A stretch of DNA of 63,941 bases, filler included, from Perkinsus olseni (taxonomy: Eukaryota), in NCBI GenBank assembly GCA_013115125.1. It is 3 parts of 3 records of this genome, joined end to end, with 100 filler letters (N's around TTAATTAATTAA, not from the genome) between each part and the next. Parts side by side here need not be neighbours in the genome. Positions count along the whole stretch, not along the records: positions 1 to 23,753 come from JABANN010000515.1; 2 more parts are not named here. The stretch is one strand, 5' to 3'. The notes below the pieces were generated by a model. The model was not told the origin of the DNA. It made no database searches and worked only from the letters and a program-made list of their open reading frames with translations. This document shows, piece after piece, positions 1-63,941 of the stretch (its first letter is position 1; every line of letters starts with the position of its first letter). The position numbers and the translations under genes are program-made.

Positions 1-217
1 AACTGATTGACAAAGTTCCAGAATCATTTCATCATTCGACGTTATTTTATGGGCGAGCGAAACTGAGGCCTCCTTGCAAAATTCAGGAACCCCGATTTTC
101 TGAGAAAATCTCTTTTTTGCCCAGTGCATCGATGTCCTATCGAGCTTCAAACTAGTGTACTGATACTGACGGACTCTGACCAAATTCCGCGAGTTTTCGA
201 AACCCGGACCCCACTAC

Positions 218-3200
218 CTTGCCAGTCTGTTAACAGCCCATTCGTGATTGAATGGACATATATCTTCATCAGCACACCAAAGCCTCTCCGCTATGGCAGC
301 CGCTCGCAGCCACACTCTTGGCATGAACACACTGGCGTCCACAGACTCTCCTGAGGAATCCTCCACAATTCACTTCCCGTCCACGTAGAAAGGCCTTAGT
401 AACCGCCTTGAACGATTTTCCGCAATCGACCAAGGCGAATGGAAGGCTCTCGTCCGACGATTTTCTTTTATAACATCTCACTCAATAGCTCAATATGCAT
501 ACAACATTCAGGTAGAGCAGAACCATCGAAGCTACTCATAAACTTCAAAGATTTGCCGTTGATTGGTGCCCCCTGTGTCACCATACCCAGCGACTATCAC
601 AACGGAGTAGCCCGTGGAAAATGCTCTTAAGACTAAACTGTACTGAGCTATACTATCTCACACGTTGCGAATCTAATATCATAGGCTGATGAAACGAACG
701 AAACTGGAAAAGTCCCGCAGATTCCGAATTCATCAGAACTTTAAACGCTGAAACGACTTCCCTCGGCGCGGCAGAATCCACAGGCAGATCAATGACGAAA
801 TTATTATCACAAAAGTTGTGGTTGTATTTTTTGTCTCTAGTCTCCACGACTGTGTTCTGATATAACCGCATCATTACTTGTCGACGCTACGTCAACAACT
901 TCAACACCAATTGGTGTAATAACTAGATAACAGTAACAATAACGTCAATCGCGTTAGTATGGTTACTCAAGCTCTACTTAACCACCAATCACCTAGAACC
1001 TTCGTACACTTCTAAGCCAAAGAGCCTTGAGCTGTCTCAATACCCCCAATGACTACCCCACATGCAGGCCTCGCCACCTTTGATAACCCCGGCTCCATCT
1101 CGCTTCAACGGCACGTCATAAAATGTCGCCCAATCACTGAGGAAGAGAAAATTGATCCACGAAAATCGGCCAGGCAACTCACTCGCCGAGTAGGTCCAAA
1201 AAGAAGGCCGAGCTGTAAATGAGACCCCCGAAATTTCCAGACGCGGCCATCTGAAAAGAGACCAAATAAACGTATTCAAGGTTAACCATAGGTTTGCTCA
1301 CGTCCAACGTCTGCGATGTGTCATAACGCCAGATCTGCCAAGTGTCGATGGTATCAGCCTGGGTCGTGTGGTCGTCGAGGAAATCATTCCACAGAATCAC
1401 GCGAGCACCTGAAGTCGATTTGAGACGCTACCAAAATGCCAGTCAGGCCAACCTGTCCTTCTCTTCACTTCCGCTATTGTATGGGAGATCCAATAGTCTA
1501 CGAGGTCTGTTCGATTGTGGAACTTACTGAAGCAGGAAAAAACTTCGGTTCAGCAAAGCAGCACTACACTCGCCGTAGAAAGGGACGATTTCCTCAGAAT
1601 TGGAAAAAAATTCCGATGAAGTTTACACAGGAAGCGAATCGATGCGAAATCTTGAGGAAAATTCCGCGCGAATCTTCATATAAGTGCACGGTCAAAGATG
1701 TTATGTTCATCCTTCGACGCCTCGGAGCGGGGTATTGATCTTTCCGAGTATTAGCCCACCCGTGATCTCTCGCCCACTGTTCCAATGCCGGAGTATTCCA
1801 GGCGTCTCCGACCTCATCCCCTCCCAGATGAACCACTCTCTCACCTGAAAAGTTTCAGACGAAAAATCACAGCAGACATCACGAAAATCTTCCGAAAGAT
1901 AAGAGCCACAATGACCGTTGCGCTCAACATCACTTTTCAAAACAGAAAAAGTTGGTATGAAAGATTGATTTTTTTGTTCAAGTTTGTCTTGACATCACGC
2001 ACTCCTCAACGACGGAAAGCAAACACCGGTTGCTGTGTCGGTTATGTGCCTCAAGCTTAGGATTTCTTAGCGTAGCTAGTGCGCAATCACTGGTCATACT
2101 GTCAATAGGACCCTCAAGTTAATTATCATTTTCCATGATCAACAATCTCGCACTAGAGCCGGAAACCGAGCGTAGCTCTACCGCCCGCTTCGGTTGTTTG
2201 CTAGATGGCGATGAAAGAAAATTCTCATTTGAAAGTCACCTTGAATATATAAAGGCATTCTGATGACGAGCATGCACGAGATCGAAGTACTTCGATTTCG
2301 TGCGCGAGCGAGTTTAGTCACCAATAGCAGATCATGATAATCATCGAAACTGAATCTACAGGAAGTTCTCTATCATATGGCATTCTTAAATTTTCTGCGC
2401 CTTTGTCGGATACTTCATCGCAAAAACCGGTTACCCGTGAAGTGGGATATCGCCTTATTACCATTTTTTACTCTTCCCTGCCCGCAGTAGAACAACTCGA
2501 CGACCTCTGAGATCACATCAACCGCCATCTTGCTGGTCCGCTCACTGATAGGGTCCATCCAGTAGTCAGCCTCTCCCGTGAGGAAAGGGTATCTACCAAA
2601 GCAGTCTGCTTTAAGCAGAAGTTTCCCGGCAAAGATCAACCTCGCTCTGAAAGCAACGCTCCTAGCTTGATGAACAGCCTGAAGAACGTCGGTGCGTGGT
2701 AGTCTAACTGAGCCGTATAGTCGGCGTTGGACTTTAAATTTATAAACAACCAACTACTCGACAAAGGAGAACGACCAGCGAAAAAACTTCAGACCAGTCA
2801 TTTTTGATGATGCGCGATTCCGCATGCGGTAGAGCTATCCTGGTCAACCAGACGCCGAGTGATGTGCTTGGCCAGGGTGTCATAGAAAACCGAGAGTCAC
2901 ACAGAATCCGTGTGTTCCACGCCCGCAACGAGCTGACGACTGTCGGGTTGAATGAGCCCGGCTGAGGATCTGCGTCACAGATTCCGAAGCACATATTCCG
3001 ATCGAACAGATTAACATTGAAAATTCGAAGCCCTTTGCGGCAAGGCAGCAAGGATTGGGGGAGGGACTCACCCTCGAATCCAGCTGGTAGTGTGAGCGGG
3101 TACATCCATTTCCGGTATAACTTTGATGTTCAAGCTGTTAGCATACTCGACGACCTCCTTCACCTCGTCCGCAGTGTACCTGAGGGAGGATGATCACAGA

Positions 3201-6200
3201 AAACGCTTCGGAAGTTCTTATTAGCGTCCGAGGGCCCCAGCCTTGCCATTCGAGACGCCTTGTAGACTCTCGAATCCTTCAAACTACAGAGTGATGGTGC
3301 AGCGTGAGAGGCGTTAGTTCAAAGCTACTGTCGAAATCGGCGTGGGGTCGTGCTGGCCGAATTATACGATAGGAAATCCTCACGGCGCGCGTGGCCGTCA
3401 TGTCCGAGAGCTTGCGGACTTCTCCTCCGCGGACTAAAAACGTATCCTTCCGCAATACCCCTCCTAATGGCGGTCGGACGACTAGAAAGTCAGATCGGAA
3501 AAATCGAACTTACGAAACCGGCGTTGGGTTGTTGAATTGCAACCGGCTGTAGTTCTCCAGCTGCACTGAGAAACTGATGTCATCCGATATGTGCCAATGA
3601 AGGACATTCATCTGAACGCGGATGAGCAAAGACGTCAGCTCTCGCGAGAAATTACCGCTTGGAGATCTGTGTTGGTGAGTGAAGATTAAGAATTTGGAAG
3701 GCAGTGAAGGGTAAACTGGCTCGGAAAATTAGGCCCCGGTCAGCATTCAAGAAACTGATTCTAGCGCCGTATTTCACACGGGAAACTGATTTCAGAAAGA
3801 ATCGTTTGCCAACTTCAGAGCGCTGAGTTTCTAGAACAGGCGACAAGGTAGTCAAGGATGTATCATCCTGATAGAGAGTCTCCAGTTAAGTGACGGGCGA
3901 AATTATTATTACAATGGAGATGACAGAAGCTTTCCTCATACGTCGTGTCGTACATGGTACGACGCCACGTCGCTCGGTGCAAGGGCCGCCGGCTGTCACG
4001 CCAATTTTACACAATAGTGGCCGTCGGAACCCTCATAGAACCTCTGCACTTTTCTACTTAACCACTGGGCGAAGTAGAATAGATTAGTCGGAAAATAAAA
4101 GGCCGATAAACAGAGGACTCATAGGGAATACAATAGCTATGAGACAGGAGCGTTACAACAACTTTGTGATAGGAGCAGCAGGATATTCTATCCTGGCACG
4201 GACCCTTGATGATAGGGGCAGTTTACAGCAACTTAAATGAATTTTGTGATAGGAGAGGGCCACACCTAGCTGTATTCCCCTCACACCTCACCTTGACCCA
4301 AGCCATTGTGTGAAGATTCTTCTTGATCAGGTCCACGGGAAGATACCTCCGCCCAGTGTCGATGAGCATCCCTCTGTGAGGGAAGGAAGGGTAATCGGTG
4401 ATGTTGAAGCCCGTGTTTATGATCGAGGTCAGACCGTCTGCGTGATTGTGCGAGATTTGAAACTGATGGAAAAATAGGAAATCGACCCCGCTCGTCCGAG
4501 AGAGAAACAGCGGAATCTTCTGCTATTCCCGTATCGAATTTAATCGAAATAGTCTCCGCGAGATCGCAATGAGAAACTGCAGGAGGCGGAGTCAAAACTC
4601 ACCGCTGTGAGCATGCCGTAGAAGAAGCCGCTTCTGCTGCTGAACTTGAGATGGCAAAGCTGTGGAGTGCAGGTGAACTCGTATGCTTCATCCAGCAGAC
4701 CAACATCATATTCTACACTCACCGCCACTGGGTGAGAGGGTGCTGAGGGCACAGCACAGTTGAGCTCTATCACGCATCGACAGATTGGCTGAGTGGTTAA
4801 GGCTACTAACGCTAATTCACAAGGGCGTAGGATCGAACCCAACGCCTGTCATAAACATCTCCGTGGCTTAATGCCTGGGATAACCCCCACGAAAGAACTC
4901 AACCTACTTGATATTTGCATTCCGTGGACGAAGTTGTTGAGAACGAAGTCCAAATCCTCTTGAACAACTGGGCCCCCATTGGCCTGCAGCTTGAATGCAA
5001 AACAACTACCATAATCATCCCCGGTCTCTGAGACAAACGCGAATACCCGAGGACTGGCGAGATTGTGATGCGCCCTCGGTAGCTCCGGAAAAGCAACCAC
5101 AGAAGCTCCGCTGCGCTCGGTAAGGCCAGGGGGATGGTGAACTTTCACGGAAGAGAAGGTAACTTATCACATCAACAACAGAAATTGTATAAGTATAGAT
5201 AATAATGATAATAATTTATAGTTCAGCCCAAGTTTCGTCCAGCCTCCTCACTGTTTGCTTTTGTGGCAGTGTGATGGTTGAATCTCATTGAGTTTCATTC
5301 TTTTTGAGACTCTGACCGGCTTTTATGCCGTGCGTCCGACAGTATAGTTAGAATAGTTGGTGATATTAGCTATAGTATAACATAATAGTCTAATAGATAA
5401 TAATAGCACTAAAAATAGTTGACTGTAGGTTTAACAGCTAGATAAAAGCTAGTTTAAAGCGAAGAACGATACATAAATAATAGAATGATAATTATACCCA
5501 ATATTTCCTTATTCATAAAATTAGATTATGAATATTACTCAAGATTAGCATCTTTGGTATGATGGTACACGCCTCGTCATCTCAATAAGTACTCAATATT
5601 CTATACTGAATAATACCACCAATTATCACGATACTAATATATCAAGATAGTGCCGGTAGGCACAACTCTTTGTTTTTCCGACTCTTTCTTGTATGAGGCC
5701 CACCATTAAAAATTTGCTAAAAAAACGAAAAAAATAAATAGCAGTAGCTGGAGCAAGCGACGGAGGACTGGCGACTGAGACGTTGACCGCGAGGATGGAG
5801 GAAGACGCAGAAGAAGTCGGTCGAAGCCTTAGAGCAGGAAGACGTGATAATCAAGTCATGTATTGCTCGTCATTAAGGACAGTTTCGAACGGATATATCA
5901 TAAAGCATACTAAACGAACATATAAAGTATAATGAATAACCTATTAATACTATATAATAACCTCTACGTTACTCGACGTCTTTCCAACGCCGTTCACTGT
6001 TATCGACTTCGGAACTGGCCAGATCATCAAGGGTGGCTGTGGAGGCGTGGCAGCTGCGTTTCCATATCCCGCGACACTCGGGCACCTAAAGTTCATGTCA
6101 ATTGCCGGCAGGCACAATTCCTCCGGAAAGAACTCAGAAGGTGGCAACTCGGAGATACCGATCAGATCACTCGATTCAGCGCGAAAGGTCCAAGGTTCAA

Positions 6201-6266
6201 ATCCCCCGTCGGGCTTACATGGCGAGCAGACATAACGTCGCGGCAGTTGCCGCATGACCTGGAGTC
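218..6266 (-). CDS. Beta-N-acetylhexosaminidase (glycoside hydrolase family 20), multi-exon; 5' start uncertain, 3' end probably runs off the left edge
   Basis: Hand-spliced GT-AG exons give GH20 motifs in order: LMIWPVPKSITV (about 6030); DEAYEFTC...GFFYGMLT (about 4700-4600); DYPSFPHRGMLIDTGRRYLPV...MAWVK (4437-4292); MNVLHWHISDDISFS (3611-3514); YTADEVKEVVEYA...VIPEMDVPAHT (3179-3072); MDPISERTSKMAVDVISEVVELF (about 2550-2465); catalytic VHLGGDEV (from 1844); VILWND; GGEACMWG; ESVDASVFMPRVWLRAAAIAERLW (350-218). Phases are compatible across the catalytic domain. Confidence 0.93.
4779..4851 (+). pseudogene. Degenerate tRNA (Ser/Leu-like) inside a GH20 intron, antisense to the host gene
   Basis: GACAGATTGGCTGAGTGGTTAAGGC...GGCGTAGGATCGAACCCAACGCCTGTCA: A-box-like D arm, partly paired acceptor stem (GACAG/CTGTC), damaged T arm, collapsed anticodon arm. 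Confidence 0.7.
5801..5888. repeat. Dispersed repeat fragment, second copy at about 46383-46470
   Basis: gaagacgcaga...gaagccttagagcagg...catgtattgct...ttaaggacagtttcga is present in both places, about 12 differences in 88 nt by eye, mostly transitions. Confidence 0.8.
6185..6215 (+). pseudogene. tRNA 3'-half relic (Lys-like T arm/B-box) overlapping a GH20 intron donor
   Basis: AAGGTCCAAGGTTCAAATCCCCCGTCGGGCT; on the minus strand the intron 6218-6086 begins GTAAGCCCGACGGGGGATTTGAACC. Confidence 0.6.
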
Positions 6267-6644
6267 CTGCGAGTGACCATTAGGAACCCCCAGGCAACTG
6301 AGCGGACCGCAGGAGATACTTTTCTCAGTCGACAAGCCACCTCAACGTGGCAATGATTCCACTTGAGGCACTCGCGTAACGCAAACAGAATCTCACGGCA
6401 TCACCAACGTTGTGAATGGGGGACAAGAAATCGCATCATGCGAAGTCATCCACAGCGTGACTCGGTAAGAGCTTGGGAACTTCTCCCGAGTCTGAAGACA
6501 TAAGTGGGCGCTCTAGGAGCAACATTCTTCGGCTTGATGAACAGAGCCTAGTCAACAGGCTGAACTGGCCCCCCAAAAAGAACGTCGGTGCTAGTTTAAC
6601 TAGGTCGTACTATCAGCGTTAGAGTTCGAACTCACACACACCAG

Positions 6645-6673
6645 AGGGCGCAGGTTCGATCCCGGCGTCGTTG
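6645..6673 (+). pseudogene. tRNA 3'-half relic (Ser-like T arm/B-box)
   Basis: GGGCGCAGGTTCGATCCCGGCGTCGTTG; exact GGTTCRANNCC, no intact D or anticodon arm upstream. Confidence 0.55.
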
Positions 6674-7176
6674 AGTTCACTCAGTAGATCGTCAAATGTC
6701 TTCTCCATGCGCGTTCAATAAACCCCACCGCTCGTGAATAATCTAAGGATCTCTCTATCAAGGAATCACTCCTAGTGCTTGACTAGGAAGATCGCATAAA
6801 TTGTGGTAATGGGAGGAATAGACGACTCCCGCATGAGTGCTCGCGCCTGATGACTCCTATCATCATGAAAAAATGGAAATTGATCAATTTAACCGCCCGG
6901 TCGTTGAAACTTTCTCGACGAACAAATCGCATCAAACATTCGGCCGATGTTTCATTCACGGTCCTCACGTAGTATAGCGCTCTCGAACACGGTGGGCCAA
7001 CGTGAGGCCCACCGTCGTTTCCGACGGTTGCGACCGTGGGTGACATACTTCCGGCTCTACCACGGCGGCTTTGGCGTAGTAGGTAGCGCGTAGGTCTCAT
7101 AATAACACGGCGTCTTTCACATTGAGAAAGTTGACGAGTTCCTCTCCAATATATCGGACATAGGAAGCGTCATGAA

Positions 7177-7258
7177 TGTCAGCTGTGGGATTCGAACCCA
7201 CGAGGATCTCTCCGCCAGAACTTGAGTCTGGCGCCTTAGACCGCTCGGCCAAACTGAC
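7177..7258 (-). tRNA. tRNA-Leu(CAA), intronless
   Basis: GTCAGTTTGGCCGAGCGGTCTAAGGCG CCAGA-CT-CAA-GT-TCTGG, long variable arm, GTGGGTTCGAATCCCAC AGCTGACA; full cloverleaf. Confidence 0.95.
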
Positions 7259-7857
7259 TCCGAGAAATCTGTATATATGACACTATCCAGCAGACCGTTT
7301 GTGTTGGGGGAGATGTACGACGGATGCAGAAGACCGGAAAGATGAGTAGAGCATTACAATTCACCCTCTCAGCTATCGAGAAGCGAAATCTTGTCGACCC
7401 AATATTCCGCAATAGACCGAAATGAATAACCGATGTCGGACGCCACTAGGGATCGTCTCGGATCCAAAAAGTAGAGCCCAGTAAGATCTCCCGCCATACA
7501 AAACCCACAGTCATTCCAGCCGAGGCATCGACAATGCCGCGTTGCGCCGGGTATCTGCAGTTGGAGCCCTCCGGAACAGTACACGCCCAAATTGGACGCC
7601 CCACAAATTTCCTTTTTCAATGACCTGAAACCACCGCCGACGAGGAGTCGTTACGTGTTGGTTGAGTGCAGCAACTCCACTCGACGAGCACCATGATACC
7701 ACCCGCACGCATACACAAGCGCGGCAGCAAGTTGAATGGGCGTGTGTGTACGCATGTACATGGCAAGAGTATCAGCATATTGCCCGACAGTCGATCGTTT
7801 TCGAAAGCATTATTAGGGGTGGGCGGCGAGATCGGGATGCTTCCAACGTTCATCACC

Positions 7858-7937
7858 GACAGTTTGGCCGAGTGGTCCAAGGCGCTGGCTTTAGGCGCCA
7901 GTCCGAAAGGGCGTGGGTTCGAACCTCACAGTTGTCA
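7858..7937 (+). tRNA. tRNA-Leu(TAG)
   Basis: GACAGTTTGGCCGAGTGGTCCAAGGCG CTGGC-TT-TAG-GC-GCCAG TCCGAAAGGGC GTGGGTTCGAACCTCAC AGTTGTCA; full cloverleaf with some G-U pairs. Confidence 0.9.
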
Positions 7938-8079
7938 TTTGCGTCGGTCGATGAATCCAATTTTTCTTCTAGGTTTGACCTAGGTAGTCATAATCTTGAT
8001 TATCAGCAGCCTCTCGGACAACTGGAAGACTCACGCAACCTCTCAAGGCTTTCACAACATCATCCACGTTCCAGTTGCA

Positions 8080-8647
8080 TCATGCGGACTCATTCGGCGC
8101 TTCTCTTGACGAGGGCTCGAGAGAGGAACCTGAGAAGGCCTCAACGATCGCACCATCAACCCCCGTACGAGGCAGGGAGTTCACCTGGCCTCTCCTTGGG
8201 TGCGACCGGTATGTCCATCGCCGCCGCTCTGTATGCATCCGCATACACTCTTCGCTGGAGGGCCAGCGCAAGAATCATCAGCAATAACGAAATGCCGATT
8301 CCGAGCGAGAAGGCCACTAACACTCTACCTGCCGAAGGGAAACACAATCGTTACCATAAACGGAACCTTCACGAGATGGTAGAAACTGAGCGGAGCGATG
8401 CGATTTTCCACCAGTTCTTCGCGAGATCGCTCGCTCCTGTCCATGAGAGGTTTCCTCTAAGAGAGCGACTGCATTGATCTCGTCGACGGCGACATCCAGG
8501 AACTACGAACAGAAACATCCAGCGCCATTTCGCGCGCGACTTAATTCAACTTACTCTGACGAAGCGCGTTCTCAAACTGGCAGCCTCGCAGGGCTGGAGA
8601 TCAAAAAAGAAGAGTGAGAGCAGAATTATCGGGCGGAAAATGGACAT
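8080..8647 (-). CDS. Small type-I membrane protein, 4 exons
   Basis: Spliced: MSIFRPIILLSLFFFDLQPCEAASLRTRFVR|FLDVAVDE...FLPSRE|GRVLVAFSLGIGISLLLMILALALQRR...|GSSLEPSSREAPNESA*. Signal peptide, one TM helix, canonical GT-AG introns. Confidence 0.75.
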
Positions 8648-8961
8648 GCAGAAAGGTAATGGCTAGATCAAGGCGCAGCATCTTAGGTTGAACCGCGGAA
8701 GATACAAAATAGGTCGTATCGGCGGGGTTCAACTCAACACATCCCTTCCCTAAACCGCCAACTTCATACATGTTACACATAAATTCAACTTCAGATCCTC
8801 AGACCTAAAACCAGCACGACCCTTGCGAAACAGCAAGCGGGTGTAAAGTCATGAAATTTTACGATGGGCATGACAAATCGCGCTCGCCATGTTGATCGAT
8901 TTGTCTACCTCGGCCCATCCTGCGTTGTATTCAGATTCACCAGCAAAAGCCTCCTACCTTG

Positions 8962-11879
8962 TCAACAGTCATCTACGAAGAGCGCACGTCTCGGCATGTC
9001 GGCCGACTCGGTCGCAACTCGATTGAATTGGCCCTGAGCAAAATTCGACAACCGTCGCCAACACTGCATGTATTGCTGCCATGTCGACGATACGATCAGC
9101 TGTTCACGCCCGCATAACATTTCGCGCGCCACGAAATTACTCACCTTCACAGAGCCGGCTCTTTTACGGGGCAACCATGGCGGGGACGAGACCTCCTTCG
9201 GTCTCTTTGGTGGCGTCGAGTATCCTTCATCTACAAAGCGAAAAAAGGCACTTGGACCAAGCACGAAGTTCTTCTCTGAAAAATAAAAAAAATTTTTTAC
9301 AACAATGATCTATTGTTGCATGCTTGGATGTATCAAGTCTATTGCGTTCTTCGGGTAAAATATAGGTAGGTAGCCCCAACGAGCGAGTAAACGACACCAA
9401 CAGCGATAATTCACTAAATCGTTCTGTTTCTCCACAATGAAGGTGAGAAATCACGCGGGAACATTGAACGCGTGATTCTGATAAAATCATCTCATACCAT
9501 CGACGGTAGTGGTTAATCAAACTCTTCAAAAAACCAAAGATTTCCGGAAAAAAACGCCAACTTGAAGTTACATTCTCTTTACCTATGGCAGTATTCTCAG
9601 ACCGACAAGGGAGTCTGGTCGTCACAAATCAGCTGGAAATAAATTCATCAGTCGAATTTATTTCCAGAAAATCGCAAATCACAGCCACCCTGAGCATACC
9701 TGTGATAACCCCCTGCTCTCGCGGAAGTGCTCGATGTGTTGAACATGATCGATTCTGAAACAGAAATGCCCAGGTAATTTCGAACTGAAGTGTGACAAGC
9801 CCAAGCGCCCCGTCGAACGATATAACCGAAAACGTCAACAGTCGAAACAAAAAAACTAGGGCGCTCGCTTTTTACATACACACGGTGAACTGCTCACAAC
9901 GATCGCTTCGAAAAGGGCTACTTCGTCAGTCGGCCCCTCTCCGATGCTTGCATTCCGTGCCGACCCACGACGGCTCCTCGGGCTCCTGGGCGTTGATGGT
10001 CGGAACTCGAGACCGCTGAAGACACCAGCAAATGCAGACACCAACTGCGCGGCTCTCCCGCGAGCTATGCCGCCGCTCGGGAACGCTCCCGACCTCCTTT
10101 CCAAACGTCTCATGTAAGGCAACTGTTCGAGTTTATCCCACCGAGGAAGTAATTTGAAAAAAATTCGAATGCTTTTCGTTGAGATCACGCTTTTGGAAGA
10201 AACGTGACCAAGATGGCGGTATCGCTGAGGAACCGCCAGACCCCTCCATCGCCCCACCGAATCCTCGCTAGACCTCGGAAGATCGAGAGCGAGTAGAAGC
10301 TAGGCCGACCAGAGCTAGCCCAGCAAGGTGAACGCTCTTCGAAGATTCTCACTCAGTTGTGGGCGGAGAATCATTGGTTAGACCGTGAAGGGTCGAAAGA
10401 GCATTTCACCGCTACGCCCTGCGAACTCTTTCACCCGAGGAAGGAAAATTCTTTTTTCGCCAACTGAGCATTTTTCTACAAAATGGGGAGAATAACGAAT
10501 GACGAATGAGTCAAACGAGTCGCCATTTTCCGAGTTTCTGTGAAATCGGCGTCACCCACCGAGCGCACCCTTTTCGAAGCTTCTTGGGAGGGGAGGCCAT
10601 GACGTGAAGGAAAAACCCGTCTAAAGGCAACCCAGTTGCACCGCTTATTATCTTCATTTCCATCACATCCGATCACTTCGATCCACCAGTTCCATCGTAG
10701 GTGTTATTTTTCTCATTGGCATTGCTACGTAGCCCCTCGTTAAACCATACCAAATTTTTCACAACTTCCCCGGAAATGCCTCATGCCGTGTTTCCATTTT
10801 CAATCAAAATTTAGAGCATTCCGATCCTGAGGAATAACACCTACTTGACCCGCTATACAACCACACGAGATGAATCGGAAGATTCCTCGGAAAGAGTAAC
10901 CAGAGAACTCAGAATTCGAGTTGCAATTCACGCTAGGTTGCCAGCACGCTCGCTTCAAATCCAACAAAGCCGGGGGCGGCGTTGGTTAGATTGTATTCAA
11001 TTTACAGTTTCAATTTATCGCTATATAATGATACAGGATATATCAACATTGAGGTCCCTGCGGAAAGAGACATCAGAGGTTTCAGAATTCGCGCTGCGAG
11101 CCCTTTCCCAACGCAACCAGCCAATCGGCATCAACACAGCTGCATGGCGACGCTTGTGACGATCAAAGGATCTCCCCATCATGAAATAAACGATTCTGGA
11201 TGAACCTATCCCATCAGGATACGACGAAAGAATTTCGTGACGCGTGACGAATTGGCGCCGGTTGAGCTTACCTCGATGACTAGTCCAGCTACTGGCTTTC
11301 AAACTAACCTTGACCGGCTGATGTATCAGGCTGCTGGGCCACTTCACGCCGAGCCTTATACTGAAACAACAATAGATCCCGGGTTCGAATCCCAGCGAAA
11401 ACACTTCTTCCAACCCTTGGCTGTCGGCGTGGAACCGCTGCTGGGACGCCCTCTTCAGCAGGCAACGACACCGAGTGGTCCACGAAGGGCGACGTCTGCA
11501 GCGTTGATGCTGATGCCGATGGACCTGATACCAAAAGATACCATTCCTGATACCATGACGTCGCGAAAAGATTTTTGATGGCGAAGCTGCGCCCGAATAC
11601 GCGGTGAGTGTCGTCGAACCTCCGCGGCAAAAGTAACGGTTTCAGTTACACAGAGAGCATCTACTACGAAGAAAACTCCCCCAAAGAAAAAAGGCGAAAG
11701 AATCGTGGAGTAGGTAAGTCCCGTGCATCAGATCTCTTTTTCGACTAACCTGAATCTCGTCTCGCAATAGAGACACTCGCCGCCGCAGCAGGAGGGTCAG
11801 CAGGGGCGGTAGAACTGGCTGACTCGGCTGGTGCCTCGATACGACTCTGACACCACACGTACCATCAATAGGGTGCATC
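8962..11879 (-). CDS. Hypothetical low-complexity protein, multi-exon
   Basis: Exons bounded by GT/AG: MHPID|ASSTAPADPP...|GPSASAST...PRRQPR|YKARREVAQQPD...; later DEGYSTPPKRPKEVSSPPWLPRKRAGSVK|CWRRLS...VDDC*. Middle exons are not fully resolved. Confidence 0.5.
11374..11403 (+). pseudogene. tRNA-Val-like 3'-half relic filling most of a 54-nt intron (11414-11361), antisense
   Basis: AGATCCCGGGTTCGAATCCCAGCGAAAACA; intron on minus strand: GTTGGAAGAAG-TGTTTTCGCTGGGATTCGAACCCGGGATCT-ATTGTTGTTTCAG. Confidence 0.65.
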
Positions 11880-12530
11880 AAGTAATCTCAGACTCTTTTC
11901 CAAAAATATGGTATCAATAAGTGATGACAAAATAAAAGTCCCTCCGTGAACATGCTGCGATATACGTGGACTGGTACATGATAAAAACCCTACCAAAACA
12001 ACTGCCTGATATGCGGGTCGGCCGAAGAGTCTCCAAATCCACTCGTATGAGAATCGACGAATTAATCAAACGTAGTTGCGCTCAAGCGCGCTAATATTGG
12101 TGTTAGTGAATGCCTTGATCGGTGTAGTTTAGAACAGATAGAATCTCGGGATTCAACCAAGATTATGCGAAGATCCCTGAGCGCGTCAATCGGAGTAGCG
12201 GCGGAATGGGAGTGTGAAACGTTGCTAGGTTAGTGATGGTCTTACTAGGGCCGTATCGTTTAAATATCAGAGCGAAACTCGGCTTCTTCGATGAATTATG
12301 AGTAGCGTGCCATGTATGTTAACAATTTGTGGAGTGGTGTATTGTGCGTACAAATTAGTCAGGCAGAATCGGGAAACTGCGATATTATAAGGCCTGAATC
12401 TTGAAACCGAAAAGTCTTACAATGCCACGCCCTTGAACCCAGACAAGCATATACTAGCACATAAGAGTCGACGGCGTTCAAGAGTCTCCCAAGGAACTCC
12501 TACGCAGTATTATTATCAAATTGCGAACAC

Positions 12531-13528
12531 CTATCGAAGAAGAGGCATCCTCCTGTCCGTGGTACTCACATTGGTGGTGGCGGTGGAGCTAGCAGGCTGT
12601 CTCAACGCCGTGGTCGCGTTCATAACTCCCCGGACTCTCTTACTCGAGGCAGAGGCTCCGTTCAAAGTTCGCTGGGCTCGAGCAGGACGACTAAGGAGGA
12701 GAAAAATTAATGACACCCACCCAACCTGATGAATACACGCCTTGAACGCCAAACCAATCCACCCGCGAGAAACCAAGCGAGGCTTATCTGGCACCCAGTT
12801 TTGTAAAGCAGGCCATTTAGCATAGTCAGCAGCGTGTGGGATTCCTCCGCAACTCCCCTAATTCCTGTGTGAAACTCTGAGCGAGTTGACAACGTCAAAC
12901 TCGGGGATCGATGGTGGCGAGTGTCCCGCCATAAAGTTTACAGTTGGACAGTTCACAGTACAAACTTCACAGTCCACCGTTGGCCCGGCTCGAGCAGCCT
13001 CCCAACGGTGTGCTGATTTCTCCATAGCTTTATGCGAAGGTCGATGTCCAAGGACCTTCGCATGTCTAGGCACAAGCTTGCTAAGAAACTTGGCAGAAAA
13101 TTCGGCAAAATATTTCAGAAAATTTCCCTTCGAGTTTTTACATTTATCTCCCCCACCAACTTACGCTTCGAAAAAGTTATACCAAACCGCAAGAGCAGCC
13201 GCCGAGACAACGAGTGCGCCGGAAAAGATCAGCAGAGGGACTCGATGGCCGCCAGGGGCCGCTGCCGGGGACGCGGTGGTCGCCGATGCTGCTGCTGTTG
13301 TCGCAGCTGCGGTGGATCTGAAACGAAAGGGGTGGTAAGCCGACACGAGATTTCGCCTGATTGATGATTTTCCTTAAAGATGCGCTGAGGGGATCCAAGG
13401 TCGACCCTGGCATTTCACGAAACACGTTCGCAATATCGCTTGACCGTTAGGAGTGGTCTTTCACTCACTCTGTTGAAGCTTCCGCAGTAGTCGCCGCGGG
13501 AGGCGTTGTGGAGACGGTAGGGGCAGCC

Positions 13529-13595
<67 letters not shown>

Positions 13596-14438
13596 CGGCG
13601 GCGGGCGCTGTTGTCTGTGGTGATGCTGTAGACACCGGAGAGGCGGCAGCAACTGAGGAAGACGTTCTTGGGAAGCTCTAGAGAATACCGACTAGAGAAT
13701 ACCGACTATACAGTACTCTCGTACTCTCAGTACTCTCGGGCGAACGAACCACCTTGGGTTACTCGGAGCCACACAAACGACGCGCTCACAGCGAACGAAC
13801 GTGGGCAACACTCAGCCGGTCTCGAGCTGAAATTCACGATTGTGAACGAGGAAAAAAACGAAATTTTTTACGAAGGTGCGGCGGTCGGCTTCCAGAGGAG
13901 ACCTGCTAGAGGGAAGGGGACTCACCAGTAGTTGGAACAGCGGCTGTGGTTTGAGCAGGAGCAGCCGGAGCCTCTGTGGTTTGAGCAGAAGCTGCTGTTG
14001 TCGATGTGGCATTGGGAGTGACAGTACTCGTCGTAGATGCACTAGCAGTAGTCGAAGAGGATGCCGTAGTGGAGGGCGGAGGGGACGGCGCTGCACCTAA
14101 CGGGTGGTCAGTGAAGTAATTCTAGAACCCGCTTTTACGCGAGTTTCAGAATAAGGGGGTGCTAAACTAACCTAGTTTGAAACGCAGACTCGATTTTAAG
14201 ATCGCATTTCACATGTAAAAATCAGGGGTGTAGTTCGGACTGAGGTTCAGTCACTGAACTAGAGGTAAATGATCACCAAATGCAGCGGAGCGAAGCACTC
14301 ACTCAAAAGAGCATGAGTCATCATGAGGTTGGCGTTATTGGACCGTTCGATGGTGATGGCGGCAGCGGTGGTGATGTGGAAGACGATGATGAACAGCAGT
14401 TTAGGGGGCCCGAGAAGGCGACGAAGTCGTATTAACAT
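12531..14438 (-). CDS. Mucin-like (Thr/Ala/Ser/Pro-rich) type-I membrane protein
   Basis: MLIRLRRLLGPPKLLFIIVFHITTAAA signal-like start; exons at about 14096-13927 and 13652-13469 are S/T/A/P-rich with poly-Thr; TM LLIFSGALVVSAAALAVWY (about 13235-13180); tail ends ...RRMPLLR* at 12531. Confidence 0.75.
13529..13594. repeat. (GTA)22 microsatellite encoding a poly-Thr tract on the minus strand
   Basis: Perfect trinucleotide run inside the mucin exon, read as ACT codons. Confidence 0.95.
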
Positions 14439-14547
14439 TAGGTGAGTTGGAAAGAATGTTGGCTGAAACACCGAGGGGTCCTTGGTTCGATACTACCGCA
14501 GCACATTCTTCATACAAACGACCCGGGTTCGATTCCCACAGCCCCCA
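14439..14547 (+). pseudogene. Two tandem tRNA relics (Phe/Val-like 14439-14505; T-arm only 14516-14547) in a 153-bp intergenic gap
   Basis: TAGGTGAGTTGGAAAGAATGTTGGCTGAAACACCGAGGGGTCCTTGGTTCGATACTACCGCAGCACA and GACCCGGGTTCGATTCCCACAGCCCCCA. Confidence 0.6.
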
Positions 14548-14591
14548 AAACACAACAACAATCTGCAAAGAACACCAAGAGCATGATTATC

Positions 14592-16050
14592 TCATTTATT
14601 CGAGTCCGCCAGGCTGATGTCAGCCAGCTTGCCCTTCCCGCTGTTCCGGCGACGCTCTTTACGACGCGCCTGAGGACGAACGAGCATCCCGCGTACACCA
14701 CACAAACCACAAAGCTGCGATGAGAATAGAATGTTATCAATATTCAGAATGGTCGTAGATCACAACGTCCGAGGAGAGGAGACAGGGGTTACTAATCAGT
14801 ACGAGAATGAACTTACTCTGCGACTCTGTCCAGCTGCCTCTTTCGGCTGTCCTTCCTCAATATCAACTTCAACATCTTCCGGGCCTCCCTCGATCTCGAT
14901 AACTTCGGGCTCTGGCTCATCCTTCTCTTCAGCACTGAATCAACCATAACATGTCTTTCGCACAGCGAAGATTCCGTCGGAGTGACTGTTCGCAGCTTCC
15001 TCATTCTCCCCTCCAAAAATTTTCGTATGAGGAGCTCAGCTTCCATAGAGGAAGCGTGGCTAAGAGCCACTCCTGCAGCCTCTATCTCTAATATTTATAT
15101 ACTTTCGTTCGAAATAGTTCGAATAGTTCGAGCGCGGCATCATTGAATTCTAACGATAAAAGCCTCGTGCAAAATCCCGATCTCACTTCATAACGGTCGG
15201 CGTTTCACCAACCAGGGGAGTCTCATCAACACTCGCCACCTCTCCTTCCGGTTTGTCCAGGATAACCGTTTTCGTCAAAAATCCGATCGCCAGAAGTATC
15301 AGCAAGGAGCCCGTGGTGACGTAGATGATGTTGATAGCTGAAGCAACGAAATATTAATAACAATAATCGAGTCCTGAGGGCGCTTTTTTGGAGTGATAGT
15401 AATCAGTCAACCCTCGTCATCCCAACTGAGGCCGAAGAGGAATGCAGCGAAGAGTAAATGGCGACTACATTCACATTTACCATTTAAGTAAATGGCGTAT
15501 AAAACGTTATGCTGGTGACACGAAACAGGCTATCTAGATTGCGCATACTGTAGCTCTAGTCAGCAGGCAAATCGGCAGTTCCAATCAGCCCTAGTTTCGA
15601 AGAATATATTCTGGAAGCGCACTCTGTACGACCAATCAGAAGGCACTCCACCGATGCCTCGTGCTACGAGCGGAACCAATGCAGCTTACTCTTGCTGGGC
15701 CCTCGTTTGGCGTCATGACTCTGATGACCTCCTAAAGGAAGAGTTTATGGAGCATCCTCGCGACTTCCTACTTTCGCCGACTGCAAAGAAGCTGCCTTCA
15801 GCGGCCTCTTGGCTGAAAGCCGTTGTAGGAGTTCGGGAGCCCAGCTCAAACATCTGAGAAAAGGCCCCCAAAAGGCTGCCCACCTGTCGAACCCAGGTGG
15901 GTTCGACCCCCGCCGGGACTATCATTGTCCCATTTTTACCTTCTGGACCAACTGGCCCGTCCCTAGCATCGCATCATCTACCTCCGTTTTCACTCCGCCA
16001 ACAATATATAATATTAGACACACTGCCGCTGTTGCCCGCCGGGACAGCAT
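14592..16050 (-). CDS. Type-I membrane protein with acidic cytoplasmic tail, multi-exon
   Basis: MLSRRATAAVCLILYIVGGVKTE|MFELGSRT...; TM INIIYVTTGSLLILLAIGFL (about 15338-15278); EEKDEPEPEVIEIEGG...|ARRKERRR...DSNK*. Confidence 0.6.
15895..15921 (+). pseudogene. tRNA-Ile-like T-arm/3' relic in intron 1 of the 14592-16050 gene, antisense
   Basis: AGGTGGGTTCGACCCCCGCCGGGACTA, preceded by an inverted partial copy (CCCACCTGTCGAACC). Confidence 0.55.
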
Positions 16051-16334
16051 CTCCGAAATATAGTAATTGCTAACATCCACACCGAGTCCCCAAGATGCGC
16101 TCACGCAGCCGAAAGATTCTCCATGGACTCCCTTTATGAAAACACGACACACAAAAATCAGAGGAAACCATCCATCAGTATCTTGCGTGAGGCATGGAGG
16201 TCGGAGATAATAGAATCCTTGATACGCATGATGCGTGCAATAATACCGTCACAAAAACTGCATAGGACTACCACGTGAATTAAGCAATCAGTAATTTACA
16301 ATAAACCATAATACTTTCTCATCGCTCCGCCACC

Positions 16335-19300
16335 TCACGCGCGAGGCCCTCTAGAAGACGAGCTAGACGACGAGGACGAAGACGAGGTGTCAGAATCGTT
16401 CAATATACCGCTTGTATACCTGCCAATCACCGAGCATGTGAGATTCCTCCACTCAACGCTGAGAATCGAAGATGGCCTAACCCGCTTGCCTCGCGGAATT
16501 CCTGATAGCCAAAAGCATGCCTCAGTTCGAAACTCAGACAAACCGTCGAGATTTGCTGAATATTCTCGACGAATATGAGAAGAACCGTTCGTAGAGAATC
16601 CTATCCCGCTCCATGCGCTCTGTACTCACCTTGCCCTCAGCTCCCCATCAACCGACGACAGCGCTCCAACAGCGACATAAGATACCATATATTTTAAATT
16701 TTGTGGCGCGCGACGGAGAATTTGCCTCAATTCTCTCAAAATGTACTGCGCCAAGGCCAGAGGTAAATTGGTTGCATTTACCTGATAATGACTCCCATGC
16801 TTGCTAGTAGTACCAAATACCGGCCTACTCGACCGTTTCCCGCCCTCGGTACGAAAGCGAAGGGCTGGCCCTTGGGCGGGCGAAGCTGGCGCTTCTGCTC
16901 GGACGTGAAGTTATTCATGAACATCGAATGGAGCTCTTGGACGACCGCAACTGCAAGAACGCCGCATTGTAAGGCAATGACAAAGCAGCGAGCTGACAAC
17001 CCCGTGAATACAGAAGACGGACTAACCGGACCAATATCCCGAGGCTGTTCATTCTATGGAGCAGATACGCCGATTGACGATGATAATTAAGATAGATATT
17101 GATAAAAAATATTTTATAATATAATAATAACTAACGACCATACCGACCCGACAGACGCTGCCTGTTCTATTCTCGGTGGTACTTGGATCGGTTCGGACCC
17201 GGTTCCAGCGGCAGCGTTTTACACAACTCCACATCGCAGTGGTGCATCCACCCACCCAATTGCTCTTTGCTCATCTTCAACAGCGTCCTCTCATCCACCA
17301 CAACTGATTGCCGAGCCATTTCTTGAAATACCTAAGATGCGCTCGGGTATCTTCATTCACCGCACTCGCAAGAATCCACGATCAGCGACAGCAAATCGCT
17401 CACCTCCAGGCTTAAGTTTCGAATATCTTCCCGCGTTAGCCTCCTCACAGGAATCCATGCCAAATCCTTTTTCTTTGAAGGAGTCATCAGCTTCTTGCTT
17501 ATAAGGAACTGTACGAACAAGTAGTACATCCTAACCTCCCCCGCATCTTGCCATAATCAACCTTAGATACCACATCCGTATAAGCACAAGCCACTTTCAG
17601 ACACCTCTAGCTACACCACGACTCACATTGATGAATTTGTCCGCCCTCTCCAGCACGTCATTCGGGATGACTTTACGACTGACCGGATGCAGTAGAGGCC
17701 GGGGCTGCCGCAAGAACTGCTGCAGACTGCCCGAATCAAAACCTAGGGCGGAAGAATCTAGCATTTATCAGAATCGCTCCCTCCCGACCTCGAACGTATC
17801 TTCCATCCTCGAGGTATGAAAAAAGATATTTCACTTCATTAGAAGGCACTCGTCTTCCGGTAGAATCTTCAGTCCAAATTTGTTGCTGTATAAAACAGAG
17901 GAGCGAGAGTATCTTTAGGTTACCATGGTGCTACATGATTACCAAAGATATTAAATCGATAGGATCGTGAACTAAACATGGATTGCCAAAAGCTGGACCA
18001 CTGAGCTCCCGAAGTCTCCTCTCAAATCGATCATCTAATCGATTTGTATGGAAACCAGCCGATAAGCCACACCCAGCTTCACTTTCTTCAGTCCCCCTAG
18101 TCCGTTCCAACCGACGACGCGCCGCCTGGGAAGAGAAACAAAATCCTCGCTAGGAATCGAACCCGGCTCGTTCGTGCTAAAATCGCGTCTGCCAACCATC
18201 TCGAGTACTCGGTTCCTCCTCTTCCTTATGGCCCGGTTTCGAATCCCAACAGTTGCCGCAGTCTGCTGCTGCTGCTGCTGTTCGTTGTGTTGGCTAGGGC
18301 CTGCCCAAGGATTCCACTGCACGCCCAGGACGAATATTGAAGACAAAATTTGTAAGCAGCAAGATAGTTTACAAAATATCCCCGACGGAGCTCATTTGAT
18401 GACACCGTGCTAGAACTTCTCGCCTAGAAGCATCGGACGTAGCGCTGAAGTTGAATACTCCGACGGATGATTATGATTATGAGGTATCAACTGCCACTAC
18501 TCGAACGACAAAGGCCATTGCGCGCCAATACGTGGACGCGGAAGTAAATATTTTTCGTCAGGAGGGAAATACGAAAATTTGAGAGGATTTAAAATCTGCA
18601 GAGCAGGTGGCATCGTCAACGAAGTTCAGGTGCAGGGCGAACCGAGATCGAATGATGTGTCGCTTCTTGAGGTCTACCATTCACGCCTATGATCAGGAAT
18701 ACGAGTGCGGCGACGACCTTCCTACACGTCACTACTATAGAAAATCATTGAGGGCGTTCAAGAGATCGCTGACCCTTCTGGGTTCCATGAGCGCTCTCAC
18801 GATTCAATTAAACGCATAGAAGACGACCCCGAGAGCGCTCGGGAATTGAACACACGGACTTCTCTTCCGCATAACAGATGACAAGATGAAGAAGACTTTC
18901 CCAGCACCCATCAATCGTCGTCCTACAAGTGCGGATGCGCGCAAACAACTACTGGAAGCAGCAGAGGAGTACACGCAAAATATATCAGTGAGGTGGCTCA
19001 GAGACTATGCGCTTTCGATCGCTCTCTAGGCTAGCGTTCCGATGAGACTGTTGATGCCCAGACTCAATGCCTAGCCGACACGTGACTTGGTTGCAGCGAA
19101 GCTAAGGACTTCGGCCAACACGATGCCGAGTTCGGCGAATAAAGGGAGCGCGCCAGTATTCCGCAAGGACTCACCTCCCGCCGATCTCGAATAGGAAGCC
19201 TCCGTTGAACTGAGAGGATGATCGGGTCGAAGGCCGCGAGAGTCGAGCGTCTCCTACCGCAGCCCAGACTGCCCAGTTCCTTGGGATGGACTTCCCCTCT

Positions 19301-19900
19301 TGAAGCGGTGCATACCTGATAAAATGGTGCCGCGAAAGAAAACTAACAGCACGACGCGACGCACGGCTTTGGAATGTCATGCAACCTAGTTCGGAGAAAA
19401 AGGCACGCTGAATATGGGATGAATCGCTGGCAACAATAATGCAGCAGACGCCAGACCGAAATACGGCGAAATACACCGACCGCCAGAAATACGATATACC
19501 GAAATACGCCAGACCGAAATACCGGGCGGCGTTGCGTTGTCAACTAGTCGGTCTGTGACATTGAACACAGTAATAGCTTTGCGACTTATCGGATGATAAA
19601 GCGTTGTACTGTGGCCGATAATATCACAGTAGTTGCGGAAGTCTGTAAATCTGACGAGTCGGCCAGGGCATGGCCACCTAAGTTCCACGTTCCTCACACA
19701 AAACCAGATTCGCGAAAACAGCAAAGGAAGCCAGTCTCGGAGCGGACCACTCCTACCTCTGTTGGAGTTATGATGAGCAGTGGCTGCAGGAGGAGAGGAA
19801 CGCATGAGGAATATGCAGTAGTGTGAATTCTCTGCGGCGACCTGCGGCGAGGAAGATCGCAGTAATCGATCATACGGGCGAGCGCTATGTTTGCGCGCTG
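16335..19900 (-). CDS. Multi-exon hypothetical protein whose C-terminal region (about 240 aa) resembles conserved giant-virus (Nucleocytoviricota) hypothetical proteins; 5' end uncertain
   Basis: Eight phase-compatible GT-AG exons (18034-17943, 17885-17789, 17742-17627, 17508-17404, 17331-17256, 16950-16829, 16745-16630, 16419-16335) give one open frame. The family resemblance is from recalled motif pattern only. Confidence 0.7.
18143..18257. pseudogene. Two oppositely oriented tRNA T-arm relics within a probable intron
   Basis: Minus 18170-18143 CGAGCCGGGTTCGATTCCTAGCGAGGAT; plus 18230-18257 GGCCCGGTTTCGAATCCCAACAGTTGCC (Leu-like end). Confidence 0.5.
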
Positions 19901-20563
19901 ATTTTCACGGTTACAGCGCACTTAAAGATCTCGGCGCCAGCAGGTTAGGTTGGAGCAAGCATGTCCTTCTATTCATGTGCTGCTTGGGGGCGCCGTTAGG
20001 CTGGCTGAGGCCATTGATAAACGTTTTACTTGTGATTCGTATAATCTACTTGACGTGGATAATTCCGTTCCCACTCTAGAAAAGTTCTTGACGCCGTTGG
20101 GTTATGGTTGAACGCCTCACTAGTGTCTCGTATAGCCTTGCAAATCAGGCGGGTACTATCTAGTTCCCAATCGGGAAACATCCTCAGATGCCAAGTATCA
20201 CACTCATGCGTCTGCGCGAGACTTTCTCATGCCGCGCGACGCCGTTTGGATTTTGTATCAGAAGGAGTTGTTTGCTTATACCGGTTCGCACGTTCCGTCT
20301 TGCCGGCCGGGCGGTACACGAGACATAACTCAGAATGGCATCAATTTCTACACGTGAAGATGGTGCTGAATTGATTGTGAGTTTCAGAATTGGTTCGTCG
20401 AGAACGAATTAAGGAGAGTGGGTGGGAAATTTTGGTGGTAAACTCATCAGGAGTATCTTTTTTATATATGAAGTCCCCTCATGCAGTTCGGCTTGCCAGC
20501 CCTTCTTCGGCTGTCGTATTAGCGAGGACCAGTCGTAGGGACAGGGGGCCCGGGTCGAAGGAG

Positions 20564-22700
20564 ATGGAGTTGGTCCAGACGATCGGCGTTTTGTGGGGAG
20601 AAGTTAAGAAACGGTAATAAAGGAGGGAATTCTCCGCACTGCGAGCAGTGTCGATCAGAAAGATATTATACAAGCATAGCAGAGTACTGACGTCGTTCTC
20701 GAAGCTTCGGCGAGGTGGAAAGCCCAGTCATCTTGGGGCAGCGAATATAGTGATAAAAATCGGTTGGATGTTTTTCACTCGGCACTTTTCTGGAGTTCTC
20801 TTACTCATCAGAGGTCAGTCGTAGCTGCCCTGCTCTTGCCACGCTAATTGGTAGGAGGGAGCGGCATTCCAAAGATGTATCTAGGTTGATTTAGGCATGA
20901 TATGAGTAGAATGGTTCTCGTGTCGTATTTTGTGCTATCTTTTCTGGAAGTCTTGGATAATTTTCTTCATTTGCGGAGCTTTTCGTTTGTTGCTTGAAAC
21001 GCCTGTCGCACGACCTCGACGTTCAGAAGTTCGCATCGTTTGCCGACCATTCAGGGACGCGGCTTTGAAGGGCGCAACGAAAGAAGTCACCGCGCTTAGG
21101 AAGGAGAACAAACGTTTGCGGCGAATTGCAGCTAAACAGCAAGTGCGAGTTCAGGATGGAGGCAGTGATTTCCATCTGCTCGATCCAAAAACCCCCCGAA
21201 TTCCAGTCTCGTCGATCAGCCGTAGTCGATCACTACCAAGAGTTTTATGTTGGAGTTTCGCCCGTGATGTGAAAATCACTAGTGAAAAACACATTCACGA
21301 TCGTATTACGATCGTAAAAATGAATACTTTATATTTTACCTCCAAATTATGTATAATTTTCTCTATTATTTTTTGATAGATTTCGTATTTGTTATATTAT
21401 GACGACATGTGTATATTCTATGTCGTTTCATGATTCCATCAATTGTTAGAATATTTATATTTCTATATCTCTATTTTTTGGAATCCTTGTGAATGCAGGA
21501 GATTCAGGAGCCTTTGAGGGACTCGATATCACCGGTCCTTGATAGAGGACAACTTATGGAGGGAAATGCTACCTGAAGGTGGACTGGAACGAGCTGCTTT
21601 CGATGAGCCTCTCTGGATGAGGGAGGCGCAATAGTTTTCTGTCTGAGAAAAAGGATTGTCGAAATTATGTCGATCAGGCATGCTATCAAAAACCTGAATC
21701 AAAATGGTAAAATCCCTACCTTCATATCATGTTCGGAGATGTTGAGTATTTTCCGGTGATGCGTCAGCGAGGTTCTTGGCAGTTTTTGCTCTCAGAATTG
21801 CCACTCGAGGCTGATGCATGAGGGAGAGTCTGTTGTACGGTGTGAAGTTTGCAAGGATAAATGTAGTACTGGATGTGGCTTGGCTGAGGCGAGTAGGGAG
21901 GGGGCATGATAACTGGCCTCTTCGAAGTGCAGGTGGCCAACTTAGTTCCGAATTAGATATGCAGCTTAGTTTCAAGTTGAAACTATAAATCATCATTCGG
22001 AAGATTGTTAAGTGGAGCTTTAATGATTCTCGAAGAAAGTCAGTATCGATCTATTGAGTCATCGTAGCTCGCACTGGTATGGTGCTGTTGTTCACGGACC
22101 GGTTGGGCGTGGTTCGGCTTTGTACCGTAGCGGCTAAGTTCTTGGGTGTTTCGGAGAAATTTCGGTGACGAAAATAGAATAGGTTATGCGTTGCTGTTAT
22201 GCATAGCAAGGCGCTGTTGTTATGCATATGTTCTCTCGTGGTGCTACCGAGGATCGAACCTGGGTGTTTCGGTAGGGATGGATGATCAGCAACGTGCTAG
22301 ACTAATTGAAGCCGAGGATACTATAGCTAGTTTGAAGCTGACTATCGGTTACTTGGAGCGAGAAAACGCGTAAGCAGGGCCCAGTACCGCGACCTAGTAT
22401 TCTGTTCATCGAGAGAATAATCTGCACTTGGAAATTAAACTGGTTATGGAGCACCTTTGTGATAGGAAGCTGCATTCGGAGTTGGAGAAGAATCATAGGT
22501 TGAAGATGGTCAGTGATGAGTCCTGCGGATCCGCTGTCCGGAAGGAAGCTGGGTGAGGTTATTTTGAGCGGAGCGATGCGGTAGTGCATATATGTCAGAG
22601 TACGCCGAGAGGTTATAGATGAGCTACTAGAGAGGTTGGACAGTGCTTGTGACAAAATAAAAGATACGTCTTATGCTGAAAACGGGTAATACTCTCGATT
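20564..22700 (+). CDS. Hypothetical coiled-coil protein, multi-exon, boundaries approximate
   Basis: GT/AG-bounded exons: DAALKGATKEVTALRKENKRLRRIAAKQQ; MDDQQRARLIEAEDTIASLKLTIGYLERENA|KLHSELEKNHRLKM; VRREVIDELLERLD. Confidence 0.5.
22239..22270 (-). pseudogene. tRNA-Val(TAC)-like 3' relic abutting an intron acceptor, antisense to the host gene
   Basis: Minus strand GAAACACCCAGGTTCGATCCTCGGTAGCACCA; plus strand continues ...GTTTCGGTAG|GGATGGAT. Confidence 0.5.
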
Positions 22701-23753
22701 TATTGTAACCACAACCCAGGCCGGCAATCTGTGGTTGCATGTTGGGTCGCGGTGGAACAGATCTCAGAAACTCACGATTCTCATGCACTATCACTTCTTT
22801 CATACTCACTATCCTTACAGTTCACGGGCTTCGTTTTCTTTTCTTTTCTTGGTATCTGTGGTATTAGCGAGGAACAATAATAACCGCTTGTAAGGATTGT
22901 GAGTATAAATACACATAGATTGAAGTATTGAATTGATACGAATTAAGAATAGATAGGAATTAAGAATATTCCTCTGTTACCTGCAGGGGCCCTTCATTGG
23001 TCAGACATTCTGATGGCGACGAAGCTCGATGGGACCGGATACTGTGGGGCGTCGGAGTGAGCCCGATCGGGTCTCGAAGAGGGCACCATGACACGGAGAC
23101 GGATAGTGATTCTGACTAGTCGTTGGAGTATGTATGTTTTGTTGCTCAATTAGAGGGTTGTTGTCGGTGGGAAAATTGAACCTGGGTGGGTTACAGAGGG
23201 GCGTTTCAGCTCGTTTATATTCATGTCGGCTACAGAGGATTTTGATACAACGGCACCGTTGGGACGCGAGGTGATAGGAGCGTACGGTCATTGAACGTCT
23301 CTCCTCGGCTCTCGGATGGAATAGGATGTCCAGCTGTGTCTCACTTGCAGACTTCGATGGACCGCGTAGCGCCAGGATGTTTCGAGAAAATTGTGTAGTT
23401 CGTCGCGCTGAGGGGACCAGCGTATGGTTTCTACTGAAGGCTTAATCGAAGTTTCTTGCTGATCCGGAATGCGCGCCTGTCCGGGAGTGACATGGCGATG
23501 AGCGTTCAAGATTCTATGGCTTTGTTCTGGTTAGAGGAGGCCGAACAGACCGAAAGCGTGGAGAGTGTCCGGTTTTTCGAGTTTACCGGATACTGCTGGG
23601 GCAACCTGGAGAACTCGAGAAGGGCACATGATCAAGAACCAGAGCTTCTATGGGTGAGACTGGACTCCAGTCACTGGAGTATGTAGATGGATGACGATTG
23701 CTCGCATCGTATCTTCCGGCATATCTTGTCACACCTCGCTCCGCCCAGCGGTT

Positions 23754-23853
23754 NNNNNNNNNNNNNNNNNNNNNNNNNNNNNNNNNNNNNNNNNNNNTTA
23801 ATTAATTAANNNNNNNNNNNNNNNNNNNNNNNNNNNNNNNNNNNNNNNNNNNN
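23754..23853. other. Assembly gap with artificial TTAATTAATTAA all-frame-stop linker
   Basis: N runs flank TTAATTAATTAA at 23798-23809; identical structure at 47584-47683. Confidence 0.97.

Positions 23854-23925
<72 letters not shown>
23854..23925. repeat. (ATT)n microsatellite at a contig end
   Basis: Perfect trinucleotide run directly after the gap. Confidence 0.95.
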
Positions 23926-23927
<2 letters not shown>

Positions 23928-25695
23928 TTACAATATCCTGGCCTTACGAGCGCGATGAGCGACAGACCAGCCAGATGTCCCCGCAATCGTAAACATCCCA
24001 GTAAAGGAGATGCTCCGAGAATTCGTATTATGTCAAACACGCTCTGAAGCATTCAGTGGTGCTACTGTATTGATGAAGGTCACCAACATTTTTATGCTTC
24101 CGAACAGTCGTATGTTGCTACCGCTCCTGATGTCTTACGGTTACACCAATCACCGCGTCCTTGTCACCAGTTATCGCCGTTATCATGAATACTAAGCGTA
24201 TGGGTAATGACAAAATTCTATAAATTTTTGGTAAATTTTTCCTCACTCATTTCCCAATGACTCACTCAGAATGTTGGTCAGCAGGTGTCGGAAAACTCTC
24301 CGCCACGGCCAAATATCGTCTACTCGGACATACAGCCATACAGGTCACACCTAGGAAGATACAGAATTAAAGATTCTCACGCGCTATCCTACACATCTCC
24401 TCGTTTGCACTCAACTGGAGCAGATGAAACTACTGTCCACCTCTCGCTATCATTTTGCATTTTTCTTTCGCCTTTCCCGCTGACCTTCTTCGACCGATTT
24501 TTCGTTTCTTGAACTTGCACCCGAGACACTTCGAGTTTGCGAGAAGCGCGAAGTCATTCCAAGTTCACACTGTGAGTCAAAAAAACTCATGCGTTTCTCT
24601 CCTTTCTCACCCGTCAAATACGAATTTTGATGCGAAATGCGGTATGCGTTTTCCGCTGGGTTTTTTGCATATCCCGCGAAAACCCATCTTTTCTCCAGTC
24701 TTCTTTTTTCTCGGTTCTTTTACTACCTACTTTATCTTGTTGTTCACTCTTTCTCGTAATTTTTCCCTTACTTTCACCCGTATAATTTTTCATTTTCTCT
24801 TTCCAGCTGTGACACCCTTACCAAAAAGCCACCACAACCAACCCGACCAGGGTGTCATAATTTGGGCGACAGATTTTCTCGAGAGTAGAGTAAGCCGTTT
24901 AACACTAGAATTTCACCCGCAATATGAATTTTCGCCAAATTCACATTCGGCAGAAAGAAAGCGAGACGCGAACCAACTTAGCGCTCATGGCGAAGTGGCA
25001 CTCGACTATAACGAGGAGAGAGCCCCCACCGTCTCGTCCGAATCAATCCCGACCATTGGTCGGCGACCAACCCACCCAAAGCCCCTCTATGGCACGGCAA
25101 AAGCCTTTGTGTTTTGGTCTCGGTGTTGTAGAGGATGACGTAGTGAGCTGCCGTGTATGCTACTGTCACGTCGTCAGCGTATACGAGGTTACTCCGACCC
25201 TGAACGAGAAAAAAGATACTCAAAAAAATCTATGCTTCTTCCGTATCACAGGATTTACACAACGTAGAACAACAAGAAAAATCTTGAAATTTCAGTTGTT
25301 CTCCTCCCAAGTCAGGTCCAGAATTTCACGGATACTCGAAACCACGGCGATCACCCTCTAAACGCATCACAAGGGTTCTATTTTTTTCGCGTTTTGCACG
25401 GATAGGTGAAAAAAACTGTTTTTTGCGGATCAACAGTGAAATCCAAATACGGGTACAGATCAGCAGAAGAATATCATTCGCAATGAGAAATGGAGAGATA
25501 TCTGTTAAGTATCTTTGGTTGAAGGCAGTAAGATACAGGTTAACCTACCCGTGAACAACTGGAGCCAAAGATATGCTTTGGAGTGACCTCCACCTCCGCT
25601 CCGTCGTCTATGTGATATCGTAGCGGACTAGCGACTGACGACTTCCCGGGTGACAACACCGGATTGATCACTCCGCCAGACATCGCCAAACCAAG

Positions 25696-26090
25696 GCTGA
25701 GGGTGTCAGAATAATATCAACCTCAGATGGAGATCAAGACCATCTTTCGTTTTTCGACTACCGCCGCCGCCTCCTTGCATCGGCAGTTAAGATGAACAGG
25801 TTATAGCTAGAGGTGTCAGAAACGATCAATTTCACTTCGGCACTTTTTCGCTTTTTTTGCACTACTCCCCTCGGCAACACGTAACATTGAAAGCAAGCTA
25901 GAGGTGTCAGAAAACACTTTCTGAATGACGTCACAGTCTTTCCTCAATCAAACTACACGCGGGTCTCTCTTCGACGACGGCTGAGATGAGCAAGTTACAG
26001 CTAGAGGTGTCAGAAAGTTACAATTTCGCTTTAATTTTTTCATATGAACTTTTTTCGCAACACTTTCCTAGGCGACATGTAGGCGCTGAA
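25696..26090. repeat. Tandem degenerate repeats carrying four copies of AGCTAGAGGTGTCAGAAA (likely transposon subterminal region)
   Basis: Copies at 25696 (degenerate), 25805, 25896 and 25999; units 25790-25890 and 25985-26090 align; a fifth copy lies on the minus strand at 17594-17613. Confidence 0.7.
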
Positions 26091-26207
26091 AAATTCAGAA
26101 ATCACCCGTCCCTCCGAGACCCTTGACAAGACCAACAGCACTTTCATCAGTAGAAAACAACGACGACGACACCAATACAGCAGAAGCAAAAATCTTTTTT
26201 CATGAGC

Positions 26208-27410
26208 TTAACGAGGGTCAGCCAGCGTCTTCCGATCAGGTCTGGCCCAGCCTTGTACCCACTCGTCCACCTGACTCTCCCTGCCAGTAGCGTAGAGAGC
26301 TACTGCTCTCGCGCACTCATAAAATAGAGGAAGACCGTTGCCGTTGAAGCCAGCACAGACGAAAATATTTCTTCGACCGGGGACAGGGCCAACCAGTGGA
26401 AGACCATCGGGTGTGAAACAGAGGAGCTCAGACCATGATGAGCACGCTTCGACCTTGGATACGTCTCCTTGGGAGTGATCTTGAAGGTATCTTTCTAACC
26501 GTTTTGTGCCAGCTTCGAGCTCGGATGCGCCTTCGCCACCTATTAGGATTCGCTCTAGCACGGGCCGAGAAATGTAGACCGTGTCATTAACAGCAGCGAG
26601 CGTGCATTCGGCGAGTCGCGTATCTTCTTTTCTGCAGGGCACCGCAATGACATGACTCAACCTCTGAGTGAAGCAATGCGCCAGTTCCGGTAGCAGCACG
26701 CCAATAAAGGCGTTCGTGCACAGTACCACACCTTCACCAACTTTCAGACATCGGCCTCCCGCCAGGACCAGGGACAAGGAATCTTTTGAAATATATTCGA
26801 CCAGAGTGTTGAAACTGAACCTCACCTTGTACGTATCAGCTGCTTTCTTCGCAATCATGTAAGCCAACCGAACCGGGTTGGCCGTAAAAGTGTTAGGTTG
26901 CCGTATTCCTCCGTATCCATCACGCTTCGACCTAAGATTCGCCGCCAGCCAGCCCTCATCGCCGTCGAGGATCTCCACACCCCCCAACGCCGGAGTGTCC
27001 CCAAGCGCCCTCTGCTCGTCACGCTCTTCACTCGAACAGGCAAGTTCGATGCTTCCCCGTATCTTCGTAGCTTCAACCTCGGATACCGCCTTCGCTCCGC
27101 TCATTTCAAACCGTAATTTCTTCATCCCTCCCTCATCTTCATGAGCATGACTACTAGGCCAGACATGCCCACCATTACGTCCAGAAGCACGCCAGGCCAG
27201 GCGAGGGCCAGACTCAAGGACCAACACGCTGTGACCGGCGCGCCCCAGATGAAGAGCCGTCGCAACTCCCGTAAGACCAGCACCGACCACGACGTACTCA
27301 TAGGACCCTCTCAAAGGGTCCTCGGCAACGGGTAAGTCAACCTCAGGGGTGGTGGTCTGCCAATAGGACAACCCACCGGGCAGGTCACGTACAGACGCGG
27401 ACGTCATCAT
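26208..27410 (-). CDS. FAD-dependent oxidoreductase (DAO/glycine oxidase superfamily), intronless, 400 aa
   Basis: VVVGAGLTGVATALHL...VLVLE Rossmann motif, ASGRNGG, FTPDGLPLVG, CAGFNGNG. Confidence 0.92.
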   Translation of the reverse strand: MMTSASVRDLPGGLSYWQTTTPEVDLPVAEDPLRGSYEYVVVGAGLTGVATALHLGRAGHSVLVLESGPRLAWRASGRNGGHVWPSSHAHEDEGGMKKLRFEMSGAKAVSEVEATKIRGSIELACSSEERDEQRALGDTPALGGVEILDGDEGWLAANLRSKRDGYGGIRQPNTFTANPVRLAYMIAKKAADTYKVRFSFNTLVEYISKDSLSLVLAGGRCLKVGEGVVLCTNAFIGVLLPELAHCFTQRLSHVIAVPCRKEDTRLAECTLAAVNDTVYISRPVLERILIGGEGASELEAGTKRLERYLQDHSQGDVSKVEACSSWSELLCFTPDGLPLVGPVPGRRNIFVCAGFNGNGLPLFYECARAVALYATGRESQVDEWVQGWARPDRKTLADPR

Positions 27411-27511
27411 AATCGATTAGAATGGCGCGCGCGATTGACGGATGCTGCGACGACGGCTCACCAGCGTTTCCGACTAGCTTCACTACTTCATTTGATCATC
27501 ATCCAGTGATC

Positions 27512-28111
27512 ATGTTTCTGGTAAACTGGTTCTGGGATACACTAAACTGGCTCGGTCTCTCTCACAAGAACGCCAAAATCTTGTTCTTGGGTCTCGATAA
27601 TGCGGGCAAGACGACGCTGTTGCACATGCTGAAAGATGACAAGGTGGCCACTCACGTCCCGACGCTGCACCCTTGTTCTGAAGAGCTTCTTATTGGGAAA
27701 ATAAGATTCCGCACCTTTGATTTGGGTGGTCATGAAACTGCTAGGAGAATTTGGAAGGACTACTACGCTACTGTGGATGGTATCATTTTTTTGGTCGACG
27801 CCGCGGACCGCACAAGATTCCCTGAAGCGGCTGAGGAGTTGAGGCACCTGATGGAGAGTCCCGAGCTTCAGAACGTCCCCATCGTCGTCCTTGGAAACAA
27901 GATCGACGTGCGGACAGCTGCCAGCGAGGAGGAGCTGAGACAGTCGCTCGGGTTGTATTCTCACACCACCTTCGGTAAGGACGTTAACAAGCAGATGGTG
28001 AAGAACGCTCAGGAAGCTGGCATTAGGCCGGTGGAGGTGTTTATGTGCTCTGTGGTGAAGCGAATGGGCTACGCTGAAGGCTTCAGATGGTTATCAGAGT
28101 TCTTAGAGTGA
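27512..28111 (+). CDS. SAR1: Small GTPase Sar1 (COPII), intronless, 199 aa
   Basis: [16 protein letters not shown] amphipathic helix, [44 protein letters not shown]. Confidence 0.98.
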
Positions 28112-28162
28112 TGAGGAGAGGGGAGATTTAACAATCGGCAATCTGTACTGTTTCCCGCTACT

Positions 28163-28503
28163 ATACTCGTAAATACTAGTCTGAGGTTGATGTTGTCGTT
28201 GTTAATGGTAATTTCACAGGATTCGCCAGAAAGATGGTATTAATCACCATTTTCTACCAAAACACATTTCGAACCTCTTTGCGGTGTTGCGATCTTCAGT
28301 GATTACAATCGATTCATGGGAGAAGTTGAGAAAGGTGCGGTATGAAATTATGAATTTACTATACTAGCAAATACTACTCTTGTCGTTGATGTTGTCGTCG
28401 TTGTTAATGGTAATTTCACAAGATTCGGCGAAGCGATGGTATAAGCTACCATTTCCTACCAGTACTCATTTCGAAGGTCTTTACGGTGTTGCGGTTCTCA
28501 GTG
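28163..28503. repeat. Local tandem duplication (two copies of about 140 bp, period about 200 bp) downstream of Sar1
   Basis: gttgatgttgtcg...ttgttaatggtaatttcaca...catttcgaa...cggtgttgcg...cagtg occurs at 28163-28301 and 28361-28503. Confidence 0.85.
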
Positions 28504-28907
28504 TTTCCCATTTTCTGAAAGAGTGGTAGGGAATTCTCGATGCTGATCTGACAGTGATGGTTGGTGTTTTCCGATCTTTCTCGGCTTGCAAAAAAAGTGG
28601 TGGTGTGCTCTTTCTGGGGAATTTATGGTCGCTATTGGTCGTCATGATGCTTGAAAGAGTCTCGGTGATACCGGCAGTCGAAGAACTGTTCTACACCGCT
28701 GACGCAAAAGTTCGTTCAGCTCGCAGTTTTACAGTGAGGGCCATGAGCATTCTTCAAACCGTGAAAAACGGTAAAATTTGGGTTTTTCAGGTAGCGGAGC
28801 GCGGTTTCATCCGTGCGCGGAAAAACTCGTTCGCCGCAGCACTTTTTGCTTGTGAACTGATCGTGTCGAAATGATTCGGGAAAATTCCCAAGATCGATTT
28901 TTTGGTT

Positions 28908-30341
28908 ATGGCCTCGTCGTCATCAGACTACACCCTTCCTCATCTTTTCGCAGCCCTCAACAGCCCTGAAGACTCGGCAATCAACGAGAGGCGAAGAATT
29001 CAGGAGCAGTTGGCGTCTCTGGAGTCAGCGATGGCCGACGAGCTGTCTCAAAGGGGCCGCCTAGAGGCCAGCATTGAACGTTTATGCGACGCTAAAACCA
29101 GGACGGCGATGGACCGAATCGGGGACGCGATTGAGGCGGAGATGTTTCGAGTGACGAGGCGATTGGAGGTCGGTTTGGCTGGGTGATGCTCCTTTCATTG
29201 CATTGGTAATAAAAGTGGAAATGCTGAGTTACACGTTTCCCCCGGTTCCATCTGCTCTTGGTGGTAATGGTGGTGTTTTCAGCATCACAGTCTGTAATTT
29301 ACAGACTGTTTTTCATATTTTTTTTATTTTTTGTTATTTTCGCTACCACTCTGTTCATGAACTTCACCAGGTGTTTTCAGAATTTCGTAGATGAGCGGCT
29401 TGATAAGCTCTCTCGGGTGGTGGTGGAAACACAACGGCTGTGTTCGCAGCATGAAAAACAGCTGATTGCTTCGGCGGAGCGAAGCAGACAATTAGCCGCG
29501 TTCGAGTCCAGGTAGGCTGGTTTTGGTTGTTGGCTGTAGGCCAACGAGAGTATCTTAGGTTGGAGCGTAGATTGGCCGGGTATGATGAGAAGTTGTTCGA
29601 GTTGGAAAATGAAAAACTGAGGTGATGCCAGCGGTTTTCCCACGGGAGTCGGTATTCTCAGGGCTGCGGCTGACGAAATTTTCGAAAGAAAGAAAGAATC
29701 TTTGGTGGCGGACATGAAGGAACGAGAAGAAAGGTCGATCGCTGCACTACAGCGAAGAGTCAATGACATAGATGAGAGGGCGCATCGGTAGTATCGGGCG
29801 TTTTTTTGGAAGAAGTCAGTTGGCGCTGGAATGGGAGCTCGGAATCCTGCACGGTTGGTGTCGTTGAAAATGGGAATAATGAGGCAGTTTGACGTGGCGT
29901 GCTATTCGATGGTGGTCCTAGCGTCATGAATTTTGCGAGAAAAACAATTTTTTTTCGAAAACCTGAAACAACTTGGGAATGGTGTATGATACACCGTGTA
30001 TCCCCAGTTTAGAAATCTCCATGACGACGACGTCACGGGTAAGAGCGTCTCGGATTCTTGCACGCTTGATTTCACCAAGGATGTGAATGGTCTCTTCGTT
30101 TGGCCGCAAGGGACGTAACATATTGTTTCGGAAAACTGAAAAACATTCTCGACTGACTTAAATACTTGGATGGTGGATTTGTAGGTTGGAAATCTCCATG
30201 ACGACGTCGACGCTCAAACAAGAGATAACGGAACTGCGAGAAGCGCTGCTAAGAGAAATAGCCACTCGTGATGAATCTGATCGAGACGTGGTTGATGTGT
30301 TAACGCATTACGCACGTCTCATGCACCGCCAATTCGGATGA
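28908..30341 (+). CDS. SF-assemblin/beta-giardin-like coiled-coil protein, 4 exons
   Basis: Coiled-coil exons ending LREALLREIATRDESDRDVVDVLTHYARLMHRQFG*, matching the SF-assemblin C-terminal pattern (E..R...D..IV..L..Y...LQ). Confidence 0.6.
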
Positions 30342-30879
30342 GGTTGCTGATGTCTTTCCAGAGCTGCCGGGCTACTGTGTTTTGGCCACTAGTTGATGTA
30401 GACATCTGGGGAAGTCTACTTCGTGTGGCGAACTCCCCCGCGCCCAGACGACGAGTTACCCGTGGGGTTAGAAGCTGCGGCGTTGGGAAGCACGCGCAAT
30501 CTTCAGGGCGTAGGAGTTAGCTCGGACGCATTGTATAGTCTAGCCAGCACTTACTTTATTCAGCTAAAATTGGAGTTCAGTGGTGTATCACTTGTTGCGG
30601 CTTATATGCATGATCATCATTCGTCGCAAAGTGGAAAACTTCGGAAATTTTGGTATGTTTTGAAGTCGCGGAATATGCATGGCGGATGGAACCGGCGGCA
30701 TGGACCGAACAGTGTTCGTCGAGCACCATCGCGTGGCAGTTTGTGGTAGTGGTGATGACGAAGGGACAAACCACAGGTCCTGAAGCGATTCACCTGTTTT
30801 CACCAAGTTGGTAAGGCACTGGGCCAACAGACGCCATAGTGCGACACGATGCGGTGGCACTGTTGTTGCGATATGTGGC

Positions 30880-31140
30880 AATGCCTTGATGTTATCGGAA
30901 GAATCGTTATCGGCGACTCCTTCGCCGGCTCTCCCTGTCGCTGTACCTACTTGGTGTCTCTCAATCTAGTCGGCCTCGAAGGATGTATCGGAATGGCTGG
31001 TAACATGATTTCCAAGTGTGCGAGCTGTTTCAGTTTTTTTCACAGAAGACTCTCTGGGGGCTTGTGGCGTAAATTGTGTTGAAAACTTCAGGGAGAAGGA
31101 ATGTGTTGGTTGTTTGGTCGCGTCTGGCAGCGAAGATGAG
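30880..31140. repeat. Degenerate dispersed repeat, homologous to about 43150-43440 (possible decayed retroelement)
   Basis: ggaatgtgt(t/c)ggttgt(t/c)tggtcgcgtctggc..cg.(a/g)gatgagc and ggatgtatcgga are shared by both regions. Confidence 0.65.
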
Positions 31141-31763
31141 CCCAGAATTTGCGAATTTGCAGAATTTGCGCGGGCTTTGAAACGCCTCCGCTTACCTTCA
31201 CGAGAGTGTTCGGCGAGTGTTTCCGAGGGTACAATACACCATTTGGAGCTGCTACTCCTCGATGGAAGAAGCTCGAATGGAACTTCCTGTGGATGGCTGC
31301 GAACTTCGCAGTGCGAAGCCGACTCGCCGCTGTATTATACATCGGCCTGCATAGGAGTCCGGCCCATCTTTGATATCGCATTCTGGTGTACAGCACCATT
31401 TTCTCGACCGAAGCGTTTCAGGACACTTCCTCGTGGACTCGTTCCATTCAGTCGCAGTTATTCTCTACCAATAGCGGACTGTGATCCAGTATCTTGCTCA
31501 CCTCCATCAGGGTTCCATGCTCACCCTCTAGCTGTTGTCCTTCCCGTAACAACTTTTGATCATTACTTGTATGATCTCATCAGGCCCTGATGATCAGGGG
31601 TACATATGCATGTCGTTTTGTCAAATGTATGTCAATGGATGAATCCGAAAGGCTATGTATAGTGGGAGTGACTTAAGAGCAGGACGGCGCAGGACGTCCA
31701 TTCATACATCGCTGTGTCTTACCTTGTAGGTTCGGTCCAGGGCTCTTTCAGCCACGGGCGGAT

Positions 31764-32390
31764 TCATCCAGCAGGGTGTCTGAAAAGTACTCCCGAAATC
31801 GCGGTACGAACCCTGTCTATCTTGTTGAACAAGATTTGTTCACGAACCTTGTCTACTCTTTCGTCAATCTTACTAACCTGCTGTTGTTTACGACGAGGCG
31901 CTGCGCTCACTGAGCTACAACACTCGCTGTTTGAAACACACACTTTCTCGATGTACCAAATGATTATAGACGAACCGCAATTTGATCGAAACAATCTTGG
32001 ATTGAATCTGCAGTGGACCAATCGATCATGGACGAATGGCGGTAGTACCGCCGCGGTACACCAGTGAGCACATTCTAGGGGAGAATAAGAACCCAATTGA
32101 AGGTGATTTACCTCGTCCCGCGTGGCCTGAGAGGAGTTAATAAGTGCGTCGTAGGGAGCGGATAGAGATGTGCAGCCATCCGCTTACCAAGAATTTAGCT
32201 GACGATCCTCGTTGACGAAATAGGCGATCTACCACTGAGGCTCAGTGACTGAGCTAAAGCGCCCCACGTCGCTTCGTGCGAAGGCTTGAGCCCGACTGGA
32301 GCGAGTCGAAATTGCTTGCTCTAGGAGCAACTGTGCTGAGCGAGTCCCCTCAGCCGCTTCACTCACAATTGACGACGTGAACTCAGACAT
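31764..32390 (-). CDS. Hypothetical protein directly downstream of the spliced-leader relic, apparently intron-containing; 3' end uncertain
   Basis: ATG 14 nt after the SL: MSEFTSSIVSEAAEGTRSAQLLLEQAISTRS|MVDRLFRQRGSSAKFL|GTAAGC...CTCTCAG|ATRDE|GTAAAT... Confidence 0.45.
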
Positions 32391-32404
32391 TAGGAAGACT
32401 GAGA

Positions 32405-32424
32405 CTTGAGCCAAGATGGCTACG
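32405..32424 (-). other. Genomic spliced-leader (SL) relic
   Basis: CGTAGCCATCTTGGCTCAAG equals the last 20 of 22 nt of the Perkinsus SL ACCGTAGCCATCTTGGCTCAAG; it is followed by TCTCAG, not a GT donor. Confidence 0.9.
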
Positions 32425-33399
32425 CGCAATCTCTCCGCTCTGCGAGACGCTCCCCCTCGCCGGTCACGTCACCCGTGACCGTCTCCTGAGCCTCCTGAGT
32501 CGACGTTGTCGACCCATGCCAGCGGGAGTTCGTCACTCGACGATCCGATGAATTTGTTACTCGCGGGGTTTGAGAGCACGCGCAATTGTGAGTGTACAGT
32601 GATTTCGATTTTGATTGGCCAAAATGGAAAAAGCGCATAACTTCTCGGCTACGGACGATTTTACAACCAAACTTTCACACAATGAAGCCGACTAGGTTGA
32701 AATCTGACAAATAAATCTGGTTGACTAGGTTGAAATCTCACGGTCTGAAATAAAGCATTTTCAACAAGACTCTATAATTTTTAACAACATATCGATCACC
32801 GTTTCATTTCTAGGGCGGTGAGAGCGACAGACCTATGTACGCTGTGGACTCCACAACGTGGAGGCTAGCTCGTCTCTGATATGATAAGATTTCACTTCAA
32901 GAAATTGGGGTTTGCATTCTTATATCATCCTGTTGGAGCGAATGATAATTTTTAGACGAATGGGATATCTCGAAAATCGCGAAGGGTTGTGAAGTAGAGT
33001 CTCTCTCCATCAAGAACTGCCTAAGTTGGCCAAACGCATCATTTCCCAGGAAGGGACCGGGGTTTTTTCCCAAGGGAAATATTTCCCTGAAATTCCCTGG
33101 GGAAAAATTTCCCACTTTCTCGGCGGGAAAACCCAGGTAGCATGGCGGATGCTGCCGGTGGTCTCCACAGTCAATCCGAGAACTGTGAAGCTGAATCAGG
33201 ATCAGGTTGCTGATCAATCTAATGTTGCTAATGTTGCTATGTTGCTGAATCAATCTGTGCTCGACCTGTGCAAAATGCCTGGGCGCTACAGGGTGCATTG
33301 GAACTTACCAAGGTAGAGTCTTGGTCATATGGAAACTCTAGCAACAGCCCGTTATCAACTGGTGAACAAGTTGTTCAAAACAACGCGATGTCGTTTCCT

Positions 33400-33863
33400 A
33401 GCGAAGAGGGCTGGAAAATGCTCGCATCATACCCAGTGGTTGCACCGTCAGTACCACCGCAGCTGATGAAAATTACACGTATTTAGCGTGACGCCAACTC
33501 AAACTTGAAGCAAGGCGCGTATAGGGCTACTTTAAGCTAGAACTCAAGTTGGTTCAGCTAACGCTATAGAGTGCAGCCTTCGACTAGTTCCCATCCAGTC
33601 CAGCTTGAAGCTGAAGCTAGAAGCTTCCAGCTTTTACCGTCTTCTGGTCCATAGAGTGTCTTAGGCGAAATAATCCGAGCGAAATAATTCCGACTCGAAA
33701 TAATATGATTTCATCGGGACCGCGTTTACTGGCTGTCTCTGTCGAAGATTAGCCGACTTGCTGAATCGGTAGCAATGAGTTGTCAGTACGACATACGTAC
33801 GAGCTTCCTTTACATGGCTATCTTGCGGGATGGCAATCGTGCATGTGCTCACGGAGACAATAC
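33400..33863. repeat. Segmental duplicate of the upstream region of the secreted-protein family (other copies about 40990-41475 and 42385-42725)
   Basis: Long near-identical stretches (taccaccgcagctga...; ccgactcgaaataatatgatttcatcgggaccgcg...gtgcatgtgctcac) plus a remnant ATGCGAGCATTTT start shared with 42401. Confidence 0.9.
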
Positions 33864-34914
33864 CGGCGGGACTGACTTACTCAAGCGATAATAACCGCTC
33901 GCGTGAAGGTGGTGGCCGTAGGCAAACTTAGCGTTAGATCTCGCACGATATTCTCGTTCTCTCACTCCCGTCGGAGTGTCATCGACAAAAGGTCTAAGGT
34001 TTGCCTCCGTATCTTGTTAAAGAATTTCATTATGTGACTCTCGTATTGTGTTTGACGTGTGTTCCTGACTCAGGAATCCTGAGCCGAGGTTCGATCCCGG
34101 GCGACCCGCCTGGATGTCATCCACGCTCATTGAGCGTCGACGGGTATTTCGGAAATACTATTTCTCCAAAATCCAAGGTAACGTCTTCAGGGAGCGGGTT
34201 GCTTTGGGCAACAGTTCGGGTCCTTCTTGCCTCCACCCAAAATTGAGGCTTTTTCTGTTGCCAAACTAAACATTCTGATTTCAGAGCGTGCGCGGGTAGC
34301 GGTTGCTCTATGTGATCGTAGAAATTCAAGCTAAGTAGGCTAGAGCTTGTATTGCAAAGTAAAGTTTAGGTTAAGTTTTTATTGGTTTGCGGTCGTTTCT
34401 GGTTGGACCATCCTTACGTGAAGTACTATCGTGGCAACCCAAGGCTCGGTGGGCTAGTTATTATCTATCCTTTAGTATTAATTGGTACTATCGACTGGTT
34501 GCGTTAATCTAGTGGGATGAGTGCATTTTCTCGCGACATTGGGCATTGACATGGAAACCCAACAGGGCTCCAAACACCTTTCAAAGGTGACCTTTGCCTG
34601 CCTCTCGCACGCGCTTCCTCGGATTTTGTACTTCACCCGAGCGTCGACATACCACGCTACCAAACTGGCGGCATACGGGAAGAGCGCACTTTGACGGCCA
34701 AGTGAGGTCTGTCAGCCGCAGGCTCCCCTAAAGCCGCTTCCATGGACAGCGGATCGAGCGTGCGAGAGTAGCGAGTGTGAAATCGCAGAGAAGGAGGATG
34801 CGCACCGTGAAGATTCCAACACAACACCGCACGGCGGAAACAGAAATGGTGTTGCGCTGAAGCACTCATGGAACGGAAACCACTACGGAGAGTTCCAACC
34901 ATACAGGTGGACAA

Positions 34915-36002
34915 CAGGGTGGCCGTTCTTTCATTCTTTCCTTCAGAAAGAAAGGCTATTTTTCCTGAAGGAAAGAATGCCTATTTTTCCCCGGAAAAAT
35001 AGGAAAAATAGGAAAAAATTGGAAATTTTGGAGGAAATTGGGGAAAAAGAGAGAAAAACTCAAGAAAAAAGGCGAAAAAGGAAGAGCGAGATGTAGTTGA
35101 TCACTAATCAATGTTTAGAGGCATAGAGATGTGCCGTAGTTCTGACAGAAATATAATTGAAACATTCGGGAGATTTACACACTCGTAACGACGGAATCGA
35201 TGGATCTCGTCGTTGGATCCTAGGCGCGCAGGAGTGTCCATCAAAGCTCGGAGCTCACGGAAAAGAGAGAAACGTGCGGCCCTTGCTCCTACTGGTGGAG
35301 TGTGAAAGACGAGTGTGGAATTTGAAGTTATATATACCTTGCCACACAAACTCCCTGCGGGACGGCTGCACAAGAGCGTTTCTTCAGTTGTACAGAATTT
35401 GTGGCCAGGTAAACCTGCCAAGCATGTAGTAGTTGTGATTGTCTCAGCACCAGTGCCCAAGCTTTCCTTAGGGATAACCTGTTAATACTATATTTAGAGA
35501 CGCCTTCCTCCGCTGGGCAACCACAAGGAGGTTTCACGGGACCGCTGTGAGAAGTGATTCTCACGAGCGCGTATTCAGCAGCTCATCCGGTACAGATGGT
35601 TCCGTTTCGTCGAGTCACTTAATATGAGTGCCACCGATGATCCCACGTTGAAAAAGTAGACTAAATTCATAATTCTTGAAGCCCTATGCCTCATGATTAC
35701 TCCTCCAATGGAGAATCTCCATGTTTCGTTTCAGTGACTACAGAGTCCAAGCGACCCGGGAGAGTGAAGGAACGCTTACAGTTCACCTCTTAAGCAGAGC
35801 TCCTCAAGACCGGCCCCCTGCAGTGTTCACCAGGAAGTGTGGAAGGCCGGTCGAACCTATTGGATCCATTCCCCTTGCTTGCGAATCGCTCCTTAGCGAA
35901 AAATTTTATATTTTGCCTATTTTTCCTATTTTTCCCTATTTTTCAGCAGGAAAAATAGGCCGAAGGAAAGAATGTCTATTTTTCCTTCCACCGGCCACCC
36001 TG
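34915..36002. mobile_element. Non-autonomous hAT-type DNA transposon, 1088 bp
   Basis: 11-bp TIR CAGGGTGGCCG/CGGCCACCCTG; 8-bp TSD GTGGACAA (34907-34914) / GTAGACAA (36003-36010), 7/8 match; subterminal GGAAAAATAGG arrays at both ends. Confidence 0.85.
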
Positions 36003-36959
36003 GTAGACAATACGCGTGTAAGGTCACGGCTCGTCAACGAGCTGGTTGCAAATCGGCCCAGCTTAGCTTGCGATGGGCTTTCACTGCTGCGGAGACATTT
36101 GAAACACTGCAATCTGGACGAGTGCCATCCAGAACAATGGATGTGCCGAGCTGCTCGACCCGAGCACATTGTGCTCGCCGAGCAACGCTCGGCTTCCAGG
36201 TTTGGTGGTTTCCTTCCCGCACTCCCGTATTCTCTGGTATTTTACTTCGCGGAAAGTCACGGGAAAAAAGGAATCCTCGAAAACGGCGTCAGGGTTTCGA
36301 GAAAACTTGGCTCTTAACATTGCAGGATGTAATGAAGTCGATCATCGACTTAATCGCCCGGTTGTGTGATAGAACCTTGTCTTCACGTCAGATGGTAGGT
36401 ATCATAGTATGATGATCATACGCATGTGGCTAAAGCAGAAGCCCGGAGAAACGCACTCGATGTTACGGCTGTCGATAGTTACTATCGAATACTGTCGAAG
36501 TCAGCAGCCAAGTTTGTGGCGACAGATCGGATGCTGATGACGAAGACGGTTAGCTATTGTTCACGGCAGTGGTTGTGGGATCTGAGCTCGCAGCAGAATA
36601 CAGTCGGCCGCTACAATTTGCAGCTTGCAATTTGTTTGAAACACTGAGAACTCAGAAGCGGTGGAAACCGAGGAAGCACAATTAGAAGGTGCTTATCCAG
36701 AGCCAAAGGCTATGTCGCAGAGTTAGATAGGAAGATCGAGGAAGAGCCCATTTAGATACAGCTCGGAAATTCAGACTACAGGGTTTCCTCGCTAGTGAAT
36801 AACACATGAGAGATATGTACAGGATGTCAAACTTTACCGAAGATGAAGTGACCTCAGGTCCCTGACCTGGCAGTACCACTACTGCCGCAGTAGTCAGCGA
36901 CTACTGGTCATGCTGCGTGACTACTAGCTACTGAAGCTAACAGAAAACGATAGGAGGGG

Positions 36960-38450
36960 CTATGGTCTGCCGTTGCGTAGGAGAGGGGTTGTGGTCAGAC
37001 TATGCACCAAGTTGACACCCAAGTAGCTATCAAGCACGAAGGTGATAACATCCGCTACTGGGTCGTAGCCCAAGTTCATGTAGAAGAAGTCTCTGGACAG
37101 ACCAGGAAACCTCCCATGCATACCCCGGCATACGAGTCTCGAGAAGGATGGGTCTCGCGATATTCTCTTCTCGCGAGAGAGAAATGAGAGAGAATAGGAA
37201 GCGTAGCAGGTCTGCGAGAATATCGCGAGAATATCGCGAGGAAGGGTGTTATTCTCGAAACCGTGCAAACCTCCGGAAACCAGGCGTTTCTGACGATATT
37301 GGAGCCTGTGCGTTGGCCCAAGGAATAGTGCGAGATCGTTACAGCTGTAAATCCGATGTCTTACGCAGTCGATGATTACGGTAATCACGGGGTAACCCCG
37401 AAAAAACTATAAGCTTGCGTCAGATTGGCCTGGATCTTCAGTCCAGTGACTGAACTCGTGCCCGAAGCAACACTAGTCGCCGATGAGCTAGGTAGGGCCG
37501 TCTATAATGCATGATCTGTGGCTTTCGATGAGACTACAGTCGGATCGTCCCACTTGGATGCATATAGCAGTGCTATAATAGCACACAGGCTTTGAGACAT
37601 AGTAACTGCTAGGTCACATAGCAGTTACTGAGTTCAACTCAGTGAGTTGCATATACGAGATCTGGTGAAATCCCGCGAAATCTCGCGAGAACGAGAACGG
37701 GAGAGAATAGGGTTTTCGGCCGATTTCCTCATTCTCGAGAAATCTCATCTCGCCAAAATGCCGGGGTATGCTCCCATGGAGACGAAATAAGTCCGATTCG
37801 GAAAGCTCTACGCGGACCATGCTTGAGCTCAGCATGAGGAAAGCGGGGTCAAGTAGCGAACTATAATCTCTCTCACCGAACCTGATGTGATAATGGACGC
37901 GATCTCTCCCACCAACTTGCTTGAACTCCATCGTCATAGACAAGCCTCCATCCTAAATCCTGTATACATCGGAAGATTTAGTAACATCAGTGACCGGCCC
38001 GGCGTCCTCTGCTGGGTCGCTCTCGTGAAGGACCTCGAAAGCATCCCCAGAGGCCACCATAGTCACGCGATTCTTCACGGGGTCGCAGCCGAACACGGTA
38101 TAGCCCTCACGCGAGAACTGTCCGGGATGATGTTGCTCCCAGTATTGCTGTTGCTGCTCGTCAACAGTGACACGTATCAGTCTGATACTATCAGAGAAGA
38201 ACTGCTGACCATAGCAATTGAGTAGGATTTCATACTCTTCGAGCCGAGCATAGGACTGCGGATGTTGTACTTAACCCTGTCGTTCTCGAGGAACTCGAGC
38301 TCAGCGCGGATAGACGCGGTTGTGAAGTTCCTCGGAGTATACAGACCCAGAGGCTTCGTGACGTCCCATTCCTTTCTGGGGGTCATGAAATAACAAAGAT
38401 GGAAAATGGTTGGTACATAGAACATGAAGACCATAGGCCATTGAACACAG
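36960..38450 (-). pseudogene. Pseudogene of a two-repeat lineage-specific protein, disrupted by a frameshift, a stop and a hAT insertion
   Basis: Removing 37119-37770 plus one TSD joins ...SESDLFRLHG to RFPGLSRDFFYMNLGYDPVADVITF...; frameshift near 38185 and in-frame TAG near 37953; internal repeat AELEFLENDRVKYNIR / MTMEFKQ..RDRVHYHIR. Confidence 0.7.
37119..37770. mobile_element. Non-autonomous hAT-type DNA transposon, 652 bp
   Basis: 13-bp perfect TIR CATACCCCGGCAT/ATGCCGGGGTATG; perfect 8-bp TSD CTCCCATG (37111-37118, 37771-37778); TCGCGAGA subterminal arrays. Confidence 0.93.
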
Positions 38451-39752
38451 AAGATAATGCGTCCACACGGGTAACCTAGGACAAATACGAAGAGCGCACA
38501 AGGAGACAGAAAAAGAGACAATATGGCGTGACACCGAGCAGCGAGGCTCGCAAAAGGGACATCTAGGGCCTGAACACTCTTAGGGTCGCAGATCAACACT
38601 CAAGCTGACACACTATGTTAACTGAAATGTTGATCAGAACCGCTCCCAATGCCATCGACGACAGCCCGTCGTTTATTATATAACGGAGAAGTCCTGCTCA
38701 CATATGGTTCATTGTCCGGCTATCGCTATGACGTGCACGCGTACGCGAAATCGATTGTCTATGGAACCTCGTCCCTCCTCGCATCCGAAACTCCCGTGAT
38801 GCAGAGGTCCAACCATCGCGCTTGGAAATGTGAACGGTGAGTGGCCCTGCTTTGACGTGTTCAACCTTCGTCAGCGTCAGAGCCAGCAGGCACTGCCTGT
38901 CAGACCTGTGTCTTCAACCGACTAGTTGTTGGGATTCACCGCGGTTCAGTAGGACACGACTCCATACCCTGTCTAGGTGTGCCCGTGACTTATTCCCTGC
39001 AGCCGGGATCAAGGACAATGAGTCATCTAGGGCGATTGTCGGCACGGTCATTCACGAGGTCTGAGATCGCTCGGCACCATTTGCGAATAAATTTCCTATA
39101 TTCTTCCTTTGTTTTCTATATTTTCCCTTTTTCCCTATTTGTTTCGATTCGAGAAAAAAGGTCGGACTTTCCGCTGGCCAACGACCCTGCGAAGGGAGGC
39201 TCTCTTAGGGAGCTTCAAGGCCGGAAGTCATGGCTATGAAAAGGGGCCGTGGAAGCTCAACTCATCACAGATTGTGTATCACAGTGTCGCAGCTCATTTT
39301 TCTCATCTATGAACTACAGGCTATGATCAATGATCATTGGTCATGCATGATGCATCGCTGACGAAGCGCTCTTTGATCCTCGAAAGTTTGAGCGAGGCAG
39401 ACAAGAACTGCAACGCAAGGTCCCCACGATATCAGTCCTGTGTACCGTATACCGATGAACATGCACAGATTGAGGTGGGCGGCAGTACAGGTACGGTCTA
39501 GGACGGAGTACGGTACGGGTACGAGTACGGCTCCGTACCCGTACTACCCGTCGCAGCGGTTTCATTTGTTTTTTACAATTTCCGCTCTCTTGTCGAATTT
39601 CATCGCTTTATTTTTCATGTCCGAAATTTCTGAAATTTCCTCTAGCAGAGATATCAGGAATTTCAACTTTCGAAAACCCTGATTTGGCGCGAATCCGAAC
39701 TCCATTCCGGGCTGTTTTTCGAGGAACAAGTCTTCGAGGAGACAGTCTCTTC

Positions 39753-39796
39753 CGTTCGGGACTCGGTTCGGGACTCGGTTCGGGACTCGGTTCGGG
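39753..39796. repeat. Tandem 12-mer repeat (GGTTCGGGACTC), about 3.5 copies
   Basis: gttcgggactcggttcgggactcggttcgggactcggttcggg. Confidence 0.9.
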
Positions 39797-39943
39797 CACG
39801 TTGGTCAGTGATCACCCAATTGTCACCGACGTCTGGTGCTCCTGTATTGAAAACTCAAGCGAACACTGAAATAAGAAAAATCATATCATCTGATGAGCTC
39901 CATCGTCGACCCGGTGAGGAAGTTAGGCAAGCCCAGCAACAGC

Positions 39944-40738
39944 TTAGCGAATGAGTACACCAGTGGCGATGGACTCAAAGGACTCGAAGGGTCCTGTCCC
40001 ATCAAAGTTGCCCTTAACCCTTTGGTATATTTGATATCTCCAGCCTACAATCCATTCTTCTTTCTCTTTGAACCATTCTTTCGTCACCTGCACTGATTGC
40101 GCGGTGAACAACCTCACTTTGCCAGAGTGGCTCGTGGCCGAGGCGTCGGAGTGGAGGATCAACTGCCCGGTGTTAGCCCAACCTCTCACATTGTATTTCC
40201 CGTTGCTAGCCTTCTCTCCATTGGGTAAGCAAACGTAAACCCTTGATGGGATCTCGATATTGGATATGCCTTCGAATCTTTCCTCATAGTCGATATCTCT
40301 GCCACCGGGATTCCACCGAGTGTACACGCCTTCCTCTTCAGCATCTAGGTTGAGCGTACCACTGATGTTCAGTGAAACAACCTCAATCGACGTACACCCC
40401 GGGCCATCAGCCAACGTGTTGAACTGCAGCTTCAAATCGCCGTTGCGTCCAGGCATGTTACTCTCGACTATGATCCCAGTGCTCTCCTGATGAACTCCAT
40501 GCGAGTTATAACCCTCCATGTTGTATTTACAGGCCCCCTTCCGTACACGAGTAGAATCACCATGCTTTGCTGGACCAGGTCCCCCGTTGCAACCCTCGGG
40601 ATAGTCGGCGGTGACAGACAAAGGTTCGGCATGGACAGTCCGAGTGTTCTTCCCGACACCGCCCATCACTAGCTTTACCATGCTAACCACCAACATGAAG
40701 CGGTGCAGCACTTTACAGTATCCTCTGTCGTTTTTCAT
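39944..40738 (-). CDS. Intronless putative secreted beta-rich protein (about 260 aa), intact member of a local tandem family
   Basis: Uninterrupted ORF with hydrophobic N-terminus (FMLVVSMVKLVMG); two neighbouring paralogs preserve its reading frame. Confidence 0.75.
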   Translation of the reverse strand: MKNDRGYCKVLHRFMLVVSMVKLVMGGVGKNTRTVHAEPLSVTADYPEGCNGGPGPAKHGDSTRVRKGACKYNMEGYNSHGVHQESTGIIVESNMPGRNGDLKLQFNTLADGPGCTSIEVVSLNISGTLNLDAEEEGVYTRWNPGGRDIDYEERFEGISNIEIPSRVYVCLPNGEKASNGKYNVRGWANTGQLILHSDASATSHSGKVRLFTAQSVQVTKEWFKEKEEWIVGWRYQIYQRVKGNFDGTGPFESFESIATGVLIR

Positions 40739-41789
40739 CACGCAGCACAAAGATATGATGAATATCGAATCCTGGCAGGAATTTGGATTATCCAGGATAA
40801 TTTATCCTGCGTCACTGCACTGCGTGTTCGACAGGGCTGAGCACGCTGCGCCAGACACAGCCTCGCGTGCGCTGTGCCGACCTTAGCGCTACAGGCTGCG
40901 TTGAAACTTGCTCGCATGGGAGCGCTGGTCGAACCAGCGCGATATCGTTCCCTTTTGTGGAGGGTTGAAAAAAATTCCGCATTATTGACTGTGGTTGCAC
41001 CGTCAATACCAGTGGTATTATACCACCGCAGCTGACTAAAATTACACGTATTCAGCGTGACGTCAACTCAAATTCGGAGCATGGCGTTTTAGGCGCCGCG
41101 CGTATAGTGCTACTTTGAGCTAGAAGTTCTAGCCTAGAACTTACGTTAGTTCAGCTTACGCTATAGAGTGCTACTTTCGACTAGTTCCGCTCGAGTCCAG
41201 CTTGAAGCTGAAGCTAGAAGCTTCCAGCTTTTACCGTCTTCTGGTCCATAGAGTGTCTTAGGTCGTCTTCATCAGAAACTGGACCACTGGAGAGGTGAAG
41301 CCGACTCGAAATAATATGATTTCATCGGGACCGCGTTTACTGGCTGTCTCTGTCGAAGATTAGCCGACCTGTTGAATCGGTAGCAATGAGTTGTCAGTAC
41401 GACATACGTACGAGCTTCCTTTACATGGCTATCTTGCGGGATGGCGATCGTGCATGTGCTCACCGGGACAATACTGGTCCCGGCTATGAAAAAAAGTTTC
41501 AACTCATTTAATGCTGTGGCAAAGTCGCTGTGCTTCACAGCGTTGTAACTCATCATAATCATCCGTGAACTCCAGCGTATGATCCTGCCTCGCTGTTGAA
41601 GTGCTACATCATCTTCGACAGCTTGAGCGATGCAAACAACTCAAATCCTTCGACTCTTGCCAGAGCAGACGTGGGCAGAGTGATCGCTGGTGAACTGGCC
41701 GCCAGTTACTGGCGTAATATCAGGTAAGAAAGTTTAAATAATCTGATAAGTTTTATCGTCCACCAAGATCGTCGACGCGGAGAGAAAGT

Positions 41790-42401
41790 GGCGATGGGCT
41801 CAAAGGACTCGAAGGGTCCTAACTAGCCCAACCCCTCAAATTGTATTCCTCGTTGCTAGCCTTGTTTCCATTGGGTAAGCGCACGTCAATTCTTGATGGG
41901 ATGATCCCATTGAGATCTCGATCTTAGAAATTCCTCCGAATCTCCCCTCGTAGGTGATGTCTCTGCCACCGGGATTCCACCGAGTGTACACGCCTTCCCC
42001 TTCAGCGTCTAGGTTGAGCCTACCACTGATGTTCACCGATAGTATCAGTCTGATACCACCTTAATCGACCTACGCCCCAGGGCTTCAGCCCACCTGTTGA
42101 ACTGCAAGTACAGAAAACCTTCGCGTCCAGGCATGTTGGTCTTGATCATAATCCCAGTGCTCTCCTGATAAGCCCTATGGGAGTTATAGCCCTCCAGGTT
42201 GTACAAACAGGTCCCACGCAGCAGGTACACGATGTCACTACGGTTTTCTGTGACGCTGGGTTTCCCGTTGCAGCCCTTGGGGTAGTCAGCAGTGACGGAC
42301 AACGGTTCAAAACGAACAGTCCAAGCGTCCTCTTCAACACCGCCCATCACTATCCAGCGCAATCTTCTTCCGTAGTGATAAGGGCTGAAAAATGCTCGCA
42401 T
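41790..42401 (-). pseudogene. Frameshifted and deleted paralog of 39944-40738
   Basis: EPLSVTADYPKGCNG, YNLEGYNSH..YQESTGI, LNLDAEGEGVYTRWNPGGRDI; frameshifts near 42045 and 41900, and a large 3' deletion. Confidence 0.85.
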
Positions 42402-43839
42402 AATTCACGGCTTCATTCAATACCACCGCAGCTGATAAAACTGCACGTATCCAGCGTGACACCAGCGCATGATCTCAAATAGGGGGGGGGCAGTGAGAAC
42501 GTGAGTCGAATTTGGTGCCTAGCGTGCCTTGGGCAGTCGTCAGCAGAGACTAGACTACTGGAGAGGTGTAGCCCACCACAAATAATACGATCTCATCGAG
42601 AGCGCATTCCCTGGCTGTCTCGGTCGAACATCACCCAACTTTGCGGGTCGCTAACGCCGCGCTAGTAGCACTGTGCTACGTACGTACCCTTTCAAGTGGT
42701 ATCCTCGAGAAATGGCAATTGTTACAATTGAATTGTACATGTGCCCATGGGGACAATAGTGGCAGGAATAGCTCACTCGAGCGATGATGAGTAGCTCGAG
42801 GTGGTGATATGTTGTGACATCTTGATAGACTCGTCCGTGCACTGTAAGGGTGGCATGCACTCCACGCATGCAGCTTACGTGATGTAACCACGTTGTGCTT
42901 CTTTGATAGTAGCTCTTCCGTGAGCTATGCCGATGTCTTCTGGCGTCAGCTTAGAGATTGCGTTGATGAGTTCGGGACGTCTGTTTATTTCGGCTTCATG
43001 GTACCTTTTTCATCGTGGCCGCATCGTATCCCTTGTCGGCAGTGCGGACTCTGCACTTGCGATGCGCAGGTTGCGGACTGATTTCAACCTTGCTGATGCG
43101 TTTCCTAGCCAACGCCTCGGCTGTCTCCCTCGCGTCAGGATGTGACGATTGCGACCAAGAGGAGAGAGTAACCGTGATTGGAGGCTCTTACGCTGATTCT
43201 TTCAGCCGCTGTATGTATATGCCTTCTGTAACTGCCTTGGATGTATCGGATACATCGTCTGGGGTCAATTTGATTGGGAGACCTGGCTGATCGGAGTCCG
43301 ATCAGCCACTCCGAAAGGCTGAGAAGATGACCTTTATATGTGCCACGTGTTTCGGTTCATTCCGGCAAACTCGCTGAACGATTGTTGCGAGGGAATGTGT
43401 CGGTTGTCTGGTCGCGTCTGGCGGCGCGGATGAGCTCATCGCGAATTGTATTACAAGTCTTGTAGTGTGGGGGTCCTTCACACCATTAGCCCGAGAGAAG
43501 GACGAACAATGGTGGTAGCCGACCTGCGAGTCCGATTCGAGAGGCAAAACTCGGGCCCCAATGACGAAGCGCTACCTCATCCAGGTTGAGTCATCCTCGA
43601 GAGATCCTCGATCTTGGATATGTTGGTGCGGGAGAGGCGAACAAGTCAAATCTTTTGACTTTTGCCTACGCAGACGTGGACAAAGCAAGACTCACTTCGT
43701 CATTCGGTCTGGTGCTCCCGTACTGAAAACTCTAGCGTAATATGAAGTCAGAAAGTTCAACTTATAGGATAATTCTTATCGTCTTCCGAGATCGTCGACC
43801 CGGAGAAGACCCGGAGAAGCAAGCCCATCCACCACTCAG

Positions 43840-44345
43840 CGGAGAAGTACCCCAGCGGCAATGGACTCAAAGGACTCGACGGGTTCTGACCCATCAGCGT
43901 TGCCCTGAACCATATGGTGTATTTGATATCTCCAGGCTGCAATCCATCCTTGCTCCTCCTTGAGCCATTCCTTCGTCACCTGTACTACTCGTGCGGTGTA
44001 TAACCTACCTTTACCAGAGCGGCCGAGGCGTCAGAGTGGAGAGACAGCTGGTTGGTGTTAGCCCAACCTCTCACATTGTATTTCGCGTTGCTAGCCCTCT
44101 CTCCATTGGGTAATTAAAGGTAAGTTCAGAACTTAAAGTTCTCGATGGGATCTCGATATTGGATATTCCTCCAAATCTTGCCTCGTAGTTGACATCGCTA
44201 CCAACCGGATTCCACCAGGCGTCTACGCCTTCCCCGTAAGCGTCTAGCTTGGCGCTACCACTGATATTCGGTGAACACACTTTGATCGACGTGTCCACGG
44301 GACCATCACCCACCGTGTTGAAGTTCAAATCAACTGCAGCTTCAA
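43840..44345 (-). pseudogene. 5'-truncated, frameshifted paralog of 39944-40738
   Basis: FNTVGDGPVDTSIKV...WNPVGSDVNYEARFGGISNIEIPSR; 3' part aligns to WIxxWRYQI; insertion near 44115-44140. Confidence 0.85.
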
Positions 44346-44874
44346 ATATGCAGAGACGTAAATGTAGGTGTGCTGCACTTAGGATCTACCCATAGGCTAT
44401 AATGCAGGGTATCGATTTTGGCCTTCCCTGCACTGTGCAGCCTGAAGCTGCACAGGAAAAATCAACTTAATCGAATCTGGATGGACGAGCTGCACCTTTC
44501 GGTGACATGCCCATTTTATAATAACATTTTTATTATACTGGATGATGAGATAAACACCAAGGGTGGTGTTTACTAGGAACAGCTTGGATCAACTACTCAT
44601 AACGCGACAACGGCAACGTTGGTGAGCAGGAAAAAGCGGGTCTACCGGACGATTTATCGACCAACGCGGGTTCTACTCATGACAGTTATTAACATATCGA
44701 AGTCTGTCTCAGTCAATGATGTTCACCGGATGAGAGAATCTTGGAAAATGAGCTTTGTGACAAAGCGTGTCCGCGGATTGACGGTGTGTACATGAGAAAT
44801 AGATCAAGGCTGAGTTGCACTTGATAAAATGCCGTCAATCTGAAACAGGTACGACCACCTTTACCAATCAGTAC

Positions 44875-45690
44875 TTAAGATTTGCGGTAAAGACGATCGG
44901 TAATGTAGTTGCCGGTAACGAAGATCGCGTCGGGGGAGGCAAACCTCACAGTGTTCCACCTCGTTACGGCGTCATACTCCTCAGGAAGATCAGGACAAAC
45001 CTTCTTGAGCTCGGTGACAAGCTGGCCCAAAGTATGTGTACTCGTTGTCTCCGTCACCTCGTAACCTTGACCAATGCCCGTTCCCACGAGCTTAAAGCGG
45101 TAGGCGGAAGTCCGAGTGTTACTGCAAGTGAGTGTAACATCACAGAATCCGTCATCCAGGACCCGTATATTCATACCGACTTTTTGTGAGTTTCCAGGGC
45201 CGGTCTCGAAAACCCCTGGAACGTATGGAAGCCAGCGACGATGGAGTACGAAACCGGCATCTGCGTCACCATCGTCGTTCAGTACGAAGGCCTCGAAGTG
45301 GTCTTGGTCGTATGTATCCGCTGGACATGCAGCCCGCGCCCCAGCAAGCCAAGCATCATGTGCCTCCCTCCCAGGGCCAGATGGCGGGACTACATGAATG
45401 GACGCCGGCTTCTTTGCATCGGGCTGGAGTCTGAACCAACCACTTTGGTACGGAGTTATGGTAGGGCACTGTACAAAAATCATACCAAGACCGGTGCCGT
45501 GGTCGACGAGGAAGGTAACTCTGGAGAACAAATGCTGGTAGACGAATTCATCAACATGTCTCATGGTTGCGGGGCACAGAGAAGGTTTCATGGTTGTGGG
45601 GCACGGAGTAGATCCTGTGGTGCGGCTCCTCCCAGAACCATTGGCCAGTACAACAATAAACGAGAGGAGAATCATGAGACGGAGGGCCAT
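44875..45690 (-). CDS. Intronless secreted protein (271 aa) with two internally similar halves, lineage-specific type
   Basis: MALRLMILLSFIVVLANG signal peptide; long clean ORF; repeated ...C....F.L and ..ACP/..VCP motifs in each half. Confidence 0.8.
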   Translation of the reverse strand: MALRLMILLSFIVVLANGSGRSRTTGSTPCPTTMKPSLCPATMRHVDEFVYQHLFSRVTFLVDHGTGLGMIFVQCPTITPYQSGWFRLQPDAKKPASIHVVPPSGPGREAHDAWLAGARAACPADTYDQDHFEAFVLNDDGDADAGFVLHRRWLPYVPGVFETGPGNSQKVGMNIRVLDDGFCDVTLTCSNTRTSAYRFKLVGTGIGQGYEVTETTSTHTLGQLVTELKKVCPDLPEEYDAVTRWNTVRFASPDAIFVTGNYITDRLYRKS

Positions 45691-46646
45691 TATTAGTGAG
45701 TGGATAATGAACACCTACAAAAGATGACCAACTACGGTAGGGATATCGCCCATTACAGTTTATGGGTGTCGAAAGGAAAGGGTGTCACTGATATGTTCTG
45801 AGTCAGAACTGTCATCATTTCTCTTGGTATCACGATAGACGTCAGAGAGGTCGTCACCATAGTCAACCTCCTCAAAGATGGACATATGAATTCAACTCCA
45901 ATGCTAGGAAGAAGGGAAGCAACTGAAACACTGAACTATTTCCCTGTCCCGCCCACAATGAACAACGGACAGCCGTCACGGTCACACGTCACACATATTT
46001 GTTCGCGCGCGCACGCACGAATCTCGCTCACCCATTATATCTAACCTCAGGAGACTTAAAGGAAGTTTAGGGTATTTCACTAGAAAACAGGCGTTGGAGG
46101 TTAGGTTCCTCACCTTAAGGAGGCCCCTTAGGGCTCCCAACTTAGGGGGACCTCGATCCTAGATAGGAAGCGTGTTCCCCGAAATGGATATCATCAACTG
46201 CTGATTAAGGAACAAGATTACTCATATGCCGGTTTTGATCCGGCAACCTTGCGGGAGTCGGACTGAGCCACAAACGACGGTGCCATATCGACCACAGGTT
46301 AGATGTTGAGGCACAATGTGCCTGGCACGTGCTACTACGGTAGTAGTACTACCATGATGGTACTCATGCTATCAATAGGTAAGAAGACGCAGAAAAATTC
46401 GGCCGAAGCCTTAGAGCAGGGAAACGTGATAATTAGATCATGTATTGCTTGTGTTTAAGGACAGTTTCGATCTGAGCTATCGATACTATCGATTCGATAG
46501 GTTCTCATCTAGGACTATATTAAAGACCATCTATTCACTATGGACTATAGTAAACAGCTTGTTTCTCATAGACCCCATACCATGAGTATCATTATGATAC
46601 TGTCAGCGGACGTGTCAGGACGTCACGTGAGCGAGGCATTTTCGAG

Positions 46647-46689
46647 TTGCACACGACTTGCACGTGAGTCACGTGCAAGTCGTGTGCAA
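46647..46689. repeat. Perfect 21-bp inverted repeat with a 1-nt spacer
   Basis: TTGCACACGACTTGCACGTGA-G-TCACGTGCAAGTCGTGTGCAA. Confidence 0.95.
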
Positions 46690-46868
46690 GTCGCGTGGAC
46701 CTTCGCCCGACTCGATCGGCAAAACCGTGGGAGAGTGATCGGAGGTCGGAGCGATACCACGCGACGCGAAGCGGGTAATAGCGGCGTAAGGCTCTGTCTA
46801 GCACTGTCCTATGCGCAGATATCCTTTCTAGTTTTTTCCGTCGCGTATTACCCCATAACGGCGCAGTT

Positions 46869-47075
46869 GCATATCGAAATGGTACACTTGGCGCGCGCGA
46901 AATTCACTTCGCGCTCTCTACAACGACGAAACGGTCGATGAAACGGTTGATCGATATATCAGTGAATTCCTCTCGTCAAAATTCATAAGCTGACCAGCTT
47001 TGACATGTAAAAGCTTCGTACCAACAGAGATATCTCAATTTGAGCGATTTGCATATCAAAATGGCACACACTGTA
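46869..47075 (-). mobile_element. Possible Tc1/mariner-like terminus with an internal direct repeat
   Basis: Minus strand begins TA-CAGTGTGTGCCATTTTGATATGC; GCATATC(A/G)AAATGG(C/T)ACAC occurs at 46869 and 47051; no partner end found. Confidence 0.4.
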
Positions 47076-47583
47076 GTTCACAGTAACATCCCTCTCGGAG
47101 CAAGTTGCGAGAATGCGTAGAAATACACGGTAGATGTCAGACGATTGTTTGAACGCATGAAGTTAGGCTTGCTATCCTCCGTAATTGTCACACCATAACT
47201 CGCGTGACTGAATAATTTGCCACCCTCTGGATCGCATTCGATTCCACTCAGATCAAGCTCGCCCCTCTCGGATAGTGTCTGCCTGTGATCTCGACTTCGA
47301 CCGACTGACCAACACAACACCGTTGGTTCGGAAAAGGAACACGCTACGTTAATCTCTCCACGCAAGGAGTACAAAATGTGGTACAAAAATCTCAGCAATC
47401 ACATTATAGTGCAACATTGGTTTTGTGAATTCATACGCTGTATATAAGCTTGCTGTGGGCCTTGAGGGTTCGGCCGTTGACCAGCATACGCTTGCTGTTG
47501 GGGCTGATAGATCTGAACGAAGGAACGGTCAGCGAAAATTGCCAAGTAATACACGAGAAAAGCAGCGAAATCACATTGAAATG

Positions 47584-47683
47584 NNNNNNNNNNNNNNNNN
47601 NNNNNNNNNNNNNNNNNNNNNNNNNNNTTAATTAATTAANNNNNNNNNNNNNNNNNNNNNNNNNNNNNNNNNNNNNNNNNNNN
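47584..47683. other. Assembly gap with artificial TTAATTAATTAA linker
   Basis: N runs flank TTAATTAATTAA at 47628-47639. Confidence 0.97.
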
Positions 47684-48356
47684 CGCTCGCCCGAAACGAC
47701 AACATCATCTCCTGTGCGCTGCTATTTCACCTTCCGTACCTAAACGGTACTCCTCATTCTTCATGCAGGATCCAGACAGGGATGGTGCCCTGCAGTGGAT
47801 TCAGATCGACCCTCCGACCAAGGCTGAGTATTTCACAATCGCTGGCCTTATCGTATTGCTCGCCTTTGGAGACTCTCTTTATGAATTCGAGCTCCCGGCA
47901 AGCATCCAGGCCCGTTTCGCTCCTACTAGGTAAGAAGCGCGACGTCCTTTTCGTACGAGTACCGAATGCAGGTACCACTTGGTCGCGATCTCAAACTATA
48001 AAGCCTATCACAGCTTGGGGTACTTCATACAGTTTACAATCGATCTTAGTCTTGGTGATGATTCCCTCAACTCCTTCTATCGTGGGGGAACCGTCCATCC
48101 CTCTTTGATCGTCATCACGGTGAGTCTGCGTAACTGCGACGTTGAAAGTCGATGCAAGTGTCCTGTTCATTGATGCCAGGTTGCTCTACTCGTATCCTAC
48201 CTATGCATGGTATTCGGACGGGGTCGGCATACCAACGTATAGCAGCATTATTTTTATTCAAGTTCAAGCCACGTTTTTCGAACCACAAGTGTTTCGCACT
48301 GGTCTGGTTTGTTAAGTACAGCAAGTACGATCAGCTTTATCGGACTGTCCATGAGC

Positions 48357-48436
48357 TGTGTGCTGCGGACTTCGAACCCACGCGGAGCATTTCCGGAAAA
48401 GCTGAGCCACGCTCGTGACCACTCGTGTAAACACTC
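48357..48436 (-). pseudogene. Decayed tandem duplicate of the adjacent tRNA-Leu(TAA)
   Basis: GAGTGTTTACACGAGTGGTCA...CCGCGTGGGTTCGAAGTCCGCAGCACACA aligns end-to-end with 48598-48679; anticodon arm destroyed. Confidence 0.8.
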
Positions 48437-48597
48437 CCGCTTGCACTGCTAGCAGTTGCTCATGTCACATGAATCATGTGGCAGTGCAGGCTCAAAGTTT
48501 AGCTTCGCTCGCCTTGCTCTCTTTTGTTGTCACGGTTGATGAGCAACCTATGAATCGTCGATTGTTTACTGTTCACAATCTGGGAGATACGACCGCC

Positions 48598-48679
48598 TGA
48601 GTGCTGTGGGGTTCGAACCCACGCGGACCGTGTCCAGTGGATCTTAAGTCCACCCCCTTAACCACTCGGGCAAACACTC
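48598..48679 (-). tRNA. tRNA-Leu(TAA)
   Basis: GAGTGTTTGCCCGAGTGGTTAAGGGG GTGGA-CT-TAA-GA-TCCAC TGGACACGGTCCGC GTGGGTTCGAACCCCAC AGCACTCA. Confidence 0.95.
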
Positions 48680-48759
48680 ACGGTGTGATGTGACGGACTG
48701 CGAACGCGTCCGCCCGGCGGATGGGGTGAGCCCGCAAGGCTCGCTCTCGACTTTTGCTA

Positions 48760-49417
48760 GTGGGTCAGCCTCAGTACCAGCGTGCCGAATCGGCGTTGCC
48801 GATGTGCAAAAGATCGGGAAATACATTGAACCCGACACATCCCCAAAAAGCGGATCAAGCTGGAATCGCCAGCATATGATTCAATGGAGTTGAGGCGTTC
48901 CGTCGTGCTTGTTCATGGTGTCCTCTGCACCCCGCCAGAAACCTTGAACTCCACAACTGAGCGATATCTCTCTGCTTTTGCAGAAGATGGACAACGTAAT
49001 GCATGCGTCATTATTCGGCCCCTTCATTCACCTCATCCTCTGTGTTGGGCGCTTCATTCTTCTCCGTTTCGGCAACTGCCTTCCATTGGTCGCTATAAGA
49101 CGCAACCCGTCTGCTCATGAAAGAAGCCGGCGAGACGTGCTCATGTACCTACAACGAGAAAGAGCATTCGTAGTTGCTCGAGTTTTGAGAATATTTCTGC
49201 TCCCGCCGCGCGTGGCCCAGTTCGTCAAGCAATCACCCTAATGATAATCGATATCATTAAGAATTGACTGCCGGAGCGTAGCCGATTGCGTGTCGCATGA
49301 ATCCTTCTCTTCTCGCGAGCCTCGAGTGAATCGTTGTAGCTCCATCCGTTAGAGTCTTACGTCAATCGTAATGTGAGCTCCATGAACAAGTGCGATTATT
49401 AGAAGGAAGGCTTTCAT
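48760..49417 (-). CDS. Small putative secreted protein, multi-exon, 3' end uncertain
   Basis: MKAFLLIIALVHGAHITID|GTAAGA; later exon VHEHVSPASFMSRR...NTEDE|GTGAAT. Confidence 0.4.
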
Positions 49418-49949
49418 AGCGAAGAATTGGAGATCAGCTGCTCGCAAAAGACTTTGCGCAACTTTGCCAATCAGCCGATCGTCAAATGAATGCCGATGAA
49501 GAAACCACCGATCAATCGAATTTCTTGACACGAACAGTCGAGACGGGTTAGTTACCGGAAAGATTGACAAACACTACACGTATGACTGCCTGAAAATCGA
49601 GCAGTAATAGTAGCAATGGACAGCTAGTGCAGCGCGAATTACGTTCGTGAATAGACACTACAAAACGACCGCCATCCAATTACCCTTCGCAACCAAAGTG
49701 AAACCTTCTTATCGCGCTACATATGATACTCCTACCAGTGTGCACGGTGAGGATTCTCAGGGAGACCGCGAGGGGATTGACCCGCCCTGCTCCCCGGTGA
49801 CATACGCACCAGCGTGATGACGATGACGGCGACGTGGGGTAAAAATTATTCAACTTCTCTGTCTATCGGATGCTACTAGATAAAATATATGAGCAGTAAA
49901 AATAGTCCTAAGCAATGATACTGGGTCTTAGGATCAAATTCCGCGCGTC

Positions 49950-51806
49950 TCACACATTGGTGACAATTGGCGCAGTGGACTCGCGCCGAACACGCGGAGA
50001 AAATTGGATTAATAGAATCGCGAATGCGAAGCTGACGCTGATAGCCTCCGCAACTCCGCCGAAAACTGCCTTGAGGACAACCTGAGGACGAACGAGATTG
50101 CGCCCGCCACGGAATTCGGTTGGCTCACTAGTCTTGCCGTCGTCCACGGAGTAGGGGGAATCATCATCAGCACAGATATTGGAATGGCGAAGAACTGAAA
50201 AAATCATGCAGATCATATACAAGCTCTAATTCGAAAGAGATTTCATGCCTTAACCTCTACACGGAAGCTACTCTCGTATTCTGCCTCAGGGCATGCGCCT
50301 ACATCCAACCCCGCTTTGTAAGAACTCATCAATTCAATTTGGTTCAGCGCTACGTTCTTCGTTGGTCTGATTAAACGCGCTCCCATATTACTATCGCCAG
50401 CAAAACTCCTCCAATCACCGCCATTCTGAGCTGACGCCAAATGGCTTTGACTGAGAAAAACATAAGACATCTCGATATAACCGCAACGAAGATAAACAAG
50501 CGTACGAACAAGCCAACCAACACACATGCAGAACAGTGCTGCGAATCCATTCCGCGATCTCATTCACATGCACGACGAGAGCGCAAGTCCGCTCATCGAA
50601 CCCGTCGATACACAGCGGTTCGGCGATACACAGTACACAGGGCTCGTACAGCAAAGTACGAGTATGCTCTGGTTATGGAGGAGCCAAATTGACGGATCAA
50701 TCGAACTGTGATGGCCGACCATATCTTATCGACGGAGTGAGAACGCTACTCACTCCGTGACTCCCAGTCTTATTCCTTTGTTTGTTGGATACCAAGCGCG
50801 GGACGATATAGCAGAAGAACGGAGCGCTCTCATCGCGAATCCAACCAGGAACGACCACCCCTTGTCTTTGAGGGAACACGCGGAAGCATCCCGCGCTAAT
50901 TGGTACCACCAGTATTCGCCAAATACCGCAAAACGATAGCGAGCTCACTACGACCAATTTCACGAAGTCTTGAGGACTTCTCCTGGTCTTGCCTCTTCGA
51001 CTATACAATTTCACATCTTCCCGAAATATAATCGCTAGGGAACAAGTGGGAGTCGCGAAGTCCAGAAATTTCGTGCGACGACCACCGATCATATACCCAC
51101 AGTAGTACACTTTGAGATGGGGTTTTGCGGATCAGTACAAAAGATTGGGTTATGCGCCAGCCACGGGTGAGGGACTTTCCGCGTTATAACGGGAAAGGTC
51201 GTCGGATCGATCGCCAACGGCGACCTAACAATGAGAAAGAGTAACCCCAACCAGGTATCGACGGTGACGTGCGCAAGCACGGAGATCGAGGCTCAACAGA
51301 GAAGAAAATGGCTGCGCGAGCATGCGACCTGCTGGGCTGCAGACCAGCATGGACCCATCAGCCTAACAGCTGAGGTGGGGAGCTTCTTAGGCTCTCAAGG
51401 GCGTGGTACACGTTCTAGCCCTGAATATTACCGTACAACTATATCCCGCATCGCTGCCGTCGGTGAGAGCATCCATGTAATGCCGAACGACAGCAAAGCC
51501 GTAATAACCAGATCAAAGGCGATCGAGTCAGGCCACACCCAGACATCTGAGGAAGCGTGATCCTTGAACTCTCCTGAGCAGTATATTACCCGCTCTGGTG
51601 GCATTTTTTGAAGGGTAAGCGATATATCCGAAAAGGGCATTGAAACCAGCAGCTCCTATGATGGCTATGGACATCATTAGCACCTGACAGAACATATTCG
51701 ACGAAATAATCACCGAAACGATCAGGCTTAGACAAAAAGATGGCACGGATCCAGAGCAACAACCCGGACTAGCTAATACAAAATCAACAGGGGTCATCGG
51801 AGTCAC
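49950..51806 (-). CDS. Multi-pass membrane protein, multi-exon, family not recognised
   Basis: Series of hydrophobic exon segments (VLMMSIAIIGAAGFNALFGYIAY; AFDLVITALLSFGITWML; TWLGLLFLIV; AISVSFAFAILLIQF) separated by short introns. Confidence 0.45.
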
Positions 51807-53000
51807 ACTAAGTGTAACCGCAAATCTCCAAGCTCAAGAAAACAGAAGGGTTTCCGGCCGAGACAAGAGAGTTCACAGTTGGCGCGAATGGACGTTGACG
51901 ACGATAAGATCCAGCACGAATTTCGAAGAAGGGACCAAGTATTTCAGAAACTAACCGCCTTATGCCCCTTTACTACCAAATACAACCACAACGGGAACTG
52001 TATGAGATAATCAGTGCCTTTGATTATCCCAATAATCTTCCGCTTCCACTGGCTGCCCGAGGGCGTGCTGCGACCGCGTTCGTCTCCACTGCCTCCAATT
52101 GTCGCGTGCGTCGGCGTACCCGACACGGTATCGTTGGGTTGAGACATACGAACTACCACTAGCAGAGCATCAAGCATCGGTGGCCTAATTGCGACAACCA
52201 CGCGTGAACTACAACTTCGTTTCATGCGTGCTGCCCACGGTGCCGAACAGACGGGGACGCTTGAAGCGTCACGCTTCTATGAACCGGGCCAATTCGGCCC
52301 AGGAGAACGGGAAGAAGGATATCGGAGTCAGATAATTCGACGAGTGCGAGGCGATAGAATGTGACGTGAAATTTCGCTGTTCACAGCGTCTTAACAGTTC
52401 TCTCCACTCCTACTAGCCCATATCACTGCGTCCACTATTGTTGCTCTTACTGTAGAGGCCTGGGTTATTGAGTGCGGTAATGTCAACAACAGGATGCTCG
52501 GCACACCCACAACAAACCCCGTCATGTCAATCTCACCCACTTCAACTCGTATTTACTCATTTCGACGAGACCGACACGCCGCATTTGCCAATCGCGCGCG
52601 CCACGGTGCGAGACATGAAGCGGCTAGCCAAACCGGAGCTCGAGGCTCCACTGTGTGCTCGCTGGTCGAGCCAGCACTAGCCGAATGAAGAGGTGAGCTA
52701 GTTTACCCAGAATGGCTCATGGCGGCAGTTGTTCGGGTTGGATTGGGTTTAATGACTATCGCCATTGCAACTCAGCACCGAAATCGTCGGGCGACCATCG
52801 TTCAAGCGTCTTTAGAACTGATTCCACAACTTCTTTCTGAACTTCTTTCGTCTTTGAACCCCTTGAAAATACCCCTTCTGATTCTTGAAATAACCCATGG
52901 CGTCAAGTGTTATAGCAGTCCGATTGGGACCCCCTCTGGAATGGTTAATGGTTAACGCCTACTCACGCAACATCTGTCAAATGTGATAGAAAAATCGCTT

Positions 53001-56000
53001 TCAACTGGATGCCGATGAACGGTGTCCGACATGAACGGATACACCCTCTGCGGTAATGCGCATGCCTGGCTCTACAGACCCGGTATTCCCGCCCCAGGGT
53101 TCCAAACCCCGCACCGAACCGGCGATGGTTCGGGCATTGAAAAAGTTCAATAAATGGGTCGCATACTCAATGTCATATTGTGTGCGGCCGCACACCGGCG
53201 GTCATCAAAGAGCTCTAAAGGATAGTCGAAAAAGGATGAACTTGGGTATCCTCGCAGTCACTCGCCTCTCTCTTTAACACGGCCCTCAAGTCCACGGATC
53301 TAAAACCGTGATGAGCCGCTTATTATCAGCATTTCATGACTATCACCAAAGCTTACCCTCTCCTGAAGCGCTTGCAAGAGCACTTGCGCAGCACGAAGCT
53401 CACTCGCCTGGTTGCGTGGGCTCGCAGCTTCACGCATGAGTCGTGCATATCTGACAGCCCGAGCACGTCCGAGGAGGCCCGACCGTCAGAACTTCTCAAA
53501 GGTTACTCGCTGTAAATTGCAGCGTACGATGCAGGTACGCTGCTGACTTTTTTCAGCTCCGACAGCCTCCCGTATTCTTCAACCTTGTTCGGATCCACCT
53601 ATGAGTTCGAGAAAATCAAGGACATGACAAATTATTCATTTCTGGCCCCCCCATATGCATCAGAAACGGCTCCAAATACGCCTAGACATTACGTATGTAG
53701 ACATATGTTCAATTCTGATAGGCCTTGCTGAGGCGTTTATTGGCGGACAGAAATAACTACGATAGCATGCGGTTTCATCTCTGAATTTGACGCAGTCCAG
53801 AAGGAGTTGTTATTTTATGGATGCACGTTGAACACTACGACAGGAGCGCCTGCTGACAGAAGCAAGGCGGAACTCATCAGTGATCTCTACAGATTGAACT
53901 AGCACACGAACTTGATCCGAATCGAGCGAATCGCGCGGGAATCATACTTCTCAATACGTGACTGAAGGCAGCTATCGCGAGGCTCACCGAGATAATTGAC
54001 AAGTAAATAGCGAAGATCTGACTTACTTTGCCGACTCGACCGAGAATTTCCCGCACCTGATCTTCACCGGTGGCTTGCGGCCAGCTGAGAGTTAGATATC
54101 AGGCAATGGAGTCACAAATATATCAAAACGTGCATTCGTGTATCCGACCGTATTGGAAACGTGAGATAGCTTCATCAGTGCGCAAAGTTCATCGAGCGGT
54201 TCTCACCTTGCCTCGGTAACAACGCCATCCGTTGTTCCCTGAAAGTCCGTAACTTCTAACTGAGCTACGCTGCGATCGCCAAATTGCGTAACGTGACTGA
54301 TCGCGAGGAAAGCGTGACACGGCGATCTCGAACTCATGAGAGTATATACTCGCGGAAGGTAATCGTCAACAGAGACTTGACTATCGACTGAAGTACAGCA
54401 ATATACGAGACACATTTTTGTCTCGTTTTTGCATGTTGCATCTTTTCGATACAGACTGTGCGATATCATCACCATTTTCCGCACAATTGGTTGCCCCATT
54501 CTGTTGTCCCACTGTTGTGGTAAGCTGTGGTCCGCCGTTGATACAATTTTGCTGCTGTTCATCTCCGTATACGATAGTATCATATAAAGGTATATCAGCT
54601 CAACGCGGATGATAGCCGTATCATAATGATACGGATACAATCTGTATTGAGTTGATATTCCGACTGCGCTCGGCGCGTCGACTTCGAAATCATTGGTCTA
54701 ATCTTGAGGTAGCATACTTCGCCTTCGAGGCCTAGGATGCCTCTCCTCCCTTAACGAGGCGAATAGTCGATTAGACGATGACTACCTCCGAGTATACCCA
54801 CCTCAAGTTGGTCTCGAACGTAACGATCTGCGCCTGCTGGATGAGTTTTTGCGGAATGTCGAAAATCCTATGCAGGTCAGAATCTTCCATCCAGTTGACA
54901 GAGAAGAGGTCACCGAGACAAGTTCCGATCTCTGTGCCTCCGACAACGTCATGCTGAAAGCACTCGGCGTGCCCAGTTGGCGACGGACTCGCTCCAGCTC
55001 ACATTTCTATGGTCCTGAGAGAAAAGCCAGGGGCAATAAGTAGCTCAACTACTCTCTTTGGAGTTTGCAGCGGTGAGGAGTCCTCACTGAGGACATATCT
55101 GACACGAGCGCGAGGAGACAATCGTGTGAGAGAAACTTTCGTGCATGGAGTTCTCCCGACGATTCACTCGGAGCTCATAAGTGGGATGATTCATTATACG
55201 GAAGAATGTTGAGATCATTTACAAACAATCATAACGCCTCCCGAGCGAATTTCCACGCATGAGGTGACCTGAGGATTGAAGACAACGCACGTTATCCATC
55301 AGAAGTGTAAGGTCTGTCAATCGTGACTGAGTCCAGAGAGAGCACAGTAATCAACTATTTCTGTAGTTGGTAGCGGACATCTTACATCCCGGGTATCTCG
55401 TTTAGACCCTCGAACATGCCGCCGGACTCGCAAGCCTCCACATAAACCACCATGCGCTTGAACCTGACGGCGACGGTCGCTGGGCGATCTCAGGTCTCTA
55501 CCAGACCGCAGCTCATCGCTCTAATCGATCCAGTCCATCAAGACGGAGAGGGGATGAGAAAGATACTCTCGTAAAGGAAATTCTCATTTTCACAATTGAA
55601 TGCTATTAGCATTATGCTAATCGCGCTACGCGATCCGCGTAGAAAACGAGTTCGCTTTTGACGCTGCCCTGGCCACTTACTTTCCCCTCGATTTCGCTTG
55701 CTCCAATATTCTACGGAGTCTCTTCTTCGTCAGCTGACCATCATCCGGAAATTCCATCCAGGTAGCTGAAATTGCAAGTTCCTTCGGCAAAAAGGAATCT
55801 CCAATGTTTTTTCGTACCGGTGCCGTGAGCAATGATATTCAGAAATACGAAGTCGTTCAAAGTGCTATCCAGAACGGGATGCCCTGGTGGAACTCCGGAC
55901 AGATTGCCAAGCAATACCTGGCAACCGCATGTAACTCTTTCGTTCATGTCATCATAATCGACTTGCCGCTTCGAAGTGATCAACTGTCACTTGTGGGCCT

Positions 56001-57064
56001 CTGTAGCTGACTCGACAATTTTCTCTTACATTGTGACCAGGGGAGTCGCCTGAGATAGCGAAGGAACACATATGCTCGAGATGGTTGCTCCTGAGACACA
56101 GCTGCAGCTTCAAAACTCAAGGAGCAGAGAGGGGAGTCATTTGCGGAGAACCGTAGATTGGAGAACAGGATAGTTTCGACGGAAGAAATGAGTCTGACTA
56201 ACTGAAGACGATTCGAACGAAATCATTGCGATAACACACTCAGCAGCATGGAAACCAGGACAGATGAACGCGGCACAACGGTCAGTCACTCGCAGCAAAT
56301 AATCGTAGAGAACAGCCCCGCTCAAATGACCGCAACGTTATCCTCTACGGATGCCCACGCGAGCGATACAATCGCGAGCGAACCTCAACTCAACGTGGCC
56401 TGAACCAGCGTCGGACTGTCGCCACGACTCTGGGCGCCTGAGGGCCAAATGCCAGATGGGCGTTGCAAGTGAGCCTTCGAGAATTCGAAACGATGATCCT
56501 GACCAGCGAGGACCACTCATACCGGAAGGCTTGTTAAAGAGCTTCCCTCGGATTGGATTGATCTTGCTATCTGCAGCATCATCGTAACTACGGAGAAGCG
56601 GCACATTTTCAATCATATCAAGCAAAGATCAATAACGGGATGTCTATTTCCAAGATACTTTTCCTTATAATTCTAAGGGGGAAGGACAGGGACTAATTCC
56701 TAACCTTGCGGCATGAGATCAAGACATTAGAATCCAGGACACAAGGATACGCCCCGGAATCATTGGGATCGCACGAAAAGAGAATTATGTGTTCATCGTC
56801 CATTCCGTTGTTCCTCAACACTTCTTGTGAATGACAAATATCTGCCTGATGACGATAGTTGTCCCACCCTTGGGAGGCGGCGATGAGCACCTGAGAGCCG
56901 GCCATGCTATTGATCAACCATGCGGAGGAGAGAGAGACGCATCCGCCCCCAGCTAAGAATCGAACAGCATAATGTTTCGGCTTTCTCAAGGGGGAGGTTG
57001 CTGCTTGCAAATTATGGAGTGTCACCGCAGTGAGGATAGCGAAGGACGCAAGAATTCCTCGCAT
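53001..57064 (-). CDS. Legumain-like asparaginyl endopeptidase (peptidase C13), multi-exon, with signal peptide
   Basis: MRGILASFAILTAV; LIAASQGWDNYRHQADIC; YDDAADSKINPIRGKLFNKP; VLDSTLNDFVFLNIIAHG (catalytic His); MVVYVEACESGGMF (catalytic Cys); GTCLGDLFSVNWMEDSD; SHVTQFGD...FQG; prodomain-like CGRTQYDIEYATHLLN. Confidence 0.92.
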
Positions 57065-58258
57065 GAGACAAGAGCAGACGAGAACAACTCTGAAACTCCG
57101 ATACGTGACAGAGTCCGACACGTGATCACGAGACCGGATAGCGAGTTAAATGTTGCACGACACTCCCATAATTCTACTACATTCGTGATGTTGGCTACCC
57201 CCGTTGTGCTGCTAAGGCAGCAACCATTCGAGAAAAAAAACGAACGGGAATCCCCTGCTGCTCCATCTCAGACTACTAGAACGTTTGCCCCTTCTCGGCT
57301 CGTGCTCCCGTTCGGTATAGTGCCCTGGTTCACGGACGCGAGCCAAAAGTACAGGTCGTGCTTGCGACCAGCGCCACGATGGCCATAGGCCCGGTTGTTC
57401 AGGCTAAGCCTGAGCATCTCCAGCGTGTGTCCTCGCCTCCGTCGTTCGTTGTGCAAGAGTTCAGTTTGGAGGTTTTCACTACTTCTTTTCGATAGACTCC
57501 CTTCGCCGCAAGTTGTTTGGATGGTAGCTGGAAGTTTGAGATTCGTCCGAAATAGTGAGAGAAGTACAGCATGTAAATAACATGGTCAGAAATAAAAAAT
57601 CATCCACGGCATAGAGGGAGAGAACTACACGTCGTTCACCCAACAAGTACTGACTGTACGCCGAATTCTCGTTGCCGGCGACTCGCCGGCGGCGAGAACT
57701 CGTTATGCAGTAAATATGACACTATCGGCGCAACTCATACACATAACTAGAAACAAACGTTTACAGTGGCTTCCGAGGCACATGTTCCACCACGGTGAAG
57801 TCTCATACCCGCCTCTTTGTGTGATTTCTAACCCCGAAGCATGACGACGCCCATTCCTGAGATGCCAACGTCCTTCACCGAAGACAATCGGACCGTTCAA
57901 TGAAGTCCAAATGACCATAAAATTACTGCGCTGTTGCGAGACTTCTCCACTAATATTGTCGTCCTAAAATTCAGCCACGAACAACTAAGCTTGCCAGGCA
58001 AGAGATAGGGCAAGAAAGATATAAAACTGCCCCCGACTTGCCCACCCTGATGAGCCTTAAAGTGCAGAAGGCCGAGGGACACGCAATAAAGATGACGGGT
58101 TATTCGCTCTTCAAATTGCTTACGAAGATCGAGTAGTCATCCTCTGATGAGGCTGAAGTACAGCATCGCATATACGATGATTTCGCTGGCGCTTTTTCTG
58201 AGACCAAGAAGAACGCTCCGATATAGAATACTTCGGAAAGATCACCTCCGGGGTCCAC

Positions 58259-60380
58259 TAGAATGCCGTGCATGGCGACATCCAATCCGCTTCTTCCGGA
58301 TGACGAAGCTCCATCTCCTGAGAGAGGCTGTCTTCGCGCACATTTGTTGAGCTTACTCGAAGCTCACCTCGGTAAGAAAGGCTCTTCCTTGTCTCGCCAT
58401 ATCTGAGGTCGGAAAAAGAAGACAGTACCTTCCTCCGCGAGCAACTTTCCTTCGGATGAAGAGTGTTTTAGGAGGAGCTCCGAAGGTTGTTCACAGCTCG
58501 AAACGAGTGAAAGATCCTTCGAAAACTAAAGGACTCCGCCGACTCGAGCTTACTCGGCAAGTCTCCTAGCGGCTTCCTTATTCCCCGGGTCAAGCTGTAG
58601 TACTCTCTTCAAATCCTGATATCCCAACTCGTGAGACTCAGCGTCATCTGACAATACAGCGCATGCTCAAGGCTCTGGAACCACACGGAATCATAGCAAT
58701 CTTCACTCGAGCTGCGGCAGACGTGACACTACGCCCTATCATCCTCACCACCATCTTCCGAACATCATACCAGTGCTATGATAGCATTTCAGTCTAAGTC
58801 GTCATCAGAGAAGCAGTAAACCGTGAACGAGGTCGGAGCGGACGGCTCTTACTTAGTTCAAACCGCGCCAGTGCACGCCTGTACAGTGCTTTACAGTGAG
58901 TCGGTCGAGAGCTGAACAGGGCAACTATGGGAGAGCGAGACGTCACGTTCTTCGCTTTCGCCTCGATGAGTGTGATCGACTTGCGCTCTCAATAGAGCTC
59001 ATCCCCCCGCTTCGCGGAGAAGCACTCACCTCAAAACTATATCTGCATGAGCTATCGCAGCGTGCCAGTCTCCCAGACGCAGATGCACCAAGGAGAGGTT
59101 ACCAACCAACGCTAGCCGAAGGGCGTCCAGCTCGTATTGTATGGACTGAGACGCCGAATCTCAAAAGTGGAACAGGACTGTACGATGCCGTAGGCGGTGC
59201 GAAGACCTCTACCATGCACTGCACCACGACTAAGCTTCTTCGAGGAGACTACTAGTGCCCCCGAGTCGGGCCGACACTCAATATTGAGGTGCGTCAAGAG
59301 GACCCGAAGGTGCAATTGGCAGATCTGACTGGTAGTTACGTCTAGAGATATTACTTCTCAGTGCTTCAATTGGAAATAGATCTCAACCTAGCGGGATAAG
59401 CGTTAGTATCCTAGCTCCTACGCAGCCCTCTGAGGCGCTCCCAGATCTGCAAAAGTTACCTTCACTCGATTCCTGTCTCTTGCATCCTCCGAGTTCAAAT
59501 CTGCTTCTCGTTGAACCGTTGATGCCTCCATGACTCGATTAAGAGCGAGCGCGCATTCACATACGAGCGAGAGCCCTGGAGCAGGAAGAGTACGAGCGGC
59601 ACAAACATTACGGATCCTTCCGGATAAGCACTCCAGTGTGACGTTCGTGAAGACAAGTGCAAAAAACACACCGCTTGTGTACAAATGTAACGCAACAAGC
59701 CGCGAACTGAACACGGCGGGATAACTTCTCACAATTGGAGGCCTATACAGTCTTGAAAATTTCGCTCCGTAGAAGCCGCAGCTAAAAGAATCCACCTCTT
59801 CTACGATTCAGTCAGTCAAATCTATTCAGCACCGCCCGCTCAAGAACCACTCAGGGGAGTCCATAAGCTTACCCTGCTCGTATTCCCGCTTCGCATCATC
59901 ATAACGCTCCTCCCTAACAGCGCTATTGCCTCGTAGTTTATGCTCACCAGCCGGCTCCAGAAGATTTATAACAATTGAATTCAATACCTTTGAAATATCG
60001 ATGAAATGTGGTTCCTCCCCAAAGCAGAAATATCCGGGCTGCATTTCACCAAAAAAGTAAGAATTTCACGTCTCTGTCACGCGTGATGCGAACTTTCGCA
60101 ACACGCATTCGTTCTTCTCATCGAGCAATGTTCCCCGCTGCGTGCCCGCAGCACAAGCGTCCCTTCTATGATGAATAGGACCGATGGTGGCCTGCGACGA
60201 ATGATGACTATCACCCGATACCCAGTGCCGGAGTTTCCGCTTCCAGTGCTCAGTGCTAAATACGACAGGAGTTTCCGTAGTCATTTTCCACGTCATCGCG
60301 TCTGCAGTGTTCACGCTTGTGTCCGCTCCCGTCCAAGCTACTACCTCGAATGTACTCCGCGCTGATGTCCCTTCCTGAGG
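58259..60380 (-). CDS. TPR-repeat (co-chaperone-type) protein, multi-exon, ends approximate
   Basis: HKLRGNSAVREERYDDAKREYEQG; CKALYRRALARFEL; QDLKRVLQLDPGNKEAARRL. Confidence 0.7.
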
Positions 60381-61014
60381 CGCTGCAATCATGAAAAGAA
60401 TAGTACACACCGATAGGTACACATTCACGCTTGCCGGCTCCTTCAGGCCCCCACTCAAACATCCAGGTTGTGACGTTAGCACCGACTAAGTAGACGAGGA
60501 TCCTCCAAGAGACAGCTGCAATTTGCCACACAGAAGCTTTCCCCTTTCCAGATGCCCTGTGACAATCAGGCAACCCAACCATTGCACAGACGGAAATGTG
60601 GTGAACAATGTGCTTCCGAAAGTAAAGTTACCGACGACGTACTCTGCCACAGTAAACGTGGCCAAGATCAGAGGTCGAAGAAGTCATTTCGAGTCATCTC
60701 TCATAGCATCATCAAGGAACGAGAGTCGAAACTGACAGCCGAATCGACCTGACCCGGCTTCATGAAAATTACCGACATTCGCTCGATTTTTATAGTGACG
60801 TAAGTACTCCTGCACCCGCTGGCGCCGTATTTTGTCTGAGCCGAGACGGCGGTACTGCCGGGGGTGATCCGGAGGAAGAGTCCGAATGCATGGGGAAGGG
60901 CCCATCACTGCTGTTCATGGCAATAGACTTAGAATGGTGGAGGGAATCGGGTCTTATCAGCTTACCTAAATATATTGGTGGACGCGTGACGAAGGACCAG
61001 AGAGTTCAATGATT

Positions 61015-62754
61015 TCAGCTAGTGCAAATGCAGTTTCTACAACGGATAGTATCTGAACCATCCTCACCGATGAATCTCCCCTTCCCAGTCGTGTCATCAG
61101 CATCATCATCAGCTACTCCACTTGACTTAGCTTTTAACTCGGCCCTGAAACCGAGAAATTCAAGACTTGCAGTTGGAGACGCGGCCGATAGTTTCACTAC
61201 TATTCCAGAGGCCTACATTCGAACCAAACTTCCTTCATTTTTCCCTATTACAACATGTGAAATTCCTTCCCGCAAATATAGCATGATTTCCCTGATAGCA
61301 CTAAATCCTTGGCACAGCCTTGGCAAAGACCACCGTGACCACAGGGTAGGAGCACCTGATCAAAAATCCGTGACACCTTTCGAAGGTGAAATTAAAAGGA
61401 AGATACCCTTTGCGCCTAGCTCGGTGCTGCACGCTACATTCGAGTTGGATCTCCGTATTACAATCGTGGCAGGGTCCTCAAAACAAACTTTGCAAGTCCC
61501 ATCGTCTTCGTCATTAGCTAGGTCGTCGATATCCAAAGTGGCCTTGCTCTTCCCCACCTGAAACACCCCCAAATATCGGACTCCTAGTTCTCAAGTTCCA
61601 GTGCACATTTCAACGCTCGCACAACTCCGGACTCTCATCGCAGACAATGAACGAGTTACACGACTACGAAAACACGTTGATGATAGCTCCGGTCGTCGGA
61701 TCCACTCATCGACGAATTCGGGGATCTTCTCCCATGTTGTCCACAAAGCCAGGGCAATCACTCTGGTCCAAACAGAGTAAACCTCTTAGTGGAAAAGGAT
61801 TCCAATCACCGGAGGAGATTCCCGCAAGTGACCATCCAAATTCACTGGCCCATCATCCCAACATCATGTATTCCACACTTCAACAACCATGCTTACCGGT
61901 ATGGCATCCTCACCGCTGCGCACGCGAAAGAATGTGGAAGTCATTCTGAAGCAAAAGAATTATTCCGCGCCTGCGATCGGAAATGTGCACTACCGCTTGA
62001 TCTTGAACGTTTGAGATTTGGCGCGTCTCATAGCTGACAGCCGATCCCTGCGTTGTAACTCTTCAGCAGTCATGGGAGGGGGAGCCTGCAGAGTGACTCC
62101 GATCCATACCTTCGTTTTCTTAGTACATCATCCATTCTCAGATCAGCATCGCTTCCTTCTCTTTGAGGGTTGTCCAAGTCCGGGAAGGCTGCTCGGACGC
62201 ATTCCCGACATACAAAATCTTCAACGTGATCCATCAACTCTGGTGGTACGCGCCTGAACTCACGCGATAACCGTGCCACGGTAGTCTCGAAGTGAGCATC
62301 GTCCGGGATTCACCGAGCATCCTTGTAGAAAATTCCGAGAAACCGGCCCGGCGGTTCATAGAAATACGAACAGAATAGGGCGGCGTACCCTCGCGCATAC
62401 TACCAAATTCGCCATGCCTGATGCACGAAAATACCACCAAATATGGTGGTCCCAATATCACACTGACTGATATAATACGACGGCATCGCGATTCAACCGT
62501 GCGAGGATGGATCGATACGAATACGGACACCTCCGGCGACACCATTCGTACCTCTCTCGCCCGCAAAGCTGACAGGATGCGCGGATTCTCCAGTTCCGGG
62601 AGTTTAACGGCGATCGAACTCCGCATTTGCGTTGCCAAAATAACAGTCCCGCTACTCCAACAATTAATATAACAATAATCGCAACAACAATCCACCTGAG
62701 AAAAAAAACAGCTCCTGCGAGAAAGAATTTCAAGTTCGAATGTACTTGAGGCAT
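61015..62754 (-). CDS. Membrane-anchored C3HC4 RING-finger protein (putative E3 ligase), multi-exon
   Basis: N-terminal TM WIVVAIIVILIVGVAGLLFW; spliced RING CKVCFEDPATI|VLLPCGHGGLCQGCAKDLVLSGKSCYICGKEF (about 61500-61260). Confidence 0.8.
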
Positions 62755-63551
62755 TTCAGGAGAAAATCGTGAATGAGATCAATGGTTCCGGCTTCAACGT
62801 TTTCATTTCGCTTCGATGTGCACTCCAAATTGGGAAGGTATACTGTGCATGACGAGTTTGTCAGACATGACGATACTATCAAGACACAATCTCAAAATGA
62901 GGCTACTCGAAAATGAGATTCCTATCGATACGCCATCGATTCCATCAAATCATCAATCGCTAAGCCAGAACTTCTAATTCCGAAGAATAAGAAAAGTGGG
63001 AGCTTGGAACGCTATAAGCAGCCTCCCCACAATTAGCCAGTAGGAGTGCGTTGTCGAACGGTTCCTTGACCCGCGAGAGTTGCAAATACTACCATCCGGT
63101 GCTGAGTGCCGAGCTGGCCTGAAGCAATCGCACTCCTCGTAGCGAGCTTCCCAAAGAAAGGACCGAGTCCTCGGTCATGTAGGATTAAATTACAACTTAT
63201 TTTCCGAAGGTTGCCGTAGTTACTACCGAACTTTTTCGATTAGAGCGAGTCTCACTCAGTGAGATAATTCCTTCGAAACTCAGAGATCGAAGACCTAGGT
63301 GGTCGACCTAGGTCTGGCCTAGCGTATCCATTGTCTCACAGCAAGATCGGTGTTAGTGGCACCGTGTAACGACTCATTACTAACGAGCACTGACTCGGCG
63401 CCAGTAGTGGCAGCCGACTCAGAGTACGCATGCGATACCGCGCTGGGGAAATCTAAGAACTTTCGAGAGTGCAAGATATCTGCGCACGATAAAAACGGCG
63501 GGCGAGCGAGATTTTCTGAGGAATCATAGAAGAGCCAACTCGAATTTTGTG

Positions 63552-63941
63552 ATGGGTGCTTCAAATCTAGACGCATCTAGCTCACGCCCGTCCGGCGTGG
63601 GACACGATAGACCTGGCTGCATTGCGCCTGGGTGCAAATCCCAGGCGCGGCAGCCCGCAAAATTTTGTATTATTCACGGGGGTGGTCGCCGATGTGTCTG
63701 GCCTCTTGGGTGCGGTAAATCGGCGGTTGGTAAGGCGTCTTATTGTAAGGCTCACGGTGGTGGGCGTCGATGTCTCTGGCCTGGCTGCCTCAAGGCTGCC
63801 AGGCCAGGGGACCCTCAAATGTGCATCAAACATGGTGGTGGCAAGAGGTGCAAGTTGGAGGGGTGTACTGTGCGGTTCAGCGCAGTGTACGGAGACCTGT
63901 TAACTATTACGGTTGATCTGTCTCTTGTATGATAGTATTTA
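63552..63941 (+). CDS. WRKY19-like zinc-finger repeat protein (C-x4/5-C...CxxHGGG), probably continuing past the right edge
   Basis: Three repeats: FCIIHGGGRRC, YCKAHGGGRRC, MCIKHGGGKRC, each preceded by CxxxGC. Confidence 0.85.

Follow-up and report, generated by a model that had tools for sequence, protein, structure and literature searches.

Along 63,941 nt of DNA from Perkinsus olseni (the whole stretch analysed, hereafter the window), sequences resembling the T-arm end of tRNA genes recur outside intact tRNA genes, which raises the question of whether they are remnants of dead tRNA genes, pieces left by mobile elements or B-boxes retained for a use of their own. Within this single 64-kb window, the enrichment of the relics is real for the set. 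On both strands together, the B-box core GGTTCRANNCC has 11 exact matches, against a mean of 1.02 (sd 0.99, maximum 5) in 100 dinucleotide-preserving shuffles, none of which attained 11; the density thus lies above that of shuffled sequence, a comparison that the first-pass annotation had proposed as a check. Counted as sites, exact cores number 10 against 1.12 expected, with 0 of 60 shuffles attaining the observed value, while neither one-mismatch cores (29 against 24.9 expected) nor two-mismatch cores (253 against 259.7) are in excess over 60 shuffles. Four of the 11 exact matches (7188-, 7915-, 48609- and 48610+) represent three intact tRNA-Leu genes or a palindromic echo, and seven are lone cores (6194+, 6653+, 11382+, 14526+, 15900+, 18153- and 34088+). 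Six of these seven fall within the first 18.2 kb, in agreement with the earlier count of at least six exact matches outside intact tRNAs in the first 23.7 kb. With the intact genes excluded, a tRNA profile searched with nhmmer gave four matches of at least 8 bits, against 0.20 per shuffled window, and eight of at least 4 bits, against 1.42, and the profile and a covariance model find the same relic places, above shuffled controls. That the motif is merely common in sequence of this kind, by chance or through composition, is hardly credible: chance predicts roughly one exact core in each window and the sites at 34088 and 46231 are weak, but no shuffle reached the observed count in either series and the relic flanks carry tRNA-specific signal. 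Chance is refuted for the relic set as a whole, although individual weak sites may be due to it.

The relics derive from tRNA genes, as the first-pass annotation had proposed, and the set is heterogeneous, stemming from several different tRNAs. For five of the seven lone exact cores, the score obtained with the flanks exceeds the 95th percentile reached when that core is planted in shuffled DNA. Among 13 relics, tRNA letters are kept beyond the core at C48 (10/13), A44 (9/13), C72 (8/13) and A73 (8/13), and C40 and C48 match the consensus in a fraction of 0.8. Covariance-model scores describe a gradient of decay, from 58-67 bits for the intact genes through 24.8 bits for the relic at 4779, 15.0 for that at 48357 and 13.5 for that at 18142, to 10-13 bits or a T-arm only for the others; cloverleaf remains are clear at 4779 and partial at 48357, 18142 and 15830, and in the remaining relics the anticodon and acceptor stems are at null level. 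All relics score below the gathering cutoff of Rfam and the default threshold of ARAGORN, and by these criteria they are no longer functional tRNA genes. An encoded CCA after position 73 is absent from every relic, as had been noted before. Self-BLAST and k-mer comparison within the 64-kb window, in which k-mer sharing stayed at chance level, revealed no flanking sequence or ends common to the relics, and the mean pairwise identity of the flanks is 0.35; because no flanking sequence is held in common, the relics are not one repeat or SINE family, which bears out the earlier claim. In all, about 13 relics stand beside three intact genes in 64 kb.

Two host genes were mapped, both on the minus strand. 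A GH20 beta-N-acetylhexosaminidase gene at 1040..6255 has 12 exons and 11 GT-AG introns; the protein P0004 (Perkinsus olseni FOZ61_010813) maps to it at 100% identity, which identifies the DNA as that of P. olseni, and Pfam assigns it to GH20. Introns make up about 72% of its span, and an intronic location is therefore the default. The other, gene B, encodes an unnamed protein at 14797..19314 in at least 11 exons, to which the exon pieces of P0009 (407 aa) map with 68-100% identity, except for the first, which has 51% across a gap; the 5' end of gene B may lie beyond 19314.

At each of the ten relic coordinates listed in the first-pass annotation, a T-arm-like stretch is present (the listed coordinate is given below in brackets where it differs from the start found here). 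Best preserved is a full-length tRNA-Leu/Ser-like pseudogene at 4779..4852 on the plus strand (E=1e-4, model positions 1-74), which lies antisense within the 165-nt intron 2 (4743-4907) of the GH20 gene and keeps its acceptor, D-arm and A-box (exact at 4786), while the anticodon arm is gone and the core has one mismatch. The 3'-type relic at 6180..6207, plus strand (6185), has an exact core at 6194-6204 and scores 7.9 bits with nhmmer over profile positions 44-66, against a planted-core null with a mean of 4.9 and a 95th percentile of 7.5; it is antisense within annotated coding exon 1 (6255-5973) of the same gene. Another 3'-type relic, at 6639..6674 on the plus strand (6645), lies some 400 nt upstream of where the GH20 gene is annotated to start; its core at 6653-6663 is exact, and it scores 8.1 bits with nhmmer (positions 39-64) and, over 6542-6674 and allowing large insertions, 10.2 bits with the covariance model. 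Two of the intact genes follow, both identified by ARAGORN: tRNA-Leu(CAA) at 7177..7258 on the minus strand (Rfam 55.8 bits) and tRNA-Leu(TAG) at 7858..7937 on the plus strand (Rfam 52 bits). A T-arm relic at 11373..11395, plus strand (11374; exact core 11382-11392), reaches 10.9 bits with nhmmer and 11.9 bits with the covariance model, over positions 45-66 only.

Around gene B, two 3'-type relics on the plus strand, at 14463..14496 (14439; one-mismatch core 14484-14494, nhmmer 3.8 bits) and 14519..14547 (14516; exact core 14526-14536, nhmmer 11.0 bits over positions 46-73, covariance model 12.8 bits over 14476-14547), have cores 42 nt apart and lie about 250-320 nt downstream of the stop codon on the opposite strand. 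A probable full-length relic at 15830..15921, plus strand (15895; exact core 15900-15910), is antisense in an intron of about 220 nt with the splice donor 18 nt away; its covariance score is 10.1 bits (E=1.4), and 5 of 5 T-stem, 3 of 3 outer and 6 of 7 acceptor pairs are formed. The intron 19173-18128 holds two relics. One, near full length at 18142..18214 on the minus strand (18143; exact core 18153-18163, nhmmer 12.1 bits over positions 6-64), is Ala-like by ARAGORN at an 80% threshold and lies in sense, its end 14 nt short of the 3' splice site; the other, of 3' type at 18233..18252 on the plus strand (18230; one-mismatch core 18236-18246, nhmmer 2.4 bits), is antisense. Further along are a 3'-type relic at 22241..22262, minus strand (22239; one-mismatch core 22250-22260, nhmmer 4.4 bits, positions 51-72), and the sites that the first-pass annotation had called weaker. 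Among these, 34068..34100, plus strand (34083), holds an exact core at 34088-34098 in weak flanks, its nhmmer score of 4.3 bits lying inside the planted-core null (95th percentile 6.4), and 46231..46241, minus strand (46221), is a weak candidate from sequence reading with a one-mismatch core and a fully paired 5-bp stem, which neither nhmmer nor the covariance model matched; no search supports the site at 187-212. Additional to that list is a pseudo-tRNA-Leu at 48357..48436 on the minus strand, a tandem copy that lies 160 nt away from the intact tRNA-Leu(TAA) at 48597..48680, minus strand (ARAGORN; Rfam 57.7 bits), with 73% BLAST identity over 86 nt to 48597-48682.

The description of the relics as lying inside introns holds for four of the ten (4779, 15895, 18143 and 18230); 6185 is exonic, 14439 and 14516 lie past a stop codon, and no host was verified for 6645, 11374 and 22239. 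The antisense predominance stands; three of the four intronic relics are antisense and one is in sense, and most relics occupy the strand opposite that of the two mapped genes. Of the nine relics between 4.7 and 18.3 kb, eight are on the plus strand (two-sided binomial p=0.039).

The relics had further been described as mostly 3' halves that had lost the A-box. Those at 4779, 18143 and 48357, and probably 15830-15921, are full-length; about eight show the T-arm region only by nhmmer and covariance model, with no usable A-box or Pol III gene, and this look is reproduced by simulated uniform decay with indels when relics are selected for an intact core: of the simulated relics whose core stayed exact, the largest class was "3'-only", which made up 11 of the 18 detected at d=0.25. 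Simulations from out-of-model eukaryotic sources yielded 0.25-0.48 non-core detections per exact core, the observed numbers being 2 to 4 against 7. All simulated decay started from tRNAs of E. coli or from the two tRNA-Leu genes of the window that have an exact core, rather than from the true Perkinsus tRNA set, and a simulation confined to substitutions failed to yield the 3'-only pattern. The appearance of 3' halves with an intact B-box is largely a detection effect: no other part of a tRNA gene varies as little or carries as much information as the B-box, and an old relic goes unnoticed once its core is lost. The B-box pattern fits 25 of 31 intact tRNAs and the A-box pattern 1 of 31; with this low-power pattern, 29 A-box matches were found in the window against 20.0 expected, a number attained in 8 of 100 shuffles.

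The relics are therefore probably best read as ordinary dead copies of nuclear tRNA genes, produced by birth and death at the DNA level, rather than as parts of a regulatory system. In a genus reported to be rich in tRNA genes, copies would be born and lost at the DNA level, some relics still being full length and most recognisable by the T-arm and its surroundings alone, and they would persist where decay is tolerated, in introns, gene flanks and intergenic DNA. For Perkinsus marinus, Kojima and Jurka (2013; PMC3706591) counted more than 500 copies belonging to five tRNA types, and the sums of "number of tRNAs detected" in Supplementary Table 2 of PMC9550989 are 2966 and 2956 for P. marinus and 3684 and 3495 for P. 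olseni. A fresh example of local birth is the pseudo-Leu at 48357, which adjoins an intact Leu gene, and common flanks would be lacking because the relics come from several different tRNAs. The simplest view of the antisense excess would be the usual purging of sense insertions from transcription units; RNase P and RNase Z would be expected to act on a tRNA lying in sense within a pre-mRNA. Co-oriented duplication at a local scale may add to the strand bias. Intronic Alu and L1 insertions in mammals show a comparable antisense bias and likewise persist preferentially antisense in transcription units, although the inserted units in Perkinsus are tRNA genes and the bias rests on about 10 sites. 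We infer all three elements of this reading, namely the mode of origin, the cause of the strand bias and the absence of a present function. The varied isotypes, graded decay, tandem pseudo-copy beside an intact gene, lack of CCA and scores below standard tRNA-finder thresholds resemble tRNA pseudogenes and their turnover in other eukaryotic nuclear genomes, whereas the high density, the mostly T-arm-only state and the location mostly opposite to the two mapped genes do not; our literature search found no description of such dense, T-arm-only and mostly antisense relics for Perkinsus.

Mobile elements offer other routes to tRNA fragments. Dada-type transposons split tRNA genes, and one-ended transposition or later loss would leave tRNA pieces joined to foreign DNA, an origin that the first-pass annotation had considered. 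Five Dada families of P. marinus (Dada-tL, -tIA, -tIB, -tG and -tY) target tRNA-Leu, -Ile, -Gly and -Tyr, and one-ended events in zebrafish gave tRNA fragments beside non-cognate sequence (PMC3706591). Elements of the same genus act on tRNA genes and can leave fragments of them; the window moreover holds three tRNA-Leu genes and Leu-like relics. However, beside the relics of the window there is no transposon body, target-site duplication, paired half or common terminus. Matching 5' pieces are absent (profile matches confined to the 5' half reach at most 1.6 bits), the window shows no tRNA gene split in two by a transposon body that a 6-7 bp duplication flanks, and the A-box target of P. marinus would leave positions 8-73 rather than T-arm-only pieces. 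Nor did Pfam match a transposase in the frames scanned (at least 40 aa to about 16 kb, at least 70 aa to about 24.5 kb and at least 110 aa beyond), the longest frame in the window being a 402-aa DAO gene. A Dada origin is unsupported here and improbable. Even less probable are tRNA-derived SINE copies or retroposed tRNA fragments: SINE heads are derived from tRNAs and carry B-boxes, and 5'-truncated copies are typical of retroposition, but no common body or tail and no k-mer sharing above chance was seen in the 64-kb window, the 35% likeness of the flanks speaks against a family, and the relics have no CCA, no clear A-tail and, for the most part, no A-box.

The remaining alternative, also raised by the first-pass annotation, is that tRNA-derived B-boxes are kept by selection as TFIIIC-only sites that would serve as boundaries, in looping or in condensin loading, antisense in the introns of same-strand gene arrays. 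It is unlikely, although it draws on the core itself: the lone cores are exact while only 11 of 21 outer T-stem pairs are intact around the seven of them, and mismatched cores are not in excess, which counts against simple decay. Separate rates for core (d=0.05) and stem (d=0.40) are preferred to a one-rate model with a likelihood-ratio statistic of 3.89 (p=0.049), a hint of better retention in the core than around it, but this statistic is borderline and comes from 7 sites and a crude model, ascertainment in the decay simulations reproduces part of the effect, and a single rate (d about 0.20, about 23 relic loci) fits nearly as well. At this borderline level a selected TFIIIC system is unsupported here; the 3'-only look is accounted for by detection bias, and the conserved columns extend to C48, C72 and A73, which TFIIIC need not explain. 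In yeast and humans, most ETC sites carry the B-box only, and in Caenorhabditis elegans the TFIIIC sites derived from CeRep3 tRNA pseudogenes are clustered and over-represented in introns (PMC6950938). The Perkinsus relics share the B-box-bearing, tRNA-like, clustered and often intronic character of the latter, whereas CeRep3 sites keep both A-box and B-box and form one repeat class, and the relics, recognised from sequence, belong to no family and mostly lack the A-box. A metagenome scan found no relative. It is a shade more doubtful still that Perkinsus keeps the lone B-boxes of dead tRNA genes as putative ETC-like, TFIIIC-only sites placed, for the most part in antisense, along introns and flanks in arrays of same-strand genes; if it did, the huge tRNA-gene turnover of the lineage would feed a system organising chromatin or insulating transcription, the first of its kind in an alveolate. 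In the relic at 4779, whose discovery did not depend on the core, preservation of the B-box does not exceed that of the remainder: compared with the tRNA-Leu gene at 7858, the B-box differs at 2 of 11 positions and the 3' part at 7 of 30. The strand bias and the clustering of lone exact cores in the first 18 kb, on the other hand, would suit such a system, and they are more order than pure debris predicts.

The pattern GGTTCRANNCC, the core of the B-box and T-loop, has 11 matches in this window of 63,941 bases of Perkinsus olseni DNA, compared with a mean of 1.02 and a maximum of 5 in 100 dinucleotide-preserving shuffles, none of which reached 11; counted as sites in a separate set of 60 shuffles, exact cores number 10 against 1.12 expected. 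The density is thus above that of shuffled sequence, as the first-pass annotation had proposed. Four of the matches belong to three intact tRNA-Leu genes recognized by ARAGORN and Rfam (7177–7258, minus strand; 7858–7937, plus strand; and a tRNA-Leu(TAA) at 48597–48680, minus strand), the only intact tRNA genes that the two programs report. The seven lone cores are at 6194, 6653, 11382, 14526, 15900 and 34088 on the plus strand and at 18153 on the minus strand. Six of them lie within the first 18.2 kb, confirming the earlier count of at least six.

Further evidence comes from two models, a covariance model and a profile for nhmmer, both derived from an alignment in which the three intact genes of the window stand beside 28 tRNA genes of E. 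coli K-12. Apart from the intact genes and the echoes of these on the opposite strand, nhmmer matches 18209–18152 on the minus strand (12.1 bits, profile positions 6–64) and, on the plus strand, 14519–14546 (11.0 bits, positions 46–73), 11373–11394 (10.9 bits, positions 44–65), 6639–6664 (8.1 bits, positions 39–64) and 6180–6207 (7.9 bits, positions 44–66), with weaker matches at 22262–22241, 34068–34100, 14463–14490, 15897–15916 and 18233–18252. At 8 bits or more there are four matches against 0.20 per shuffled window, and at 4 bits or more eight against 1.42 (60 shuffled windows). With its filters switched off, the covariance model scores the intact genes at 58–67 bits and recovers 4779–4851 at full length without the anticodon arm (plus strand, 24.8 bits, E = 1e-4), 48357–48436 (minus, 15.0 bits), 18142–18214 (minus, 13.5 bits), 14476–14547 (plus, 12.8 bits), the T-arm alone at 11374–11395 (plus, 11.9 bits), 6542–6674 (plus, 10.2 bits) and 15830–15921 (plus, 10.1 bits). 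A profile of the 5' half, searched with nhmmer in the regions upstream of the cores, matches at 4830 and 18153 and in none of the others. A weak relic suggested earlier at 187–212 is unsupported. Over 35 kb, Rfam searches at E-values up to 10 returned only the intact tRNAs and a spurious plastid-ycf2 match that resembles the antisense strands of tRNAs, and the 56–57 calls made by ARAGORN at lowered thresholds were mostly noise and were kept as a pointer only. Four weak tRNA-like candidates at 17190–17200 (plus), 18831–18910 (minus), 53016–53102 (minus) and 63626–63647 (plus), which rest on a fully paired stem around a core with one mismatch, on ARAGORN calls at a threshold of 90% and on a covariance match of 7.9 bits, individually do not rise above noise.

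The relic array is real and derived from tRNA genes. The seven lone cores were each set 100 times into shuffled sequence; at five of them the real site outscored the 95th percentile reached by the same core when planted, and among 13 relics aligned on the core C48 is kept in 10, A44 in nine, and C72 and A73 in eight each. No relic is followed by CCA, as had been noted before. Self-BLAST of the window finds no similarity among relic flanks, k-mer sharing among the flanks is no greater than chance and their mean pairwise identity is 0.35, so that the relics do not form one SINE or other repeat family, in line with the initial reading, and stem from several kinds of tRNA gene. This window offers no support for an origin from SINEs or from Dada elements, the tRNA-targeting DNA transposons that had been raised as a possible source. 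The sole relative detected by self-BLAST is 48357–48436, which is 73% identical to the intact tRNA-Leu(TAA) lying 160 nt away on the same strand; this pair is a local tandem duplication caught decaying.

The relics had been described as intronic and mostly antisense to their host genes, which holds only in part. A protein search with a GH20 exon of the window returned proteins named as P. olseni, and one of these, the GH20 beta-N-acetylhexosaminidase P0004 (484 aa), maps from 6255 to 1040 on the minus strand with 100% identity. The gene has 11 GT-AG introns, which account for 3764 of its 5216 nt (72%) and without exception end in TCAG; they include three mini-introns, of 44, 46 and 51 nt, and range up to 945 nt. 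The relic at 4779–4852 lies antisense in the 165-nt intron 2 (4743–4907). The relic at 6180–6207, also antisense, lies inside annotated coding exon 1 (6255–5973) and is hence not intronic by the only annotation at hand; residues 14–30 of the GH20 model are its reverse translation. Either the annotated start codon, which may be over-extended, lies too far upstream or the relic has been exonised. A second protein, P0009 (407 aa), maps in at least 11 pieces from 19314 to 14802 on the minus strand. One intron of its gene, of about 220 nt, holds the antisense relic 15830–15921, 18 nt from the donor, and another (19173–18128) holds both the antisense relic 18233–18252 and the single sense relic, 18142–18214, which stops 14 nt short of the 3' splice site. 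The T-run after this sense relic (core at 18153), which resembles a Pol III terminator, is the polypyrimidine tract of the host intron, and the similar run after 15900 is a splice donor read on the complementary strand. The relics at 14463–14496 and 14519–14547 lie on the strand opposite to this gene, about 250–320 nt past its stop codon. Protein mapping established no host gene for those at 6639, 11373 and 22241. Protein searches with candidate exons at 14244–14432 (plus) and 14816–15094 (minus) gave no matches, nor did the GH20 protein against metagenomes. Pfam searches of 135, 57 and 150 frames yielded only GH20, DAO, Arf and C13 domains plus a zinc finger of the WRKY19 type, and nothing in 6.3–24 kb, where the scan covered frames of at least 40 aa up to about 16 kb and of at least 70 aa from there on (85 frames of 40–69 aa lie at about 15.8–23.7 kb).

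Of the nine relics between 4.7 and 18.3 kb, eight are on the plus strand (p = 0.039, two-sided binomial test). For 6–20 kb, several indirect signs point to minus-strand transcription: AT skew is positive throughout, and the minus strand carries more acceptor-like (16 versus 5) and donor-like motifs (25 versus 10) and exon-like candidates (56 versus 21), although all of these measures depend on composition. A codon-usage exon scan was too weak for strand assignment.

The apparent loss of the A-box and retention of the B-box, emphasized in the first-pass annotation, could mean that the B-boxes are maintained for a TFIIIC-linked function, which we regard as a minority possibility. In its favour, only 11 of the 21 outer pairs of the T-stem survive around the seven lone exact cores, cores with mismatches are not in excess (one mismatch, 29 versus 24.9 expected, sd 5.3; two mismatches, 253 versus 259.7, sd 14; 60 shuffles), and the anticodon and acceptor stems are at null levels. 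In ten relics of the 3' type, agreement with the tRNA consensus is close to background at conserved columns 5' of position 39 and reaches 0.6–0.8 at C40, G46, C48 and C72. When core classes and stem pairs are fitted jointly by likelihood, a model with separate rates for core (0.05) and stem (0.40) does better than one with a single rate (0.20, about 23 relic loci), at a borderline p = 0.049 (statistic 3.89). A simulation of decay by substitution only also produced few matches confined to the 3' half, but simulations that added indels and drew on out-of-model sources have replaced it. Once indels are included and copies are conditioned on an intact core, mirroring how the relics were picked, the class retaining only the 3' half becomes the commonest: at a simulated divergence of 0.25, 28 of 620 planted copies retain an exact core, of which 11 are matched in the 3' half only, five in full and two otherwise, and 10 go undetected. 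With the tRNA-Leu genes of the window as sources and an E. coli-only profile, detections with a non-exact core amount to 0.25–0.48 times the exact-core occurrences, which matches the two to four non-exact against seven exact cores observed. Furthermore, the A-box pattern matches only one of 31 intact tRNAs, compared with 25 of 31 for the B-box pattern, and its lack of enrichment in the window (29 versus 20.0 expected) therefore says little. The impression of half-tRNAs with a preserved B-box is mostly an ascertainment effect.

The best explanation, one of the alternatives first offered, is that the relics are ordinary debris left by a rapid turnover of tRNA genes in P. olseni, lying in unconstrained sequence with an antisense bias. 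The numbers of tRNAs detected are tabulated as 3684 and 3495 for P. olseni and 2966 and 2956 for P. marinus (Gornik et al. 2022, Supplementary Table 2, PMC9550989). More than 500 copies of five tRNA types, 349 of them tRNA-Leu-CTT, and five Dada families inserting into tRNA genes have been described in P. marinus (Kojima and Jurka 2013, PMC3706591). No description of tRNA relics in Perkinsus was found in the openly accessible literature. If the relics are plain pseudogenes, the window, with about four relics per live tRNA gene, records the tempo of tRNA-gene birth and death in Perkinsus. Two warnings follow: automated gene models can absorb relics, as the annotated first exon of the GH20 gene translates one, and recognizing relics by their B-box falsely suggests selective retention. 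In C. elegans, tRNA-pseudogene-like repeats can be TFIIIC-only sites and are enriched in introns (Stutzman et al. 2020, PMC6950938). Were the B-boxes maintained, Perkinsus would hold a dense, sequence-defined set of such sites, and the origin of extra-TFIIIC (ETC) sites from dying tRNA genes would become directly testable.

Several other features were seen in the window. A 99-nt dispersed repeat with 85% identity occurs in GH20 intron 1 (5801–5899) and at 46383–46481, about 150 nt from a weak relic at 46231. Segments at 33372–33866, 39831–40671, 40926–41477, 41824–42641 and 43707–44347 are 74–81% identical and probably form a small tandem gene or repeat family; comparison of the paralogues places the end of the duplication before the relic at 34088. 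The filler between joined records (23754–23853 and 47584–47683) consists of paired 44-base N runs 12 bases apart. A trinucleotide microsatellite at 13418–13705 (minus) reads as 22 successive Tyr codons in one frame, and the open frame at 63408–63929 (plus) carries the WRKY19-type zinc-finger match (Pfam, E = 2.2e-13).

Follow-up and report, generated by a model that had tools for sequence, protein, structure and literature searches.

Within the window, that is, the whole stretch of Perkinsus olseni DNA analysed (63,941 nucleotides, filler included), the minus strand carries an intron-rich gene (19313..16335) whose product is a member of a family of mimivirus-like (Imitervirales) giant-virus proteins. 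The explanation that most probably accounts for the data overall is that the locus is a transcribed gene residing in the nuclear genome of P. olseni, that its family is homologous to giant-virus proteins, and that the two are connected by an old exchange. The gene would provide a concrete instance in which giant viruses and alveolates of the Perkinsus/Syndiniales side shared a gene long ago; in the literature searched, no paper linked Perkinsus or Amoebophrya with Nucleocytoviricota.

Gene structure and transcript support

Transcript evidence was taken from contigs of three public runs (three studies), which are presumed to be RNA and are recorded as RNA in no case. Spliced joints in these contigs read CT..AC on the plus strand, corresponding to GT..AG on the minus strand. 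The full coding sequence comprises at least 11 exons and 10 introns, all on the minus strand, and encodes 372 amino acids; the N-terminal region is basic and of low complexity, and a conserved unit of ~240 residues comes after it. Its first coding part (19258..19313), covered by a contig spanning 19258-19783, starts at the ATG at 19313-19311, where the longest ORF of the spliced chain begins; upstream, this exon continues to at least 19783 as a 5' leader with three upstream ATGs. A joint at 19210-19257 connects it to a small 35-nt coding exon (19175..19209; AG/GT bounds checked), and a further joint (18301-19174) leads to another coding exon (18209..18300), which encodes a Gln run and a basic cluster and is open solely in the frame that carries on into exon 1. 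This basic cluster looks like a candidate nuclear localisation signal.

Across joint 18126-18208 follows exon 1 (17943..18125), which encodes a basic linker as well as the beginning of the conserved domain (GPAFGN...DPIDLISL); its sequence is conserved in a P. chesapeaki ortholog (P0006) and a P. olseni paralog (P0005). Joint 17886-17942, with 183 letters on its upstream side, leads to exon 2 (17789..17885; AG/GT bounds, conserved in relatives), which encodes strands of a putative RING/U-box-like module (LFSY...RG) and is matched by relatives P0007, P0010 and P0027 in tblastn. Beyond intron 2 (17743..17788; 46 nt, weak donor GTCGGG), across which relatives are continuous, lies exon 3 (17627..17742) with the module end, its HP motif (HPVSRKVIP) and the next helix. 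Joint 17509-17626, present in all three runs, connects exon 3 to exon 4 (17404..17508), where a linker leads into the helical domain, and joint 17332-17403 (two runs) continues to exon 5 (17256..17331), the helix with the VFQ motif. The helical domain extends through exon 6 (16829..16950; EL...NF...Q+), reached across joint 16951-17255, and exon 7 (16630..16781), reached across joint 16782-16828, which contains the hydrophobic helix Y.VGAL..V and is matched by viral relative P0014 in tblastn. After joint 16420-16629, the conserved sequence ends in exon 8 (16335..16419) with RARY..G, followed by a Ser-rich tail and the stop codon TGA at 16335-16337; relatives stop at the same point of the alignment.

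An earlier note had read a phase-compatible chain of eight exons in 16335..18034, and the peptides it quoted are found in minus-strand frames. The segments 18032-17943, 17885-17789, 17742-17627, 17508-17404, 17331-17256, 16950-16829, 16781-16630 and 16419-16335 indeed form one open frame, 843 nt long and closed by this TGA, and all eight are bounded by AG...GT. Six of the seven introns within this chain, all except intron 2, were seen as exact spliced joints, and the three upstream joints in the same contigs add three exons. The coordinates need extending at the 5' end: exon 1 begins at 18125, 93 nt further upstream, and three more exons precede it. The chain as listed had also missed parts of exon 4 and the exon 6/7 junction, which reads CGA/GTAGGC...CAG/GTAAAT around a 47-nt intron. 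The gene was said to be invisible in the ORF track, and this is so because no stop-to-stop ORF within it reaches 120 aa. Exons 1 and 2 alone match relatives in tblastn (E 9e-8 to P0007 and 5e-5 to the virus-like P0027), indicating that the exon pattern is not due to chance. The ORF of exon 3 is 100% identical to P. olseni proteins.

Giant-virus relatives and the conserved unit

The ordered motifs had been assigned in that note to an uncharacterised family common in Imitervirales, and this assignment was borne out by significant matches to nucleocytoplasmic large DNA viruses (NCLDV). A profile built from virus-like sequences only (alignment A2, 15 sequences) matched the spliced protein with 120.7 bits in hmmsearch, pairing profile positions 85-294 of 300 with residues 112-347 of 372. 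We collected 74 database relatives, 24 of which carry the virus-associated Pfam domain 2C_adapt. Eight loci came from giant-virus contigs or bins in IMG/VR (four labelled GVMAG, one on a 719,641-bp contig), and Capsid_NCLDV was matched in two of the three records searched, both of them giant-virus bins. The neighbours of the viral members are dense and intronless, with XRN, XPG, ubiquitin and TTL domains. A BFVD fold search, for which the query was a model of the paralog P0005 (50% identity) and not the window's own protein, recovered Tupanvirus, Faunusvirus, CroV, a Megaviridae sample and one unnamed entry (E 2e-11 to 4e-8, probability 1.00), and the nearest clusters in the ESM Atlas were Nucleocytoviricota (score 0.94). 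The wider claim that the family occurs in other Nucleocytoviricota rests on one weak fold match, to Pithovirus (E 0.018).

The closest comparison is with the 2-cysteine adaptor proteins of Imitervirales, such as CroV E3T4L7, Tupanvirus soda lake A0A6N1NW45 and Faunusvirus A0A3G4ZXE0, which have the ~240-residue unit in common with the Perkinsus protein and agree with it in motif order and predicted fold. Identity to the compared viral members is only 22-26%, and the Perkinsus gene differs in having 10 introns. The viral unit is usually preceded by a 2-cysteine adaptor; in contrast, the Perkinsus protein lacks 2C_adapt and has the basic low-complexity N-terminus instead. 2C_adapt (PF08793) was found in 48 of the 70 members of alignment A3, all virus-like, and in 6 of 28 phmmer matches; Pfam searches of these two sets gave no 2C_adapt match in Perkinsus, Amoebophrya or other eukaryote-like sequences.

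The conserved unit has no Pfam model. Pfam searches gave no match with the eight exon peptides, and with the four GenBank models of the locus only WH_RGF3 (E 0.13). The domain was modelled at pLDDT >90 as a small beta module, forming the N-terminal half of the unit, and an all-helical C-terminal domain, which is larger and holds the most conserved stretch. A conserved, confidently folding domain family absent from Pfam is now defined, abundant in marine giant-virus metagenomes and with a U-box-like module as working hypothesis. Across 70 aligned sequences, the nearly invariant residues of the N-terminal module are D, S, L, R, H, P and P, among them the H and P of the HP motif. The same alignment contains no conserved set of Cys/His ligands in this module, which excludes a classical RING and fits, without demonstrating, a U-box.

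Fold comparison of the N-terminal module pointed weakly in the same direction. RING/U-box structures made up 10 of the first 11 rows of a Foldseek search of the PDB (E 0.14-0.9), the top rows in VIA were PHF7 (Z 4.4), the AO7 RING (4.1) and HOIL-1 (4.0), all weak, and the named leads in the ESM Atlas include the NleG U-box effector family (0.82). Like U-box and RING domains (CHIP U-box, AO7 RING, TRIM RINGs, the bacterial U-boxes of NleG and LubX), the modelled module combines a beta-hairpin with a helix, and both fold searches place it beside these domains at low scores (Z at most 4.4, E at least 0.14); like the U-box, it is devoid of zinc ligands. It differs from them in a further pair of strands that separates its first loop from its helix, and in having no significant sequence or profile similarity to them. 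Pfam gave no match to the U-box (PF04564) or any RING family at E<=10 in the 70 members, the exon peptides or the GenBank models, a sequence profile search of the PDB gave none at E<=10, and Foldseek of the PDB returned nothing at E<=1e-3 with either model. Comparison of alignment A5 with one canonical viral U-box by hhalign gave a probability of 0.2%; in this non-significant alignment, the U-box loop falls on the HP.S/T...IP segment of the family. Together, these data weakly suggest a zinc-less RING/U-box-like module joined to a helical domain.

For the C-terminal domain, VIA returned residues 1011-1183 of ASFV M1249L (Z 7.9, rmsd 3.8 over 122 residues) and colicin A (6.2), and Foldseek gave weak rows for Bak, Bcl-xL and colicins (E 0.1-1.5). 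M1249L, pore-forming colicins and Bcl-2-type folds share with it an all-helical bundle around a buried hydrophobic helix; however, identity is 6-10%, no functional motif is held in common, and the scores lie in the tool's range for unrelated helical models. We set aside the weak rows for M1249L, diphtheria-toxin translocation domains, colicins and Bcl-2 proteins as generic helical-bundle resemblance.

Tentatively, and with confidence somewhat short of even, we propose a model in which the unit's N-terminal half, a zinc-less RING/U-box-like module, would serve as docking site for a ubiquitin-conjugating enzyme, and target binding or oligomerisation would fall to the C-terminal helical domain. 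Targeting would be provided by the 2-cysteine adaptor in the viral proteins, whereas in the protist protein basic clusters may direct it to the nucleus. Possible as well, if slightly more doubtful, is a unit unrelated to ubiquitin, acting as a structural or nucleic-acid/chromatin-binding protein in which the helical domain does the work and the beta module is a scaffold. The lack of any sequence method tying the unit to U-box or RING families would agree with such a role, as would the helical nature of its larger and most conserved part and the basic clusters upstream of the domain in eukaryotic members. The best VIA match of the helical part is moreover to an M1249L region found in RNA-polymerase complexes, but its Z of 7.9 is within the range that the tool gives to unrelated helical models, and the dominance of RING/U-box folds in two independent searches of the N-terminal module speaks against this role.

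Host setting and origin of the family

The gene is old in the host lineage, as judged from its many introns, its paralog at 50% identity (blastp, P0005), its P. chesapeaki ortholog at 79% (P0006) and its ordinary host neighbours, the flanking genes encoding DAO, Arf and Peptidase_C13 proteins. Pfam matched four of the 76 window ORFs of at least 110 aa (DAO, Arf, Peptidase_C13 and Zf_WRKY19 only), and no NCLDV hallmark gene was among these 76. The GC content of 0.48 is like that of the rest of the window (range 0.44-0.53). A recently integrated giant-virus element was rejected given the 10 introns, the absence of NCLDV hallmarks from these Pfam matches and the unremarkable GC content.

To the extent that eukaryotic members are named, they are few. 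An exhaustive phmmer search over 1.84 billion representatives, with GenBank model P0004 (which lacks the N-terminal module) as query, gave 29 matches at E<=1e-3, and among the 20 that were looked up the named organisms were P. olseni, P. chesapeaki and Amoebophrya only. The broad, vertically inherited eukaryotic family that the earlier note had named as a counter-explanation was thus not what these matches showed. A eukaryote-only profile search (A4) gave seven matches but did not recover P0005, as word-sharing candidates crowded the list, and is therefore uninformative on breadth in eukaryotes.

In a tree of 20 eukaryote-like and 27 virus-like rows, the two groups were split by a branch with 100/100 support, the Perkinsus protein and the viral members lying on opposite sides. 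Thirteen unnamed rows were labelled eukaryote-like by appearance and absence of 2C_adapt, and the two sides differ strongly in composition. The tree is unrooted; midpoint rooting did not nest the eukaryotic rows inside the viral rows. A single split without a root gives no direction of transfer, so that of the earlier proposal, an old virus-host exchange is supported whereas domestication of a viral gene is not. We infer one ancient exchange, the partners being a virus of Imitervirales type and an organism early in the line of perkinsids and dinoflagellates. Transfer from virus to host is slightly favoured and the opposite direction rather unlikely, with the remainder undecidable.

Under that opposite direction, the family would have originated among early myzozoans, and a single capture would have brought it into an ancestor of Imitervirales, which fused it to the 2-cysteine adaptor and spread the fusion through the order, while the Perkinsus gene descended vertically. 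Such a history, which we regard as unlikely though worth weighing, is consistent with eukaryote-like rows that all fall on one side of the 100/100 branch, with Perkinsus and Amoebophrya in separate, duplicated lineages as vertical descent predicts, and with the many introns, the paralog and the ordinary host neighbours. Uptake of host ubiquitin-system genes by giant viruses is also known (PMC11915834). Against it, the named eukaryotic members fall in two parasite lineages only, whereas those on the viral side come from distant Imitervirales whose hosts differ greatly (Tupanvirus, CroV, Faunusvirus and many metagenomic bins), a pattern that would require the capture to be very early or the family to have passed extensively between viruses.

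Returning to the virus-to-host direction, its fullest form combines origin and function: a mimivirus-like virus would have introduced a zinc-less RING-type ubiquitin-ligase adaptor into the common ancestor of perkinsids and dinoflagellates, where the viral targeting domain would have been lost and a nuclear-targeting sequence and introns gained, making it a nuclear component of the ubiquitin system in parasitic myzozoans today. As a whole, this combination is decidedly improbable. If true, it would be a second viral contribution to the lineage in the manner of the dinoflagellate/viral nucleoprotein (DVNP), and older than the split of Perkinsus and dinoflagellates. DVNP is a small basic DNA-binding protein and shows a like pattern, a family that large DNA viruses have in common with alveolates on the dinoflagellate side. 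The parallel is an analogy only, as the two families have no relation in sequence or fold, and the present family also occurs in Perkinsus, which is not known to have DVNP. We know of no giant virus of Perkinsus or Amoebophrya parasites.

Intron 2 and the GenBank models

Splicing of the eight-exon chain was thus seen at every intron except intron 2 (17743-17788), for which the contigs of the three runs, which cannot show absence, contained no spliced joint. One contig covers 17627 to 17885 without a break and so keeps intron 2 while the neighbouring intron 1 is spliced. Retention brings in a stop codon, and constant retention of intron 2 would split the protein within its N-terminal module. 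A decaying or split P. olseni gene, yielding a truncated N-terminal peptide or a C-terminal fragment from an ATG inside intron 2, as GenBank models use, would explain this contig, the weakest donor among the seven (GTCGGG) and the start of three of the four GenBank models inside or just after intron 2. We consider it very unlikely, since the eight exons preserve an intact frame and every motif of the family, another short intron of the gene (47 nt) is spliced, and annotation runs without a gap across this very point in both the P. chesapeaki ortholog and the paralog. Run X1 also covers other introns and therefore holds unspliced material, and contigs drop rarer variants. Judging by homology, with both relatives continuous across the junction, intron 2 must be removed in making the conserved protein.

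Two other features at the locus were dismissed. A joint 16383>18263 (347 letters between, depth 278) connects two short low-complexity codon runs and reflects another abundant transcript. A tRNA-like stretch in intron 18126-18208, weighed as a possible repeat or structured RNA, is single-copy within the window, has a fold z-score of +1.26 and received neither an ARAGORN nor an Rfam call.

The four GenBank models found at the locus (P0001-P0004) all lack the N-terminal half and are all fused to the next gene, extending to ~14595; P0001 and P0002 place their start codon at 17764, inside intron 2. The downstream gene is a separate, neighbouring membrane-protein gene on the minus strand, with its first coding exon at 15940..16050 (ATG 16050), a joint at 15854-15939 and others further downstream, and a hydrophobic, signal-peptide-like N-terminus. 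No joint linking exon 8 to this gene was seen in the contigs of the three runs, which cannot show absence. All four models are wrong, and because they are truncated and fused, the domain has been hidden from routine annotation and from screens for virus-host transfer.

Exon chain, transcripts and public models of the gene

Inspection of the sequence alone had suggested an eight-exon gene that is invisible in an ORF list, and this was borne out: a six-frame look at the gene region gave no ORF of at least 120 aa in any frame, and the peptides quoted in the earlier note were located in translated frames on the minus strand. When exon ends were placed at AG/GT dinucleotides with the frame maintained, eight minus-strand exons (18032-17943, 17885-17789, 17742-17627, 17508-17404, 17331-17256, 16950-16829, 16781-16630 and 16419-16335) joined into a single 843-nt frame, open until a TGA at 16335-16337. 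The introns measure, in order, 57, 46, 118, 72, 305, 47 and 210 nt. At the exon 6/7 junction (CGA/GTAGGC ... CAG/GTAAAT), a 47-nt intron keeps the frame open, and database relatives have the same junction.

To this chain we compared contigs of three public sequencing runs from three studies, presumed to be RNA, over window positions 14000-20000, where joints with CT..AC ends on the plus strand correspond to GT..AG on the minus strand. Minus-strand joints coincided to the base with six of the seven introns: 16420-16629, 16782-16828, 16951-17255 and 17886-17942, as well as 17332-17403 in contigs of two runs and 17509-17626 in contigs of all three. No joint for the 46-nt intron 2 (17743-17788) was present among the contigs of the three runs, and one contig of run X1 was continuous over 17627-17885 before splicing intron 1, indicating that intron 2 is retained there. 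As X1 had depth in 30 of 30 bins, introns included, this run contains unspliced material; since contigs also lose rarer variants, we do not count the retention as a refutation of the chain.

The same contigs showed three further joints upstream (18126-18208, 18301-19174 and 19210-19257), the first of which moves the start of exon 1 to 18125. They define minus-strand exons at 18300-18209 and 19209-19175 and an upstream-most exon that ends at 19258 and extends to at least 19783. An ORF search of the extended spliced chain gave a longest frame of 372 codons from the ATG at 19313. Three ATGs precede it in the contig-supported leader, and one of them, at ∼19380, opens a 54-codon frame (window 19219-19380, minus strand) that spans splice junctions one and two, overlaps the start codon at 19313 and terminates in exon 18300-18209. 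This frame may be a regulatory upstream ORF, provided that the contig gives the true length of the leader.

Further contigs and sequence features touch the locus. A 931-nt X1 contig (window 18273-19203, depth 17) leaves most of the 874-nt intron unspliced and may derive from pre-mRNA, from DNA in the run or from a distinct transcript within the intron. A high-depth contig (278 in X1; also in run X3) was rejected as a transcript of the gene: it touches only 16352-16383 and 18263-18282, which are codon-repeat runs (a Ser/Asp-rich tail and a Gln run) separated in the contig by 347 foreign letters, and represents another abundant transcript with similar low-complexity runs. The 83-nt intron 18126-18208 (minus) holds a stretch resembling the T-arm and acceptor end of a tRNA (GGGTTCGATTCC...), and a similar GGTTCGA..CC stretch occurs in an intron of the downstream gene (15854-15939, minus). 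Neither ARAGORN nor Rfam called a tRNA or known RNA at the two sites; the stretch in 18126-18208 is single-copy within the window and shows no unusual stability.

The exon 3 ORF is 100% identical to P. olseni hypothetical proteins, and the four GenBank models of the locus (P0001-P0004; window 14595-19314, minus strand) are mutually discordant. Three start at, or just past, an ATG inside intron 2, and one joins an upstream exon in another frame straight to exon 3. All four continue into exons as far as ∼14595 whose product starts with a hydrophobic N-terminus and has a membrane span and an acidic tail. Family relatives stop a few residues past the last conserved motif, the end point of exon 8 here, and the downstream exons begin at an ATG of their own (16050) that leads into a signal-peptide-like stretch. 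We read the four models as two-gene fusions missing the N-terminal half of the conserved unit; the downstream gene is a signal-peptide/transmembrane protein starting at ATG 16050. The gene structure is a correction to the public P. olseni models.

Relatives in protists and giant viruses

An exhaustive phmmer search with P0004 against 1.84 billion cluster representatives returned 29 proteins at E ≤ 1e-3. Among the 20 looked up by exact sequence, the named organisms were P. olseni (paralog P0005), P. chesapeaki (ortholog P0006) and several Amoebophrya strains; the remainder were metagenome or transcriptome contigs. In both P0006 and P0005, the first two of the eight exons are present as uninterrupted sequence, and the spliced window protein shares 79% of 160 aligned residues with P0006 and 50% of 253 with P0005. 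Of the 28 matches scanned, six have an N-terminal 2C_adapt (PF08793) and no further Pfam family. A profile search with alignment A1 of family members gave 74 proteins, 24 with precomputed PF08793 and some on contigs of 60-109 kb; in alignment A3, 2C_adapt matches 48 of the 70 members, with no U-box or RING family match among the 70. Two paralogs of Amoebophrya sp. A25, P0018 (1181 aa) and P0026 (1208 aa), carry the domain at their C-terminal end and lie on the same 2.7-Mb contig with gene numbers six apart, which suggests local duplication.

The likeness to giant-virus proteins had been proposed in the earlier note. A virus-only profile of 15 virus-like sequences matched the spliced window protein with 120.7 bits, spanning the whole profile except its 2C_adapt part and taking in all eight exons, which establishes the proposed resemblance as real homology. 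P0005 was modelled with A3 as its alignment (pLDDT >90 across residues ∼140-392), and the model matched BFVD entries of Tupanvirus soda lake, Faunusvirus, Cafeteria roenbergensis virus (a protein named '2-cysteine adaptor domain-containing'), a Megaviridae environmental sample and one further entry (E 2e-11 to 4e-8, probability 1.00), followed by a Pithovirus entry at E 0.018. The ESM Atlas clusters nearest to the family relative P0007 were Nucleocytoviricota (0.94). Scanning IMG/VR with a virus-like alignment gave eight loci, four of them on GVMAG records and one on a 719,641-bp contig; the neighbouring ORFs are intronless and densely packed and include XRN, XPG, ubiquitin, tubulin-tyrosine-ligase and similar domains. 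In a capsid search covering three records, Capsid_NCLDV had six matches in each of two giant-virus bins (1.32 Mb and 0.68 Mb) and none in a 60-kb fragment. The gene is a well-supported new case of a gene family common to giant viruses and a protist lineage.

Residence in the host and direction of exchange

The gene has ten introns and a GC content of 0.48, inside the window range, and no second copy within the window. Of the 76 window ORFs that reach 110 aa, Pfam recognised four, none of them an NCLDV hallmark: an FAD oxidoreductase, an Arf GTPase, a C13 peptidase fragment and a WRKY19-type zinc finger. Taken with the 50% paralog, an ortholog in P. chesapeaki and two paralog lineages in Amoebophrya, the introns, GC, neighbours and single copy in the window mark an old resident family, not a recent integration. 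Elsewhere in the window, the FAD-dependent oxidoreductase ORF (minus, 402 aa, apparently intronless) stands head to head with the adjoining Arf-family GTPase ORF (plus) at 26211-28108, and the zinc finger ORF (63408-63929, plus; Pfam E 2e-13) lies at the window edge. Three tRNA-Leu genes (7177-7258, 7858-7937 and 48597-48680) have anticodons CAA, TAG and TAA; two of them are 600 bp apart on opposite strands.

A 47-row tree was computed from the window protein, six named eukaryotic, 13 other eukaryote-like (our own assignment) and 27 virus-like sequences; fragments, near-duplicates and the bulk of the 74 viral matches were omitted. In both careful and quick searches, all eukaryote-like rows fell on one side of a 100/100 branch. 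The two Perkinsus rows paired at 100/99 and then joined three eukaryote-like rows at 96/84; Amoebophrya appeared in two clades, and 19 of the 47 rows deviate in composition. On these sequences, the unrooted tree appears to show one exchange, not many, and is silent on direction. We lean towards virus-to-host transfer because the family is broadly distributed across Imitervirales and narrowly among named eukaryotes; the same distribution makes transfer from host to virus rather unlikely. Overall, the observation behind the earlier note is confirmed and extended, and its giant-virus reading is supported in all but the direction of transfer.

Fold and possible function of the conserved unit

No description of the family was found in the text of open-access papers. 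Among the matches listed, no '2-cysteine adaptor' paper concerns the conserved unit and no Perkinsus/Amoebophrya paper contains the term Nucleocytoviricota; in the accessible text of PMC9651163, P. olseni occurs only within a Mononegavirales tree. The unit has no Pfam family, and its profile matched none of the PDB sequences. The result brings an uncharacterised yet confidently folding domain: in the models, a helical domain follows a small beta module.

For a P. chesapeaki fragment model (191 residues, pLDDT 87), ten of the first 11 Foldseek PDB rows were RING or U-box domains (AO7, TRIM21, TRIM2, TRIM25, CHIP), with E of only 0.14-0.9. An independent all-against-all alignment placed PHF7 with UBE2D2 (Z 4.4), the AO7 RING (4.1) and HOIL-1 (4.0, 3.8) at the top and RINGs of HRD1, Nse1, Deltex, RNF146 and gp78 lower down. 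There is no Cys/His ligand set among the nearly invariant residues. A feature search limited to named clusters listed NleG U-box effectors at 0.82, a lead only. Speaking against this link, hhalign gave a probability of 0.2% for the family profile and one canonical U-box from a family-carrying virus bin, although the short piece aligned is the HP.S...IP loop that the topology predicts. The helical domain best matched ASFV M1249L residues 1011-1183 at Z 7.9, within the tool's range for unrelated helical models, and colicin pore domains ranked next (Z about 6). From these models we tentatively propose, with rather less than even confidence, a zinc-less RING/U-box-like module that would dock an E2, joined to a helical domain that would bind a target or oligomerise.

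Each of the family-carrying giant-virus bins has three or four genes for E2 ubiquitin-conjugating enzymes. In eukaryotic members, including the upstream exons here, Lys/Arg clusters precede the domain (22 K+R in 103 residues) and may serve in nuclear targeting. Canonical U-box genes are described in giant viruses (PMC11915834). In one family-carrying bin, a long protein has a canonical U-box at its N-terminus. Virus loci L009, L011 and L013 lie in bin G003, and L010 and L012 in bin G002.
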